This document shows positions 1-64,000 of a DNA stretch of 64,000 nt, in pieces (within the stretch, counting starts at the first letter, position 1; the number at the start of each line of letters is the position of its first letter). A program made the position numbers and the translations under genes. The notes beneath the pieces were generated by a model that worked only from the letters and a program-made list of their open reading frames with translations, did no database searches and was not told the origin of the DNA. The stretch comes from an uncultured bacterium (GTDB taxonomy: Bacteria > Acidobacteriota > Thermoanaerobaculia > Multivoradales > JAHZIX01), in contig CBDUPA010000001.1 of the NCBI GenBank assembly GCA_965368975.1, positions 768,001 to 832,000 of the forward strand, written 5' to 3'.

Positions 1-224
1 AAGACTTCGAGCAAGCGATAGGGACCGATCTCCGCGGGCAGACCGAGGCGTTCCGGGACCTGAGGTTCCAGGCGTGGTTGCTCTGGGTTTGTCCGCTCCG
101 GTTCCGGGGCTTTCGGCGAACGTGGCTCGGCGCCGAGCTGTGGAGAGCCGTGGGCTAGCAGCCGAGTCGACCCCGGTCCTTGCAGCTTGGTGGTTTCGTC
201 TGGTTTCAGCTCAGATCCTGCCAT
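1..224 (-). CDS. Ser/Thr protein kinase (Hanks-type), 5' part only; runs off the window start
   Basis: Not in the ORF track. Manual translation from ATG 224 gives MAGSELKPDETTKL...LPAEIGPYRLLEV, matching the IGPYRLLRVL kinase entry of the neighbouring gene at 445-2022. Confidence 0.8.
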   Translation of the reverse strand, partial: MAGSELKPDETTKLQGPGSTRLLAHGSPQLGAEPRSPKAPEPERTNPEQPRLEPQVPERLGLPAEIGPYRLLEV

Positions 225-444
225 GGACACCTGCTTGGTCGCGACTTTCGCTTCATCTCCGCTCTCGGATCCCGTCTACGAGGCCCTTCGCGGGGTGATG
301 AGCTGTTGGAATTCGAGTAAATAATCTATCAGAGAAGAAATGAGTTGCACGTGCTGAGCATAGAAGCCCGAAGCGCGTGGCGGGTTCCGGCTTCCCGGAA
401 CCAAACCGTCTCGTCGATGGAGGCCAAGGTCGAGCCGCCCGCTC

Positions 445-2022
445 TCAGGGTGTTGCCGTGGTCTGCGCATCTGACCGGACGATCTCGTCTCCTTGCAGGG
501 CTTTGGCTCGCTCGAGATCGCCCCGGATCTGCTGCAGCAGTTCCTGATCGGCATCGGCGGTGTGGTCGTAGCTATGTAGGGTCTCTTGCAGCAACTCGAC
601 GGCCTGCTCGCGCATGCCGAGATTGGTATAGGCGGTCCCCATCGTATGGAGCAGGCGGGCTCGGGCCTCCGCGTTGTCGGCGAAGCGCTCCCGGATGCGG
701 TCCGTGCCGCGGTCGAGGACCTGGCGCAGGGTGACTTCCGCCGCCTCCGAGCGAGCGGGCTGGGCGTTCTCGAACAGGTCGAGCAGGAAGTCGGTGACTT
801 CCTGGGCCTCGGTGCGGGCTTGGCGAGCCGCTTCCGCCTGCCGGTTGGCTCGCTGGGTCTCGATCTGGCGCGCCACGATGCTGCCAGTCAGGACCACGAG
901 CAGGAGGACCGCGGTCGCCACCAGGGTGCGGTGGCGGCGCGTGAACTTGGAGAGTAGATACCAGCGGCTCGGCGCGGTCGCCAACACGGGTTCGTTGGCG
1001 AGGTAGCGACGCAGGTCGTCCGCCAGTTCCGCCGCTGAGCCGTAACGTCGATGGCGCTCGCGGTGTAGAGCCTTGAGGATGATGTGATCGAGATCTCCCT
1101 CCAGCTGCTTCTGGAGCTGACGCAGGTTCGTGGCCCGCGCCACCGCGTGCGCTTCCTGAGTCGTGGAATCGAGCTCGGTCAGCCGGCGACTCGGGCTGGG
1201 CGGATCCTCCTCTTGCAGCCGCTGCAGCAACTCCAAGGTCGATCCCGACTCCGGATCGAAGGGCATGGCGCCGGTGAGCAGCAGGTAGAGCAGAACACCC
1301 AGCGAGTAGACGTCGGAGCGGATGTCGACATCGCCTGGGTCCTTGCCGCCGGCCGGCGTCGCTCCGGTCATGCCGCGGGACAGGGAGCTGTAGCGTTCGG
1401 GCGAGACGAAGGCGGGCGTCCCGACCGGCAGCTCACGGGTCAGCCGGGTCATGTCGTCGAGCCCACTACTGAAATTACCCTCCAGGTCCTTGGCGATGCC
1501 GAAGTCGATCACCTTGACGCGCGCCCGCGGACCGGCGTCAGCCTCGTCGACATCGACAACCAGCAGGTTGGATGGTTTGATGTCGCGATGCAGCACACCC
1601 TTTTGGTGGGCGTGATGGATGCCGGCGCAGACGTCGAGGAAGAGTCCGATTCGGGCTTTGGTGTCCAGTCGCTGGCGGTCGCAGTACTCGTCCAGTCCGA
1701 CCCCGGGCACATGCTCCATGACGAAGTAGGGTCTGCCGTCCGGCAGGTCGCCCGCCTCGAAGACCTGGGCGATGTTGGGATGATTCATGCGCGCCAGTGC
1801 TCGGCGCTCGAGTTCGAATCGATGAAGGAGCGTGTCGGGATCCGCGAGCTGGTGCGTCACCTTGACGGCGACCTGTCGCGCGATCGGCTCTGTCTGTTCC
1901 GCCAGGAAGACGGTGCCCATCCCCCCTTCGCCGAGGACTCGCAACAAGCGGTAAGGGCCGATTTCCTTCGGAATACCAAAAGGGAGCCGAGCTTCCTCGA
2001 GAGGGAGTGTTGTTTGGGGCAC
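445..2022 (-). CDS. Membrane-anchored Ser/Thr protein kinase with a short C-terminal TPR-like region
   Basis: LGEGGMG, VAVK, HRDIKPSN, DFG, GTPAFVSPE and DVYSLG motifs; TM segment LVATAVLLLVVLTG; GTG start with GGAGG RBS. Confidence 0.93.
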   Translation of the reverse strand: MPQTTLPLEEARLPFGIPKEIGPYRLLRVLGEGGMGTVFLAEQTEPIARQVAVKVTHQLADPDTLLHRFELERRALARMNHPNIAQVFEAGDLPDGRPYFVMEHVPGVGLDEYCDRQRLDTKARIGLFLDVCAGIHHAHQKGVLHRDIKPSNLLVVDVDEADAGPRARVKVIDFGIAKDLEGNFSSGLDDMTRLTRELPVGTPAFVSPERYSSLSRGMTGATPAGGKDPGDVDIRSDVYSLGVLLYLLLTGAMPFDPESGSTLELLQRLQEEDPPSPSRRLTELDSTTQEAHAVARATNLRQLQKQLEGDLDHIILKALHRERHRRYGSAAELADDLRRYLANEPVLATAPSRWYLLSKFTRRHRTLVATAVLLLVVLTGSIVARQIETQRANRQAEAARQARTEAQEVTDFLLDLFENAQPARSEAAEVTLRQVLDRGTDRIRERFADNAEARARLLHTMGTAYTNLGMREQAVELLQETLHSYDHTADADQELLQQIRGDLERAKALQGDEIVRSDAQTTATP

Positions 2023-2158
2023 GGGTACGCGGTACCTCCACTAGCAGTCGGCGGACTGGTTCAACCTTGCCGAAGTCGAGTATGGGGCACGAACGAGAGC
2101 GTGGCCAAGAAAGGTCAGGGGCTCGACGTCGCGTGCTTGCGAGAGGATTCGAAATGGA

Positions 2159-3346
2159 TCAGGGACTGGATGTCAAAGACAGGAGTTCTGTAAACAGCTG
2201 GCGATACACTTCGTGCCCGCGACGGCCGAAAGCGTCAAAGTATCCGGTGTACCACTGGCTCAGCGACGCGCCCGCCGCCTCGCTTGCCCGCACGTCCTCG
2301 GCCTCTTCGACACCGCCGGTACGCACGATGTGGAACTCCCGCTCGGAGTTGCCGCGCTCCGGCTTGCGCCTGTCCAGGTGAGCCCGCGCGGCACGCACCA
2401 GCGCTAGCGACTTCTCGCGCAATGGCCGGCCGCTGACACCGCCGCCGAAGTGACTCGAGAAATAGTCGAGCAGACGCTGCTCTGCGGGATTGGCGAGTGC
2501 CGGACGCAGGGCGTCATAGTCAGTCGAGGTGTTGCCGAAGTTGACGCCGTCGAAGCCAAGGTCGAGGAGCAGGTCGAGCAGTGCCGGTACCTGGCGCGGA
2601 TCGGTGTCGGTCGAGAACTTGACGATCACCGGCAACGGCGTGCCGCGGTGACGCAGAAAGCGTTCGGCCAGGGTGTCGAGACGCCGCCGCAGGTCCGCGT
2701 CCAGGACGTCCTCGGAGTCTTCGACTTGCGGCAGCTCCTCGGTGTTGGGGCAGCTCTCGTTCAGCTCCAGGAAGTCGACGCCGGCGTCGCGGTAGCGCTC
2801 CAGGCCCTCGATCAACGCGTCGAGCCGTGTGGCTTCCTCTTCAATGTCCGTCGTGGCACTGACGCTGGCGCCGATCGGGCAGCCGTCGACGCGCTCGAGT
2901 CGAGCCAGCCGTGCCGCGACGGTGGCATGCCCGTCGTTCGGCAGGCCGAGCCAGTTCGATGCCGCGCCGGAGGCGGGGTAGGGGGCGAAGGGCTGCGCGA
3001 TGCCGTGGCGCCGGTTGCCCGGGCGTGAGAGTTCCGTCGAGGTGCCCGCCAGGTACCAGCCGGCACCTTGGGCAGCGCACAGCTCGTAGCCCTCCCCGTT
3101 CTTGAACATGCCGGCGGCGTTGCCCAGGGGGGCGCGAAAGCGCAGGCCCCACAGCGTGCGGCTGAGCGATGCGGCTGGCGCGTAAGGAGTCGGTGGTGCT
3201 GCGACCAACCATTGCAGGAAGCGCTGGCGTCCGCGTGAATAGAGACGGACCGCGACGCGCGGTGGCATGCGGACCAGCCAGGGTCGTAGGCGGTCGTCGA
3301 GGCGGGCGAGCAGGGGAGCGGTGTAGGTTGAGACCAAGAATGTCAT
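2159..3346 (-). CDS. pyrD: Dihydroorotate dehydrogenase (FMN TIM barrel)
   Basis: GNAAGMFKNG, NWLGLPNDG, ELNESCPN, VKFS, GNTST, GGVSGRP and QWYTG motifs. Start trimmed from 3541 to ATG 3346; the exact start is uncertain. Confidence 0.8.
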   Translation of the reverse strand: MTFLVSTYTAPLLARLDDRLRPWLVRMPPRVAVRLYSRGRQRFLQWLVAAPPTPYAPAASLSRTLWGLRFRAPLGNAAGMFKNGEGYELCAAQGAGWYLAGTSTELSRPGNRRHGIAQPFAPYPASGAASNWLGLPNDGHATVAARLARLERVDGCPIGASVSATTDIEEEATRLDALIEGLERYRDAGVDFLELNESCPNTEELPQVEDSEDVLDADLRRRLDTLAERFLRHRGTPLPVIVKFSTDTDPRQVPALLDLLLDLGFDGVNFGNTSTDYDALRPALANPAEQRLLDYFSSHFGGGVSGRPLREKSLALVRAARAHLDRRKPERGNSEREFHIVRTGGVEEAEDVRASEAAGASLSQWYTGYFDAFGRRGHEVYRQLFTELLSLTSSP

Positions 3347-3571
3347 CTCCGGTATGGCCAGCGTGCGGCATTTCCGTGGCGCAAGGTATGTTAGCCCACT
3401 CGTGGCTACTCGACGCCGCCTCTCGCAGGCGGGCTTCTCGATGGAGAGCCCCTCCACGCAGCAGAGCCCTGCCGGGGCGCAACCGGTGCGGCGTGGCGAC
3501 GTATTCTTCTGTACGACTCGAAGGCGCCTATACCAACTCAAGGAGCCGACACCAACTCGAAGGAGACCGGT

Positions 3572-5413
3572 ATGCGTACCCTATTTCTCGTCTCGACCCT
3601 CTGTTTGACGGTTCTCATCCTGCTGGTCCTTGGCCTGACCGCGTGCGTCGACTCGAACTCGTCCACGTCGGAGACCGCCGATGCGGCCGCCACCGTGGCC
3701 CCTGAAGATGGCGTCACCATGAACGAAGTGGTTGGCGCCTTCCAGGGCGGAGACGTGGCGGAAGCCGTGCGCCTACTCGAGATCATGGTGGTCGAACAGC
3801 CCGAGAACGCTCGGGCCTGGAGCGTGCTGGGACAAGCGCGCGGCACGTTGGCGGGGCAGGGGCCCGAGGCCGATGATGCCTTGTTGCAGGCCGCGGTCGA
3901 CGCGTATACTCGGGCGCTGGAGTTGGACCCGACGCAGCGCGGCGCGGCCCTCGGTCTGGCTGGCCTGGCGGCGCGGCGCGGCGACACTGAGCAAGCGTTG
4001 GCGCGTCTCGAAGAGCTGGCCGCAGCCGGCGACGTCGACCTCAGCCAGGTCGAGCTCAATCCCAACTTTGCCGCCTTGGTGGGCGATCCGCGTTTCCAGG
4101 CCTTGCCACCAACCGCCGAGGATTTCGACGGACCCGCTTTCGTCGAGCCGGTGCGCGTTCTGCACGAGTGGCGCGGTGAGGCGCAGGGTGACACCTTCGG
4201 CTGGATCGCGCGCCGCCTGGGCGACGGCAGCGCCGGTGACGTCGATGGCGATGGCGTCGCCGACCTGACCACCTCGGCACCCAACAAGCAGCTGCACGAC
4301 GAGCAGCTGGAAGACCTGCCCAATGCCGGTCGCGTCTATGTTTATTCGGGCAAGACGGGGGATCTGCTCTGGACGCGGGATGGTACCACCGCGGGAGCCT
4401 TGCTCGGACAAGGTATCGAGACCGCCGGTGACGTCAATGGCGACGGTCGGTCCGACGTGCTCGCTGCTGCCCCGGGTGCCAACGTCGCCTATGTCTTCGA
4501 TGGTCGGGATGGTTCGACGCTGCTCGAAATCCAGGGCCACGACGGAGAGCAGTTCGGCCGTCACGTGCACGGGGTCGGTGACGTCGACGGTGATGGTCAC
4601 AGTGACCTGCTGATCGGCGCGCCGCGCTTCGATCCCAGCGAGACACTGCAAGACGCCGGCCGCGCTGCTCTCTTCTCGGGCAAGGACGGTTCGCTGCTAC
4701 GTCAGTGGCTGGGGCAAGAAGCCGGCGACCGGCTCGGCGAAGCGGTCGCAGGCAGCATGGTAGGCAGCGAGAATGGGAGACACCCGGTCTTCATTTTGGG
4801 CGCACCGGATGCCGGTGAAGGCGACCGCGGCCGCGTCTACGTCTACACCGAGCTCGCGGCCCAGGACGGCAGCAGCGAGACCGTGGGCGAGGGGGCCAAC
4901 TTCATCATCGACTCGGACGAGCAAGGCGCCGAGCTGGGCGGCATGTTCCTGAGCGTGATCGGCGATCTCGACGCCGACGGCGTGGACGACGTCTACGCGT
5001 CCGACTGGGCCCACGGTGCTCTCGGGCCACAAACCGGTCGCATCGTGGTGCATTCCGGGGCCACGGGGGAGCAGCTCCTCGAGCTGACCGGTGAAGCCTC
5101 GGGCAACGGCTTCGGCATCGGTCCCGCCGACGCCGGCGACGCCGACGGTGACGGTCACGACGACCTGCTCGTCGGTGCCTGGCAGCACGCCAGTGCCGCA
5201 CCGGCCGGCGGCAAGGCTTATCTCTACTCCGGCAGGGACGGCTCGCTGCTACGCACCTGGACCTGCCAGGTGATGGGCGACACCTTCGGCTTCGACGCTA
5301 CGCGCCTGGATGATGTCGACGGCGACGGCAAGATGGACTACTTGCTGACCTCCGCCTGGAGCGCCGTCAACGGTCCTCGTGCGGGACGCATGTTCGTGCT
5401 CGCGGGAGAGTAG
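3572..5413 (+). CDS. Lipoprotein with N-terminal TPR and FG-GAP (integrin alpha-like) beta-propeller repeats
   Basis: Lipobox LTAC after a hydrophobic signal; repeated GDVDGDG..D / GAP / GRVYVYSG motifs; AAGGAG RBS. Confidence 0.88.
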   Translation: MRTLFLVSTLCLTVLILLVLGLTACVDSNSSTSETADAAATVAPEDGVTMNEVVGAFQGGDVAEAVRLLEIMVVEQPENARAWSVLGQARGTLAGQGPEADDALLQAAVDAYTRALELDPTQRGAALGLAGLAARRGDTEQALARLEELAAAGDVDLSQVELNPNFAALVGDPRFQALPPTAEDFDGPAFVEPVRVLHEWRGEAQGDTFGWIARRLGDGSAGDVDGDGVADLTTSAPNKQLHDEQLEDLPNAGRVYVYSGKTGDLLWTRDGTTAGALLGQGIETAGDVNGDGRSDVLAAAPGANVAYVFDGRDGSTLLEIQGHDGEQFGRHVHGVGDVDGDGHSDLLIGAPRFDPSETLQDAGRAALFSGKDGSLLRQWLGQEAGDRLGEAVAGSMVGSENGRHPVFILGAPDAGEGDRGRVYVYTELAAQDGSSETVGEGANFIIDSDEQGAELGGMFLSVIGDLDADGVDDVYASDWAHGALGPQTGRIVVHSGATGEQLLELTGEASGNGFGIGPADAGDADGDGHDDLLVGAWQHASAAPAGGKAYLYSGRDGSLLRTWTCQVMGDTFGFDATRLDDVDGDGKMDYLLTSAWSAVNGPRAGRMFVLAGE

Positions 5414-5422
5414 ACGCCCTTC

Positions 5423-5483
5423 CCTTTGCTGTAGAAGATCTGCGATGATCTGAGAAATCTTCGTAGAAAACCTGCAGCAAAGG
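5423..5483 (+). promoter_or_regulatory. Stem-loop overlapping the RBS of the heptose operon's first gene
   Basis: cctttgctgtag (5423-5434) pairs with ctgcagcaaagg (5472-5483): 12 bp with one G-U. Inner helix aagat/atctt. The 3' arm contains the AAAGG SD-like motif ahead of ATG 5491. Confidence 0.45.
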
Positions 5484-5490
5484 AACTTCG

Positions 5491-6933
5491 ATGCAGCTAG
5501 CGGACAGGCAGCGCCCCGTGCGTTCTGTGGCGATTACCGCCAGCCATGAGCTGTTCAGCTCGGCCGAGGCGGCGCTGGACGAGGCCGTGCGCTTGCGCCT
5601 GGAGCGTCGCATCGAGATGCGGCGGCAGGCGCAAGAGAGTCCGACGTGGAGCCCGTACGCGGTCGAGAACACGCGGCTGGTGCGCTCGATCGAGGGTGGA
5701 GTCGACGATCTGAAATTCCTCTATCCGGTGCTCGACAACTTGCCGCTGCTGGTCTTTCCCTTACTTCACTATGCAGCCACCGGAGCGCGCCTGTGTTTTT
5801 ACGGCTCACCGGAGGCCTGCCGGGTGGTGGAGGTGGTCCGCGCCTACCTGCTCGAGATCGGCTGGTTGCGCGCCGCCGACGAGCTCTTGACGGTGGAGGA
5901 GGACCGCGAGCGGATTTCCTTCTTCCATTCCTTCCTGCGCAGTACCGACCCTTTCGCTGCGGGGCCGGACGACGGCATCCTGTGGACGGCCGCGGATCTG
6001 GTGCTGGCCTACGACGTGTGGCCCTGGCTGCTCGATCGCAGCATCGAAGAACACCACCTGCTGATCAACATGATCGCGCGCGACCGGATTTTCCCCGAGG
6101 GTGAGACGGAGTTCTTGCGACTCAACTACTTCGACCGCCTGTGCCCGGCCGGCCAGGAGCATGCCCTGGCGGTCAAGCAGCCGGACGTGATCGTCTTCAC
6201 TGGAGAGGGACGGCGAGGCCTGGAGCGGTTGAATCGCATCCGCGGGCAGTCGGAGGGAGCGCTGCTCGGCATCTTCCTGCGCGCCACTTGGCGTGGACTG
6301 CTCAGCCCCAAGGCGCTGTCGGTGCTCAAGGCGGTGCAGTACGGCATCCGGCGCAAACGCTACACGCTGCGCGACGGCGAGGGCCTGTCGCAGCGAGACG
6401 CCAGCCGCTTCGCGTCGGTGTTCTTCGGCGTGCCGACGCACGTCAAGACGGAGATCGCCGACCCCTTCATCCTCAAGGACGGCGACGGCTTCGAGGACGT
6501 CTTCGGCTACTACCGAGCGCTGTTGCAGCGCGTGGTCGACGCGGCGCCGTCGAAGGAAGCGGGCTATGCCCAGCTGGCCGAAGTGCACCCGTATGCCGAG
6601 CAGTTGTGGCAGCTGTCGCAGCGGTTACAGCCGCTGTGGGAAGAACTGCCCCTGTGGCGCCGCTGGCCGGAGTTCATCAACGACAAGATCGCGACCTACA
6701 ACCAGCGCCTGCAGCGTGAGTTCGAGGCCGCGGGTGTCGACGACGACCAGCCGCCCCTGCCGAGCTATTTCGCCGCCGACGGCAGCTTCCGACCGCAGCC
6801 GTCGCTGCCGCATGCCGATGTCGACGGCAGCCTCGACTACCTGCGACGCGTCTATCGGCCGCGGTTCGAGCAGGGGCGCCAGCGCTACAACCACGAGCTC
6901 GGTAACCACGAGCGAGGAGTGGCCTCATCTTGA
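5491..6933 (+). CDS. Hypothetical protein; putative divergent GT-A/MobA-like nucleotidyltransferase
   Basis: 480-aa ORF whose stop overlaps the hldE start. Spaced motifs VAITAS, KFLYPVLDNLPLL, ILWTAADL and DGDGFED resemble NTP-transferase signatures (inference). Confidence 0.5.
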   Translation: MQLADRQRPVRSVAITASHELFSSAEAALDEAVRLRLERRIEMRRQAQESPTWSPYAVENTRLVRSIEGGVDDLKFLYPVLDNLPLLVFPLLHYAATGARLCFYGSPEACRVVEVVRAYLLEIGWLRAADELLTVEEDRERISFFHSFLRSTDPFAAGPDDGILWTAADLVLAYDVWPWLLDRSIEEHHLLINMIARDRIFPEGETEFLRLNYFDRLCPAGQEHALAVKQPDVIVFTGEGRRGLERLNRIRGQSEGALLGIFLRATWRGLLSPKALSVLKAVQYGIRRKRYTLRDGEGLSQRDASRFASVFFGVPTHVKTEIADPFILKDGDGFEDVFGYYRALLQRVVDAAPSKEAGYAQLAEVHPYAEQLWQLSQRLQPLWEELPLWRRWPEFINDKIATYNQRLQREFEAAGVDDDQPPLPSYFAADGSFRPQPSLPHADVDGSLDYLRRVYRPRFEQGRQRYNHELGNHERGVASS

Positions 6934-8459
6934 TGCGCAAGACGAACGGATCGGATGTCCTGGCCCAGGCCGGGAGACCCCAGGCCGGGAGACCCCAGGC
7001 CGGGAGACCCCAGGCCGGGAGACCGCAGGCTGGAAGACCGCAGGCCGGAAGACAGGCGCCACCGTCGTTCGACGGGGTGCGTCTGTTGGTGGTCGGGGAT
7101 GTGATGGTCAACCGCTACTGGCAGGGAGCCGCGTCGCGCCTGGCTCCCGACGCGCCGGTGCCGGTGGTGCACGTCCACCACGACGAGGCGAGCCCCGGGG
7201 GGGCAGCGAACGTGGCGATGAACGCGGCGGTCTTGGGGGCTGAAGTGACCCTGCTCGGCGTTGCGGGCGACGACGTGGAAGCAGACGTACTGACGGCGCA
7301 GCTGGAGCAGGCCGGTGTCCGGGTCGACCTGGTGCGCGTCGCCGGCTCGCCGACCGTGCGCAAGCTGTGGGTGACCGGACGTGGGCAGCATGTCGTGCGG
7401 GTGGACTTCGAAGACGGCTTTCCGGGCCTCGAGGCAGCTAGCGTGCTGACGCGGCTACGGGAGCACCTGGCGTCGAACCAGGCGGTCGTGTTTTCGGACT
7501 ACGGCAAAGGAACCGTGCGCCAGCCGGCAGCCCTGATCGAGGCGACGCGGCTGTCCGGCTGTCCGGTGCTGGTCGATCCCAAAGGCAGTGACTTCTCGTG
7601 CTACCGCGGCGCCACGCTGCTGTCGCCCAACCGCGTCGAGTTCGAGGCGGCGGCGGGACCTTGCAGTGGTGACGCGGAACTGGAGCGCCGAGGCCTGGAT
7701 CTGCTGCGCGACCTGCGGTTGCAGGCCCTGGTGGTCACGCGCGACGCCGAAGGCATGACCCTGCTGCGCGACGAGGCGCCGGCCGTGCACGTGCCCGCAT
7801 GCGCGCACTGGGTCGAGGATGTGGCGGGGGCCGGGGACACGGTGATCGCGACCTTGGCGCTGGCGGTGGCAGCTGGCGTCGACTACCCGGCGGCGGTGCA
7901 TTGGGCCAACACTGCGGCCGGCGTGGTGGTGGAGAAGCCGCGGGTGGCGACGGTATCGGCCGCCGAGCTGGCACGGGTGGATTGCAGGTCGCCGCAGGTG
8001 GTGAGCGAGGCCGAGTTGTTGCGGCTGGTGTCCGCGGCGCGGGCGCGCGGCGAGAAGATCGTCATGACCAACGGCTGCTTCGACATCCTGCACGCCGGCC
8101 ACGTGCAGTACCTGGAGCAGGTGCGCCGGCAGGGGGACCGCCTGATCGTGGCGGTGAACGACGACGACTCGGTGCGCCGGTTCAAGGGGGCGAGCCGGCC
8201 GGTCAATCCCCTGGCGCAGCGATTGCGGGTGCTGGCGGGCCTGCAGGCGGTCGACTGGGTGGTGCCCTTCAGCGAGGACTCGCCGGACCGCCTCGTGTGC
8301 CAGGTCAAGCCGGACGTGATGGCCAAGGGCGGCGACTACCACCCAGACCAGGTCCCTGGCAGCCGCTGTGTGCGCGAGGCCGGGGGAGAGATCTTCATCG
8401 CCGAATTCGTCGAGGGGCATTCGACCAGCCGCCTGATCGAGCGTCTGCAAGAGCCATGA
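6930..8459 (+). CDS. hldE: Bifunctional heptose 7-phosphate kinase / heptose 1-phosphate adenylyltransferase
   Basis: VVGDVM, PGGAANVA, SDYGKG, VDPKG, DVAGAGDT (PfkB domain) plus TNGCFDILHAGH and KGGDY (cytidylyltransferase-like domain). Start is TTG 6930 or ATG 6933. Confidence 0.95.
   Translation: MMRKTNGSDVLAQAGRPQAGRPQAGRPQAGRPQAGRPQAGRQAPPSFDGVRLLVVGDVMVNRYWQGAASRLAPDAPVPVVHVHHDEASPGGAANVAMNAAVLGAEVTLLGVAGDDVEADVLTAQLEQAGVRVDLVRVAGSPTVRKLWVTGRGQHVVRVDFEDGFPGLEAASVLTRLREHLASNQAVVFSDYGKGTVRQPAALIEATRLSGCPVLVDPKGSDFSCYRGATLLSPNRVEFEAAAGPCSGDAELERRGLDLLRDLRLQALVVTRDAEGMTLLRDEAPAVHVPACAHWVEDVAGAGDTVIATLALAVAAGVDYPAAVHWANTAAGVVVEKPRVATVSAAELARVDCRSPQVVSEAELLRLVSAARARGEKIVMTNGCFDILHAGHVQYLEQVRRQGDRLIVAVNDDDSVRRFKGASRPVNPLAQRLRVLAGLQAVDWVVPFSEDSPDRLVCQVKPDVMAKGGDYHPDQVPGSRCVREAGGEIFIAEFVEGHSTSRLIERLQEP
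6966..7055 (+). repeat. 15-bp tandem repeat (caggccgggagaccc) x6 encoding (QAGRP)n at the HldE N-terminus
   Basis: Three perfect units at 6966-7010, then three degenerate units. Confidence 0.95.
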
Positions 8460-9724
8460 ACGACGAGCATCGCGAGCTGCGGGTCGACGTGGTGGTGATC
8501 GGCGGCGGAATCGCCGGTCTCTGGGTGCTGGCGCACCTGCGAGCGCGCGGTTACTCGGCACTGCTGTGTGAAGGCGGCGACCTGGGCGCCGGCCAGACGA
8601 TCGCGGCGCAGGGCATCATTCACGGCGGCATCAAGTATGCCCTGGCGGGTACACGACCCGGGGCGCTGCCGGATGCATCGCGCGAGCTGGCCGCGATGCC
8701 CTCGCACTGGCTCGCGTGCCTGCGCGGCGAGCGTGATCCCGATCTGCGCGCCGCGCAGCTGCAGTCGCCGCACCATTACCTGTTCACCGATCGACGACTG
8801 GGCACGCGCATGACGGCCTTCCTGGCGAGCAAGAGCCTGCGAGCACAGGTGACGCCGGTGGCGGCGGCCGACTTGCCCGAACTGCTAGCGCGCGGTGGCT
8901 CGCGTTTCGGCGGCGCGGCCTACCGGGTCGACGAGCCAGTGGTCGACGTACGCTCGGTGCTGGCGGCGCTGCGCGGCCACAACCTGCCGGCGCTGCTGGC
9001 CGTCGACCCCGCGGGGACCCATCTGGTGGAGCGCGACGGCGTCCTTGTGGGGGTCGATGTCGTGGCACGTGCTCCCTCCGGACAGAAACTGCGCCTGCTG
9101 TGCCAGCGGCTTGTGCTGACCGCCGGAGTCGGCAACGAGACGCTGTGTCGAGGCCTATCACGGCCACCGGCCATGCAGCGACGGCCGCTGCGCATGGTGT
9201 TGGTGCGCGGCAAGGGCGTGCAGCATCGCGACGGCTTGCCGTCCTTCTACGGCCACTGCGTGGCGACGGCCAGCGACAAGCCACGCTTCACCCTTGTCAG
9301 TTTCGTCGACGCACAGGGCCGATCGGGGTGGTACCTGGGGGGCCAGCTGTCCGAGAGCGGGGCGGACCGCGATAGCGTTGCGCAACTCGACGCCGCACGC
9401 GCGGAACTGGCCGCCGTGCTGCCCTGGATCAACCTCGACGCCTGCGAGATGACGACGCTGGCGCTGGATCGGGCCGAAGGACAGCAGGCGTCCGGCGGTC
9501 GCCCGGCGGGACCCGTGGTTGTCGACGACGGTGCGGTGACGGTGGTCTGGCCGACCAAGCTGGCCTTTGCGCCACGGGTTGCCGAGCAAGTCGAGGAGCG
9601 ACTGCGCCACGCAGGTGTGCGGCCGCAGAGCTCGCCCGACGGCACGACCGAGGCACTGCACTCCTGGCCGCGGCCGCGGCTGGCTGCTTGTCCGTGGGAC
9701 GAGGAGGCACGATGGCAGTCGTAG
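8456..9724 (+). CDS. FAD-dependent oxidoreductase (DAO/GlpD-like)
   Basis: DVVVIGGGIAG dinucleotide-binding motif, GQTIAAQGIIHGG, WPTKLAFAP. ATGA overlap with hldE fixes the start. Confidence 0.85.
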   Translation: MNDEHRELRVDVVVIGGGIAGLWVLAHLRARGYSALLCEGGDLGAGQTIAAQGIIHGGIKYALAGTRPGALPDASRELAAMPSHWLACLRGERDPDLRAAQLQSPHHYLFTDRRLGTRMTAFLASKSLRAQVTPVAAADLPELLARGGSRFGGAAYRVDEPVVDVRSVLAALRGHNLPALLAVDPAGTHLVERDGVLVGVDVVARAPSGQKLRLLCQRLVLTAGVGNETLCRGLSRPPAMQRRPLRMVLVRGKGVQHRDGLPSFYGHCVATASDKPRFTLVSFVDAQGRSGWYLGGQLSESGADRDSVAQLDAARAELAAVLPWINLDACEMTTLALDRAEGQQASGGRPAGPVVVDDGAVTVVWPTKLAFAPRVAEQVEERLRHAGVRPQSSPDGTTEALHSWPRPRLAACPWDEEARWQS

Positions 9725-10296
9725 CTCGCGGCCGGACCTCGCGTGCCTTCGTGCTGCTCGATCGAGATGGCACCGTGATCGAGAACCGCGGCTATGTCGG
9801 GGATCCCGAAGACGTCGTGCTGCTGCCCAACGCGGCGGCCGGCCTGCGCCGCTTTCGAGCCCTGGGCTACGGCCTGGCCCTGGTGACCAACCAGAGCGGT
9901 CTCGGCCGTGGCTACTTCGACACGCGGCAGCTGGCGGCGGTGCACCAGCGCCTGGCTGCCGTGCTCGCCGAAGAGCAGCTTGTCCTCGACGGCATCTACG
10001 TGTGCCCGCATCGACCCGAGGCGCAGTGCACCTGCCGCAAGCCGCAGCCGGGCCTGGGCCTGCAGGCAGCCGAGGAGCTGGGGATCGATCTGCGGCAGAG
10101 CGTCCTGATCGGGGACAAGCGAAGCGACATCGACTGTGGGCGCCGCCTGGGAGCTCGGACGATCCTCGTCCGCACCGGCTATGGCGCCGAGACGGAAGCG
10201 GCAGGCACCGTGCCATGCACTTACGTGGCCGGCGATCTCTACCAAGCTGCCGAGTTCACGGCAGCACTCGGACCAAGAAGGGAAGACTCCTCATGA
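9712..10296 (+). CDS. gmhB: D,D-heptose 1,7-bisphosphate phosphatase (HAD)
   Basis: LDRDGT, VTNQSG, CPH..CTCRKP and IGDKRSD motifs; GAGGAGG RBS. Confidence 0.92.
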   Translation: MAVVARGRTSRAFVLLDRDGTVIENRGYVGDPEDVVLLPNAAAGLRRFRALGYGLALVTNQSGLGRGYFDTRQLAAVHQRLAAVLAEEQLVLDGIYVCPHRPEAQCTCRKPQPGLGLQAAEELGIDLRQSVLIGDKRSDIDCGRRLGARTILVRTGYGAETEAAGTVPCTYVAGDLYQAAEFTAALGPRREDSS

Positions 10297-10952
10297 GGGA
10301 TGTCAAGATCGATGCAGCCTGGACCGCCGGAGCCAAGGACTACGTGCGCGAGTACATGCTCGGCACCATCCGGACGCAACAAGAAACGCTGGCCGTCTGT
10401 GAACCTGACATCATCGCCGTGGCCACGCTGCTGCTGCGTTGCTACCAGCAGGGGGGCAAGCTGCTGCTGTGCGGCAATGGCGGCAATGCCGCGACCTGCG
10501 AGCACATCGCCGGTGAGCTGGTGAGCGCCCTCAACCACGACATCGAGCGGCCGGGCCTGCCGGCGCTGTCTCTATCGCAGACCTCCTCGATGATCACCGG
10601 TCACGCCAACGACTTCGATTTCAACCTCATCTTCGAGCGCCAGGTCGAAGCCTTCGGTCAGCCGGACGACGTGCTGCTCGGGATCAGTACCAGCGGTAGT
10701 TCCAGGAATGTCGCCATCGCCATGCAGCTGGCGCGGCGGCGCGGCCTGCGCACGGTCGGCTTGACCGGCATGGATGCTGGAAGCGTCAGCGCTGCCAGTG
10801 ACCTGTGCGTGCGCGTGCCGAGCCGCAGTACGCAGTTCATTCAGGAAGCGCACATAGCGATTGGCCATATGCTGTGTGCCTTCGTCGAGGAAGGGCTCTA
10901 CACCGCTGCGATGGTGCCGCGGCTGGAAGTGTTCGCGCAGGTGTCGACCTGA
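10293..10952 (+). CDS. gmhA: Phosphoheptose isomerase (SIS domain)
   Basis: CGNGG, HIAGE, ANDF, FERQVEA, ISTSGSS and IQEAH motifs; ATGA overlap with gmhB. Confidence 0.9.
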   Translation: MRDVKIDAAWTAGAKDYVREYMLGTIRTQQETLAVCEPDIIAVATLLLRCYQQGGKLLLCGNGGNAATCEHIAGELVSALNHDIERPGLPALSLSQTSSMITGHANDFDFNLIFERQVEAFGQPDDVLLGISTSGSSRNVAIAMQLARRRGLRTVGLTGMDAGSVSAASDLCVRVPSRSTQFIQEAHIAIGHMLCAFVEEGLYTAAMVPRLEVFAQVST

Positions 10953-11809
10953 TGGCCGCCGCAGGACTGGAGACACCCGCGGCGGCCCGCCGGCTCTGGC
11001 GGTTCCTGGTGGTCGAGCTGGCGGACATCTGGACGCGCTTGCTGGAAGGCGCCATGGCGTCGCGCAGCGAGACGGCGGATTCACGGCTGGTGTGGGGCGT
11101 CGAGGATGAGCTGCGCCAGCGCACGGTGGCGTTCCTGGCGCAGCTGTACCCCGGCGTGCCGGTGAATGAGGAAGGGGTGTCGCAGTGGCCGCCGGCCGGT
11201 GATGCCTGCGTGCTCGACCTGGTCGACGGCACCAATAGCCTGCTCCTGGGCGCACCCTTCTTCGGCCTGCAGTTCGCGCTGGTGCGGGCGGGCACAGTCG
11301 AAGAGGCTGTCCTCTTCCTGCCGGCCGAAGAGCGCCTGGGCGGCGGTGGTCTCTACCGCGCCCGGCGCGGTGGCGGAGCCTTCTACACGCTGCAGGGAGA
11401 GACGGATGTGCGCCTGCGCGTCTCCGACCAGCGCGACCTCGCCAGCTCGACGATCGCCTTCGACGGCACGACGCCCAACGTGCGCAAGCTCTACCACCCG
11501 ACGTTGGTGTCGGCGGTCACCCGCATTCGCAACTTCGGTGCCTTCTGCTGGGCCGGCACGCGCCTGGCGCGCGGTCGTCACCTGCCGGTCAGTTGCGACG
11601 CCGTGGTGGCGATCGGCAACCGGCCCTGGGACCACCTGCCGTCGATCCTGCTGGTCGAGGAAGCGGGGGGCACAGTGAGTGGTCACTACGGGCCGTACTC
11701 GCTGACCGACTGCACCGAGCTCGTGCTATCCAACGGTCATCTGCACGCGGAGGTGCTGCGCCGGCTGCACGAGATTCTGCCGCCCCCGGCCGGTGCTGCT
11801 GCCGTATGA
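10952..11809 (+). CDS. Inositol monophosphatase family (FIG) phosphatase
   Basis: NEE, DLVDGTN (DPxDGT variant) and PWDHLPSILLVEEAGG; TGATG overlap with gmhA. Confidence 0.85.
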   Translation: MAAAGLETPAAARRLWRFLVVELADIWTRLLEGAMASRSETADSRLVWGVEDELRQRTVAFLAQLYPGVPVNEEGVSQWPPAGDACVLDLVDGTNSLLLGAPFFGLQFALVRAGTVEEAVLFLPAEERLGGGGLYRARRGGGAFYTLQGETDVRLRVSDQRDLASSTIAFDGTTPNVRKLYHPTLVSAVTRIRNFGAFCWAGTRLARGRHLPVSCDAVVAIGNRPWDHLPSILLVEEAGGTVSGHYGPYSLTDCTELVLSNGHLHAEVLRRLHEILPPPAGAAAV

Positions 11810-12396
11810 CGGGCGATACCGAGCGTCCGCTGATCCTGGTGCTGTGTGGCTGGCCGCTATCGGGCAAGACCTCGACGGCGGCACACCTGCAGCGCCGGCT
11901 CGACGTCCACGTGGCCGATGTCGACCGCATCGCCCACGCCGCGGTCGGTCCGCCCGAGCCGGACTGGCGTGCCACCGAAGCGGGGCGTCGGCGCAATCTC
12001 AACCGCATGGCGATGGCCTACGACATGCTGCACCACGCCGTGCGTGTCCACCTCGAAGTCGCCGAGCCGGCGCGCTCGCTACTGGTCGTGTCGACCTACT
12101 CGCGGACCAGCAGCTGGCAGTACCTGCAGCAGGTCCTGGCGCCGCATCCGCAGGTACGTCTGGAGATCGCCTGGCTGTGCCCGGTCGATGACTCGCCCGA
12201 GACGGTCGAGCGCTTGCTGGCACAGCGTTCGGACGCCTACCTGGGGGCCTGCACCAGTACCGCCGAGTACTTCGACGTCAAGGAACGCTTCGAAGCGCCA
12301 ACCTTGCCGCACCTGCGCGTCGACAGCTGGCTGCGCAACTCGCCGCAAGCCTGTGCCGGCCAGATCGCGGACTACCTGCGGAGCCAGGAGGCCTGA
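11806..12396 (+). CDS. Small P-loop kinase (AAA_33 / nucleoside- or gluconate-kinase-like)
   Basis: Walker A GWPLSGKT near the N-terminus followed by DVD; ATGA overlap. Confidence 0.8.
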   Translation: MTGDTERPLILVLCGWPLSGKTSTAAHLQRRLDVHVADVDRIAHAAVGPPEPDWRATEAGRRRNLNRMAMAYDMLHHAVRVHLEVAEPARSLLVVSTYSRTSSWQYLQQVLAPHPQVRLEIAWLCPVDDSPETVERLLAQRSDAYLGACTSTAEYFDVKERFEAPTLPHLRVDSWLRNSPQACAGQIADYLRSQEA

Positions 12397-13760
12397 TGCT
12401 GTTTCATCGCCGGTTGGACTACGACTATCCGACGATCGTGCGTGGAGAAGGCTGCACGCTGATCGATCGCGACGGCAAGACCTACTTCGACGCCGCCGGT
12501 GGCGCGGCGGTGGCGATCCTCGGCCACAGCGTCCGGGACCTGCTGCAGCAGGCTGTGGATCGAGTCGACTGGAGCTACCTGCACGGTGCACAGTTCACCT
12601 CGGAGGATCTCGAGACCTACGGTCGGCGCCTCGTCGAGCTGGTGGCGGGAACCTCCTCGTCGGAGAGCAACCTGTCGCACGTGCTGCTGGTGGGCAGCGG
12701 CTCGGACGCCGTGGAGACGGCGATCAAGCTGGTGTACCAGTACTCGCGAGCCAGTGCACCCGGTGCACAGGAGGGTGCGACCGGTCGACACGAGAAGGCC
12801 AAGATCATTGCCACCGAGCCGGGGTACCACGGTGCCACCGGGCTGGCTCTGGCGGTCACCGGCAAGGCCACGAACCGCCGTGCCTTCCAAGGATTGTTGC
12901 GCGAGCATCCTTTCGTCGCCGCGCCGGATGCCTACCGGCGACCGGCCGGGCAGAGCCTGGAGGCGCACGGCGAAGCCTGTGCCGAGGAGCTGGAGCGCGT
13001 CGTGCTGCGCGAGGGGCCGGAGACCTGCCTGGCTTTCCTGGTCGAGCCGGTGATCGGATCGGGCATCGGCGTTGGTGTGTCACCGCCGGGCTACCTGCGT
13101 CGCGTGCGCGACATCTGTGACCGCTACGACCTGGCGCTGATCTTCGACGAGGTGATGTGCGGCTTTGGCCGCTGTGGTGCCTGGACGGCGGCTGAACTGT
13201 GGGATGTTCAGCCCGACGTGTTGATCCAGGGCAAGGGACTGGCGGCGGGGCTGCTGCCACTGTCCGCGGTCTATGCCAGCCGCCGCATCGTCGACGGCAT
13301 TCGCGAGCACTCCGGCAACTTCCAGCACGGCTTCACCTTCACCAATCACGCCCTGGCGGCGACGGTGGGCAACCTGGTGCTCGACCAGCTGCAGCAGCAC
13401 GACCTGCTGGCCAACGTCCGCCACCAAGGGGAGTTCTTGCGTCGGCGGTTGCAGGAGCTGACGGCCTTCTCGTGGATCGACGACGTGCGGGGCCTGGGCC
13501 TGCTCAACGGCTTCGAGCTGGTGGCCGACAAGACGGCGCGGCGTTCCTTCGCGCGGTCGGAGCACGTCGCCGAGCGCTTCGTGCAGCGGGCGATGCACCA
13601 CGGCGGCAACTTCTACTTCGCGGTCGGCTACCTGCCCAACGGCGATGGCGATGCCATCCTGATGATGCCGCCCTACAACCTGACGAGCGACGGTGTCGAC
13701 CGGATGGTGGCGATCCTACACGCCACTGCCGGGGACCTGGACCGGGAGCTGAGACCTTGA
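12396..13760 (+). CDS. Class III PLP-dependent aminotransferase
   Basis: YFDAAGG, SGSDAVETAIK, YHG, VEPV, DEVMCGFGRCG, GKGLAAG and HGFTF motifs. Confidence 0.93.
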   Translation: MLFHRRLDYDYPTIVRGEGCTLIDRDGKTYFDAAGGAAVAILGHSVRDLLQQAVDRVDWSYLHGAQFTSEDLETYGRRLVELVAGTSSSESNLSHVLLVGSGSDAVETAIKLVYQYSRASAPGAQEGATGRHEKAKIIATEPGYHGATGLALAVTGKATNRRAFQGLLREHPFVAAPDAYRRPAGQSLEAHGEACAEELERVVLREGPETCLAFLVEPVIGSGIGVGVSPPGYLRRVRDICDRYDLALIFDEVMCGFGRCGAWTAAELWDVQPDVLIQGKGLAAGLLPLSAVYASRRIVDGIREHSGNFQHGFTFTNHALAATVGNLVLDQLQQHDLLANVRHQGEFLRRRLQELTAFSWIDDVRGLGLLNGFELVADKTARRSFARSEHVAERFVQRAMHHGGNFYFAVGYLPNGDGDAILMMPPYNLTSDGVDRMVAILHATAGDLDRELRP

Positions 13761-14845
13761 GTCACCTGGAGATCAAGACCGACTGCCGCCACTTCAACGG
13801 CTACAAACCCTGCCGGCCGCACAAGCAGCGCGGCGTCCACTGCGCCGACTGCGACAGCTATGCGCCGACCGAGGGCGACATCCTGATCATCAAGCTGGAG
13901 GCAGCGGGCGAGGTGCTGCGCAACACGCCGCTGCTGGCGCCGATCCGGCGGCAGTTTCCGCACGGCCGAATTTTCTGGCTCACCAAGTATCCGCAGCTGA
14001 TTCCCAAGGACGAGGTGTTTCGAGTGGTTGAGTTCGACCTCGCGGGGACGCTACTGGTGCAGGACATCGAGTTCGACCTGCTGCTGTCGCTGGACAAGGA
14101 CCTCGAGGCCTGCGCCCTGGCCAACCGCATTCGAGCCAAGGTCAAGAAGGGCTTCACACAGCGTTCCGGTGTCATCGTGCCGTTCGACGACGACAGCCGG
14201 ACGAAATGGCAGACCGGGGTGTTCGACGACCTGATGAAGGCCAGCACCGAGCACTACCTGGACGAGATCTTCAACATCTGTGGTTATACGTTCGACGGTG
14301 AGCCCTACGTGCTGCCCGAGTTCACGCCGCCGCGGGTCGAAGGGCTCGACGCCGGCAAGCCGCTGGTGGTGCTCAACACCGGCGCCGGAGACAAGTGGCG
14401 GCCGCGCATCTACTCGACGGTGGGATGGGTGCGGCTGGCGCAGGATCTGCTCGCCGGCGGGCGCAACGTGGTGATCGCCGGCGGCCCCGACGAGCACGAG
14501 AAGAACCAGCGCATCGCCGCCGACTCCGGAGCCTGCTACCCCGGGGTCTTCTCGTACGTCGACTTCCTCGGCCTGCTCAGCCTGGCCGATGTCGTCGTCA
14601 CGTCGGTGACCTTCGCGCTGCACGCCGCCATCGGCTTGCACAAGCCGGTCGTCACCCTCAACAACACCTTCAACCGGCACGAGATCTACGCCTACGCGCC
14701 GATCGAGATTCTGGAGCCCGATCTGCCGTGCCTGATGTGTTACAAGCAGGACTTCGACGACGCCTGCCTCCAGCACCACTGTCTGGACCTGATCACTCCC
14801 GGGCAGATTCGGCAGGCGGTCGAGCGCTTGCTGCGTGGGCTCTGA
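13757..14845 (+). CDS. Glycosyltransferase family 9 (heptosyltransferase-like) with N- and C-terminal Cys clusters
   Basis: IIKLEAAGEVLRNTPL, LNTGAG..W, GGPDE and LHAAIGL motifs; DCRHF..KPC..CxxC and CxxC..C..C. TTG start overlaps the upstream TGA, with a GGGAG RBS. Confidence 0.88.
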   Translation: MSHLEIKTDCRHFNGYKPCRPHKQRGVHCADCDSYAPTEGDILIIKLEAAGEVLRNTPLLAPIRRQFPHGRIFWLTKYPQLIPKDEVFRVVEFDLAGTLLVQDIEFDLLLSLDKDLEACALANRIRAKVKKGFTQRSGVIVPFDDDSRTKWQTGVFDDLMKASTEHYLDEIFNICGYTFDGEPYVLPEFTPPRVEGLDAGKPLVVLNTGAGDKWRPRIYSTVGWVRLAQDLLAGGRNVVIAGGPDEHEKNQRIAADSGACYPGVFSYVDFLGLLSLADVVVTSVTFALHAAIGLHKPVVTLNNTFNRHEIYAYAPIEILEPDLPCLMCYKQDFDDACLQHHCLDLITPGQIRQAVERLLRGL

Positions 14846-14881
14846 GCCAGCGGGCCGGCCCAATCTCCAACCACGGCCGGC

Positions 14882-16729
14882 TCAGTCTCCGACCACAGGA
14901 TGTGTTCGGGGCGTCGGAATCTCCGGCAACAAGGACGGCGGCAGGGATCTGCGGGGCGATGGAGCAGGGGCCGATTGATCCGCGGGGTGCTCTGCGCCGC
15001 GCCTGGCGATTCGACGCTGGCTGGTCGCCAGTGCGTCGAGCGTACGGGACCGTTGCTGCTCGGTCAGGTCCGGTAGCTCGTTCTGGACCAGGCGAGCCTG
15101 TTCGAGCAGGACGCGCGCACGCTCGGGCAGGCCGACCCGGTTGCACAACTCGCCCAGAGTGACGAGCAACTGCAAGCGCAGGGCCGGGTCGACGCTGGAG
15201 TCGCCGCCGAGTCCCGGCGGGTCGGCCTGGAGCAACTCCTGGAGTTGTGAGTCTTGCAGCAGAGGGTTCTGCACGAGTGGGTCGCCCGCCGGTTCGTCGT
15301 CGGCGCCGCTGTTCTGGGCCGGTGCTCGATCCGGGTGCGCCTGCAGCAGGGTCAGCAGGTGGCGAATGGTATGCGTCGCTTCGGCCTGCCGTGTTTCGGC
15401 CGCGGCAGCCTGGCGTCGGGCTTCGGCGCTCTGGAAGTGGTAGACGCTCAGGCCGCTGATCAGCCCGCTGATCAGCCCGGATATCACCACCAACAGGGCC
15501 GCCGCGGTCAGCGGGTAGCGGCGCATCGGCTGTATCCAGCGCCGGGCGCGGTAGCGTTGCGCGGCGCCGATCGGCTCGTCCGCCAGATGCCGGCGTAGGT
15601 CTTCGGCCAACTCGGTGGCCGAACCGTACCGGTGATCGCGCTCGCGGGCCATGGCCTTGAGAACGATTCGATCCAGATCGCCCTGCAGGCGGCGATTCAG
15701 CGACAGCGGCGTAGCGTCCCGGTCGGTGGCCAGATACCAGCGTTCGCGCGTCGGCAGCGCCGCCAGTCGCCGGCTCGGGGGTGGTGCGTCGAACTCGGAC
15801 ATGCGGCGCATGAAGGCGAGGACACTCTCTTCCTGACGCTCGAACGGGAGTTCACCGACCAGTAGGATGTAGAGCAGCACGCCGAGGGCGTAGATGTCGG
15901 AGCGGATGTCGGCGTCGGCACTGACGTCGGGTTTGTCGCTGAACAGCTCGGGGCTGACAAAGGCCGGCGTGCCTAGTAGCACGTTGCCCGTCCGCAGGCT
16001 CGGATCCGCGATGGTCGCGTCGAGGGTTTTGGCAATGCCGAAGTCGATGATCTTGGGCACCGCCAGGCCGCCTTGCTCGGTGACCAGCACGTTCTCGGGC
16101 TTGATGTCGCGGTGCAACACGCCCTTCTGGTGCGCGTGGTGGATGCCGGCACAGACGTCGAGAAAGAGTTCCAGGCGTCGCTCGATGTTCAGCCGCCCAC
16201 GGTCGCAGTAGCGCAGCAGGGACACGCCCGGCACGTGCTCCATGACGAAGTAGGGACGCCCGTCCGGTAGATCACCGGCCTCGTACACCTGGGCGATATT
16301 CGGATGGCTCATGCGCTCCAAGGCCTGCCTCTCGACCTCGAAGCGGTACATCAGTTTGCGCTGGTCGGGGCGTGCACGCGTGACCTTGACGGCCACCTGG
16401 CGCTCGATCGGCTCGGTCTGCTCGGCCAGGTACACGCTGCCCATGCCGCCCTCGCCCAGCAGCTCCAGCAGACGGTAGCGGCCGATGTACTCGGGCACGC
16501 TAGCCAGGCCGGTCGCGGTCGCAGAAGTAGCGGGCGGCAGCTCGATCTCGCGGCTCGGTGCCTTGGGTAGAAAGCCAGTGATTTCGAGCTGCGACGGCAA
16601 CAGAGACTCGGCCCAGCGGCGCAACTGGGGCGCATCGATACAGGCCTTCTCGATATAGGCCAAGCGTTGGCTTTCTGGCAATGCGGCGGCGGCCTCGACG
16701 ATCTCGATCAGGCGCTGCTGCTCAGCCAT
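14882..16729 (-). CDS. Membrane-anchored Ser/Thr protein kinase
   Basis: LGEGGMG, HRDIKPEN, DFG and GTPAFVSPE; N-terminal helical AAALP..R.AY...AC..LR...ESLL segment; TM helix. Start trimmed to ATG 16729. Confidence 0.92.
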   Translation of the reverse strand: MAEQQRLIEIVEAAAALPESQRLAYIEKACIDAPQLRRWAESLLPSQLEITGFLPKAPSREIELPPATSATATGLASVPEYIGRYRLLELLGEGGMGSVYLAEQTEPIERQVAVKVTRARPDQRKLMYRFEVERQALERMSHPNIAQVYEAGDLPDGRPYFVMEHVPGVSLLRYCDRGRLNIERRLELFLDVCAGIHHAHQKGVLHRDIKPENVLVTEQGGLAVPKIIDFGIAKTLDATIADPSLRTGNVLLGTPAFVSPELFSDKPDVSADADIRSDIYALGVLLYILLVGELPFERQEESVLAFMRRMSEFDAPPPSRRLAALPTRERWYLATDRDATPLSLNRRLQGDLDRIVLKAMARERDHRYGSATELAEDLRRHLADEPIGAAQRYRARRWIQPMRRYPLTAAALLVVISGLISGLISGLSVYHFQSAEARRQAAAAETRQAEATHTIRHLLTLLQAHPDRAPAQNSGADDEPAGDPLVQNPLLQDSQLQELLQADPPGLGGDSSVDPALRLQLLVTLGELCNRVGLPERARVLLEQARLVQNELPDLTEQQRSRTLDALATSQRRIARRGAEHPADQSAPAPSPRRSLPPSLLPEIPTPRTHPVVGD

Positions 16730-16933
16730 GGTGTGGGACTTGGCTGCCAAAGCTTCCCCTCTGGATCCAGCGAGTCCTGGTGACGCGGGCTCGGACGCTG
16801 GTTGTGGGTATCTCGTGGGCCGGCATCCAGGCCTTCCAGAGGTCCGGAAGGTCGAAGAATCCGACACATCATTGTGACCGGAAGTCCCCAAGGGGTCAAC
16901 ATGACACTCCCTGTGAGGGCTTTTCGTGAGTAG

Positions 16934-16948
16934 TGACACAAAATGTCA
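16934..16948. promoter_or_regulatory. TGACA-N5-TGTCA inverted repeat in a divergent promoter region
   Basis: Perfect 5-5-5 palindrome in an AT-rich patch between the kinase and CAP genes. Confidence 0.35.
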
Positions 16949-17073
16949 GAGGGTGTTCGGGTTTTGACTCAGTGCCGTGAGCCGATCCGCAAGGGGCCTG
17001 CCGCCAGCAGGTCCTCGACGCCGGGACGAAGTGGTGTGGCTCTTGCATCGATTTGGAGTTACAGGAGGTTCTC

Positions 17074-18060
17074 ATGCGTCGATTTGTCCCCTCTCTCACC
17101 GTTCTCGTTCTCTCCGCTTGCACCACCGCTCTCTTTCCGGGGCTCACCACTGTTGCCGCTGGCGAACGGCAGAGCTGGCAGGGCGTGCTGGCACCTCCGC
17201 TCGCCGTCGATCCCGCATCGCCGGAAGCCGGCTTCGCCGACGAGGCGCCAACACTGCGACCGCGGATGCTGTCGCCGAGTCCAGAGGATCAGGTCATGGA
17301 ACTGGTCAACGAGGAACGCTGGAACAACGGCCAGCTGCCGCCACTGAAACGAAACTCGCTGCTCGACACCTCGTCCGAGTCACACAGCTTCAATATGGCC
17401 GATCGCGACTTCTTCGCTCATTGCGATCTCGACACCAGTACCTCGCCCTGGGCGCGCATGATCGCTGCTGGCTATGCCTACGCCTCTGCTGCCGAGAACA
17501 TCGCCGCGGGACACAGCAGTGCCGCCGCGGTGATGGTTGGCTGGATGAACTCCGCTGGCCACCGTGCCAACATTCTGAGTACCGGAGTCAACGAGTTGGG
17601 GATCGGCTTCTACCAGCAGAGCGGTGATCAGGGCAACATCCGGCGTGATCTCAATGGCGACTGCGTGGCGGATAGCTTCAACAACGGTCCCTACTCCAAC
17701 TACTGGACGCAAAACTTCGGTTCGCGTGCCGGCAACTACCCGGTGGTGATCGACCGAGAAGCCTTCGAGACCGAAACGCAGGCCGTCCAGCTCTACCTCT
17801 ACGGCAACGGCTTCGCCACCGAGATGCGCATCCGCAACGAGAATGGCAGCTTTGGGGCCTGGCAGCCGTTCAGCAGCGACGTCAACTGGAACCTCAGCCC
17901 CGGCAACGGCACCAAGACGGTCTACGTCGAGATCCGCAGTGCCGGCGGTACCGTGCGCTCGGCCAACGACAGCATCGAACTCAACATCGCCGCCAACCAC
18001 ATCTTCACCGATGGCTTCGAGAGCGGTAATCTGACTCTGTGGTCGGATCAGGTCCCCTGA
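17074..18060 (+). CDS. Secreted CAP/SCP-domain protein with Ig-like domain and C-terminal IFTDGFESG tail
   Basis: LVNEER, HSFNMA..FFAH, AENIAAG, WMNSAGHRANIL and YWTQNFG; AGGAGG RBS; signal peptide. Confidence 0.9.
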   Translation: MRRFVPSLTVLVLSACTTALFPGLTTVAAGERQSWQGVLAPPLAVDPASPEAGFADEAPTLRPRMLSPSPEDQVMELVNEERWNNGQLPPLKRNSLLDTSSESHSFNMADRDFFAHCDLDTSTSPWARMIAAGYAYASAAENIAAGHSSAAAVMVGWMNSAGHRANILSTGVNELGIGFYQQSGDQGNIRRDLNGDCVADSFNNGPYSNYWTQNFGSRAGNYPVVIDREAFETETQAVQLYLYGNGFATEMRIRNENGSFGAWQPFSSDVNWNLSPGNGTKTVYVEIRSAGGTVRSANDSIELNIAANHIFTDGFESGNLTLWSDQVP

Positions 18061-18145
18061 CAGCGTGCTTCGAGTTGCCCGTTACCCACCCGTCTTTGGG
18101 TGACTGGTTGAGAGGGACATCGAGAAACTCCTATTATTAGGAGCT

Positions 18146-20272
18146 ATGTTTACACATGCATCGGATCTGCCTGCAGGGTGGAGGCCCGTTACCCAGCTTT
18201 CCGAGGCGCTCGGTGTCCTCCTGCTCTTTCTCCTACCGGTCGATCTCTTCCTCGTAGCGGTTGATCTCGAAGCCCAGGGCTGTGGCGAGCGGACGAGCTA
18301 CCGCCAGGCGACGGAAACGCAAGTGCGTTTCGTCAACATCGCGGCGCAGGACAGCGCTGGCGTGAGCTACCGGCGCGGACCGTCGGAGCGCAACGAGATC
18401 TTCGACGCGCTCAAAGAGGAGCCGACCTACACCTTTCTGGATCTGGTCAACACGCCGATCAAGGCGCGGGGTGCACCGGGCGTGGCGATCTTCGATTACG
18501 ACGTTGACGGCGACCTGGATGTCTTTGTGACCAATGGGCCGGGGCGCTTCAACAGCCTCTACTCGAACCAGCTGGTCGAGACGGGCGACCTGGAGTTCGT
18601 CGACGTTGCGGGGACCGCACGCGTCGGCCTGCCGGAGATGGACGCAGGCGGTACCTGCTTTGGCGACATCGACAACGACGGCTTCCAGGACCTGGTGATT
18701 CTCGACAGTGTGGGCGAGAACCGGTTGCTGCGCAACGTTGGTAACGGCACCTTCGACGACATCAGCGCGCACAGCGGCATCGCGCTGCCGGCGCGCGCAT
18801 CGTCGTCGTGCAGCTTTGGTGACATCGATGCCGACGGCTATCTCGATCTGCTGATCGGGAACGTCTTCATCATGGCCAGTCAGCGGGCCATCTTCCAGGA
18901 GCCGTTCGCACTCAACCAGCACAACCGCCTGCTGCGCAACCTCGGCGATGGCACCTTCGAGGACGTCAGCGCTGCCAGTGGTATCGAGAAGCCATGGCTA
19001 CCCGTGGCCGCACCCGACGATTCGGCCACGATCACTTGGGCCCTGGCGCTGGTCGACATCGATCTCGACGGCGATGTCGACGTGGTGCAGGCGGACGACC
19101 AAGGGGGAATCTTGGGGAACCTCCAAGGTGGTGTCGACCGCGGCATGATCCAGATCCTCGACAACGACGGCAGTGGCACGTTCACCGCCTCGACGCTCGA
19201 GCGCGGCCTACGCCGGACCGGTTTCTGGATGGGCCTATCGTTCGGCGACTATGACCACAGTGGCACGCTCGACCTTTTCGGCTCCAACTTCGGCGACAAC
19301 GACGATTCGCGCTGGTTCTTCCAGAATGTGGACGGTACCTTCGAAGACATCATCTTCACCGTCGGCTTGGTGCGCACGCCGTTCGGCTGGGGAACCTCGT
19401 CGGTGGATTACGACAACGACGGCGACACCGACATTCTTTTCCACGGCGGCATGGACGCCGGTCTACACGTGCTGACCAATCCGGGAGGCGTCTTGCGCAA
19501 CGACGGCAAGGGCGGCTTCTCGCGCGACACCGAGGCGTTGTTTGGATCCACCGAGCACGTCCGCCGTACCGTTCACGGCATGGCGGCGGGCGATCTCGAC
19601 CGCAATGGCTTCATCGACATCGTGTCCGTCTCCAACTTCGACATGTTCCCGTTCGGCGACTATCCGCTGACGCTGCAGTCTGCCACCGGCGGGGAGTGGG
19701 ATGACGACAACTTCATCCTCGAGACCTTCGTGCAGGTGCAGCAGAGCCCGCCGGCGTACGCATGGCAGGGTTTCGGGCTCGAAGACGGCACCCTGTCCGT
19801 CGAGACCAACAGCGGCAATGACCTCGGCTGGCTCCAGGTGCAGGTGCTCGGTGGCATGGGACGGACCGTGTCCGGCCGGGTCAACCGTGACGGCATCGGC
19901 GCGGTAGTCCGCGTGGCTCCGAAGGTGGGCGAGACCCTGGCCCACCCGGTGTTGCTGCCGGTGCTCGGTGGTGCCAGCCACGCCTCGCAGGACAGCCTGA
20001 TCGTGCAGGCGGGGCTGGGAGTGCGCAGCCGTGCCGACGTCGAGGTGCTGTGGCCGGGCGGTGTGCGCAACAAGCTGTACGATGCCGCCGGCTGTCAGGT
20101 GCTACGCTTCCCGGAGATCCCGTGCAGCTTCGACACGAGCGACAGCCGCGGCGCTTATCAGAGCTGCGTCCAGGACGCGCTGGCGGCGTGGCAGAGCCTG
20201 GGGGAGCTCGAGGCACCGGCCGTGCCGCTCTTTCTCGAGAGTGCCCTACGCGCCTACGACGAGGCGCGCTGA
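18146..20272 (+). CDS. CRTAC1/ASPIC-UnbV family FG-GAP repeat protein
   Basis: Repeated DYDxDGDxD / GDIDNDG motifs; C-terminal NRDGIGAVVRV..GG.S.ASQ..GLG..VLWPGG. Confidence 0.88.
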   Translation: MFTHASDLPAGWRPVTQLSEALGVLLLFLLPVDLFLVAVDLEAQGCGERTSYRQATETQVRFVNIAAQDSAGVSYRRGPSERNEIFDALKEEPTYTFLDLVNTPIKARGAPGVAIFDYDVDGDLDVFVTNGPGRFNSLYSNQLVETGDLEFVDVAGTARVGLPEMDAGGTCFGDIDNDGFQDLVILDSVGENRLLRNVGNGTFDDISAHSGIALPARASSSCSFGDIDADGYLDLLIGNVFIMASQRAIFQEPFALNQHNRLLRNLGDGTFEDVSAASGIEKPWLPVAAPDDSATITWALALVDIDLDGDVDVVQADDQGGILGNLQGGVDRGMIQILDNDGSGTFTASTLERGLRRTGFWMGLSFGDYDHSGTLDLFGSNFGDNDDSRWFFQNVDGTFEDIIFTVGLVRTPFGWGTSSVDYDNDGDTDILFHGGMDAGLHVLTNPGGVLRNDGKGGFSRDTEALFGSTEHVRRTVHGMAAGDLDRNGFIDIVSVSNFDMFPFGDYPLTLQSATGGEWDDDNFILETFVQVQQSPPAYAWQGFGLEDGTLSVETNSGNDLGWLQVQVLGGMGRTVSGRVNRDGIGAVVRVAPKVGETLAHPVLLPVLGGASHASQDSLIVQAGLGVRSRADVEVLWPGGVRNKLYDAAGCQVLRFPEIPCSFDTSDSRGAYQSCVQDALAAWQSLGELEAPAVPLFLESALRAYDEAR

Positions 20273-20299
20273 GATGTGTCCATAGAGTCTACTCGAGGC

Positions 20300-22063
20300 C
20301 TACGGCACTTCCGGCTCTTGCAGCTCTCCATAGATCTTCCCGGGTTGCTTCACCTGCAGCTGATCCGGCGAGACGAGCCCCGGGTGCTGGAGTACATAGT
20401 GCTGCAGTGTTGGCGCAGCCCGCTGCAGGACCTCGGGAGCGAGATTCTGCGGTAGGCCCTGGTCGAAGTAGGGGCGCAAGACCTGTTCTGCTGCCTTGGT
20501 GTCGCCGCTCAGGGTGTACTGGTGTGCGCTCTCCAAGCGCACTGTCGCGGCTTGCAGAGGTTGTTGCAACCTCTGGTACCCCTCGGCCAGCAGGTTGGTG
20601 AGGTCTGGAGAGAAGCGATAGGCGAGGGTCGGTCGCCGCGGTGCAGCCTCCGGCGTCGCTTCGTCCGGGCTTTCCTGCAGCCGGCTGGCGGTACGGCGTG
20701 CGGCTTCCAGCTGGAAGATGGCCGAGCTCACGGTGTTGCCGTCGCCCCATTCGCCGAGACGTGCATAGACCAGACCCAGAGTCCGGTGATACTGGAAGAT
20801 CTCATCCAGTTCACCGCCGCGGTAGGCGTTCAGCTTCTGCTCGTAGAGTTGGCGCTCGTGACGCCGCGTCAGATCGGCGAGCTGATCCAGGTCGCCGCGG
20901 CCAGCATAGAGTACCGCCAGCTCGTGGAAGGCTGCTGGCTCGACGCCGCGCGGGTCGATCTCAGAGGCGAGCAGGTAGCAGCGTTCGGCGACTGTCTTCT
21001 GATCGTGCTGCTGGTACCAGCGTGCCATGCCGCTCATCAGCTGCTGGAAGGCCGCCCGCGGCCATAGTCCTCGTGGCGCTTCCAGGTCGACCGCACCGCG
21101 CTCGCTCCACCAGCCGTAGTGCGCTTTCCAGTCGCGCTGTACCAGCAGCTGGAATAACTCCAGCACGCCTTCGCCGATCTCGGGGTCCTCGGCCAGCGGC
21201 TTCAGGCGCCGGTAGGTTGGAGAGTCCACGAAGTCGGCAGGATCGAAGAAGCGCTTGCCCAGGGACGCGGCGACCAGCGCCAGCAGCTCTTCCCGGTGCG
21301 CGCGCAGCGGGCCGCCCTCGGTCGCGGACTCGAGTGCAGTCAAGGCGCCGTTTCCGGCACGCCGCGGCTGTTCGTTCGCATAGAGCTGCCAAAGGTAGGA
21401 GAGTAGCGGTTCGGGTCGTCCTCGGAGACGGTATTCCAGCACCGTCTCGTGTGCCTGGACGTCCTGCGCGTTGGCCACTGCCACGGCCTGGTAGGCGTCG
21501 ATAGCACGGTCCGGCGAACTGCGGCTGGACAAGTCGGCATAGGTGCGAGCGTAGGTGGCGGTACGAGCATCGCCGCTCTCCGCAGCCAGCTCGCGGGCCT
21601 GGGCGGCGTATCTCAGGGCCTGGTCGTGTTGGTCCAGGGCGCTGTAGAGCCGCGCCAGGTTGTTGTACGTGGCGGCGGAGTCCGGGGTGGCGCGCAAGAA
21701 CTCCGTGTACAGGAGGATCGCTCTCTCGCGCAGGGTCCGTGCCCGCTGGACGTCGTCGCTGGCCTCGGCCTGCCGCTGGTAGGCGAGTGCACGGTAGAAC
21801 GGCATGCGCTGCGCGGTCGTGCTATCGCCGCTCTCGCGTGCGTGTTCTTCGGCGGCGCTGAAGAGGCGTGCCGCCCGTTCATAGTCCGCGGCCGCCATGG
21901 CGCTGCGGGCCTGCTGCACCAAGCTCGTTGGATGCATCCCCGCGGTGGGAGTTTCCGAGGTGCGAGTGCCGCCCGCGGGCTGGGCCCACAGCGTCGCGCC
22001 GCCGCAGGTGGCCAGGACCAGGGCTGCCAAGGCTGGGGCCCGCCATCGTATGTTGAACATCAT
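20300..22063 (-). CDS. Secreted TPR-like alpha-helical protein of unknown function
   Basis: Signal peptide; TPR-like YNNLARLY; ATGA overlap with the upstream gene. Confidence 0.8.
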   Translation of the reverse strand: MMFNIRWRAPALAALVLATCGGATLWAQPAGGTRTSETPTAGMHPTSLVQQARSAMAAADYERAARLFSAAEEHARESGDSTTAQRMPFYRALAYQRQAEASDDVQRARTLRERAILLYTEFLRATPDSAATYNNLARLYSALDQHDQALRYAAQARELAAESGDARTATYARTYADLSSRSSPDRAIDAYQAVAVANAQDVQAHETVLEYRLRGRPEPLLSYLWQLYANEQPRRAGNGALTALESATEGGPLRAHREELLALVAASLGKRFFDPADFVDSPTYRRLKPLAEDPEIGEGVLELFQLLVQRDWKAHYGWWSERGAVDLEAPRGLWPRAAFQQLMSGMARWYQQHDQKTVAERCYLLASEIDPRGVEPAAFHELAVLYAGRGDLDQLADLTRRHERQLYEQKLNAYRGGELDEIFQYHRTLGLVYARLGEWGDGNTVSSAIFQLEAARRTASRLQESPDEATPEAAPRRPTLAYRFSPDLTNLLAEGYQRLQQPLQAATVRLESAHQYTLSGDTKAAEQVLRPYFDQGLPQNLAPEVLQRAAPTLQHYVLQHPGLVSPDQLQVKQPGKIYGELQEPEVP

Positions 22064-23058
22064 GGGTCCTCCGCCAGTTCGGCGGTTTCCAGCACGTAGC
22101 GGGCCATGTAGACACGCACGTTGCGCAGACTCTCGGAGTTGAGCAGCGCTGGGATCCGTTCATCCCAGTTGCTGCCGCCCGAAGCAGTCCCGGTGGCACT
22201 GCCGGTCTGGGGCACCAGGATCGGCGGGAAGCGAAACAGCTCGATCACACATTGCGCGAGCCGCCCACCCTCGGCGCGGCCGACCGGTTCCAACTCGATG
22301 CGACCGTCCTGCAACTCGGCATCTTGGTTGCGCGCCGAGAAGGTGACGCCGAGCTTGGAGCCGGGAGCGGCGGCGAGTTCGTGGAACGCCAGGGGGATCA
22401 CGATCGCTTGCAGGTCCGCCTGGGCCTGCAGGGAACGGGTGAGTGTCACGCGGCGCAGGAATTGCGCTTCCAGCTTGGCCAGGAAGTCGTCGCCCGCGAA
22501 GTGCGCGCGCAGGTGCTCGCGGATGCGGCTCTCGAGTGCTCCGCGCAGCGCGTCCTGCTCCGGGCGAATCTCGAACCACGAGACAAGGGTCTCCGCCGGC
22601 AGTGCCAGCTGTAGTTCGCCGTCCTCGGGGCTGCGCCCACGGTAGACCAGGTTCAGGTCCTCGCCGAACTGCTGCGTCTCGGCCACCAGGTGTAAGCGTA
22701 GCTCGTTGGCTTTGTCTTGCAGCAGGGGGGTATCCGAGGCATCCGGTAGCTGGTGCAAGGCGCGCCAGTCGACAAAGCGGAAGTGACGCTCGCCCAGCGT
22801 CGCCAGTTCGTCGGCGGCCGCTTGTTGCAGGGCCTGTCGCTGCTCACCTTGCAGCGCCAGGCCAGGAGCTTCCAAGACCAGCGAGGTGACCACGACGGGG
22901 CGCTGGGCCTGGGTCGGTGTCGCTGTGGTCCACGGGCTCGACAGCACCAGGAGGGGCCACACGAGCCCTTGCAGCCACAGTCGGCGCCGCGGTTTCGGGA
23001 TCGCCCAGCGGCGTCCTCGTGGACTTCGGTGCCCGACGTGCACGGAGCGCTCGCTCAT
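22060..23058 (-). CDS. Secreted hypothetical protein
   Basis: Basic plus hydrophobic N-terminal signal; ATGA overlaps on both sides. Confidence 0.75.
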   Translation of the reverse strand: MSERSVHVGHRSPRGRRWAIPKPRRRLWLQGLVWPLLVLSSPWTTATPTQAQRPVVVTSLVLEAPGLALQGEQRQALQQAAADELATLGERHFRFVDWRALHQLPDASDTPLLQDKANELRLHLVAETQQFGEDLNLVYRGRSPEDGELQLALPAETLVSWFEIRPEQDALRGALESRIREHLRAHFAGDDFLAKLEAQFLRRVTLTRSLQAQADLQAIVIPLAFHELAAAPGSKLGVTFSARNQDAELQDGRIELEPVGRAEGGRLAQCVIELFRFPPILVPQTGSATGTASGGSNWDERIPALLNSESLRNVRVYMARYVLETAELAEDP

Positions 23059-24092
23059 CGTCCCACCTCCAGGATCCAGGTCTTGATCTTGCCGCCGGGC
23101 AGCGTGTCGAGGGTCGTCTGCCAGCTGGCTTGTAGCCGCGGTGTGCCGTTCTCACCTGGGCAGTGAATTTCCAGCGTCAGCGGCTCCTGCAGCGGGGCCC
23201 GTGGGCTAGGATGCCGGGTCGGTGTACTTTGCCACTTGATCAGCCATGGAGCCTGTGCCGGCTGTGGCATCTCCAGCACCAGGGTCAGGTGCTCTTGTAG
23301 ATGGGGTTCGAGCTCAGCCGCATCGTTCTGACGGGCGAGCAGGTCGAGATCCTCGGCGGGCGCGCCGGTGAGCAGGGGACGTTCGCGCACATCGTCGAGG
23401 TGCAGCAATTCGTTACCGCCTTCGACACCCAGGCGCAAGGTGCAGGGCGCCGTCACCTCGCTGCCCGGATCCGGCAGGCCCTGGAGGGATAGCCCGGGGA
23501 TCAGCCGGAGGGCACGCAAACGCCGACGCTCGAAGTCTCCAGGCACCTTCAGGCGCAGGAAGGTCCAGGGCCACAGCGTGCGCGTTTCGGGTTCGAAGCC
23601 GGGGGGCTCGGTGATGCGGACTTCAAGTGTCCTCGGGCCCAGGGCCAGGAAGAACGGGCGTCCTTGGACGCGATCCGTCGACTTGACCGGCAAGGCCTCC
23701 AGCCATGGGTTGCCGTCCTTCCATACCTCGACCTCGAAGCTCGCCTCACCGGCCTTGGCGCCGGCGTATTCGAAGTACAGCGACGAGGTGAGGCCGTAGA
23801 ACAGCGCCAGCACCACGAGCGCGAAAACCAGCGGCTCGGTGGCGCTGGCGCGGCCGAGAAGTTTCTGGGTCCAGCTCGACAGTTCCTTGCCGGCCTTGCC
23901 CAGGAACGCTGCCTGGAATAGCTTCCACAGACCCCAGAGGGTCAGCGTGCCACCCAACAGCGAGGTGGTGGTGACCAGCGGTTCCAGGTGCAGGCGGAAC
24001 CACACCGTCACGCCGACCACCAGCACCACGAAGAGCAGTAGATTGAGCCGGTAGCGGCTCGATGCCAGGGTGCTGGTGTCGGCGTCGGGCAT
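23055..24092 (-). CDS. Membrane protein with about 3 N-terminal TM helices and a soluble beta-rich domain
   Basis: Hydrophobic segments in the first ~110 aa; ATGA overlap with the downstream gene. Confidence 0.78.
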   Translation of the reverse strand: MPDADTSTLASSRYRLNLLLFVVLVVGVTVWFRLHLEPLVTTTSLLGGTLTLWGLWKLFQAAFLGKAGKELSSWTQKLLGRASATEPLVFALVVLALFYGLTSSLYFEYAGAKAGEASFEVEVWKDGNPWLEALPVKSTDRVQGRPFFLALGPRTLEVRITEPPGFEPETRTLWPWTFLRLKVPGDFERRRLRALRLIPGLSLQGLPDPGSEVTAPCTLRLGVEGGNELLHLDDVRERPLLTGAPAEDLDLLARQNDAAELEPHLQEHLTLVLEMPQPAQAPWLIKWQSTPTRHPSPRAPLQEPLTLEIHCPGENGTPRLQASWQTTLDTLPGGKIKTWILEVGR

Positions 24093-24111
24093 GGTGGTCT
24101 CGCTTGCGGGC

Positions 24112-24906
24112 CTACTCCGGCTCGGAGGGTTGTACCGGGATCTGGACGCTCACGTGGTCGACGCACACGCCCATCGGAATGCAGCCGCTGTTGAGTTGCT
24201 TCGCCTCCACGAACACGGTGTAGGTCCCCGGGGTGTCGTAGATGTGCTGGACTTCCTGACCCCGCACCGGAGTTTCGCCGGGGACGAAGGTCCAGTCGGT
24301 CACGGTACGAGAGACGTCACCGGGAAAGCTGGCGCGGCAGGTGAAGACCTCGCCAGCGGTGGCGGGGTCGCACTCGGCCGTGAGGTCGAACTTGGCCTCC
24401 TGCACGAATTTGACGCGGATGGTGGCGCGCGCGGCGGCCTGGCACAGCTCTCCGTCCGGCCCCTGCACCAGGACGCGCAGGCGCACCATGTGGCCGCCGG
24501 AGCGGTCATAGGCGTACTCGACCTCCAGCTTTTCGGCTGTCACCACGACGCCGCCGCCATGGTCGGTCAAGCGCCAGCGGGTCACGCCGCCGAAGGCGCC
24601 CGGACCGGCGAGCACGGCGCGGAGCTTGAGTCGCTCGCCGATGTTGGCGAAGTCGGGAGCCACGAGGCTCACCTCGGTGTCACTGCATTGCGGCAAGGCT
24701 CGCCAATCGACGCGAATCTCCTCGGTTTGCAGCTCTTCAGGTTGCGGTTCCTCAGCCTGTAGTTCCTCGGATTGTGCCGGGGCAGTCGCAGGTGTCTCGT
24801 CTTGGGTGGCCGCCTGGCTCGCCCGAGCAGGCAGACCCAGGCCTGGTACGGCGAGCAGGAGCAGCACGAGCGCGGGCCACGGGTTCTGTCGTATCGAGGG
24901 GCTCAT
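24112..24906 (-). CDS. Secreted PKD-domain protein
   Basis: Signal peptide; WTF..G..V.HIYDTPGTYTV PKD motif, with a second degenerate copy (YAYDRSG). Alternative GTG start at 24951. Confidence 0.78.
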   Translation of the reverse strand: MSPSIRQNPWPALVLLLLAVPGLGLPARASQAATQDETPATAPAQSEELQAEEPQPEELQTEEIRVDWRALPQCSDTEVSLVAPDFANIGERLKLRAVLAGPGAFGGVTRWRLTDHGGGVVVTAEKLEVEYAYDRSGGHMVRLRVLVQGPDGELCQAAARATIRVKFVQEAKFDLTAECDPATAGEVFTCRASFPGDVSRTVTDWTFVPGETPVRGQEVQHIYDTPGTYTVFVEAKQLNSGCIPMGVCVDHVSVQIPVQPSEPE

Positions 24907-24919
24907 CTTGGTCTTTGGC

Positions 24920-25618
24920 TCAGGAAGCGGGTTGCGGGTTTGGGGCTTCACTCAGGCGAGCCTGGCACGTGGTGTCCGTCTGGCTGTCGTTGTCTGCCTG
25001 GCTGTCGGCGGTCGCGCTTTCCTGGGCGCTGAGCCGCTGGTGCAGGCAGGCGTAGGATTCCGCGTCGGGGTCGTCCGCGCTCGCCAGTTGCTGCGCATAG
25101 CCCGCCATCTGCAGGGCCGTCGCGCTATTGCCGCGGGCTTGGTGCAGGTGCGCCAGGTTGTTGTAGACGGCGGCGGAGTTCGGAAAGGTGCGCAGCACGC
25201 CGGCATAGATCATCATCGCCCGCTCGCGCAGGTTGCGCGCCTGCTCTTCCGACGTGGCCGTGTCGGCCTGGCGCTGATGCGCCAGCGCGATGTAGAACGG
25301 GATGACTTTGCCGGCCTCGACATCCTCGGCCTCCTGGGCGTAGATCTGGGCGATTGAGAACAGGCGCGCGGCTTCAGCGAAGTCGCCGCCGGTCATCGCC
25401 GTGCGGGCCTGTTCGAGCCACTCTTCTACGGTCGGCCCGTCCTTTTTCTGGCGCGCCGGGTCGGTGGCGATCGAAGGTGCCTGTGCCAGGGCCGGTCCGA
25501 CGGTGCACAGCAGTAGCATGGCTGCCAGCAGGCCGATCGAGGCGGGGAGCAGGCGAGAGTGGAGAGCGGAATTCTGGTTGCGGGTCGTCATTGCGGGGAT
25601 CGTTTCTTGGGTCGTCAT
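24920..25618 (-). CDS. Secreted TPR-like protein, paralog of the N-terminal domain of 20300-22063
   Basis: Aligns by eye: AARLFS, PFY.ALA.QRQA, RERA...Y, P.SAA.YNNLA. Confidence 0.8.
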   Translation of the reverse strand: MTTQETIPAMTTRNQNSALHSRLLPASIGLLAAMLLLCTVGPALAQAPSIATDPARQKKDGPTVEEWLEQARTAMTGGDFAEAARLFSIAQIYAQEAEDVEAGKVIPFYIALAHQRQADTATSEEQARNLRERAMMIYAGVLRTFPNSAAVYNNLAHLHQARGNSATALQMAGYAQQLASADDPDAESYACLHQRLSAQESATADSQADNDSQTDTTCQARLSEAPNPQPAS

Positions 25619-25754
25619 CGTACTCTTCGAGGATGGGTGGATGGAGGTGGGTGAGCTGTGCCGGTGATCGGTCCGGCTCGCGGTGTGAGATCATTGTACC
25701 AGTCGGCGCCTGTCCTTGAAGTCATCGCCCGCAGCGCCGCCAGGAGGTAGTGAC

Positions 25755-27461
25755 GTGTCCGCATCCGAGAGCAGCAAGACCGACGACCTGGAGCTTCTGC
25801 TAGAGGTCATGCCACCGCCGGTGCGCGCGGCCTTGCGCTCGGATCCGCGACGCAGCCAGCTGATCGAAGTGATCCTCGACCTGGGGCGCGTGCCGGAAGC
25901 GCGCTTCCCGGGCGAAGGCGCGGATCTGGGCACGGTGCCGGTGAGCCGCGAGCAGCTGGCGGCGGTGGTCGAGCGCGTGGGCACCTTCGGGCCGGACAAC
26001 CGTGCTGGTATCGAGCGTACGCTGCACCGTATCTCGGCCTTGCGCAACCGCCTGGGGGATGTTGTCGGCCTGACCTGCCGTGTTGGCCGCGCGGTCGAGG
26101 GCACGGTCGACATCATCCGCGATGTCATCGACGCTGGCGACTCGATCTTGCTGCTCGGACGGCCCGGCGTTGGCAAGACGACGCTGCTGCGCGAGGCAGC
26201 CCGTGTGCTGGCGGGGCCGCTGAAGAAGCGTGTGGTGGTGGTCGACACCTCGAACGAGATCGCCGGTGACGGCGACGTACCGCACGACGGCATCGGCCGC
26301 GCCCGCCGCATGCAGGTGGCGACGCCGGAACGCCAGCATGCGGTGATGATCGAGGCGGTGGAGAATCACATGCCCGAGGTCATCGTCATCGACGAGATCG
26401 GCACCGAGGCCGAGGCGCTGGCGGCACGGACGATCGCCGAGCGCGGCGTTCAGCTGATCGGCACCGCGCACGGTAACTCGCTCGACAACCTGCTGCAGAA
26501 CCCGACCCTGTCCGACTTGATCGGGGGTATCCAGGCGGTGACCTTGTCGGATGAAGAAGCGCGCCGCCGTGGCACCCGCAAGACGGTGCTGGAGCGCAAG
26601 TCGCCGCCCACCTTCAACGTCGTGGTCGAGATCCAGGCACAGGATCGCCTGGCGGTGCATCACTACATCGCGGACGTCGTCGACATGTTCCTGCGCGGCG
26701 TGCCACCGGGCCCCGAGCTGCGATGCCGGACCGCCGAGGGCGAAGTCGAGATCGAGTCCGCGTCGTCGGTGACGCGCCCATCCGGCAACGGCCGTGTCTC
26801 GATCCTGCCCGCCGACGACCGGCCCCTGCGGGGTCACGGCAGCTTGTCGCCCTGGCATGCGACGGATACGGGCTCAGCCGGGCCGCCTGTGGGTAACGAC
26901 TCCGGGCAGCGCACCGGTTTGGCCTCCAGGGTACCGTCCCAGCTCGCGGGTCGGGGGCAAGAGGCAGATCGTGCAGAGACCACGCCGGTCGGTCGCCGCC
27001 GTCGCCGTACCCTGCGTCTCTTCCCCTATGCGCTCTCGCGCAACAAGCTCGAACGCGCTATCCGCGACCTCGGTGTTCCGGTACGACTGGTCCATCAGAT
27101 CAGCGAGGCCGACCTGATGCTCACCCTCAAGTCACAGGAGCGCCGTCAGCCCAAACGCCTGCGCGACGCCGAGCTGCGCGGTACGCGGCTGGAGGTGGTC
27201 AAGAGCAACACCGTCAAGCAGTTGGAGAACTTCCTGCGTGCCGAGTTCCAGCTCGGGGCCGAGGGCGAGGCACACGGCGAGGCCCTGGCGGAGGTGGAGA
27301 CGGCGGTTGACGCGGCACTCGATAAAGGCCGTCCCGTCGAGTTGCTGCCGCAGGACTGTGTGCTGCGCCGCCTGCAGCACGAGATGGTCACCAGGTGCGG
27401 CCTGGCGTCTCAGAGCCGGGGCGAAGAACCGTACCGGCGAGTCGTTGTGTATCCGAGTTGA
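25755..27461 (+). CDS. Ycf45/SpoIIIAA-like AAA+ ATPase with C-terminal R3H domain
   Basis: GRPGVGKTT, VDTSNEI, AVENHMPEVIVIDEIG and GTAHG; C-terminal RRLQH..S.GEEPYRRV. GTG start after AGGAGG. Confidence 0.9.
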   Translation: MSASESSKTDDLELLLEVMPPPVRAALRSDPRRSQLIEVILDLGRVPEARFPGEGADLGTVPVSREQLAAVVERVGTFGPDNRAGIERTLHRISALRNRLGDVVGLTCRVGRAVEGTVDIIRDVIDAGDSILLLGRPGVGKTTLLREAARVLAGPLKKRVVVVDTSNEIAGDGDVPHDGIGRARRMQVATPERQHAVMIEAVENHMPEVIVIDEIGTEAEALAARTIAERGVQLIGTAHGNSLDNLLQNPTLSDLIGGIQAVTLSDEEARRRGTRKTVLERKSPPTFNVVVEIQAQDRLAVHHYIADVVDMFLRGVPPGPELRCRTAEGEVEIESASSVTRPSGNGRVSILPADDRPLRGHGSLSPWHATDTGSAGPPVGNDSGQRTGLASRVPSQLAGRGQEADRAETTPVGRRRRRTLRLFPYALSRNKLERAIRDLGVPVRLVHQISEADLMLTLKSQERRQPKRLRDAELRGTRLEVVKSNTVKQLENFLRAEFQLGAEGEAHGEALAEVETAVDAALDKGRPVELLPQDCVLRRLQHEMVTRCGLASQSRGEEPYRRVVVYPS

Positions 27462-27540
27462 GCTGGTTGTTGCGACCCAGGATCCGCTCTGCCATACTCC
27501 TTGGCCTATGAAGACGACTTCGGATCTTGCCGCCAGCTGA

Positions 27541-27606
27541 CGAGCCCGCGCTCTCCCGTCCGGGAGGCTCTTCCACTTAGGAAGACAGAAGATACGCGCG
27601 GACTCG
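27541..27606. other. Predicted three-way-junction RNA structure in an intergenic region
   Basis: 11-bp closing stem 27541-27551/27596-27606 enclosing the hairpins ctccc-gtcc-gggag and tcttcc-actta-ggaaga. Confidence 0.35.
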
Positions 27607-27749
27607 GGACGAGCCGACACTCAGGCTGAGCCCTCACCCAAATGGGGCAGAGGTCAGCAGACACGAGTGCCGGCCGTTCGTCCTGCGTCCTTTCTGCACG
27701 ACGAACCGGCATCTGCGGGTGCCAGCTGGATTCAAGAGGAGATGCAGCA

Positions 27750-28937
27750 ATGCATCCAAGAGAAGAGACGCTGAAGTCGAAGTCTGTTTGGACGAACGAA
27801 CCTCGCCAACACGATGAGCTCGAGACCCTGGGCTGGGATGCCCGTTGGCAAGAGAGGTGGCAAGCCGAGCATCCGGACGCGCAGGCCGCTGGCTGGATAC
27901 CGGCGCGCGTCATCACCGCCAGCCGGGAGATCTACCGCCTGGCCAGTCCGCTCGGTGATACTAGTGCGCTCGGTGAACTGAGCGGAGACCTGGCGGGACG
28001 GCTCCGCTATCTGGCCGAAGAAGATGGCGAAGAGCTGCCGGCGGTGGGAGACTGGGTGGTGGCGCAGCCTCTGCCGGTAGAAGCGCGTGCGATCCTGCAC
28101 GCGGTCTTGCCTCGGCGCAGCTGCCTGGCGCGGCGCGCGGCGGGGAGACGGACGGCGAAGCAAGTGGTGGCGGCGAATGTCGATACTGTCTGGGTCGTTA
28201 CCTCACTCAACCGCGATTTCAATCCACGGCGGCTGGAGCGCTACCTGGAGCTGGTGTGGGAGGCCGGTTGCCGGCCGGTGGTGGTGTTGTCGAAAGCAGA
28301 TCTGTGCGATGCCACGGCTGGTCAGCTCGCAGCGCAGCTGGCGCAGGTGGAAGCGTTGGCGCCGGGCGTCCCGGTGCACGCGCTGAGCGCGCTCGAAGGC
28401 GAGGGGCTGGAACCGCTGGCCGCATACCTGCAGCGCGGTCAGACCGTCGCCTTGCTCGGTTCGTCCGGCGTCGGCAAGTCGACGCTGAGCAACCGCCTGC
28501 TGGGTGCGGACGTGCAGATCGTACGCGAGATCCGCTCCAGCGATGACCGCGGTCGCCATGCCACCTCCCACCGTGAACTGCTGCCGCTACCGTCCGGTGG
28601 ACTACTGGTGGACACACCCGGCATGCGGGAACTCGGTCTGTGGCGCGAGGGCGGCGAGGGGCCGGCGGGCTTTGGTGAGATCGACGGCTTGGCCGAAGAC
28701 TGCCGTTTCGGTGATTGCCAGCACCAGGGCGAACCCGGCTGTGCCGTCGGCGCTGCCATCGATGCCGGTCAACTCGACGCCGAGCGCCTGGAGTCGTACC
28801 ACAAGCTAGTGCGCGAGGACGCCTTCCTCGCCGAGCGCGCCGAAGCCGGTGCGGCGGTGGCAGAGAAGCGCAAGTGGGTGCGCATGATGGGCTCGAAGTT
28901 CACCAAGACCACGAAGCGCCGCTTGCACCGGCGTTGA
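27750..28937 (+). CDS. rsgA: Ribosome small subunit-dependent GTPase A
   Basis: PAVGDWV, ANVD, SKADL, GSSGVGKS, GRHAT, DTPGMR and the CRFGDCQH..EPGC zinc motif. Confidence 0.95.
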   Translation: MHPREETLKSKSVWTNEPRQHDELETLGWDARWQERWQAEHPDAQAAGWIPARVITASREIYRLASPLGDTSALGELSGDLAGRLRYLAEEDGEELPAVGDWVVAQPLPVEARAILHAVLPRRSCLARRAAGRRTAKQVVAANVDTVWVVTSLNRDFNPRRLERYLELVWEAGCRPVVVLSKADLCDATAGQLAAQLAQVEALAPGVPVHALSALEGEGLEPLAAYLQRGQTVALLGSSGVGKSTLSNRLLGADVQIVREIRSSDDRGRHATSHRELLPLPSGGLLVDTPGMRELGLWREGGEGPAGFGEIDGLAEDCRFGDCQHQGEPGCAVGAAIDAGQLDAERLESYHKLVREDAFLAERAEAGAAVAEKRKWVRMMGSKFTKTTKRRLHRR

Positions 28938-28969
28938 CGGCGAGTCCCGTTCCTCCTGCCTCATGGGTG

Positions 28970-30742
28970 TCAGTGGTGGCTCTGGCCGAGTTGTACCAGG
29001 GACTTGGGCGCTGGGCCCTGGGTCGTGCTGGTGAGCGCGTCATGCTCGCCTTGCCAGCGGGGTAGGATCAGTCCCCACGGGTCGGCGTCGAAGTGCGACG
29101 CCAGGTGTTGCTGGTAGCTGATCAGGCGCAGATCCGAGGGTTCGATGTCGCGCGGGTCCGTGTGGTGCAGCATGTGGGTCAGTTCCATCATGTCGTGATG
29201 GAAGCCGGTGAGGTAGTTGTGCACCCGCTGGTACTTGTCCATGACGCTGAGGCCGTGCCGTCGCCAGGGGTCGTTGGTGGCGATGCCGGTGGGGCAGGCG
29301 TTGGTGTGGCAGCGCAGGCTCTGGATGCAGCCAAGAGAGAGCATCAGGGCGCGGGCCGAGTCGATGTAGTCGGCGCCGAAGGCGAAGGCGACGACGGCGT
29401 GGGCGGGGGTGAGGATGCGGCCGGACGCGTGCAGCGCGACGCGGTCGCGGATGCCGGCGTCTTGCAGCTTGCGGTGGGCATAGGCCAGCGTCTCGATGGC
29501 ACTGCCGTAGCCGACGTAGTTGACCCACAGATTCGGGCTGGCTCCGGTGCCGCCGTCCGCACCATCGAACTGGATCGCATCCGGGCCTTCGCCGGTTTCC
29601 TGCATGGCCTCGACCAGCAGGTCGAGTTCCTGAATCCGACCGACACACAGCTTGATGCCCACAGGCAGTTCCGTCAGCTGACGCAGGTGGCGGCAGAAGT
29701 CCATCAGCTTGGCGATCGCCTCGCGCTGCGTCGGTGCTTCCAGTTCGGCGTGTTGGCGCGGGCTGATGGCCATCTTGCCGACGGGGATGCGGCGGATGGC
29801 GGCGATGTCTGGCGTGACTTTGGCGCCCGGTAGGTGCCCGCCGAGCCCGGGCTTGGCACCCTGCGACAACTTGATCTGCAGCATGCCGATGTTGGGATGC
29901 GCGCGGACCAGGTCGACCAGGGCCTGTTCGTCGAGCAGGATACGCAGGCGCCCCGCGTGCTCCTCGACGCGGCGGGCGCCGAACTTGCCGGTGCCGAGTT
30001 GGAAGACGACGTCGTTGCCGCCGACGCCGTGCGGACCATAGCCACCCTCACCTGTGTTGACATAGGCAACGCCCTTGGCGCCCAGGCTGAGTGCTTCGCA
30101 CGAGCGCTGGTTGATCGAGCCGAAGCTCATGCCGGAGACATTGAGCGTGTTGCGGACGACGAACGGACGCACACCCTGCCGCTGTGCGCCGATCACCACC
30201 TCGAAGTGGGAAGGGGTTTCCTCACCCTCCGCTTCACCGCCGAAGTTGTGGTGCAGAATGCGTGCACCGGTGGTGTTCTCCGGGTCGTAGTTGTCCAGTT
30301 CGGTACCGAAGCTGGTCAGCGGCTTGATGGTCTTTGCCTTCTGGTAGACGTAGTCGCGCACGATGCGTGGGATGGGGCGGCCATCCATATTGCGCTCGTT
30401 GAAGTACTGCAGGAACTTGTCGCGAAACTCCATCTCGAACAGGTAGCGCAGCCGTCCCATCGGGCCATAGATGCGCACGATCGCACGGCGCGATTGGACG
30501 AAGCATTCGCGAATGCCAAAGACGAACATGGCAGCGAAGGTGCCTGCGACCACCGCCCACCAGACGCTGGTGGTGAACCCTATGTAGAGGCCGGCAACGA
30601 AGAGGGCGAGCGAGACGACGTCGAGGACTCGGCGCAGGCGAACACGCGGTGCGTGCAGGCGTTCGTAGGCATCGGGCGCATACAGACTGTCGGTTGGACG
30701 GTTGAGCAGAGAGCGGGTTTCGTCGGTCGGAGCATAGGCCAT
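28970..30742 (-). CDS. Stand-alone FMN-binding glutamate synthase family protein with N-terminal TM helices
   Basis: SGMSFGS, NTGEGG, IKLSQGAKPG.GG.LP, DGADGGTGA and GCIQ..CH.N.CPTG. Start ATG 30742 with AAGGAG RBS. Confidence 0.9.
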   Translation of the reverse strand: MAYAPTDETRSLLNRPTDSLYAPDAYERLHAPRVRLRRVLDVVSLALFVAGLYIGFTTSVWWAVVAGTFAAMFVFGIRECFVQSRRAIVRIYGPMGRLRYLFEMEFRDKFLQYFNERNMDGRPIPRIVRDYVYQKAKTIKPLTSFGTELDNYDPENTTGARILHHNFGGEAEGEETPSHFEVVIGAQRQGVRPFVVRNTLNVSGMSFGSINQRSCEALSLGAKGVAYVNTGEGGYGPHGVGGNDVVFQLGTGKFGARRVEEHAGRLRILLDEQALVDLVRAHPNIGMLQIKLSQGAKPGLGGHLPGAKVTPDIAAIRRIPVGKMAISPRQHAELEAPTQREAIAKLMDFCRHLRQLTELPVGIKLCVGRIQELDLLVEAMQETGEGPDAIQFDGADGGTGASPNLWVNYVGYGSAIETLAYAHRKLQDAGIRDRVALHASGRILTPAHAVVAFAFGADYIDSARALMLSLGCIQSLRCHTNACPTGIATNDPWRRHGLSVMDKYQRVHNYLTGFHHDMMELTHMLHHTDPRDIEPSDLRLISYQQHLASHFDADPWGLILPRWQGEHDALTSTTQGPAPKSLVQLGQSHH

Positions 30743-30765
30743 CGCTGGTCTCCTTCGAGCAGCAC

Positions 30766-31710
30766 TCAGGCAAGCGGTCGGTCGTGCAGGAAGTCGCGGA
30801 CGTCGGCGGCACTGCTGTCGGCCTCTTCTTCCATCGGCAGGTGGCCCGCGTGCGGATAGATGCGGAGCACGGAGTCGGGCAGGTCGGCATGGAACTGGAG
30901 GGCGTCCTGCACCGAGACCCAGGGGTCGTGCTGTCCCCAGAGGATCAAGGTCGGCGCTTGGATGCTGCGGATGCGTTGACGTGTGCTGCGGTAGTCGTAG
31001 TCCGCGGCGAGCAGACGCAGGTTCGCCTGGCGGTTGCCGCGGCGGCGGATGAGGTCGTGATGACGGTCGATCATGGTGTCGTCGACGAACTCGTCGGACC
31101 GGTGGAAGACCCGATGCAGTACGGCAGCGACCAGCCAGCGCGGGCTGCACCAGCGCAGGGGCCGCACCCAGAAGCTGCGCGCCATGGCGGCGACCTGTTC
31201 GAAGCCGGGGTGCGGGTAGCCGGCGGCATCGATCAGGATCAGGCGGTCGACACGCTCCGCAGCGGTGGCGGCGAGTTCCCAGGCGACCAGGCCGCCCATG
31301 GAACTGCCGGCGATGTGACAGCGGTCGATGCCCAGCGCGTCGAGCAGAGCCAGCACGGTGTCGACCAGGATCTGTGGGCTGTAGACTCCGTCCGGTGTCG
31401 GTCCGGTCAGCCCGTGGCCGGGCAGGTCGAGGCGCAGCAGACGGAATTCATCTCCGAGCCGCTCGACCCAGGCATCCCAGGTGTGCAGTGACGCCTGCCA
31501 ACCGTGGATCAATAGCAGGGGCGGATCCTCCGGGCGACCTTCGTCCCGGAAGTGCACGAGTTGTCCGCTCGGTAAGCGCACGAAGCGGGATGCATCGTTG
31601 CCGTAGCGGGAGATGAGCGGCGCCGGCTCCAGGTCGCGCTCGACCAGCCACCAGGCCGCCAGGCCCAGCGTACCCAGTGCACCCAGTGCCGCTCTAAGAG
31701 GTCGTCGCAT
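30766..31710 (-). CDS. Alpha/beta hydrolase (esterase/lipase-like)
   Basis: LIHG, DLPGHG, GSSMGG nucleophile, WGQHD and AGHLP. Confidence 0.92.
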   Translation of the reverse strand: MRRPLRAALGALGTLGLAAWWLVERDLEPAPLISRYGNDASRFVRLPSGQLVHFRDEGRPEDPPLLLIHGWQASLHTWDAWVERLGDEFRLLRLDLPGHGLTGPTPDGVYSPQILVDTVLALLDALGIDRCHIAGSSMGGLVAWELAATAAERVDRLILIDAAGYPHPGFEQVAAMARSFWVRPLRWCSPRWLVAAVLHRVFHRSDEFVDDTMIDRHHDLIRRRGNRQANLRLLAADYDYRSTRQRIRSIQAPTLILWGQHDPWVSVQDALQFHADLPDSVLRIYPHAGHLPMEEEADSSAADVRDFLHDRPLA

Positions 31711-33435
31711 CTAGGGGCAGGTCACGAAGGCGCTGGTGTCCTGGATAGGTTGGAACGGTGTGCCCTGGGGATTGGTCGCGCGGTAGATCACCTCGGTCAG
31801 CGTGTCAGTGACGGTCAAGTCGACCTCGACGTTGGTCAAGCCGCCGGCGAAAACCCAGAAGTGACCGTTGTTGGTGCAGCCATCGAGCACCTTGACCACC
31901 AACTCGACGTTCTGGCTGTTGAAGAACCAGAAGTAGCCGGTGTCTGGGGTGAGCGCAACGGCGGTGCCGCTGCCCGTGGTGCCGTTCGCCCGCCGCCAGT
32001 CGGCTTCGACGCGGAAGCGTCCCTGCTGCAGGCACAGGCTAGTCGCCGTACCGGCACAGGTCTGCTGCGGTGCGTAGAGGAAGGCGACCGCCGCCCGGTC
32101 GTCGGCGGTCAGCTGTGCGCCGCGGCCGTCGAGGTGGGCGAAGGCGCGCATCAGGGCCTCGTCCTTGGTCGTGGTGTTGCACGTGCCGCTGGCGGCGTCA
32201 CCGCAGGCGTGGCTGAAGCCGAGGGTGTGACCGACTTCGTGGGCGAAGACTTCTGCCGCCGCACTCGACTGGTCGAGGATACAGCGGCTGTTGGTGTTGG
32301 TGACGATGTCGGCACCGAGCGCGCTCAGGTAGTCGACGCCGCCGTAGCTGTGCGTTACCGGTGTCGAACGATCGAACCAGGGGCCGCCAAGGGCCACAGT
32401 GCCGAAGCCGCCGCCGTTGTCGTCGCAGAAGAACGGGTTCGAGAAGCCGCTGTAGCCGTTCGGGTTTTCGAACAGGATGGCGTTGATGCCGTCGAAGCTC
32501 GACAAACCACCATCGGCGCTGGTGGTGCCGGCATAGTGATACCGGACCTGGCTGTCAGGGGCGTGGTTCCAGGCGTCGAGGGCGTCCTGCAGCTCGCTGT
32601 CACCGCTGCCCGGCAGGTCGGGCTGACCGTCTGCGAAGCGGAAGAAGTCAACCGTTCCGGAGACGAAGTTGGGCCAGCGCAGGTTGAAGGGCACGCCGTT
32701 GACGTCGATGGTCGACAGGCGGAAGCGCTGCGTGACGGCCGGCTGGGCTGACTCCGGCGTGGCCAACCCTCGGTGTGCCTCGGCGATCGCCAGCAGGTAA
32801 TCAGCGGCGGGAGCTTCGTGGGTCGGGACGGCCAGGGCCCGCTGCTCCAACCAGTTCGCGAAGCGATCGAAGTCACGGCTGCGCGGCAGCACGAGCGTCG
32901 GTTGACCCGTCTGGTCGAGGAAGTGGCTGCCATCGAGGTGCCGCTGTGCCAGGCGATGGCCCTGGTGCAGTTCTTCGTAGAAGGCGCCGAGGGCCAGGTG
33001 AAGGACGCCGTAGACGTCGCCGCCGTAGAGCGTCGAGTCGACGTCCTGGCGCGTCAAGGCCAGCAACACACGCTCGCCGGCACGGAAGCGTGGCACGCCG
33101 GGCAACCACAGCTCGCGGCCTGCCGCGTCGACGCCGCCGGGCACGCGCAGGGTCAGCTCGTGGGTCAGGTCTTCCTGAGTCGAGTTCTTGAGCACTCGCT
33201 CCGGCTGCAGCCGGTAGAGGGTGAACGGCTCACCCGCCGGGTCCGCCTGCGCCTCGCCGACCACCTGGCCGACCAGCAGCAAGGGGGCCGCGTCGGCCAG
33301 AATCCGGTCAGCATGGAGAGGGTCGGCTGGCAGCACGTAGGTCGCGGCCGGTGCCGGCAGTGTCGCCGAGGCGGCCAGCAGCGCCGCGAGCAGGCAGGGT
33401 AGGAAGAGGTGGAGCCGAGAGGTGGACCAGTGCAT
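31711..33435 (-). CDS. Secreted metzincin (matrixin-like) metalloprotease with propeptide and conserved C-terminal domain
   Basis: HEVGHTLGFSH plus Met-turn ALM; C-terminal LCLQQGRF..GYFWFF..NVELVVKVLDGC..FWVF.GGLT domain. Confidence 0.88.
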   Translation of the reverse strand: MHWSTSRLHLFLPCLLAALLAASATLPAPAATYVLPADPLHADRILADAAPLLLVGQVVGEAQADPAGEPFTLYRLQPERVLKNSTQEDLTHELTLRVPGGVDAAGRELWLPGVPRFRAGERVLLALTRQDVDSTLYGGDVYGVLHLALGAFYEELHQGHRLAQRHLDGSHFLDQTGQPTLVLPRSRDFDRFANWLEQRALAVPTHEAPAADYLLAIAEAHRGLATPESAQPAVTQRFRLSTIDVNGVPFNLRWPNFVSGTVDFFRFADGQPDLPGSGDSELQDALDAWNHAPDSQVRYHYAGTTSADGGLSSFDGINAILFENPNGYSGFSNPFFCDDNGGGFGTVALGGPWFDRSTPVTHSYGGVDYLSALGADIVTNTNSRCILDQSSAAAEVFAHEVGHTLGFSHACGDAASGTCNTTTKDEALMRAFAHLDGRGAQLTADDRAAVAFLYAPQQTCAGTATSLCLQQGRFRVEADWRRANGTTGSGTAVALTPDTGYFWFFNSQNVELVVKVLDGCTNNGHFWVFAGGLTNVEVDLTVTDTLTEVIYRATNPQGTPFQPIQDTSAFVTCP

Positions 33436-34925
33436 CAGTCGATTCTGCCATATCCTTCCGCTGCCTCCTCCGCGAGCGCGGCGAAGCCGCCGTCGCGGGG
33501 GAGTTGCCGTGGCATGACGCGCTGGCCCAACTCTTCGTCCGGTGTGTCCAGCTCCAAGTACCCGAGCGCCGCGAGCTGGCCGCGCGTCTCGTCGTCGAGT
33601 TCCGTCTTCTGCCGCTCCGCGGCGAGCACGCCCAGCCGATTGTGGTGCCGTAGCAGGGCGGCCAGCGGGTCATCGTTGCTCGGTTCTTGTGCCAGGCGCT
33701 CTTCCGGGTCGAGCTCCAGGTCGAAGCTCAGATCGTGCGGGGCTCGCCAGCGGTGGATCAGCTTGCGCGGCCACTGCGTGGACGCCAGCAAGCCGCGCTC
33801 GTCGAGGTCCATGTGGAAGTAATAGGTACCGCCCTCGGCTTCGTCGTTGGGTGGCGTGCCGGCCAGCAACTCGGTCCAGCGCGACGCGCCGTCCAGACCA
33901 TGGCGGCCGCCCAGCTCCGGCAGGGGCTCGTCGAGCTGCATCGCATCCAGAACGGTGGGCAGGAAATCGACTTGGTGGAAGCGATCGGGGCTCTGGTAGC
34001 TGGGCAGACCGTCGCGTGCCCACAGCACGAAGGGCACGCGCAGCACCTCTTCGTACAGCGTGATGCCGTGGGTCAGCATGCCGTGTTCGCCGAACTCCTC
34101 ACCGTGGTCCGCGGTCACCACCACCAGCGTGTCGTCCAACAAGCCGCGGGCGTCCAACTCGTCGAACAGGCGGCGGATCTCGACGTCCATCTCACGGATC
34201 TCACCGTCATAGGCGTTGATCAGGTACTGCAGGGTTTCGTCGTTGAGAGGGTGGTTGCGTCGTAGCAACCGCTGGGGTTGCATCCGGCGCAGCGGCTTGA
34301 CGTCCTCTTCGGCTCCCCAAGGACGGCGCGGCCGGTAGGGGTCGTGGGGGTCGGTGTAGTGGACGTAGAGGAACACGGGGCCATCGCCTTCCGCCTCGCG
34401 TGCCGCATCGAGCTGCCCGAGCGCGCGGTCGGTCACCCGCGCGGCGGGCTTCTTGCCGCCGCTGGTCTGGTCGAAGGCGTCGTAGCCACGATGGAAACCA
34501 AAGGGGCGACTGGCGTTGCGGTTGGAGATGAACGCGGCGGTGACGAAGCCTTGGTTGTCCAGTAACTGGGGCAGGAAATCGAGCCCTTCTGGAAGCTTGT
34601 CGCTGCGGCTGATCGCCTGGTGTCGCTGCGGGTGGAGGCCGGTCATCAACGTCGCGATCGACGGCTTGGTCCAGGACGACGCCGAGTAGCCCTGGACTTG
34701 GATTCCCTCGGCCGCCAGCTCGGCCAGGAAGGGGGCGGTATCGCGCTCATAGCCGTAGCTCGGCAGGTGATCGCTACGCAGGGTGTCGATCATGATGATG
34801 ACCAGGTTGCGGTAGCTTGGGCCTTGCGGTGCGCGCGCGCAGGAGAGGTTCAGGCTCGCGATCAGCAGGAGCGTAGAGGGTAGAACGAGAGTCGCGTACC
34901 GCGGAAGCCAAGATTGCCGAGTCAT
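33435..34925 (-). CDS. Sulfatase-like (alkaline phosphatase superfamily) lipoprotein
   Basis: IDTLRSDH, WTKPS..LMTG, HYTDPH, YDGEI, ADHGEEF and LAALGYL; lipobox NLSC. Confidence 0.88.
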   Translation of the reverse strand: MTRQSWLPRYATLVLPSTLLLIASLNLSCARAPQGPSYRNLVIIMIDTLRSDHLPSYGYERDTAPFLAELAAEGIQVQGYSASSWTKPSIATLMTGLHPQRHQAISRSDKLPEGLDFLPQLLDNQGFVTAAFISNRNASRPFGFHRGYDAFDQTSGGKKPAARVTDRALGQLDAAREAEGDGPVFLYVHYTDPHDPYRPRRPWGAEEDVKPLRRMQPQRLLRRNHPLNDETLQYLINAYDGEIREMDVEIRRLFDELDARGLLDDTLVVVTADHGEEFGEHGMLTHGITLYEEVLRVPFVLWARDGLPSYQSPDRFHQVDFLPTVLDAMQLDEPLPELGGRHGLDGASRWTELLAGTPPNDEAEGGTYYFHMDLDERGLLASTQWPRKLIHRWRAPHDLSFDLELDPEERLAQEPSNDDPLAALLRHHNRLGVLAAERQKTELDDETRGQLAALGYLELDTPDEELGQRVMPRQLPRDGGFAALAEEAAEGYGRID

Positions 34926-36346
34926 GAAGTCTCCTCGTCGAGAAGCCGCCAGCCGCTGGCGACACAGTCGGGGATGCCGACGCCACGGCGCCAGTTGCCG
35001 AGCACTGTCAGGCCGGGGTGCTCGGCTTCGAGTCCGCCGGCCACGGCGTCGAGCTGTGCCCAGGCCGCGGTCGGTTGCGGGATCCCGGGCTGCCAGCGCC
35101 GGATTACCGAGATCGCCGGAGTTCCCCGTGCACCGAGCAGGTCGGCCAGTTCGCGCGTCACCATTTCGAGCAGGGCGTCGTCATCGAGCTGCAGTAGCTC
35201 TGGACGCCGACGGCCACCGACCATGGCGGTGAGCAAGACGTGCCCTTCGGGAGCGCGGCCTTCGAAGATGCTGGAGGGAAACAGCACACCGAGCAGGTCG
35301 CGATCCTGGCGGTGCGGGATCAGGCAGCCGAAGCCGTCGAGTGGGTGGGCGACCTGCTCGCGACGGTAGCCGAGAGCCACCACGGCGACGGCGGAACAGG
35401 GAAGTGGTGCCGGCACGGTATCCGCTCCAGCGAGCCCTTGCAGCAGCTGCCAGCTGGCCGCTTGCGGCAAGGCTAGTACCAGCCGCTCAGCGCGGTGCTC
35501 GAACGGCTCGCCGACGGCGTCGTGACCGTGCACCAGGAAGCCGCGCTCCGTGGCTCCTGCCTCGGTGGACCTGGGCAAGGGCTGCAGTCGCTCGACTCTC
35601 CGGCCGTAGTGGATGTCTAGCCGTGATGCGCCAGCCCCGTGCGTGAGGGGTTCAGCGAGCTGGCGCGCCAGCGTTTCGAGCCCGTCACGGTGGCTGACCA
35701 GGCGTCGCGGTGCCGCCTGCTCTTCCGGTCGTGAGGCTGCCTGCTTGCGCCGGGCCAGCACGCCGCGCAGCAGGCTACCGTGTTCGGTTTCGAGGGCGTA
35801 CAGGCGACGAAACGCGTAGCCGACGGCGAGTTCGTCCGGATCCCCGGCGTAGATACCGAGCACCATGGCATCGCCCAGTCGCTGCAGCGTCTGACGTCCG
35901 AGCCGGCGCTCGAAGAACGACGCTACCGACTCCGCGGGACCCAGCCCGCCGCGCCGCCGTAGCGGTTCTGTGAACAGCCGCAGCTTGGCGCCCAGGGACA
36001 GCACCGGCGTTGTCAGGATCCCCGGCGGCTTCGACGGCAGTGCGACCAGCTTGCCGCCGTGCACCAGGTACCGTCGCGCCGCCGCCGTCTCGGCTCCGAT
36101 CAGCTGATCCTGGCAGCCGACGTAGGCGCACAGCTCGTCCAGCTCCGGCGATGCCTGCACCGTGTTGGGACCCAACTCAACGATGAAGCCGTCCTGCCGG
36201 TGCGTGCACAGCGTACCGCCCGGTCGGTCCTGAGCCTCCAGCACCGTCACCGTCATTCCGCCACGCTGGAGCGCATGTGCCGCCGCCAGGCCGCTGATAC
36301 CAGCACCCACCACGAGGGCGTGGTGCTGCGTGCTTCGAGCCGTCAT
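34922..36346 (-). CDS. hemY: Proto/coproporphyrinogen oxidase, HemY type
   Basis: VVGAGISGL, ELGPN, GIYAGD, GFGCLIP and GVGIPDC; next to hemE. Confidence 0.92.
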   Translation of the reverse strand: MTARSTQHHALVVGAGISGLAAAHALQRGGMTVTVLEAQDRPGGTLCTHRQDGFIVELGPNTVQASPELDELCAYVGCQDQLIGAETAAARRYLVHGGKLVALPSKPPGILTTPVLSLGAKLRLFTEPLRRRGGLGPAESVASFFERRLGRQTLQRLGDAMVLGIYAGDPDELAVGYAFRRLYALETEHGSLLRGVLARRKQAASRPEEQAAPRRLVSHRDGLETLARQLAEPLTHGAGASRLDIHYGRRVERLQPLPRSTEAGATERGFLVHGHDAVGEPFEHRAERLVLALPQAASWQLLQGLAGADTVPAPLPCSAVAVVALGYRREQVAHPLDGFGCLIPHRQDRDLLGVLFPSSIFEGRAPEGHVLLTAMVGGRRRPELLQLDDDALLEMVTRELADLLGARGTPAISVIRRWQPGIPQPTAAWAQLDAVAGGLEAEHPGLTVLGNWRRGVGIPDCVASGWRLLDEETS

Positions 36347-36355
36347 CGATCGAGC

Positions 36356-37408
36356 CTAAAGAGGGTCGAGGTCGGCGAGCTGGGTGCTCTGCACCGTGCG
36401 GATGAAGGCGCCGGCGTGGTCGAGCGGCGTTTCTTTGAAAATGCCGTGGCCGAGGTTGGCGATGTGTCCACCGCCGAGCCCGCGTCGCAGCATCTCGCGT
36501 GTGCGCGTCTCGATCTCGTCGACCGGGCCGAGCAGGGCACCAGGATCGAGGTTACCCTGTAGCACCTTCGATGGCCCGATGGCGGCGCGCACGACGTCGA
36601 GCGGTTGACGCCAGTCGACCGACAGCACGTTCACCGGCAGCGTCGCCAGTTCGGACTGCAGGTGAGCGCCCTCGCGCAGGTAGAAGATCGTTGGAACGCG
36701 CTCACCCAGGCGCTGCAAGATCCTCTCGACCGACGGCCGCGCGATGCGGCGCCAGCGCTCGGCATCGAGCAGACCGCCCCACGTGTCGAAGAGCTGGATC
36801 GCCTCGGCACCGGCGTCGACCTGCGCTTCCAGGTAATCGCAGGTGACTTCGGCGATACGGTCGAGCAGCAGGGTCAAGCCGGACGGGTCGGCGTAGCTCC
36901 AGGCCAACAGGTGGTGGAACTGCTTGGACACGCCACCTTCAACCAGGTAGGCCGCCAGTGTCCACGGCGTGCCGGCGAAGCCGAGCAGCGCGGTTGCGGG
37001 ATCGAGTTCCCGGCGCACCCGCCGTAGCGCCTCGAAGACATAGCCCAGCGTCGCCTCGACGTCCGGCCGTTTGAGGCGCCCCAGGTCCGCTACGCTACGT
37101 ACGGGTCGCGGGAACTGCGGCCCGTCACCCTTGACGAAGCGCAGCTCGGCACCCATGGCTTCGAGCGGCAGCAGGATGTCGGCGAACAGAATCGCCGCGT
37201 CCATGCCGTAGCGGCGAATCGGCTGCAGCGTCACCTCGGTCGCCAGCTCCGGTGTCTTGCACAGCGTCAGGAAGTCGTTGTCGGCGCGCAGCTCGCGGTA
37301 TTCAGGAAGGTAGCGTCCCGCCTGGCGCATCATCCACACCGGCCGGCGATCGGTCGGTTCGTTGCGCGCGGCACGCAGGAAGAGATTGTCGGTAGTTGCG
37401 TTGCTCAT
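36356..37408 (-). CDS. hemE: Uroporphyrinogen decarboxylase
   Basis: PVWMMRQAGRYLPEY, DAAILFADI, QLFDTW, QGNLDP and NLGHG. Confidence 0.97.
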   Translation of the reverse strand: MSNATTDNLFLRAARNEPTDRRPVWMMRQAGRYLPEYRELRADNDFLTLCKTPELATEVTLQPIRRYGMDAAILFADILLPLEAMGAELRFVKGDGPQFPRPVRSVADLGRLKRPDVEATLGYVFEALRRVRRELDPATALLGFAGTPWTLAAYLVEGGVSKQFHHLLAWSYADPSGLTLLLDRIAEVTCDYLEAQVDAGAEAIQLFDTWGGLLDAERWRRIARPSVERILQRLGERVPTIFYLREGAHLQSELATLPVNVLSVDWRQPLDVVRAAIGPSKVLQGNLDPGALLGPVDEIETRTREMLRRGLGGGHIANLGHGIFKETPLDHAGAFIRTVQSTQLADLDPL

Positions 37409-37474
37409 CAGGCTTCCAGGATATCAGGTAGGCCGTCCAGATCGTGGTGTTTCCGACGCACGCGCGCACCGATC

Positions 37475-38236
37475 TCAGGTGCGCAGATACGAAGCACCGT
37501 TGGCGTCCAGGATGCAGCCGGTCAATGCATCGTGTCCCTCGGCCGCCAAAAAGGCAATCGCCGCCGCAATCTCCTCCGGTGTCGCCGCGCGCCCCAGCGG
37601 GCTCTGATTGCGCACCTCGTCGCCGCCTGGGCCATCGAGAAACGGCTTCGCCATGTCGGTCTCCACCCACCCAGGCGCTACCGAGCACACGCGGACTCCA
37701 TGTGGCGCCAGCGCCTTCGCCATCGACTGACCAAACGCATTCAACGCCGCCTTCGACGCCCCGTACGCCGGCGCCGTCGGTTCGCCGCGGAACGCCCCAC
37801 GTGACGTCACGTGCACGATCCGGCCACCCTTGCCGCGCTCGATCATGCGCCGGCTGACCAGATACGAGAGGTGGACCGGACCCAGCAAGTTCGCGTCGAG
37901 GGTGCGCCGCCATGCTGCTTGCCAATCCTCGAAGTCGGTCGACGCCGGCGAGTGTTCCTCGTAGATCCCCGCGTTGTTCACCAGCACATCGATCTCCCCG
38001 AGCCGTCGCGGCACCGCTTCAGCCAGCCGCGCGACATCGTCGAGTTTCGACAGATCCGCCTGGAATATCCCGTGCACCGCCTCTGGCAAATCGTTCAGGG
38101 TCGCCTCCGCCGCTGCCCGGTTGCAGTTGTAGTGCACGGCCACCCGCGCCCCCAAGCCGGCAAACTTGCGCGCCGCCGCCCGGCCAATGCCGCGCGATGC
38201 GCCGGTGACCAGGACGGTCTGATCGGTGAAGTTCAT
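37475..38236 (-). CDS. SDR family oxidoreductase (FabG-like)
   Basis: TGASRGIG, NNAG, YGASK and PGWVET. Start trimmed to ATG 38236. Confidence 0.92.
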   Translation of the reverse strand: MNFTDQTVLVTGASRGIGRAAARKFAGLGARVAVHYNCNRAAAEATLNDLPEAVHGIFQADLSKLDDVARLAEAVPRRLGEIDVLVNNAGIYEEHSPASTDFEDWQAAWRRTLDANLLGPVHLSYLVSRRMIERGKGGRIVHVTSRGAFRGEPTAPAYGASKAALNAFGQSMAKALAPHGVRVCSVAPGWVETDMAKPFLDGPGGDEVRNQSPLGRAATPEEIAAAIAFLAAEGHDALTGCILDANGASYLRT

Positions 38237-38392
38237 GGGTCGTCTCCTCTGGCGGGGTGTGGTGGTGAAGGTCGGTGTTCTGCGAGGGCCCTCTGGATGA
38301 TAACTTGCGTGACTCACGCCCGAGGAGATTGCATTCACATCGAACACTTGGCGGTGGCGAATCAAGGTAGCTGCGGCTCCGCGATCAGGGCC

Positions 38393-38429
38393 TGATGCCT
38401 TGACATCAAGTTCTGAGCCATCCTAAGCT
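38393..38429 (+). promoter_or_regulatory. vapBC sigma70 promoter with an overlapping operator palindrome
   Basis: TTGACA (38400-38405), 18-nt spacer, TAAGCT (38424-38429), then 6 nt to ATG 38436. TGATG-N6-CATCA at 38393-38408 overlaps the -35 box. Confidence 0.65.
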
Positions 38430-38435
38430 TCATGT

Positions 38436-38705
38436 ATGAGGACGACACTGACGCTCGATGATGATCTCGCGGGGCTCTTGAAGGACCGTGCTCAGCGCCA
38501 GGGAGTTGCTTTCAAGACGATCGTGAACGACCTCCTTCGTACCGCGTTGGGCATCGAAGCCACGCCGGCAACGAAGGCTCCCAGGGTGATCCCGCACTCG
38601 TTCGGTTTCAGAGCCGGCATTGACCTCGACAAGCTCAATCAGCTTGTGGATGAACTCGAGGCAGAGGAGTTTGCGAAGTCCTGGCAGAAGCAGGTCGAAC
38701 CGTGA
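38436..38705 (+). CDS. vapB: Type II antitoxin, RHH/CopG-like
   Basis: MRTTLTLDDDL RHH start; GTGA overlap with a PIN toxin gene. Confidence 0.88.
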   Translation: MRTTLTLDDDLAGLLKDRAQRQGVAFKTIVNDLLRTALGIEATPATKAPRVIPHSFGFRAGIDLDKLNQLVDELEAEEFAKSWQKQVEP

Positions 38706-39133
38706 TTCTGCCGGACGTGAACATCTTGATCCACGCGCACAACGAGGATTCTCCGTCACATGTGCGAGCGAGAGCTTGGTGGGAAGGATGTCTGCAGAAT
38801 ACCGTGGGAGTTGGTCTGGCCTGGGTTGTGGTTCTGGGCTTCGTCCGCATCACGACGCATCGTCGAATCCTGGCTCAGCCACTGGATGTCGATTCGGTAC
38901 TCGATAGGCTAGAAACTTGGTTGGACTTGCCCCACGTCCATATCCCCCAGCCTTCCGATCAACATTTTTCGCGACTGAGGACGAACATTAGCAGACTTGG
39001 TACAGCAGGGAACCTTACTACAGACGCCCACTTAGCTGTCTTGGCGATGGAGCGCGGCTACGTCCTGTACACCACGGATACTGATTTCTTGAGATTCCCA
39101 GGTCTGCGTTGGGTCAATCCGCTCAAGGAGTAG
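38702..39133 (+). CDS. vapC: Type II toxin, PIN-domain ribonuclease
   Basis: MILPDVNILI, GNLTTDAHLA and TTDTDF..F.GL...NP. Confidence 0.92.
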   Translation: MILPDVNILIHAHNEDSPSHVRARAWWEGCLQNTVGVGLAWVVVLGFVRITTHRRILAQPLDVDSVLDRLETWLDLPHVHIPQPSDQHFSRLRTNISRLGTAGNLTTDAHLAVLAMERGYVLYTTDTDFLRFPGLRWVNPLKE

Positions 39134-39171
39134 TGCAGTTGGCGGCTTTGGATGTGCCGCCGCGCCTAGAG

Positions 39172-39936
39172 CTACAGCGCCACCGCCACCAACACCACCA
39201 ACGGCGCCAACAACAACAGCCCCAAGATCACCCAAGCCGCCGGCCGCGCGAAGTTGAACGTGTAGCCGAGGCCGGTCAGCTTCTCGACCCACAGGCGTGA
39301 GTCATCCGGGTTGTAGTAGAACAACCCGCCCTTCCAATGCTTTGACGCGCCCGGCTCCAGGTACTTCTGTTCCGCCTTGGACGGCTGCAACAACGATCGT
39401 CCTGCGGGTGTAATCAGGAGCAACGGCACGATCAGCATGTCGAGAAATGCCATTGCCAGCACGGTGACCAGCAGCGTCCGTTGCGATGTCGCGTCTTCCA
39501 GCAGGGGCCCCAGGCTGACCAGGGCGAAGATCACCGCCATCTGCAGCGACACGGCGAGCAGAATCCAGAGGACCGAGCGGTGTCGCTTGGAGGCGTGGTC
39601 GTAGGCTTCGCTGCCGGCGGGGAAGCGGCGAGCGATCGAGCGGCTGCCGGTGCGGGCGAGAGCGGCCGAGATGCCGGTCATCATCAGGCACAGGGCGGCG
39701 CCGAAGAGCAGGATACCGAAGACGGTCCAGGTGCTCTTGTCAGCCCAGCCGTCCGGCTGGAATTGACCATCGTAGTGAGTGGCGAAGCGTTCCGGGATCT
39801 GCTCCCAGTTCAGTTGCAGCCACAGCGCGGCGAGAGCGAGCACGAGGTAGGGCAGGCTCTGGCCAGCGGGACCCCCGGGTAGGGTGATGGGCTGTGTCGC
39901 TGAGCGGGAAGGTTGCGCGGCGAAGAGGATGGGCAT
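39172..39936 (-). CDS. DUF1648/DUF5808 membrane protein
   Basis: IPERFATHY..G.PDGW and WKGGLFYYNPDD.RLWVEK..G.GYTFNF motifs; several TM helices. Confidence 0.85.
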   Translation of the reverse strand: MPILFAAQPSRSATQPITLPGGPAGQSLPYLVLALAALWLQLNWEQIPERFATHYDGQFQPDGWADKSTWTVFGILLFGAALCLMMTGISAALARTGSRSIARRFPAGSEAYDHASKRHRSVLWILLAVSLQMAVIFALVSLGPLLEDATSQRTLLVTVLAMAFLDMLIVPLLLITPAGRSLLQPSKAEQKYLEPGASKHWKGGLFYYNPDDSRLWVEKLTGLGYTFNFARPAAWVILGLLLLAPLVVLVAVAL

Positions 39937-40059
39937 CCTCAGAGTTTACACTTGACGCTTGCCGAAACGAAGAATGCCCGCGGCAGGTGGTCTGCCGCGG
40001 GCTCCTTGGGTCTCACCCGGGACGCTCAGCCGAGCGCCCGGGTGCGTCTACGGTGCTGC

Positions 40060-43000
40060 TTACTGGCAGGCCGTGACCGTAACGTCGTCCAGGAACCAGC
40101 CATCGCGGGTGATGGAACAGTCCGTGATCGAGGTGAAGGCGATGTAAAGGGTCTGGCCGGCACAGCCGCCGGTGCCACTGGTGATGGCGTCGCAGACCGC
40201 GTCGAGGTCCACCGTCGTGCTCTGGAAGGAGCTCTGGGTGGCGGTGAAGATCGAGAGGCCACCAGCGCCGGTGGGCGGGCAGGCGGTGCTCGACGTGCTG
40301 TTGTAGGTGTGACCGCTGAGCGCCGATGCTGGCACCAGCGTGTAATTGCTGCCGTCCAGCGACACAGCCAGGGTAGCGCCGTCGTAGTTCGTCTCGAACT
40401 GGTAGCGGTGGTCGAAAGTCAGCGTGGTGTTGCTGGCCGTCGATGCCACCGAGATACCGGTGCTGCCCTGAGGTTGGGCGAAGTTGAAGTTGTTGCTGCT
40501 GTAGTTGCCGGTGCAGCCACTGCCGCCGAAGCGGAAGATCTTGCTGCCGTTCGACGCCGAGCAGGTCTGGATGCCACGCCAGCTGGTGACGCTGCCGCCG
40601 CTGACGAAGGTACCGCGCGTCCAGTCGGACAGGCCCGAGCCGCTCTCGAAGCCGTTGCTGTATAGCGTGGTGGTGGAGCAGCTACCGCCGCCGCTCTGGG
40701 TGGTGGCGTTGGTTTCCGCCGAGTTGGCGGACTCACAGCCAGCGACCGCGGTCACCACGTAGTAGTAAGTCGTGCTGGCGGACAGGCCGGTGTCGCTGAA
40801 CGACGTGCCGGTCGGGCTGCCGACGTTGGTGTAGGGACCACCGGTGGAGGTTGCTCGGTAGACGTTGTAGCTGGTGGCGCCGCTGACGGCGGTCCAGCTC
40901 AGGTTGATCTGCGTGCTGCTGGCGGCGGTAGCGCTGACGCCCGTGGGAGCCGACGGCGGCGTGCAACCACCGCTCTGGGTGGTGGCGCTGGCCTGGTTGG
41001 AGTCGCCCGACTCGCAGCCGTTGACCGAGCGTGCGACGTAGTAGTACGTCGTGCTGGCGGTCAGGCCCGTGTCGTTGAACGTCGTGCCGCTGGAGCTGCC
41101 GACGTTGCTGTAGGGGCCGCCGGAAGTCGTCGAACGGTAGACGTTGTAGCTGGTGGCGCCGGAGGCGGCGGTCCAGCTCAGGTCGATCTGACTGCTGCTG
41201 GCGGCGGTGGCACCCAGGCTGGTGGGCGCTGCCGGCGGCGTGCAGCCGCCACCGCTGGTCGGGGTCACCGACACGCAGGTGCTGGGCGCCGAGGCACAGG
41301 CCTCGTTGCCGGTCGGCTGGGCGATCATCTGGTAGTAGTAGGTATAGCCGTTGGCGACATCGTTGTCGGTGTACGACGTGCTACTGCTGTCGTTGACCAC
41401 CTTGGTGAAGCCGGCGTTGCACCCGACCTCGTTGCGGAACAGGTCGTAGACGACGCTACCGGAGTTGGTCCAGGAAGCGCTGACCTGGTTGTTGCCGGGG
41501 CTGACGCTGAGCGTCGGAGCACTGGGCTGGGTGCAGCCGCGGAAGGTGACGTTGGCCGCGGTGTCTGTGGTGCAGGCGATCAGGTGACGGTTGAAGGCGG
41601 CATACAGAGCGCCACCATTGGGGGTACCGTTGCTCAGGTTGCCATCGTCATCGTCCGCGGCGCGGAAGACGCGCCACAGGGTGCCGGTGGCACAGCCACT
41701 GGAGCTCCAGGGCGAGGTGCCGGTGTTGCAGGTGTGCGCCGTGGTGGCGGTGGAGCGGGTGGCGTACCACAGGCGCTCGACGGCGGACCAGGCCGCGCCG
41801 CTGCCCGGGTTGGAGATATCGCGGGTGGCGAAGTCCCACAGGGCTTCCGAGGCGACATAGGACTCACAGTGACCTTCCTTGCCGCAGGGCCCGATGTAGT
41901 TCGGGTTCAGCCAGCTCGGGTTGGGGCAGGTGGTCTGGGTGAAGTTGGCCACCGTGTGGGGCGTACCGGAGGTGTGCTTGGCGTAGTCGATATCGCGCAC
42001 GCCGGAGCAGCTGGTGCAAGCATCGCCGTAGCCGGAGCAGTTGCTGCTCTGGAAGAAGCCATTGCCGATGCAGCTGTTGTGGGTAGCCAGGGCGGCGGTG
42101 AAGTCACCGTAGGTCTCGCCGGTGGCCGGGTTCGAGGACGAACCGTTGCCGTCGTTGGAGTCGAGGCCGTGGCCATACTCGTGCATCGAGATGCCCAGCA
42201 CCTCGCCGGTGTTGCCGCAACCACCGCCGGAGCGGAAGAAGTTGAGCTGACCGCCGCCCCAATAGGCGTTGCAGGTCTGGTTGAGGTTGACGCGCACGGT
42301 CAAGTTGCCCTGAAGCCAGGTGTTGCTGGGCAGCCAGCCGCGGCCGGCTTCCTTGGCGCGGTTGATGTTGTAGTACTGGGTGCGCGCGGCGTGCGTGTTG
42401 CCCGCGCCGCCGGAGCCCGGCGTCGTGCAGTCGGTACCCCCGGAGGTGCCAAATGCCAGATTGCCGGTGCTGCTGTCGCTGAGCGCGATCGAACCGCAGC
42501 TGTCGCTGATCGTGACGTACTGACCGGCCAGGTTGGAGGTCACGGTGCCGCCGGTGTAGTTGTAGATGCCGGCGGAGTTGGTGAAGCCGCTGTTGACGTC
42601 GGCGAACGGCATCGGCAGCACGGTCTCGTTGTTGAAGATGTAGGAGATCGGCCAGACACCGCCGGTGACGCTGGCGTACATGTTGGTGTCGGTGAATTCG
42701 ATCACCTCGCCGGTGGTGGCGTCGATGCGAGCGCGCCAGTTGCCGACCTCGCCCGGCCGGTGGAAGAGCAGCTCCCAGACCTTGATCAGCTCACGGCCCT
42801 GGCCAAACTCGAAGCCATCGGTGACCAGCGCGGGCAGCAGCTTGAGGTTGCCCCGGTCGACGAACTCGTCGTTCATGTCGACGCCGCCGATGTGGGCGGA
42901 GAGCGCTTCCATCGCGTACTCACGGTCGTAGACCGTCGCCGGCATGTCGGCGTTCGGCGCAGGGATGTTCTCGCTGCCGAACTGGATCAGGTTGCCGTTG

Positions 43001-43602
43001 TTGACCCGGAAGACCAGGCGTGCGCCCTCGATCGGCAGGCCTTCCAGGACGATGTCGAAGTCGACGAACCACAGGTAGCCACCATACTCACCGGAACGGC
43101 CCTGGTTGAGCACCAGGCTGGCCGGATCGATACCCATCGATGGCGCCACCTGCTCGGCGAACTCGCGGGCCAGTTTCTCGAGAGTGTCGAGCGAGACGCG
43201 CGAGGTGCGGCTGCGCCCAGATCCGTCGGTGCGACCTTCGGTGCGGGTCAGACGGTTGCCGCGCCCCGGGATCCACGGGATGCCAGCGCCTTCCGCGTAC
43301 TCCAGGCGGCCGGTGCGCTGGTCGACGTAGCCGACCCACTCACCTTCGCTGAGCTGCTGAGCGAAGCTCAGGAAGCCTGCCCAGCCTTCGGTGACCAGCT
43401 CGTCGAGTTGCCCGCGGGCCTTGGTGTTGTCGATCGGCTCGGCCAAGGGCTGGGTCCGCAGGCGCTCGTCGGCGAGTGAGTAGTGAGCCAGGGTACCGGA
43501 CCGTTCCGTGACCATCTGTTGCGCCGAGACGATCGGCGCCAGGGCCAGGGTGACGAGCAAGGTCAGGGTCAGTGCTCGCAAGATTGCTGAGTGACGCTTC
43601 AT
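40060..43602 (-). CDS. Large secreted thermolysin/fungalysin-like (M4/M36) metallopeptidase with propeptide, three FN3 domains and a C-terminal jelly-roll domain
   Basis: Signal peptide; IDATTGEV PepSY-like motif; CNAYW, HEYGH and GETYGD; YNVYR/YYY FN3 repeats; AGGAGG RBS. Confidence 0.88.
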   Translation of the reverse strand: MKRHSAILRALTLTLLVTLALAPIVSAQQMVTERSGTLAHYSLADERLRTQPLAEPIDNTKARGQLDELVTEGWAGFLSFAQQLSEGEWVGYVDQRTGRLEYAEGAGIPWIPGRGNRLTRTEGRTDGSGRSRTSRVSLDTLEKLAREFAEQVAPSMGIDPASLVLNQGRSGEYGGYLWFVDFDIVLEGLPIEGARLVFRVNNGNLIQFGSENIPAPNADMPATVYDREYAMEALSAHIGGVDMNDEFVDRGNLKLLPALVTDGFEFGQGRELIKVWELLFHRPGEVGNWRARIDATTGEVIEFTDTNMYASVTGGVWPISYIFNNETVLPMPFADVNSGFTNSAGIYNYTGGTVTSNLAGQYVTISDSCGSIALSDSSTGNLAFGTSGGTDCTTPGSGGAGNTHAARTQYYNINRAKEAGRGWLPSNTWLQGNLTVRVNLNQTCNAYWGGGQLNFFRSGGGCGNTGEVLGISMHEYGHGLDSNDGNGSSSNPATGETYGDFTAALATHNSCIGNGFFQSSNCSGYGDACTSCSGVRDIDYAKHTSGTPHTVANFTQTTCPNPSWLNPNYIGPCGKEGHCESYVASEALWDFATRDISNPGSGAAWSAVERLWYATRSTATTAHTCNTGTSPWSSSGCATGTLWRVFRAADDDDGNLSNGTPNGGALYAAFNRHLIACTTDTAANVTFRGCTQPSAPTLSVSPGNNQVSASWTNSGSVVYDLFRNEVGCNAGFTKVVNDSSSTSYTDNDVANGYTYYYQMIAQPTGNEACASAPSTCVSVTPTSGGGCTPPAAPTSLGATAASSSQIDLSWTAASGATSYNVYRSTTSGGPYSNVGSSSGTTFNDTGLTASTTYYYVARSVNGCESGDSNQASATTQSGGCTPPSAPTGVSATAASSTQINLSWTAVSGATSYNVYRATSTGGPYTNVGSPTGTSFSDTGLSASTTYYYVVTAVAGCESANSAETNATTQSGGGSCSTTTLYSNGFESGSGLSDWTRGTFVSGGSVTSWRGIQTCSASNGSKIFRFGGSGCTGNYSSNNFNFAQPQGSTGISVASTASNTTLTFDHRYQFETNYDGATLAVSLDGSNYTLVPASALSGHTYNSTSSTACPPTGAGGLSIFTATQSSFQSTTVDLDAVCDAITSGTGGCAGQTLYIAFTSITDCSITRDGWFLDDVTVTACQ
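40693..41250 (-). repeat. Tandem 279-bp duplication encoding two FN3 domains
   Basis: Units 40972-41250 and 40693-40971 both read GGCTPP.APT...SWTA.SGATSYNVYR..GGPY.NVGS...DTGL.ASTTYYYV..GCES..ATTQS. Confidence 0.9.
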
Positions 43603-43959
43603 TGAATTCCTCCTAAGGTATAGGCGTCATTGCCTGTTGGTTGAATCGCAGTCGCACGGCGCCATTCCCGTCGCTTCGCCAACGCAGGCTTTGCCCGATG
43701 GTCACGCAATCACCGGATGCCTATGTTGTGCGATTCTGATCAGCCCTTGATGTCTGGAGGATCGGGAGGGCACGCCAGGTGCCTGGAGATCCGATTGCCT
43801 GCCATCATCGGAGAGCTATCTGAAAGATAGGGGAAGGGATCAAAGTGCGGACCCGAGTCTTCTTGAGTACTCAGGAGGATACACCCGAGTTGCCTTGAAT
43901 GCAACGGTTCGTGGTCAACGGAGGTGCCTTGAAGCCACCGCTGGGGCGAGATTCGAGGG

Positions 43960-43997
43960 AAAAAAGAAAACGCGCTTCACGACTAGCGTGAAGCGCG
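43960..43997 (-). terminator. Intrinsic terminator
   Basis: Perfect 11-bp stem cgcgcttcacg/cgtgaagcgcg with a 5-nt loop, followed on the minus strand by TTTTCTTTTTT. Confidence 0.85.
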
Positions 43998-44133
43998 GAT
44001 CTGATCTCAGGTTGACGCCTATTGAATCAGGTGGAGAGAGGAGGAGAGCAGCTTGCGTGAAATCTGCTCTGTTGGACGCGCAGGTCCGAAGACCGGCGCG
44101 AAACGGACAACGGGCCCCGTGAGGAGCCCGTTC
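43960..44133 (-). ncRNA. Candidate structured small RNA (~175 nt)
   Basis: TATACT -10 at 44143-44138; four hairpins including C(UUCG)G; CU-rich linker; ends at the intrinsic terminator; no credible ORF. Confidence 0.6.
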
Positions 44134-44213
44134 ATGAAGTATAGTGAGCGACGTTACCAAGACCGGGACAACTTTTTTTTTGCCGTATTTCGATCGAGTG
44201 AGGAGGATTCGAG

Positions 44214-46349
44214 ATGAGACGGATGTCTACCGGCCTACAGCGTGCTGTCGTGTCGGTGCTGGTGATGGTTAGTTCTATCTGGGCTAGCTCCGTCTCGGCC
44301 CGTGTCGACTCAGCAGAAGTTCCGGGCAATGTGGTGCTGATCACGCTCGACACGACGCGTGCCGATCACCTCGGTGCCTACGGTTGGTCGCACGCTCGTA
44401 CCCCCCACCTGGACGCGTTGGCGGCACGCGGCACGCGCTTCGAACGCTGTGACACCGTGGCGCCGATCACCCTACCCAGCCACAGTAGCCTGCTCACCGG
44501 CCTGCTACCGCCGCGCCACGGCGTGCGCGACAACGCTACCTTTGTCCTGCCGTCCGAGATCCAGACGATCACCACACGCCTGCGCGCCGCCGGTTTCGAC
44601 ACCGGGGCGGTGGTGTCGGCGGTGGTGCTGGCCCGCCGTCACGGTCTGGACCAGGGTTTCCGTCTCTACGATGACGATCTCGGCTCCGGCTACACGGCCG
44701 GCACGGTGGTGGGGGAGCGGCAAGCCGAAGATACGACGCTGGCCGCCCAGCGTTTGCTGCAACAGCTGAAGCCCCCCTTCTTCTTGTGGGTGCACTACTT
44801 CGACCCGCACGAGGAATACCGACCGCCGACCCAGTTCGCCGATGCCGCCACCGGCCCGCATCGCCGCTACGATGGCGAGATCGCCTACATGGACGCGCAG
44901 GTGGGCGCGCTGCTCGACACGTTGCCCGAGCGCACGCACGTCGCGGTGGTCGGGGATCACGGGGAGATGCTTGGTGACCACGGGGAGTTGACGCACGGCT
45001 TGTTGCTCTACCAGGGAGCGCGCCGCGTGCCGCTGCTGCTGGCGGGGCCCGACGTGCCTACTGGTCACGTCCACAGCTGCCTGGTACGTACCACCGACGT
45101 CGCACCGACGTTACTGCAGTTCGCCGGCGTCGAGATTCCGGCGGGGCTGGACGGCGAGAGCTTGTTGCCGCTGCTGCCGTCGGCGGCCTCCGCGGTCGAC
45201 GATGGGGTACCGGAGTGCCGCGACCGCCTGAGTTACAGCGAGAGCTTCCTGCCGTTTTTCGCCTACCAGTGGTATCCGCTGCGCACCCTGTCCAACGGCC
45301 GCTTTCTCTTCCTACAGGCGCCGGAGAGCAGCCTCTACCAACTCAGCACCGATCCAGGGGAGGTGCGCGATCTGGCCGCCGAGCAGCCGGCGGCAGTACG
45401 TCTCTGGCAGAAGCGGATGCGCGACGTGCTGGCCGAGATGGGGGAGGATCTGGAAGGTGAGATGCGACCCGAGAACGTGATCAGCGACGAGCAGCGTTCG
45501 CAGCTGGAGAGCTTGGGCTATTTGGGAGGTGGCGGCGGTGGAGCGGTGGCGGCCGAGTTGCCGGATCCGCGCACCATGACCGATGTGGCGCAGCAGCTCC
45601 ACGAAGCTTTCGAGCGTGTACAACAAGGTGAGTGCGAGGACGTTCTGCGCACGTTGCAGACCATTGTGCAGCGCGACGCTCACAATTTCCCGGCGCTCAG
45701 CCTGGCGGCCACCTGTCTGCGGGACGGTGGCCGTGTCGAGGACGCCCTGGCGCTCTTCCGGCGCGCTGCCGAGGTCAACCCGCTGTCGCCCAATCCGGTC
45801 GCCAACATCGCTGGTTGCTTGCTGCTGCTCGGCCGCCAGGCTGAAGCCGAAGCCGAGTACCGGCGCGCGTTGGCGCTGGACCCGACGATCGCCGAAGCAG
45901 CGACCAACCTGGCGCGCTTGCTGCGGCAGGCTCGACGCCAGCCACAGGCGCTGACGGTGCTCACTGGCGCCCTCGACGCCGGCAGCCATGATCCCCGGGT
46001 CTACCTGGAGCGCGGGCTGATCTACACCGAGTTGGGGCGGCTAGAGCCGGCGCTCGACGACTTCCGCGAAGCCAGCCGGCGCCAGCCGACGGACGTCACC
46101 TCGCTCGAAAACGCCGCCCGCACCGCCTACCATCTGCGACGGTCGGGCGAAGCGGCCAGTTACTATGAGCGCTTGTTGCTGCTCGAACCGCGGCGCCTGG
46201 ATCTGTGGAAAACACTCGGCGCCGTCTATCACTTCGAGCTGGGCAAGCGAGAGGACGCTCTACGCTGCTTCCGCCGGGCGCTCACGTTGGAGATCGACCC
46301 GGCGGAACGGGGGCAGCTGGAGCAGCTGGTGGCCCAGCTGAGCGGGTAA
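44214..46349 (+). CDS. Sulfatase-like hydrolase with C-terminal TPR repeats
   Basis: TLDTTRADH, ITLPSH..LLTG, HYFDPH, YDGEI, GDHGE and LESLGYL, followed by TPRs; GAGGAGG RBS. Confidence 0.9.
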   Translation: MRRMSTGLQRAVVSVLVMVSSIWASSVSARVDSAEVPGNVVLITLDTTRADHLGAYGWSHARTPHLDALAARGTRFERCDTVAPITLPSHSSLLTGLLPPRHGVRDNATFVLPSEIQTITTRLRAAGFDTGAVVSAVVLARRHGLDQGFRLYDDDLGSGYTAGTVVGERQAEDTTLAAQRLLQQLKPPFFLWVHYFDPHEEYRPPTQFADAATGPHRRYDGEIAYMDAQVGALLDTLPERTHVAVVGDHGEMLGDHGELTHGLLLYQGARRVPLLLAGPDVPTGHVHSCLVRTTDVAPTLLQFAGVEIPAGLDGESLLPLLPSAASAVDDGVPECRDRLSYSESFLPFFAYQWYPLRTLSNGRFLFLQAPESSLYQLSTDPGEVRDLAAEQPAAVRLWQKRMRDVLAEMGEDLEGEMRPENVISDEQRSQLESLGYLGGGGGGAVAAELPDPRTMTDVAQQLHEAFERVQQGECEDVLRTLQTIVQRDAHNFPALSLAATCLRDGGRVEDALALFRRAAEVNPLSPNPVANIAGCLLLLGRQAEAEAEYRRALALDPTIAEAATNLARLLRQARRQPQALTVLTGALDAGSHDPRVYLERGLIYTELGRLEPALDDFREASRRQPTDVTSLENAARTAYHLRRSGEAASYYERLLLLEPRRLDLWKTLGAVYHFELGKREDALRCFRRALTLEIDPAERGQLEQLVAQLSG

Positions 46350-46353
46350 CGGC

Positions 46354-46785
46354 TCAGCCGCTGCCGCCGCTTTCGCGCCGGTTGATGATCTCCGGATCGC
46401 TGGCGAACACTGTGTCTCGATCCCGGCCGCGCTGTAGGCGGACATAGATCTTGTATGGGTATCTCTGTTCCTTCTCTCCGACGGCCAGGGCAGCGGCGTT
46501 GACTGGCCGGTTGGTATTGACCGTGGTGACGCTTAGACCATTGGGATGGACGCGGGGGATCTTGATCTCGCACTCGGCACCCACCGGGTCCAGGAAGCCG
46601 ATGAATTCAAAGCGCCAGAGCCGAGTGTTGCCGCCGGCCTGTACCCACTCGATGTCGACGACCTCTCCCGGGTCCACGTAGACCTCATCGGGCTCGGCGA
46701 TGACGGCTGGCTGTTTGTCGGGATCGAAGAAAACTTGGATTTGAATCTTGCGGCTGACACTGGCCGCGCCGGGATTACTCGGCAT
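46354..46785 (-). CDS. Small beta-rich cytoplasmic protein with C-terminal DPEIIN motif
   Basis: ATG 46785 with AAGGAG RBS; 143 aa. The 5' extension in the ORF track overlaps the kinase and was trimmed. Confidence 0.75.
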   Translation of the reverse strand: MPSNPGAASVSRKIQIQVFFDPDKQPAVIAEPDEVYVDPGEVVDIEWVQAGGNTRLWRFEFIGFLDPVGAECEIKIPRVHPNGLSVTTVNTNRPVNAAALAVGEKEQRYPYKIYVRLQRGRDRDTVFASDPEIINRRESGGSG

Positions 46786-46906
46786 CGAATGTCTCCTTGC
46801 GTGCGGGAGCCCGCGGGGGGCGCCCGGGTCAACGGGAGTGTTGGAAGCTTCTGAAGGTTGGAAACTCCAGCATAGCAGAAGTAGCTCCGTGCTCTCCGAG
46901 AGCTGT

Positions 46907-49609
<2,703 letters not shown>

Positions 49610-49624
49610 AGCCGCGCGGAGGGA

Positions 49625-49984
49625 TCAGAGCTCGGCGATCTTGTCGAGCAACTGTTTGTGGTCGAAGGGCTTCTTGATGTAGGCGGCGGCGCCGGCCGAC
49701 ATCGCCCGTTCGGTGTCTTCTTCTTTGCCCTCGGTGCTGATGATCACCACCGGAATGTCGGCGAAGGCCGAGTCAGCCTTGATTTTCTGCAAGAACTCGA
49801 GGCCGTTCATGTTGGGCATGTTGATGTCCAGCAGGATGAGTTCTGCGTCGGCGTGTTCGCCGAGCATGCTCAATCCTTCTCGGCCGTCATGAGCGTGTAC
49901 GACATTGTACTGGCGCAGCATGACGTTGAACATCTTGTGGATCAGCTTGGAGTCGTCGACGACCAGGATCTTTGACGGCTGCAC
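49625..49984 (-). CDS. cheY: Single-domain response regulator, CheY-like
   Basis: VVDD, LLDINMP, IST and KKPF; GTG start with AGGAGG RBS. Confidence 0.85.
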   Translation of the reverse strand: MQPSKILVVDDSKLIHKMFNVMLRQYNVVHAHDGREGLSMLGEHADAELILLDINMPNMNGLEFLQKIKADSAFADIPVVIISTEGKEEDTERAMSAGAAAYIKKPFDHKQLLDKIAEL

Positions 49985-50359
49985 GGAACCTCCTGCCAGT
50001 GGCTCTTTCTTGAAGGCCGGTTTCTCAACGGCCAGTAACTGTTCTCAAGGGGGTGAGATCTGCTCGTTCGATCGGAGTCTCTGACTTCGAGGCGCCTCCA
50101 GGGGGGCCGAGGTGCCAGGTTCGAGACGGACCTTCAACTCTCCGAAGGCAAGCGTAGCCGAAGCGCCGGGCCGGTTGCAACATACAGCGTCCGTGATGCG
50201 TCTCTTCGACGGCACTTGACAACCGAGGTTGGCGGCGAAACACTTCCGACTGCTGAAGCTCCGGCTGCTCGGTTGTTGCCCCGCTCGGGTACGTTCCTGA
50301 GCCTGATGGTTCGGGCCGGGTGAGTCGTGCGGATGTTCGGAGGGTGGAGGGTCGATCCG

Positions 50360-51988
50360 TTGGATACTGCATTCCAAGAGCTACTCGAAGATTTTCACCT
50401 CGAGGCCCGGGAGCGCTTGGACAGCGTCGAGGAATTGCTGCTGTCCCTGGCTTCCCAGGACGAGTCCGCCCGCCGTGAATCCATGAACCAGGCTCGTCGC
50501 GAGTTGCACACTTTGAAGGGCAACTCCGGCATGATGGGGTTCAGTGAACTCCAGGAGTTGGCGCACGGCATGGAGGATCGGGTCGACGAACTCGATCCGA
50601 TGGCGCCAGAGGTGGTGGAGCTGCTGCAAGGCGTCGACCGCTTCCGCCAGTTGTTGCACCAGGAAGTGGGCTCGCAACTGGGCGAAGGTGACGACGTTGG
50701 CGACAAAGCGGCCGTCGCGGCGGCAACCGGCAAGGTCGCGGAGACTGGGCAACTGGAGGCCAGTCAGGAGCTGGCGTCTGGCAGTGTGCGCGTGCCGTTC
50801 ACCGAGCTGGATGGTCTGGTGGAGTTGCTGGCGGAGGTACTGCTGTATCGCAATCGTCTGAGTGACTCTCTGGATCGCTTGCACAGCACTCTGCCGTTGC
50901 TGACCAAGGAAATGGCCGATGCCTGGGACGACGTCGGCGATGTCCGGCTGTCGTTCGAGAAGGTGTTGGACTTTCTGCAAGACCGTGTACTGCAGCTGCG
51001 TATGGTGCCGCTGCAGACCCTCTTCCGCCACCTCAATCGAATTGTCCACGACGAAAGTGCCCGCGAAGGCAAGCACGTACGACTGGACACGGAGGGTGGC
51101 GAAACACCGCTCGACAAGGCGCTGCTGGAACTGGCCAGCGAGGCGCTCGGTCACCTGGTGCGCAATGCCGTCAACCACGGTATCGAGGCTCCGTCGGAGC
51201 GCGAGAAGAGCGGCAAGCCGGAGCAGGGGACGATCCGCCTGTCGGCATCGGTGCACGGTCAGGAAGTGCACATCGAGGTGCGCGACGACGGCAGTGGCAT
51301 CGATCCGGAGGTGCTGCGCAAGAGTGCCCAGGAACGGGGGCTCGAGGTCGGTGACGGAGCTAGCGCGGCGGAACTCTACAAGCTCCTTTTCTTAGCTGGC
51401 TTCTCGACGAAAGAGGGGGCCGTCGATCTGTCGGCCGGCCGCGGTATCGGCCTGTCGGCGGTATCGGAGGCGGTCCGTCGACACGGTGGTCGCGTCGAGG
51501 TCGACTCGGATCTTGGCGCGGGAACCCGCTTCTTGCTGCGCCTGCCGCTGTCGGTGTCGATCACCCGTGCGCTCTTCTTGCGCGCCGACGGGGAAGAGTA
51601 CGCTCTGCCACTGGGGGCGGTGGTCGAGAGCTTGCACTACCGGCGCGATGTCTCCAGCCGCGTGCGCCAGACCGAGATCTTCGAGTGGCGCGGGCACTTG
51701 CTACCGGTGCTCGATGTGGGTACCTGCTTCGGCACTGCCAGGGCGTCGCGCGGCCAGGGTTTCGTGGTCGTGATAGAGGCTCTCGGCCGCTACCGAGCAC
51801 TCGTGGTCGACGAGTTGACCGGAATCCGTGACATCGTGGTCAAGGGCCTAGATCCTCTGCTCGGCTCGCCACGCGGTATTTCGGGTTCCAACATCATGGG
51901 CGATGGCCGTGTGGTGTTGATTCTGGACCCGCCGGCGCTGACGGAGATCAGCATCGAGAACCAGGCAGCCGAGGAGCCTTCCGCATGA
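50360..51988 (+). CDS. cheA: Chemosensory histidine kinase (Hpt, dimerisation, HATPase, CheW; no P2)
   Basis: LHTLKG, RMVP, HLVRNAVNHG, DDGSG, GFST, GRGIGL and LPLS; TTG start after GGAGG. Confidence 0.93.
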   Translation: MDTAFQELLEDFHLEARERLDSVEELLLSLASQDESARRESMNQARRELHTLKGNSGMMGFSELQELAHGMEDRVDELDPMAPEVVELLQGVDRFRQLLHQEVGSQLGEGDDVGDKAAVAAATGKVAETGQLEASQELASGSVRVPFTELDGLVELLAEVLLYRNRLSDSLDRLHSTLPLLTKEMADAWDDVGDVRLSFEKVLDFLQDRVLQLRMVPLQTLFRHLNRIVHDESAREGKHVRLDTEGGETPLDKALLELASEALGHLVRNAVNHGIEAPSEREKSGKPEQGTIRLSASVHGQEVHIEVRDDGSGIDPEVLRKSAQERGLEVGDGASAAELYKLLFLAGFSTKEGAVDLSAGRGIGLSAVSEAVRRHGGRVEVDSDLGAGTRFLLRLPLSVSITRALFLRADGEEYALPLGAVVESLHYRRDVSSRVRQTEIFEWRGHLLPVLDVGTCFGTARASRGQGFVVVIEALGRYRALVVDELTGIRDIVVKGLDPLLGSPRGISGSNIMGDGRVVLILDPPALTEISIENQAAEEPSA

Positions 51989-54453
51989 GTGCTGCCGTCG
52001 CCGCGGAGTCCGCTGTATCTGGAGAGAAGCGGGGTCCTGGTACCTCTAGGGGCAAGGCGGTCGCGTCCGGGGTTGGTCAGGCACGTTCGTGGCTACTGCT
52101 CGACGCCGAGGGAGCGCTCTGTGGCCTGCCGGTGGAGCGCATCACTGAAGTGCTGTCCGACGAGATCATGCGGGCACCGGATGCTGGTGCACCTGCGGAG
52201 GTCTGCGGCGTCGTCGAGATGCACCATCGGCGGGTACCGGTGATCGACTTGGGACGACGTCTGGGCGTCCCACTCGAGCATTCGGGCCGCGTGTTGGTCG
52301 TCGAATCGCAAGGCCGCCAGCTCGGCTTGCGGGTAGGCAGGGTATTGCAGATGGTGTCGCTACCAGCGGAGGTGTTGCAGAGCTTGCCGCCGCTGGCGCG
52401 CACACCGGCGAATGAATTCGTGGCCGGAGTAGCGCCGGCCGACAACGACGGATGGCTGTTATTGCTGGATATCGACGGGCTGTTTCGTATTCGGGAACAG
52501 CTGTTCGACGTGCGAGAGAAAGGCTTGGGAGCTATGGCGAATCAAGAGGAAGCGGATCAGGTCCAAGAGCCGAGCTGGCAGGAATGCATCGAATTGCTCG
52601 ATCATTTGCCAAGCATGGATTTGGAGGAGCGCGTGCGCTCGCTGGAACGCCTGGTGCGCAACTCCAGTCCGGGGATCCGCAGCCGGGCGCTGCGCATGGG
52701 CGCGGCGGTGCTGGCAGATGAGACCTTGGTCACGTACCTGCGCAACGATGCTGATGGCGTGTTGCGCAACGCCGGTCTGGAAATGCTCAAGATGCGCGGC
52801 AATCGCGGCTTCTCGCTGTCGGTCGAGCTGCTGCGTGATCCCGACCCCGACGTCGCGTTGCAGGCCGTGCTGGTGCTGGATCACCTCAAGGATCCACGCG
52901 CTCTAGAACCGCTGCGCGGGCAACTGCGCCACGAAGATCCGAACATCGTGCAGGCCGTGATCACCGCCATCGGTCACCTCGGTGACGCACGCACCATCCC
53001 CGATCTGCTGCCCTTCTTGGAGAGTGATCCGTGGCTGCAGGCGGCGGCGATCGAAGCCTTGGGTGACGTCCGCTCTCCGGTTGCCGTCGAGCATCTCGAC
53101 GGCATCCTGAGCGACATGATGATGGGGCCGCTGGCAGCCGAGGCGCTGGCTCGCATCGGTGGTGTCAAGGCCTACCGCTCGCTCGGTCGCTACTGGCTGG
53201 ACAATACCGACGAGGTGGATGAAGAGACCGTTGTCGGCCTGCTGGCCCACGTGCTCGAAGGCCTGCCGCGTTTCCCGCAGTTGCTCGACGGCCTTGGCCC
53301 GGCGCTCAGCAAGCTACTGCACGGCGAGGACACGTCCCTGCGGGCGTCGGCAGCACGTGCGCTGCTGGCCCTGGGACCGTCCGACGAGGACACGCCAGCA
53401 CTGTCGACGCTGGTCGAGATCCAGCAGGAAGCGACCTTGCTTCCGGCGTGCCTGTCGGAGCGACAGGACTTGATCGCGCAGCTGCTGGCGGCCGAGGATC
53501 GGCGGCGGGCGTGGGGGCTGCTGCTGTGTGCCCGCTTCCCCAAGGCAGTGCCGATCGACGCTCTGGTGACTGCGCTCGGAGCCCCGCTGAGCGAGGACTG
53601 GCTGGATCTGACCGCGGTCACGCTGTCCAAGTTGCGCGCCCGGCGCGTGGCGGAGGCACTGCTCGATCTCTACCTGCAGTTGCCACCGGCTCACCGGCCG
53701 CAGCTGGCGCCAGCGCTGACCGTGCACAAGAGTTCGCTGCGCCAGCTGATGGAGGAGCGTGAGCTGGGGGTGGCCATACGATTGGTCCTCGACTCCACTC
53801 TCGGTGAAACCAGTGACAGCCTGGAGGCGGAGTTGGAGGCGCTGAGCGACGAAGAGCGTCTGGGAGTCCTGTCGCAGCTCGGTGAACGCGAGACGGTGCT
53901 GCGGCAGCTGCCCTGGCAGCGTTGGCTCGAAGCGCGTCCCGAGTTCTACGGACCTCTGGCTGCCGAAGCGGCGTTGGCATCCGGCTTGCGCGCGCTGTTG
54001 CCGTCGCTACGTCGCGTTCTGGAACTGACGCCGAGCCCAGAGCTGGTGCGCGCGATGGGGGAACTGGGCGACCGTGAAAGCGTGCCGCTGTTGGTGGACC
54101 TCCTCGGGCGCGGCGACAGCGACTACGAGCCGGTTTTGCTCGAGAGCCTGGGGCGTATCGGTGGTCCCGAGGTGCGGGCAACCCTGCGCGAGGTCGCCGA
54201 GAGCGATGACGATTCCCGCTCGCGCATCGCCTACAAGTCGTTGTCACTGTGCGCTGTGGAAGACGACGATGCCTTCTTCCGCGCTGCTGTCGACCACGAG
54301 GATTGGTACGTGCGGCTGGCCTGCGCCGAGGTGCTCGGGCGCTTCCACCGCCCTGAGAACCTGGCAGTCCTGGCCCAGCTTGCGGCCGACCCGGTGCCGA
54401 TTGTGGCGCAGCGGGCGATGGCGGTTCTCGATCCGGAGGCCGGAGGCAAGTGA
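51985..54453 (+). CDS. CheW domain fused to a HEAT-repeat domain
   Basis: N-terminal CheW (GLPVERITEV, VPVIDL, GLRV, LLLD) followed by ~630 aa of HEAT/PBS-lyase-like repeats; ATGA overlap with cheA. Confidence 0.85.
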   Translation: MSAAVAAESAVSGEKRGPGTSRGKAVASGVGQARSWLLLDAEGALCGLPVERITEVLSDEIMRAPDAGAPAEVCGVVEMHHRRVPVIDLGRRLGVPLEHSGRVLVVESQGRQLGLRVGRVLQMVSLPAEVLQSLPPLARTPANEFVAGVAPADNDGWLLLLDIDGLFRIREQLFDVREKGLGAMANQEEADQVQEPSWQECIELLDHLPSMDLEERVRSLERLVRNSSPGIRSRALRMGAAVLADETLVTYLRNDADGVLRNAGLEMLKMRGNRGFSLSVELLRDPDPDVALQAVLVLDHLKDPRALEPLRGQLRHEDPNIVQAVITAIGHLGDARTIPDLLPFLESDPWLQAAAIEALGDVRSPVAVEHLDGILSDMMMGPLAAEALARIGGVKAYRSLGRYWLDNTDEVDEETVVGLLAHVLEGLPRFPQLLDGLGPALSKLLHGEDTSLRASAARALLALGPSDEDTPALSTLVEIQQEATLLPACLSERQDLIAQLLAAEDRRRAWGLLLCARFPKAVPIDALVTALGAPLSEDWLDLTAVTLSKLRARRVAEALLDLYLQLPPAHRPQLAPALTVHKSSLRQLMEERELGVAIRLVLDSTLGETSDSLEAELEALSDEERLGVLSQLGERETVLRQLPWQRWLEARPEFYGPLAAEAALASGLRALLPSLRRVLELTPSPELVRAMGELGDRESVPLLVDLLGRGDSDYEPVLLESLGRIGGPEVRATLREVAESDDDSRSRIAYKSLSLCAVEDDDAFFRAAVDHEDWYVRLACAEVLGRFHRPENLAVLAQLAADPVPIVAQRAMAVLDPEAGGK

Positions 54454-54510
54454 GGTATTCCCTTGAGTATGGGCCCCAGGAGACATCTCGGTGAGATGTA
54501 CCAGTGAGGT

Positions 54511-55368
54511 GTGCACGTGAGGTATGACATCGCGGAGCTCACTCGTGAAGAGCAAGCGCTGATCAACGAAGTGATCTCGGCGGAGTTCGGCCTGCATTTT
54601 CCCGAGGGCAAGGCGCAGATCTTGGCGTCGCGTCTGGAGCCCCGGCTGCGTGAGCTACGCCTCAAGCGGTTCCTCGACTACTACCTCAAGTTGCAGTATT
54701 CGCTGCACCTGGAGCGCGAACACTTGGTGCGACTGCTGACCAACAACGAGACCTACTTCTTTCGCGAGAAGGCGCAGTTCGAAGCCCTCTTTGGCCCGGC
54801 GATGCCCGAGCTGGTGGCCGGCTGCATCATTCCCGGCAAGTTGCGCATTCTGTCGTCCGGCTGCTCGTCCGGCGAGGAGCCGCACACCATCAACATTTAT
54901 GCGCGTGAGAACCGCTTCCAACTGCCCAAGGTGCAGGTGTCGGTGGATGCCTTCGACTTGGACGAAGAGCGCCTGGCGATCGCACGCTCGGCCGAGTACC
55001 CCCAGCGCTCCCTACGGGCGATGGAAGCCGATCGCATTGGCCGCTACTTCAGGACCGAAGACGAGAAGGCGTTCCTACTCAAAGAGCCGTACCGTGAGGG
55101 AGTGCGCTTTCGTAGCGGCAACATCATGGATCCCGCGGCGTTCATCGGGCCGGGGTATTATGATGTGATCTTCTGTCGGAACGTGATGATCTACTTCTCT
55201 GAACCGGCGGTGCGACGGGCTATCGACAACTTCGCCAACGCCTTGCGTCCCGGGGGCTTGTTGTTCCTGGGACACTCCGAGTCGATCATCGGCATGTCGC
55301 CGCGGCTCAAGACCGTACGCCTCGGCAATTGCATCGCCTACCGGAGAGTCGAACCGACCGAGGCCTGA
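54511..55368 (+). CDS. cheR: Chemotaxis methyltransferase
   Basis: TNNETYFFRE, SSGCSSGEEP, IFCRNVMIYF and LGHSES. Start approximate. Confidence 0.93.
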   Translation: MHVRYDIAELTREEQALINEVISAEFGLHFPEGKAQILASRLEPRLRELRLKRFLDYYLKLQYSLHLEREHLVRLLTNNETYFFREKAQFEALFGPAMPELVAGCIIPGKLRILSSGCSSGEEPHTINIYARENRFQLPKVQVSVDAFDLDEERLAIARSAEYPQRSLRAMEADRIGRYFRTEDEKAFLLKEPYREGVRFRSGNIMDPAAFIGPGYYDVIFCRNVMIYFSEPAVRRAIDNFANALRPGGLLFLGHSESIIGMSPRLKTVRLGNCIAYRRVEPTEA

Positions 55369-55393
55369 GCTGCCGGTCGCGCGTGGAATCATC

Positions 55394-56602
55394 TTGAGTA
55401 AGCAACGCCCCCTACCCCCGTCTTCCTCCCGTGCCGCCGGTGGTGGTTCGCCCGGCAAGAAAGCCGGCCGCCGCGGTTCGCCGCTGCGGGTGGCCGTGGT
55501 CGACGACTCGAGTTTCGTGCGGCGCGCCATCGCGCGCATGCTCGGGGACGATCCTCGTCTCGAAATCGTTGGGCAGGCCTCCTCGGGCGAAGAACTGCTG
55601 GCGCAGCTGGAACACTGGCAGCCGGACGTCATCACCCTCGACCTCTCGATGCCGGGTATGGGGGGGCTGCAGACGCTCGATCGCATCATGTCGCAGCGCC
55701 CGACGCCGGTCATCATCCTGTCGACGCACTCCGCCAAGGACGCGCCGTTGACCATCGAGGCGCTGCACCGCGGTGCCATGGATTTCATCGACAAGCAGCG
55801 TTACTCGCTGGTCGACTTCGAGTCGCTGCGCGCCGTCATCACGGAGAAGATTCTGGAGGTCACCGAGGGAACGGTACCCCTGACCGACAAGACACTGACC
55901 GAGAAGTCGCTGCTCCAAGACGTGTCGACGCCCGAGCCGGTGCCCGAAGAAGCCGCCGTACAAGGTGACCCCAAAGAGCTGTGTTCCAAGTACTTCGATC
56001 TTCTGTTGGTGGGAGCCTCTACCGGCGGTCCGCCGACGATCCAGCGCCTGCTGCAAGATCTCGGCCCCGAAGTGCCTGTGCCCGTGGCGATCGTGCAACA
56101 CATGCCGCAGGGGTTCACCAAGGCCTTCGCCGAGCGGCTCAATGCCGTGTTGCCGCTGCAGGTGCACGAGGCGATCGACGGTGAACCGTTGTTGCCGGCC
56201 CACGTGTATATCGCGCCGGCCGGCCTGCACTTGCGCTTTTCGACCAGCGATGACCGCTACCTGGTGTCGTTGGAAGCAGAACCCGCGGACGTCACGCACC
56301 GACCTTCTGTCGACGTGCTCTACGAAGCCGCCGCCAAGACCGTTGGTTCGCGCGTGTTGGCCGTGTTGATGACCGGGATGGGCAGTGACGGCGCCGTGGG
56401 CATGATGCGATTGCGCCACAAAGGAGCCTATACGGTGGTGCAGGATCAGGACAGCTGCGTCGTCTACGGCATGCCGCGTGCAGCCGTGAAGCTGCAGGCA
56501 GCACGCGAGGAGGTGGCCATGGAGGGCATGGGCAAGCGCCTGCTGGAGATCCTGCACAAGGGACCGGAAACGGGTACCCGACGTGTGCCCAAGCTTGTCT
56601 GA
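55394..56602 (+). CDS. cheB: Chemotaxis methylesterase with receiver domain
   Basis: VDDS and TLDLSMP receiver; GASTGG, QHMP, RPSVD, TGMGSDG and YGMP. Confidence 0.95.
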   Translation: MSKQRPLPPSSSRAAGGGSPGKKAGRRGSPLRVAVVDDSSFVRRAIARMLGDDPRLEIVGQASSGEELLAQLEHWQPDVITLDLSMPGMGGLQTLDRIMSQRPTPVIILSTHSAKDAPLTIEALHRGAMDFIDKQRYSLVDFESLRAVITEKILEVTEGTVPLTDKTLTEKSLLQDVSTPEPVPEEAAVQGDPKELCSKYFDLLLVGASTGGPPTIQRLLQDLGPEVPVPVAIVQHMPQGFTKAFAERLNAVLPLQVHEAIDGEPLLPAHVYIAPAGLHLRFSTSDDRYLVSLEAEPADVTHRPSVDVLYEAAAKTVGSRVLAVLMTGMGSDGAVGMMRLRHKGAYTVVQDQDSCVVYGMPRAAVKLQAAREEVAMEGMGKRLLEILHKGPETGTRRVPKLV

Positions 56603-56693
56603 GGGTCCTGACGCAACGAACGAGATTGAACGAGTCCCAGCCGCCGAACTGCAATTTCATGGCAGACAACTACGAAGAAACGGAAGCCAGCGC

Positions 56694-57431
56694 ATGAGCG
56701 AAAAGCGCAAGCCCAGCACCTCGACCCGCAAACGCGGCAGCAAGGCGTCGCCGTCGAGCAAGTCCTCGACAGCGAAAGCGGCAGCCAGCAAGAAGACGGC
56801 CGATACCGCCGCACAGGCGGCTGCTGCCGAATCGGAAGTCGAGACCTCGACCCCGACCGCTTCGGCGAAAGCAAGTGCGCCCGACGATGTTGCCGGGGCG
56901 ACCTCGGACATCTACGGCTATGCGGATCTCTTGCAGGCCGACCAGGAAGCGGCCGAAGACGAGGAGCGCCGCCAGGAGCGCGAGGAGAGTTGGGTCAGCT
57001 TCCGACTGGCGGAACAGAACTGCGCGCTGCCGGTCGACCAAGTGCAGGAAGTGCTGCGCGTCGGCTCCATCACCCGCGTGCCGCACGCTCCGTCCGCTGT
57101 TCGTGGCGTCACCAATCTGCGCGGCCGCGTCCTGCCGGTGGTCGACTTGCGTCGGCGGCTGGGGCTGCGCGAAACCGAACTCGACGAGCACAGCCGCGTG
57201 CTCGTGGCGGCGTTCAAGAACCGCCCGGTCGGCATGCTGGTCGATGGCGTGCATCAGATGGTCGCGATTCTGCCGAGCACGATCCAGGATACTCCGGAAG
57301 AAGCCGTCCAGCTGCAGGACGAAGTGGTCCACGGGGTCTGCAGCACTCAGGATCGAGGCTTGCTGCTGCTCCTCGACCTGCAGCGCCTCTTGACCCTGTC
57401 CACGGAAACCGCTGACCTCGGGACCCACTGA
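56694..57431 (+). CDS. cheW: CheW coupling protein with a low-complexity K/S/A-rich N-terminal extension
   Basis: VQEV, RVPHAP..VRGVTNLRGRVLPVVDLR and GMLVD. Start taken as ATG 56694. Confidence 0.88.
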   Translation: MSEKRKPSTSTRKRGSKASPSSKSSTAKAAASKKTADTAAQAAAAESEVETSTPTASAKASAPDDVAGATSDIYGYADLLQADQEAAEDEERRQEREESWVSFRLAEQNCALPVDQVQEVLRVGSITRVPHAPSAVRGVTNLRGRVLPVVDLRRRLGLRETELDEHSRVLVAAFKNRPVGMLVDGVHQMVAILPSTIQDTPEEAVQLQDEVVHGVCSTQDRGLLLLLDLQRLLTLSTETADLGTH

Positions 57432-57527
57432 GAAGGTCCTGGAAATGAGCTCTCCATGCGACTCAGAAGCCCCATGAGCCCTGGATACCCCAGTGGTTCC
57501 GGAAGCACAGCTCCAGTAGGATGAACC

Positions 57528-59483
57528 ATGTCTGAACAGCCCACGTTTGAACAACGAACTCCAGTCCTGTCCAAGGACTCGTCGCTGGAGCCCAGCTGGC
57601 AAGAGTGTGTCGAGCTGCTCGAACAGCTGCCGTCGATGCCGCTGTCTGATCGGCTGACTGCGATCGAACGCCTGCTGCGCAACTCCAGTCCCGGCATCCG
57701 TGGTCGCGCCCTGCGTATGGGGTCGGCCTTGCTGCCGGAGTCGACGCTGGTGACCTACCTGCGCAACGATGCCGATGGTGTCTTGCGCAACGCTGGCCTC
57801 GAGATGCTCAAGATGCGCGGGCTGCAGTCCTTCTCGTTGTCGGTGTCGCTGCTGCGCGATCCGGATTACGATGTGGCCCTGCAGGCCGTCTTGCTGCTCG
57901 ACCATTTCAAGGACCCGCGTGCCTTGGAGTCGCTGCGCGCTCAGCTACGGCACGAAGACCCGAACGTGGTGCAGGCTGCGATCATGGCCATCGGTCACCT
58001 CGGCGACGCGCGGGCCATCCCCGATCTCCTACCCTTCCTGGAAGCCGAGACGTGGGTGCAAGCGGCCTCGGTCGAAGCGCTCGGCGACATCCGTTCGCCG
58101 GTCGCCGTGGTGCCACTGTCGCGTCTGCTCACCGACCTCATGGTGGGGCCGCTGGCGGCGGAGGCACTGGCCCGCATCGGTGGCGCGCGTGCCTTCCGCA
58201 GCCTGGCGACCCACTGGTTGCGTTTCGAGAAGGAACTCGACACCGAAACCTCGCTCGGCTTGCTGGCTCACGTACTCGAAGGTCTACCGCGCTTCCCGGC
58301 GCCCGTCGACGGGCTGCGTGCGTCGTTGGCGCACCACTTGGAGCACGAACAGCCGCGCATTCAGCTCGCTGCTGCTCGCTGTCTCCTGTCGCTCGGCCCA
58401 GGTTCCGAAGATTACGAGGCTCTGGACCTGGTGGCGCAGGCACGCCAGGACTCGACCTTGTTGCCGGCTTGCCTGACCGAGCGTCGCGACCTCATCGGAC
58501 GGTTGCTGGAGAGTGATCCGCCGATGCGCGATTGGGGCTTCCAGTTGACCTCGCGGTTTCCACGCTCGGCGCCAATCGAGCAGGTACTCGAAGCTCTCAG
58601 TGGCCTGGCGCCGACTGATACCCTGCACTCCGTGATCCGCGCGCTGCAGAAAGTACGCGGTACCGATCTGGCCGAAGGCTTGCTCGACTTCTATCTCACG
58701 CTGCCGGCCGAACGACGTCCGCTCCTGGTACCCGTCTTGGTGGCGCACAAGTCGCGCATGAGGCGGGCTCTCAAGTCGCGTCCAGACGTCAGTGAGCAGG
58801 CGGAGCTGGTCCTGTCCGCGCAGCTCGGGGAAGATACGGATGTCGTGATCGAACGCATCGAAGCGCTCGACGACGACGGACGCGTCCGCGTCCTGACGCA
58901 GCTGTTGGATCGCGAGGCCGTGCTGCGCCGCTTGCCCTGGAGCCGCTGGTTGCACGAACGACCCGAGGTCTATCGCGAGCTCGCGGCCCACGTGGCTGTC
59001 GAGGCCAATCTGGTCGAGTTGTTGCCCACGCTGCGCGATCAGCTGCAGCGCTCACCGAGCCCGGATCTCGTACGTGCCATGGGGGATCTCGAGGATCGGC
59101 AGAGCGTCGACCTGCTGGTCGACCTGTTGGAGAACGCCGACAGCGAGATCTACGAGCCCGTGGTCATGGAGAGCCTGGGCCGCATCGGTGGCCCCGAGGC
59201 TCGTGGAGCCTTGCGCCGGGCCGTCGAGCGCTGCGACGAAGAGGGGCCGCGAGCGCGCATGGCCTATCGTGCGTTGTCCAAGTGTGCCGAAGAAGAGGAC
59301 GAGCAGGTCTTCCGCCAAGCCGTCGGTCATGCGGACTGGAATGTACGGCTCTCCTGTGCCGAGGTCATGGGGCGCTTCCCGCGGCCGGAGAACCTCTCGG
59401 CGCTGGCCCAGCTGGCCGCCGACCCAATCCCGATCGTGGCGCACCGGGCCATGTCCTTCATCGAGCCGCACCATTCGCCTTGA
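57528..59483 (+). CDS. HEAT-repeat protein, paralog of the C-terminal part of 51985-54453
   Basis: Shares EPSWQEC, RNSSPGIR, YLRNDADGVLRNAGLEMLKMRG and LAQLAADP. Confidence 0.88.
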   Translation: MSEQPTFEQRTPVLSKDSSLEPSWQECVELLEQLPSMPLSDRLTAIERLLRNSSPGIRGRALRMGSALLPESTLVTYLRNDADGVLRNAGLEMLKMRGLQSFSLSVSLLRDPDYDVALQAVLLLDHFKDPRALESLRAQLRHEDPNVVQAAIMAIGHLGDARAIPDLLPFLEAETWVQAASVEALGDIRSPVAVVPLSRLLTDLMVGPLAAEALARIGGARAFRSLATHWLRFEKELDTETSLGLLAHVLEGLPRFPAPVDGLRASLAHHLEHEQPRIQLAAARCLLSLGPGSEDYEALDLVAQARQDSTLLPACLTERRDLIGRLLESDPPMRDWGFQLTSRFPRSAPIEQVLEALSGLAPTDTLHSVIRALQKVRGTDLAEGLLDFYLTLPAERRPLLVPVLVAHKSRMRRALKSRPDVSEQAELVLSAQLGEDTDVVIERIEALDDDGRVRVLTQLLDREAVLRRLPWSRWLHERPEVYRELAAHVAVEANLVELLPTLRDQLQRSPSPDLVRAMGDLEDRQSVDLLVDLLENADSEIYEPVVMESLGRIGGPEARGALRRAVERCDEEGPRARMAYRALSKCAEEEDEQVFRQAVGHADWNVRLSCAEVMGRFPRPENLSALAQLAADPIPIVAHRAMSFIEPHHSP

Positions 59484-59621
59484 GCCCGCTGATCGCGCGC
59501 TGCCGCGGTCGCCGGCATCCTGATAGCATGCGGGCGTTGCGTTGACATTTCTGTGCTGATCAGCCGAGCCGGAAGCAGCTCTCGATCCGGGAGGGGCGGG
59601 CTCGAAGGAGGAGAAGATCCC

Positions 59622-62084
59622 ATGTCCGATACCCCGTCCGCAGAAGCATCCCCTGGCGCCTCGCAGGCATCCGCGTCGCCTGCCGCCGTCGCCAAGGGCC
59701 AGCGACTGGCCATGGCTCTGGTCGCCTTGCTCGTCGTCCTGTTGGTGGCGTATTCCGGCCTCGGCCTGATGGACGCCGCCCAGCCCGTGCCGGCTGACGC
59801 CCCAGAAGGCGCCTTTTCCGCCGAGCGAGCTCTGACCCATGTTCGCGCCCTGGGCACCGAGCCGCGACCGCTCGGTACCGCCGCCCACGCGCGAGCCGCC
59901 GACTATCTGCAAGACCACCTGCGGCAGCTGGGTGTCGAGCCGCAAGTGCAGGAAACAACCCTGCTGGCGGCCCTGCCTTACCGTTTGCCCATGGCCGCCA
60001 GCGTGCGCAATGTCCTGGCTCGGTTGCCGGGCAGCGTGCCGGGCGGGCCGGCGATCCTGGCCGTAGCGCACTATGATTCGGTGCACATGGCGCCCGGTGC
60101 CGCCGACGACCTGGCCGGGGTCGCAGCCATGCTCGAGACCTTGCGTGCCTTGCAGAGCGGTGATCCTCTCAGCCACGACATCATCTTCCTGTTCAGCGAC
60201 GCTGAAGAAGTTGGCTTGCTCGGCGCACGGGCCTTCGTCGACCAGCACCCCTGGGCTGAGGACGTCAGAGTCATTCTCAACTTCGAGGCGCGTGGCACCA
60301 GCGGCGCCTCGGTCATGTTCCGCACCAACGATGGCAATGGCTGGATCGTCCGGCAGATGGCTGCGGCAGCTGCGCCGGTGGCCAGCTCGCTATCCCACGA
60401 CGTCTTCAAGTTGATGCCCAATGACACCGACTTCTCGCAGCTGCGACGTCTCGATGCGGTGGGTATGGATTTCGCGTTCATCCGCGGCTTGCCGCACTAC
60501 CACACCGCGCTCGACAACCTCGATAACCTGGACGCCGGCAGCGTGCAGCAGCACGGCGATGCCCTGCTGTCGATGTTGCGCCGCCTCAACGGCCAGTCTC
60601 TCGATCCCTTGCCCGCCAGCGGCGATGTGTCGTACTTCAACTTCCCGGGACTGGGCCTGGTCGTGTACTCGGTCGGCCTGGTGTTGCCATTCGCCGTCCT
60701 GCTCCTCGTCGCCTGGAGCCTCGTCCTCGTCATGGCCAGGCGCCGTGGCCGGGTCCGGGTCAAAGCTGTCCTGGGCGGTGCTCTTGGCTTCTTGCTCAGC
60801 GTGGTCGTCTCGGTCGTCGTGCTGGTCGTCGTGATGCAACAGTTCCTGCGTCTGGACGCCCGCTTCGCCTGGATGAACAATGGCGTTTCCTACGACGGGG
60901 AAGCCTACATCTGGGGCTTGATCGCTCTCGGGTTGGCGGTCATCGGTTCTCTCACCTTGGGCCTGATGCGCATGGTCGGTGCTCTGGCCGCCAGCCTCGG
61001 TGCTCTGCTGGTGTGGACGATCTGCGCACTGCTGACGTCCATTCTGTTGCCCGGCGCCAGTTACCTCTTCCTGTGGCCGGCCTTCGCCGTGCTCATCGGT
61101 ATCGCGCTGATGCTGCGCTGGCCTGAAGGACCCAGCTGGCGCAACACAGGCGTCATCATCGTGGCTCTGTGCCCAGCGATGCTGATTGTGCCGACCATCG
61201 CCTTCATGATCATGGAAGGCCTCGGTCTGCCGTTGGTGCCTATGCTGTGCCTGCTGATCCTGCTGCTCGCTGGCCTCGCCGTCCAGTTGCTCGACCTGTT
61301 CCCGCCGAAGCTAGTGTGGGCGTTGCCCGCTCTCGCCCTGGTCCTAGGCCTTGTGCAGCTGATCCCCAACATCGGTAAGGGCTTCAGCGCCGAAGAGCCG
61401 CGTCCCAACATGCTGCTCTATGCCCTTGACGCCGATGCCGGCAACGCTCGCTGGGCCAGTCTAGATCCGGCCGTCAGCGAGTGGAACGAGCCCTACCTCG
61501 GCCAACCCGAGGGACGGCAGCAACTCACCGACATGCTGCCCTTCCTGTTCGAGTTCATGCAGGCCGAGGCCCCTGTCTTAGATCTGCAACCGCCGCAGGC
61601 CCGTCTGCTGCTCGCTGATGAAGACCAGGAGGAAGGTGCCACGGAGACGGAAGCTGAGGCCGCGGACACGGAGCCCACAGACGTCGACGCGATCGAAGGC
61701 GAGGTGACCGAGCCAGCTACCGACGAGCACATCGTGCGGGCCGAACTGGTCTCTCCGCGCGGTGGCAGCCGGTACTTCATCGGCTTTGAGAGCCTGGCCC
61801 AGGTCGTCGCCGTGCGCATCGGGGAGCAGCGCTTCGAGTTCCCGTCACCGCGTGGTGGTGGGGGAGACTTCAGCTGGTTGATGGAGGCCTTCGGCACACT
61901 GTCCGAGCCGTTGGTCCTCGAGCTGGAACTCACCGACCGCCATCCCGTCGACCTGGTCGTCGTCGATCTCAGCTACGGACTGCCCGAGGAAGTTGCCACC
62001 CGTCCCGCGGACACCATGCCGCGGCCGCACCTGCCGTTCATCGACACCACCCTGGTGCGGGCGCGCTACTTGTTGGCGCCCTGA
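59622..62084 (+). CDS. Multi-pass membrane M28 family peptidase (ERMP1-like)
   Basis: AHYDS, GAADD, AEEVGLLGA, NFEARG, NDTDF and YHT..D, followed by ~8 TM helices. Confidence 0.92.
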   Translation: MSDTPSAEASPGASQASASPAAVAKGQRLAMALVALLVVLLVAYSGLGLMDAAQPVPADAPEGAFSAERALTHVRALGTEPRPLGTAAHARAADYLQDHLRQLGVEPQVQETTLLAALPYRLPMAASVRNVLARLPGSVPGGPAILAVAHYDSVHMAPGAADDLAGVAAMLETLRALQSGDPLSHDIIFLFSDAEEVGLLGARAFVDQHPWAEDVRVILNFEARGTSGASVMFRTNDGNGWIVRQMAAAAAPVASSLSHDVFKLMPNDTDFSQLRRLDAVGMDFAFIRGLPHYHTALDNLDNLDAGSVQQHGDALLSMLRRLNGQSLDPLPASGDVSYFNFPGLGLVVYSVGLVLPFAVLLLVAWSLVLVMARRRGRVRVKAVLGGALGFLLSVVVSVVVLVVVMQQFLRLDARFAWMNNGVSYDGEAYIWGLIALGLAVIGSLTLGLMRMVGALAASLGALLVWTICALLTSILLPGASYLFLWPAFAVLIGIALMLRWPEGPSWRNTGVIIVALCPAMLIVPTIAFMIMEGLGLPLVPMLCLLILLLAGLAVQLLDLFPPKLVWALPALALVLGLVQLIPNIGKGFSAEEPRPNMLLYALDADAGNARWASLDPAVSEWNEPYLGQPEGRQQLTDMLPFLFEFMQAEAPVLDLQPPQARLLLADEDQEEGATETEAEAADTEPTDVDAIEGEVTEPATDEHIVRAELVSPRGGSRYFIGFESLAQVVAVRIGEQRFEFPSPRGGGGDFSWLMEAFGTLSEPLVLELELTDRHPVDLVVVDLSYGLPEEVATRPADTMPRPHLPFIDTTLVRARYLLAP

Positions 62085-62116
62085 AGCGGGCGCCTGAGTC
62101 GGGGTAGCCCGGGACC

Positions 62117-63058
62117 ATGGACCCTATCGGCGCGGGAGAAGCCGCCTGCCTGGCGGCATCTCTCGGTTGGGCCTTGTCGCTCGCATGGTTTCGTGCCCCT
62201 GTGCAGCAGTTCGGTGCCTGGGCGGCCAATGTGGGGAAGAACGTGCTCGGCACGTTCTTCCTCGGGTTGACCGTTCTGGCCTTCGGTTTCACGAGTTCCC
62301 TGGCCAGCGCGCCGCCACGCGCTCTGCTCCTGGTCGCCGCCTCCGGCATCCTCGGCCTCGCGCTCGGTGATACCGCCCTTTTCGCTGCCCTTGCTCGGCT
62401 CGGCCTGCACCGCACACTGCTACTGCAGAGCCTGTCCCCTGTGTTCGCTGGCGCCCTGGCCATGGGGGTCTATGGTGAGCGGCTGACGTTGGTCCAGTTG
62501 CTCGGTGCTCTGACTATCCTCATCGGCATCGTCGCCGTCGTCAGTGAACGCACCGCGCCTCCGCGTCGACAAGGTGGAGTGGCATCCGGCACAGCCACCC
62601 GAGTTACTCATTTGCCCCGCAGAGCTCTGTTCTACGGTGTCTTCTTCGGCATTCTCTCCGCTTTCGGCCAGGGTGCCGGCCTGGTTCTCGCCAAAGATGG
62701 TATGCGGGACCTTCCCTTCCTTCCTGCCAGCTTCGTCCGCCTCGGAGCCGCCGTCCTCGTCTTGACCCTCCTGCTTCCCCTGGTGGGACGTGGTCATGTC
62801 CTCCGGCAGCTGGTCTCCCAACCAGAGCTCTGGCGCCGCCTCAGCGCTCCCACGTTCGTGGGCGGCTATCTCTGCATCCTCCTCATGATGGCCGGCATCG
62901 CCTGGGCCCCAGCCTCCATCGCTGCCGTTCTCCTGGCCACCCCGCCCGTCTGGGCCCTCTTTCTCGATGCCTGGATCGAAAGGCGTCCCGTCACTGTCCG
63001 AGGCCTCTCCGGCACTATCCTGACGGTCATCGGTATCGCTGTTCTGACGACATCTTGA
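62117..63058 (+). CDS. DMT/EamA family transporter
   Basis: About 10 TM helices in two repeats; SGILGLALGD motif. Confidence 0.88.
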   Translation: MDPIGAGEAACLAASLGWALSLAWFRAPVQQFGAWAANVGKNVLGTFFLGLTVLAFGFTSSLASAPPRALLLVAASGILGLALGDTALFAALARLGLHRTLLLQSLSPVFAGALAMGVYGERLTLVQLLGALTILIGIVAVVSERTAPPRRQGGVASGTATRVTHLPRRALFYGVFFGILSAFGQGAGLVLAKDGMRDLPFLPASFVRLGAAVLVLTLLLPLVGRGHVLRQLVSQPELWRRLSAPTFVGGYLCILLMMAGIAWAPASIAAVLLATPPVWALFLDAWIERRPVTVRGLSGTILTVIGIAVLTTS

Positions 63059-63060
63059 GG

Positions 63061-63069
63061 TGCTAGAAT
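63061..63069 (+). promoter_or_regulatory. Extended -10 promoter for tRNA-Leu
   Basis: TG-C-TAGAAT ending 18 nt upstream of the tRNA. Confidence 0.5.
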
Positions 63070-63087
63070 CCTTCCGCTGACGCAAAT

Positions 63088-63171
63088 GCCGGAGTGGCGA
63101 AACTGGTAAACGCAGGGGACTTAAAATCCTCCGAGCTAACCCTCTTGCGGGTTCGAGTCCCGCCTCCGGCA
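63088..63171 (+). tRNA. tRNA-Leu (anticodon TAA); CCA not encoded
   Basis: Acceptor stem GCCGGAG/CTCCGGC plus discriminator A; anticodon arm GGGGA-CTTAAAA-TCCTC; long variable arm; T arm GCGGG-TTCGAGT-CCCGC. Confidence 0.96.
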
Positions 63172-63201
63172 CTTCGCTGGCTCCGCGGTTTCAGGGTTCC
63201 T

Positions 63202-64000
63202 TCAGCCCCCCGCCGCGTCCCTGCCGCCTTCCATTCCCTCGACGCCTTCTGGGCGCAGCAGTAGATGCCCGTCGTTGGGCTGGTAGCGGCCCAGTTCCTT
63301 GAAGCGCTCGATCGCGTCTTCACCGTTGAACTCGACGGACAACTCCATGCGCTTGTCGTGGAAGTAAAGCGGCGAGCTACCGTCTTCTCGTGAGATCACG
63401 GAGGTGTGGAAGTTCCACAATTCCGGGTTCTGGGTCACCGGGAAGGCCAGGTGCTTCTGGAAGCGCACCCAGTCGACGCTGCCGGGGATCAGGATCTCGT
63501 TGAAGAAGCTGTACCAGGTGTAGGAGTGAGGTGTGCCGTTCTTCTGCAGGTTGAGCGAGTTGATCTCGTGCTTGATTTCGAGGCAACGCTCGCGCGTGAT
63601 GTGGAAGGTCTCCTCGGTGTCGGAGGGCACGCCGACGATGATGCCGAAGTAGACGGCGGGCACTCCGGCCTGGACGATTTCGCGGATCAAATCTAGTTCG
63701 ATGTGGAAGGGCCGCAGCTTGTGCAGCTTCTTCATGTCCTTGTCGTCGAGCTTCTCGAGGGGCACGTAGATGCGGAAGCAGCCGACCCACTCGCCGCCTT
63801 CGCCCCCATTGTTGTAGAACATGGCGTTGAACAGCTCGCGGTTCACCTTGCCTCTGGTCTCGTCCCACAGCATGCCGATCTGGATTCCGCCGTCGAATTC
63901 CCAGGCCATGCGCAGTTCACGCATGATCTGGAAGATCTCGATGATCTCCTGCGTGCCGCCTTCTGGGTCGAGCGCCACGCGGCTGAGCAAGTTGTCCTCG
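63202..64000 (-). CDS. Radical SAM protein (B12-binding-type TIM barrel C-terminus), 3' part only
   Basis: The frame stays open to the window end (EDNLL...). GC.RI...LE, IIVGVPSDTEE and IPGS motifs. The CxxxCxxC motif lies outside the window. Confidence 0.65.
   Translation of the reverse strand, partial: EDNLLSRVALDPEGGTQEIIEIFQIMRELRMAWEFDGGIQIGMLWDETRGKVNRELFNAMFYNNGGEGGEWVGCFRIYVPLEKLDDKDMKKLHKLRPFHIELDLIREIVQAGVPAVYFGIIVGVPSDTEETFHITRERCLEIKHEINSLNLQKNGTPHSYTWYSFFNEILIPGSVDWVRFQKHLAFPVTQNPELWNFHTSVISREDGSSPLYFHDKRMELSVEFNGEDAIERFKELGRYQPNDGHLLLRPEGVEGMEGGRDAAGG

Follow-up and report, generated by a model that had tools for sequence, protein, structure and literature searches.

An operon of nine genes (positions 5491-14845, plus strand) in the window, a 64,000-nucleotide stretch of DNA from an uncultured member of the Acidobacteriota, appears to be devoted to an unusual heptose-based product. 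With a probability of about 0.4, we take the operon to be self-contained, horizontally mobile, dedicated to a glycoconjugate or small molecule with modified heptose, and distinct from the pathway that builds the inner core of lipopolysaccharide (LPS). In our best reading, its output would be ADP-D,D-heptose together with a second, aminated and separately activated unit, probably itself derived from heptose, with a glycosyltransferase of family GT9 joining or transferring them. Which compound results, and where the amine is placed (on heptose or not, the carbon and the stage), are inferences. The nine gene identities and their order, as given in a preliminary description of this DNA, all hold in family searches, that of the first gene at fold level, and a literature search, like the earlier reader, found no published description of the set.

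The genes, called here g1 to g9, are consecutive, and mapping of open reading frames and starts confirms the coupled junctions reported earlier, with overlaps of 1 (or 4), 4, 13, 4, 1, 4, 1 and 4 nt (TGATG/TTGA, ATGA, the 13-nt overlap, ATGA, TGATG, ATGA, TGATG and TTGA, in order). All nine carry a coding signal (GC3 0.79-0.90 versus GC2 0.39-0.53) and none holds membrane-like segments. No sigma-70-like promoter was found, nor any plus-strand terminator-like site within 5200-15200. The flanks encode Ser/Thr kinases and FG-GAP/TPR proteins; neither Kdo and lipid A genes nor an autotransporter gene were found there or close by.

These nine genes travel together across phyla, among distantly related bacteria. 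A check of conserved synteny, which the preliminary description had proposed, found the complete set in identical order in Corallococcus, Myxococcus and 'Comamonas' KCTC 72670, at 47-69% protein identity to the window operon and with junctions that are tightly packed there too, so that chance alone does not account for the arrangement. These three are the complete loci among 11 fetched around g1; contig ends cut off two others, one beyond g8 and one within g2, the former on a MAG contig that carries g1-g8 and then stops. The g1 family comprises 26 proteins among 5.8 billion, and g1 was found neither in 40 relatives nor in 400 other genomes of the phylum (1/401 when its own genome is counted), a rarity that fits an accessory, transferred unit.

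Three genes would supply the heptose. g2 (6933-8459 from an ATG, or from TTG 6930) encodes a bifunctional HldE, heptose-7-phosphate kinase and heptose-1-phosphate adenylyltransferase, with PfkB and CTP_transf_like domains and a score above the NCBIfam equivalog level (NF008454, 616.3 bits; cut-off 521). At its 5' end lies a 15-nt unit repeated six times in tandem (6964..7053, plus strand; TRF score 145), which encodes an N-terminal extension, (AGRPQ)6, that the orthologues do not have; the gene could also begin at an in-frame GTG at 7077. g4 (9712..10296) is a GmhB-like HAD-IIIA phosphatase (heptose-1,7-bisphosphate 7-phosphatase; TIGR01662 113.5 bits, cut-off 44.6; NF006506 167.4 bits, just under the cut-off of 178), and g5 (10293..10952) a GmhA-like sedoheptulose-7-phosphate isomerase with a SIS_2 domain (TIGR00441 163.4 bits, below the cut-off of 209.45). 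GmhB and GmhA are the best-scoring families for g4 and g5, which supports the heptose branch, and the scores of both below curated cut-offs count against our reading. As described earlier, hldD, waaC, waaF, waaP and Kdo genes are missing from the operon; genome-wide, no HldD rises above the cut-off (best 145.9 bits versus 274.6), which suggests that the D,D form is used. Since no gmhA-type gene other than g5 was found in the genome, while a second hldE-like gene and two further GT9 genes are located elsewhere, the operon may also feed other heptosylation.

The transferase itself, g9 (13757..14845, from a TTG), is a divergent GT9 enzyme (PF01075 27.1 bits, cut-off 22), and the earlier view that it is unlike an ordinary WaaC or WaaF is upheld by scores of 31.3, 30.1 and 18.4 bits for WaaC, WaaF and WaaQ, far under their equivalog cut-offs of 185.3, 134.6 and 170.2. 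It bears two conserved Cys4 clusters (C10, C19, C29, C32 and C325, C328, C337, C342), of which seven of the eight residues are invariant across 13 diverse members, C337 being nearly so. The operon resembles LPS inner-core heptose synthesis in its GmhA-type isomerase, its equivalog-level HldE, its GmhB-type phosphatase and its GT9-family transferase, and differs from it in the missing HldD, in the cysteines and scores of g9 and in five further translationally coupled enzymes. That it is nonetheless a plain inner-core operon, in which g9 is a transferase of WaaC/WaaF type for Kdo-lipid A and the extra genes are unrelated passengers, would suit the location of the sole gmhA-type gene and the envelope-glycan neighbourhoods of distant g9 relatives (GT2, Wzt ABC transporter, ksgA); it is very improbable given the g9 scores, flanks free of Kdo and lipid A genes, eight overlapping junctions that speak against passengers, and the joint travel of nine genes whose first member was not found in the 40 relatives.

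The cysteine clusters also recall TibC/AAH, GT-B heptosyltransferases that act on ADP-D,D-heptose, and TibC needs a C-lobe Cys4 iron finger for oligomerisation and substrate recognition (PMC4358343). We give very little credence to protein heptosylation of this kind by g9, with Cys4 fingers serving assembly or substrate binding: one cluster does lie in the C-lobe and the genome yielded no HldD, but searching solved structures by profile at E <= 10 gave WaaF and WaaC alone, with no detectable match to TibC; the cysteines are spaced differently, g9 carries a further cluster near its N-terminus, an autotransporter substrate is absent nearby, and g1, g3, g6, g7 and g8 would be left unexplained. 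The g9 subfamily is broad (at least 425 proteins at E <= 1e-10; 17/400 other genomes of the phylum), and 13 of the 14 neighbourhoods examined contain none of g1-g8, which counts against our reading. A g9-like GT9 (28% identity) accompanies rfaE2 in a secondary-metabolite cluster on a Streptomyces plasmid, a context that favours it. In our reading, g9 would join the heptose units or move them to an acceptor that the operon does not encode.

The amine would come from g3 and g8. g3 (8456..9724) belongs to the PA4991 family of FAD oxidoreductases (GR2/DAO type, with a GlpD-like active site), aligns over its full length with PA4991 of Pseudomonas aeruginosa (PDB 5ez7; E 9.7e-78, residues 7-415) and keeps the equivalents of His53, Arg316 and Lys345, a triad common to PA4991 and glycerol-3-phosphate dehydrogenase in which the Arg binds phosphate. 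We therefore suggest that g3 may oxidise a hydroxyl adjoining a phosphate ester; the simplest substrate would be the C6-OH of D-glycero-D-manno-heptose-7-phosphate, because its C6-OH/C7-OPO3 end mimics sn-glycerol-3-phosphate. PA4991 itself has no known substrate, is partnered by the aldo-keto reductase PA4992 and, in assays with NAD(P) only, showed no activity on glycerol-3-phosphate (PMC4741190), the last of which counts against our reading; g3, by contrast, is coupled to hldE, gmhB and an aminotransferase. A g3-like gene occurs in only 2 of the 40 relatives, in one of them about 3 kb from an HldE-like gene with reversed domains and in a cluster that also holds a DegT aminotransferase, a transketolase and epimerases, so that g3-type genes adjoin hldE-type genes in independent contexts. 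g8 (12396..13760), a class III (omega-type) PLP aminotransferase (PF00202 264 bits; PDB 3i4j, E 4.9e-69) that passes no NCBIfam equivalog (best 360.6 bits versus 485), would turn the ketone made by g3 into an amine. The preliminary description held that homologous heptose loci without the two enzymes would speak against its proposal, and none turned up among orthologues: every orthologous operon seen (three complete, one ending after the aminotransferase) keeps g3 and g8, while a distant GT9 relative (L059, 31% identity) stands with hldE and gmhA and without either.

Such pairs have good precedents. In the septacidin L-heptosamine pathway, SepB/L/C supply the heptose, and an FAD enzyme (SepI) and a PLP aminotransferase (SepG) aminate it, the same combination as here; SepI, however, belongs to the GMC oxidases, SepG resembles DesI, and both act at C4' once the heptose is on adenine (PMC9978623), whereas our operon has a PA4991/GlpD-like flavoenzyme and a class III aminotransferase, lacks epimerases and adds a kinase, an IMPase and a nucleotidyltransferase. 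In 6'-amination of aminoglycosides, GenQ (a Neo11 homologue) is a flavin-linked dehydrogenase that yields a side-chain aldehyde or ketone for the PLP partner GenB1, on phosphate-free pseudo-oligosaccharides (PMC4039129); g3 is from another flavoenzyme family and has the phosphate-binding Arg. The earlier proposal of an amino-heptose transferred by GT9 is thus partly supported, by the gene identities, the divergent GT9, the retention of g3 and g8 and precedent; the placement of the amine on heptose is putative.

The remaining genes may activate the aminated unit. g1 (5491..6933) encodes a 480-aa orphan with no Pfam or NCBIfam match, whose AF2 model (pLDDT 84.4, pTM 0.87) combines a nucleotidyltransferase fold of GT-A/MobA-like type with a helical domain at the C-terminus; 2dpw is the top structural match (Z 15.4, rmsd 3.2, 228 aligned; Foldseek E 2.1e-6), followed by GlmU (Z 13.3) and IspD (Z 12.5), and the ESM Atlas indicates NTP_transf_3 clusters. 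The label 'NTP-transferase-like' is thus borne out as a prediction at fold level only. Nucleotidyltransferases of this type are expected to carry a glycine-rich GxGxR loop, and g1 reads A-S-H-E there, which counts against our reading. g6 (10952..11809) is an IMPase-family phosphatase (PF00459 43.5 bits, cut-off 27; TIGR02067 62.6 bits, far under its cut-off; IMPase/SuhB/HisN structures at E about 1e-10 to 1e-11) with HisN and FBPase/IMPase as best named matches, and g7 (11806..12396) an AAA_33-type P-loop kinase (signature CGWPLSGK[ST]; 10/10 named ESM Atlas matches; weak, sub-cut-off Pfam matches to AAA_33/KTI12). Kinase, phosphatase and nucleotidyltransferase would form a second triad, parallel to HldE-N/GmhB/HldE-C.

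The ancestry of g1 complicates this. The sister of the window's g1 (support 100/100) belongs to a Trinickia locus in which heptose genes are absent within 10 kb and which holds a DAO flavoenzyme, another class III aminotransferase, an HAD phosphatase, a sphingolipid-type desaturase and a CDP-alcohol phosphatidyltransferase, so the substrate of g1 need not be heptose and an aminated acceptor of another kind stays in play. On that account, g3 and g8 would make an amino-alcohol or amino-polyol phosphate, as in glycerol-3-phosphate to DHAP to serinol phosphate, g7 would supply or restore phosphate, g1 might activate the unit as an NDP- or CDP-alcohol, GT9 would heptosylate it from ADP-heptose and g6 would strip the phosphate later. 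We hold this whole scheme to be somewhat unlikely. The order kinase, transferase, phosphatase follows compatible-solute and head-group pathways, the g3 active site is GlpD-like, and the best named match of g6, far under cut-off, is histidinol-phosphatase, which acts on an amino-alcohol phosphate; DHAP is however abundant, making a dedicated glycerol-3-phosphate oxidase seem superfluous, g3-like genes keep company with hldE-type genes, and the Trinickia enzymes are non-orthologues of g3 and g8 (no g3 match; aminotransferase 28.6% identical). Its cyclitol version, and with it the cyclitol-like acceptor suggested earlier, is weakened, as no myo-inositol-phosphate synthase was found in the 99.3%-complete genome. 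A precedent at the level of enzyme roles is capsule decoration in Campylobacter jejuni, where heptose is likewise part of the glycan: Cj1415-1418 include a nucleotidyltransferase and a kinase for an activated decorating group, Cj1437 makes serinol phosphate from DHAP by transamination beside a phosphate ester, and Cj1435, a phosphatase, does not act until the unit has been attached (PMC11800397). The operon has neither glutamine kinase nor amidoligase.

It is distinctly unlikely that g7 and g6 instead serve the nucleotide sugar, g7 phosphorylating ADP-heptose on a ribose 2'/3'-OH or on the sugar to give GT9 a private donor, and g6 dephosphorylating by-product or product. Zeta toxins phosphorylate the sugar of UDP-GlcNAc, and ribose 2'/3' phosphorylation has parallels in CoA, PAPS, NADP and CDP-phosphoramidate 3'-phosphate. 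The last is made by Cj1415-Cj1418 (PMC11800397). The AAA_33 assignment of g7 fits this scheme, as do a g7 relative (P0148) fused to a NUDIX domain (22.7 bits, cut-off 21.1), another beside a NUDIX gene, a g6/g7 pair with sulfotransferase and APS kinase (L015), and weak g6 matches to bifunctional NADP phosphatase/NAD kinase and 3'(2'),5'-bisphosphate nucleotidase models. Against it, the likeness of g7 to APS kinase is confined to the P-loop surroundings (hhalign probability 20%), HisN and FBPase/IMPase models outscore the nucleotidase models, g1 would be left without a role, and we know of no phosphorylated ADP-heptose.

Among ten metagenome loci with g7, four lie on contigs that are too short or have no informative neighbour, and in three the partners are different (sulfotransferase and APS kinase; NUDIX; Pol-beta nucleotidyltransferase), which counts against our preferred reading. 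Across the ten, g6 and g7 stand adjacent and in order in three, a recurrence that favours it. In one, a g9-related GT9 comes next (hhalign probability 96%), and such an IMPase-kinase-GT9 trio (L016) suits the non-heptose acceptor. Another is a polysaccharide cluster with GmhA, a GHMP kinase, GmhB, an NTP_transferase and a small HldE-C-like cytidylyltransferase, so that two kinases, two phosphatases and two nucleotidyltransferases again stand together.

The segment at 5491-14845 carries nine consecutive + strand genes (g1-g9), which encode in this order an orphan protein of nucleotidyltransferase fold, HldE, a flavoenzyme of the PA4991 family, GmhB-like and GmhA-like enzymes, a relative of the inositol monophosphatases (IMPase), an AAA_33-type kinase, a class III aminotransferase and a cysteine-rich family 9 glycosyltransferase (GT9). 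The pathway encoded by this operon is genuine, conserved and open to experiment, and it appears to combine NDP-heptose supply with tailoring and transfer. ORF listing and start mapping bear out the overlapping series of nine genes reported in the preliminary description, with stop and start overlapping at all eight junctions, by 1 (with ATG 6933 as start of g2; 4 if TTG 6930 is used), 4, 13, 4, 1, 4, 1 and 4 nt. Each gene has a GC3 of 0.79-0.90 against a GC2 of 0.39-0.53, and a membrane-like segment was found in none of the nine products. A scan for sigma-70-like promoters returned 0 sites, which is weak evidence at the G+C content of the window (~67%), and no + strand terminator-like site was found within the operon, the single match of the scan lying on the - strand and the result being uninformative at such G+C. 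Within the 5' end of hldE, a 15-nt unit occurs six times at 6964-7053 (94% matches) and codes for (AGRPQ)6 with use of the rare AGA codon, the orthologues being without this repeat. Translation of hldE could instead begin at an in-frame GTG at 7077, which would place the repeat between the genes and make the overlap between g1 and g2 void.

The g1 family comprises 26 proteins among 5.8 billion, and 11 genomic loci were recovered for it. All nine genes are present in the same order, at 47-69% identity, in Corallococcus llansteffanensis, Myxococcus vastator and 'Comamonas' sp. KCTC 72670; a contig from a 'Deltaproteobacteria' MAG holds g1-g8 at 63-88% identity and ends after g8, and the end of one Corallococcus contig falls inside g2. 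The junctions in the orthologous loci overlap or are separated by no more than ~18 nt. The earlier proposal that an oxidoreductase and a transaminase belong with the heptose genes has withstood a check for orthologous loci devoid of the two, as the flavoenzyme and the aminotransferase are kept in every one seen. Searches of 40 relatives of the window's genome, of 400 further genomes from its phylum (1 of 401 positive when its own is counted) and of 72,556 plasmid records did not find the g1 gene. The gene order kept across phyla, together with the absence of g1 from these relatives and from the rest of the phylum sampled, indicates that the nine-gene unit is an accessory one, apparently moved between phyla as a block.

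The supply of activated heptose can probably be assigned to g2, g4 and g5. HldE (g2) is recognized at the equivalog level (NF008454, 616.3 bits vs a cut-off of 521), with PF00294 at residues 52-341 and PF01467 at residues 379-473. The g5 protein contains a SIS_2 domain and scores under the GmhA equivalog cut-offs (TIGR00441, 163.4 vs 209.45 bits; NF010546, 167.3 vs 276 bits), the GmhA models nonetheless being its top-scoring families, and g5 is the sole gmhA-type gene found in the genome. The g4 protein scores under the GmhB cut-offs (NF006506, by a small margin, 167.4 vs 178 bits; TIGR00213, 126.3 vs 149.6), passes the HAD-IIIA model TIGR01662 (113.5 vs 44.6 bits) and has GmhB as its top family. 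No hldD gene is present in the operon, as had been noted from the sequence, and no gene of the whole genome exceeds the HldD cut-off (TIGR02197, best 145.9 vs 274.6 bits). A second hldE-like gene (34% identity) adjoins another GT9 gene on contig 2 of the same genome (320323-322901), and a third GT9 gene lies on contig 4 (84865-85512).

Known heptose pathways serve the LPS core, capsules and a few antibiotics (septacidin, hygromycin B). One alternative reading of the operon is the ordinary synthesis of an LPS inner core. The g9 protein does belong to glycosyltransferase family 9 (PF01075, 27.1 vs 22 bits), and the only solved structures its profile matches are WaaF and WaaC, both weakly (E 0.015-0.07). 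Its scores are far under the cut-offs of the LPS heptosyltransferases WaaC (TIGR02193, 31.3 vs 185.3 bits), WaaF (TIGR02195, 30.1 vs 134.6) and WaaQ (TIGR02201, 18.4 vs 170.2), so that the GT9 stands apart from WaaC and WaaF, as the preliminary description had supposed. In the flanks of the operon (445-5413 and 14882-22063), Kdo and lipid A genes are absent, as are tRNA, transporter and mobile-element genes, and no regulator or transporter there is evidently linked to it; inner-core synthesis is the less likely reading. A second alternative is the heptosylation of proteins, as by the autotransporter heptosyltransferases (TibC/AAH), which are marked by an N-terminal beta-barrel and a beta-hairpin thumb; g9 was compared with the solved TibC by sequence. 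TibC is absent among the g9 profile matches to solved structures at E <= 10, and a Cys4 cluster in the C-lobe is the sole feature found in common between g9 and the enzyme as covered in the available portion of its description (PMC4358343); this reading, too, is less likely than transfer within a heptose tailoring pathway.

The clade of g9 is large: 425 proteins or more match at E <= 1e-10, a good number of them with 45-59% identity, and its members come from Geobacter (e.g., Geobacter metallireducens, ~50% identical), Verrucomicrobia, Phycisphaerae, Cloacimonetes and a Woesearchaeota MAG. In an alignment of 13 diverse members, seven of the eight cysteines are invariant and C337 is nearly so, forming an N-terminal cluster C-x8-C-x9-C-x2-C and a second one near the C-terminus, C-x2-C-x8-C-x4-C. 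Members with 26-34% identity occur in 17 of 400 other genomes of the window's phylum. None of g1-g8 is present in 13 of the 14 neighborhoods of g9 relatives examined; in six of the 14, the GT9 stands beside ksgA and genes for a small GT2 and a radical SAM/SPASM protein, and one has hldE and two gmhA genes. A Streptomyces plasmid combines a 28%-identical GT9 with rfaE2, a radical SAM enzyme, a P450 and a carbamoyltransferase.

Among the tailoring enzymes, the flavoenzyme g3 offers an indication of a substrate type. One solved protein, PA4991 from P. aeruginosa (5ez7), matches g3 strongly (E 9.7e-78, residues 7-415 vs 5-388); the counterparts of its His53, Arg316 and Lys345 are kept, as are the motifs QGIIHGG, DRAE and WPTKLA. 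The structure paper, in the portion available, describes the substrate of PA4991 as not known, and reports that these three residues are common to PA4991 and glycerol-3-phosphate dehydrogenase, in which the arginine binds phosphate, and that PA4991 showed no activity towards glycerol-3-P/DHAP when NAD(P)(H) was supplied, nor towards 41 amines (PMC4741190). Genes similar to g3 were found in only two of the 40 relatives, and in three of 301 genomes of the window's class at E <= 1e-30, which is too few to test co-occurrence with hldE. On contig 19 of one relative (897000-916900), a PA4991-like gene lies ~3 kb from a gene for a domain-swapped HldE-like protein of 546 aa, with the cytidylyltransferase-like domain first and PfkB second, in a sugar cluster that also includes a DegT aminotransferase, a transketolase, epimerases, a GT2 and a methyltransferase. 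The partner of g3 in the operon, g8, is a class III (omega) aminotransferase (PF00202, 264 bits vs 30.5) that passes no equivalog model, the best being NF005685 (360.6 vs 485 bits). KdnB of the Kdo8N system (KdnA/KdnB), an iron-type alcohol dehydrogenase, is of a family distinct from that of g3.

The IMPase-like g6 (PF00459, 43.5 vs 27 bits) has NEEG, DLVDGT and WDHLP...EEAGG invariant across five orthologues, which we take to be the metal-binding motifs of the family from its canonical definitions; its top named matches, histidinol-phosphatase and FBPase/IMPase, are both far under their cut-offs. The absence of any myo-inositol-1-P synthase match (PF01658) in the 99.3%-complete genome weakens the suggestion of a cyclitol-like acceptor, which is thus ranked low. 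The kinase g7 belongs to an AAA_33 family with the signature CGWPLSGK[ST], for which there is no curated model; a kinship to APS kinase was not supported (hhalign probability 20%, confined to the P-loop region). The two genes are adjacent and in the same order in three of the 10 metagenome loci found with g7. In one of them (L016), the pair is followed by a g9-related GT9 (hhalign probability 96%), and in another (L021), it is part of a polysaccharide cluster with GmhA, a GHMP kinase, GmhB, an NTP_transferase and a small HldE-C-like cytidylyltransferase. The first four of these make up the GDP-heptose set, and the locus again contains two each of kinase, phosphatase and nucleotidyltransferase. 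In the third locus (L015), the pair is accompanied by a methyltransferase, a sulfotransferase and an APS kinase; a 399-aa gene between IMPase and kinase was dismissed as a GT9 relative (hhalign probability 2.5%). One 408-aa g7 relative (P0148) is fused to a NUDIX domain, and another is encoded directly downstream of a NUDIX gene (L019, 616-1793). The NUDIX and sulfotransferase contexts suggest an alternative in which g7, with g6, acts on a nucleotide-linked substrate such as a nucleotide sugar; the heptose and GT9 neighbors of the pair fit the activation of a sugar phosphate.

The orphan g1 has no Pfam or NCBIfam match and no PDB profile match at E <= 10. Its AlphaFold model (pLDDT 84.4) adopts a GT-A/MobA-like nucleotidyltransferase fold, the best structural matches being 2dpw (Z 15.4), GlmU (Z 13.3) and IspD (Z 12.5) among 59 chains with Z >= 8, and PntC, inositol-1-P cytidylyltransferase and LicC appearing lower in the list; the NTP_transf_3 clusters of the ESM Atlas concur. 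The initial description of gene 1 as NTP-transferase-like is thus upheld by a predicted fold rather than by any sequence model. In g1, A-[ST]-A-S-H-E takes the place of the glycine-rich GxGxR loop, and GGVDDLKF..L...P resembles the MobA 'DK' motif; the GxGxR loop after strand 1 and the 'DK' motif are presumed here to be hallmarks of nucleotidyltransferases. In the g1 tree, the window's protein is sister to a Burkholderia/Trinickia clade (support 100/100). At the one locus fetched from that clade, in a Trinickia MAG (7351-15519), the neighbors of g1 are FMO-like and DAO flavoenzymes, a HAD phosphatase, a CDP-alcohol phosphatidyltransferase, another class III aminotransferase and a desaturase of the sphingolipid delta-4 type, and no heptose gene was found within 10 kb of it. 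These genes may serve to make a lipid head group that bears an amine, and the substrate of g1 may be an aminated alcohol phosphate unrelated to heptose; the Trinickia locus is the main counter-evidence to a heptose scheme. Three Myxococcaceae loci (L012, 9911-15349; L010, 9706-15265; L008) have a second g1 paralogue just downstream of the operon. It belongs to a four-gene module whose other products are a protein of 252-302 aa that fits no known family, an APH-family kinase and a flavin amine oxidase. A Thermoanaerobaculia MAG has this module by itself, at 55-63% identity, and the window's genome was found to lack it; its make-up recalls aminoglycoside-modifying enzymes.

Besides the HldE-N/GmhB/HldE-C triad, the operon holds exactly one further kinase (g7), phosphatase (g6) and nucleotidyltransferase (g1), together with a single glycosyltransferase and a single pair of oxidase and aminotransferase. 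The most economical scheme would have heptose-7-P as the branch point, since its C6-OH/C7-phosphate end mimics sn-glycerol-3-P, the type of substrate suggested by the active site of g3. Oxidation by g3 and transamination by g8 would yield an amino-heptose phosphate, to be activated by g7, g6 and g1, and g9 would couple or transfer the heptose units; we infer the whole of this second branch. In keeping with this scheme, g3-like genes recur next to genes of hldE type and the g6-g7 cassette next to genes for heptose and GT9 enzymes, and L021 has the doubled triad. In its full form, as a second and non-canonical route to a nucleotide-activated amino-heptose, with g3 oxidizing the C6-OH of D-glycero-D-manno-heptose-7-phosphate, g8 producing the 6-amino sugar phosphate, the kinase/IMPase/orphan-nucleotidyltransferase triad activating it, the cysteine-rich GT9 coupling it with ADP-heptose to a new aminated heptoside and, by extension, PA4991 (an orphan enzyme, reportedly essential for infection) being a heptose-phosphate dehydrogenase, we give this tentative reading roughly one chance in five.

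ADP-heptose derivatives are innate-immune agonists. To our knowledge, PA4991-type flavoenzymes, class III aminotransferases, AAA_33 kinases, IMPase relatives, the orphan nucleotidyltransferase and the cysteine-rich GT9 clade have hitherto not been tied to heptose chemistry, and here these six families are coupled to the canonical ADP-heptose genes. No description of the nine-gene set was found in the main texts of the papers searched. Among described systems, the closest are the LPS ADP-heptose pathway, the septacidin heptosamine pathway, in which the heptose is first transferred and then modified by a FAD oxidase and an aminotransferase (PMC9978623), the 6'-amination of aminoglycosides by GenQ/GenB1 (PMC4039129) and the enzymes of C. 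jejuni capsule decoration (PMC11800397); as far as the available portions of these accounts extend, the tailoring families of the operon are absent from all four. If the proposed scheme is true, it would define a new heptose or heptoside that carries an amine and give a function to the IMPase-kinase cassette, which recurs in unrelated bacteria next to heptose and GT9 genes; new ADP-heptose derivatives would be of interest for innate immunity. The operon also provides a concrete substrate hypothesis for the orphan PA4991, whose structure was solved in 2016 and which, on that scheme, would gain heptose phosphates as a testable substrate class. As a 9.4-kb unit without membrane proteins, it should be easy to express and reconstitute.

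The surroundings of the operon (445-5413 and 14882-22063) encode two Ser/Thr protein kinases, FG-GAP/ASPIC repeat proteins, a CAP-domain protein and TPR proteins, as well as a dihydroorotate-dehydrogenase-like protein. Right after the GT9 stop, a 22-nt direct repeat in two copies (14853-14896, 86% matches) lies within the convergent junction with a Ser/Thr kinase gene on the - strand (14882-16939).
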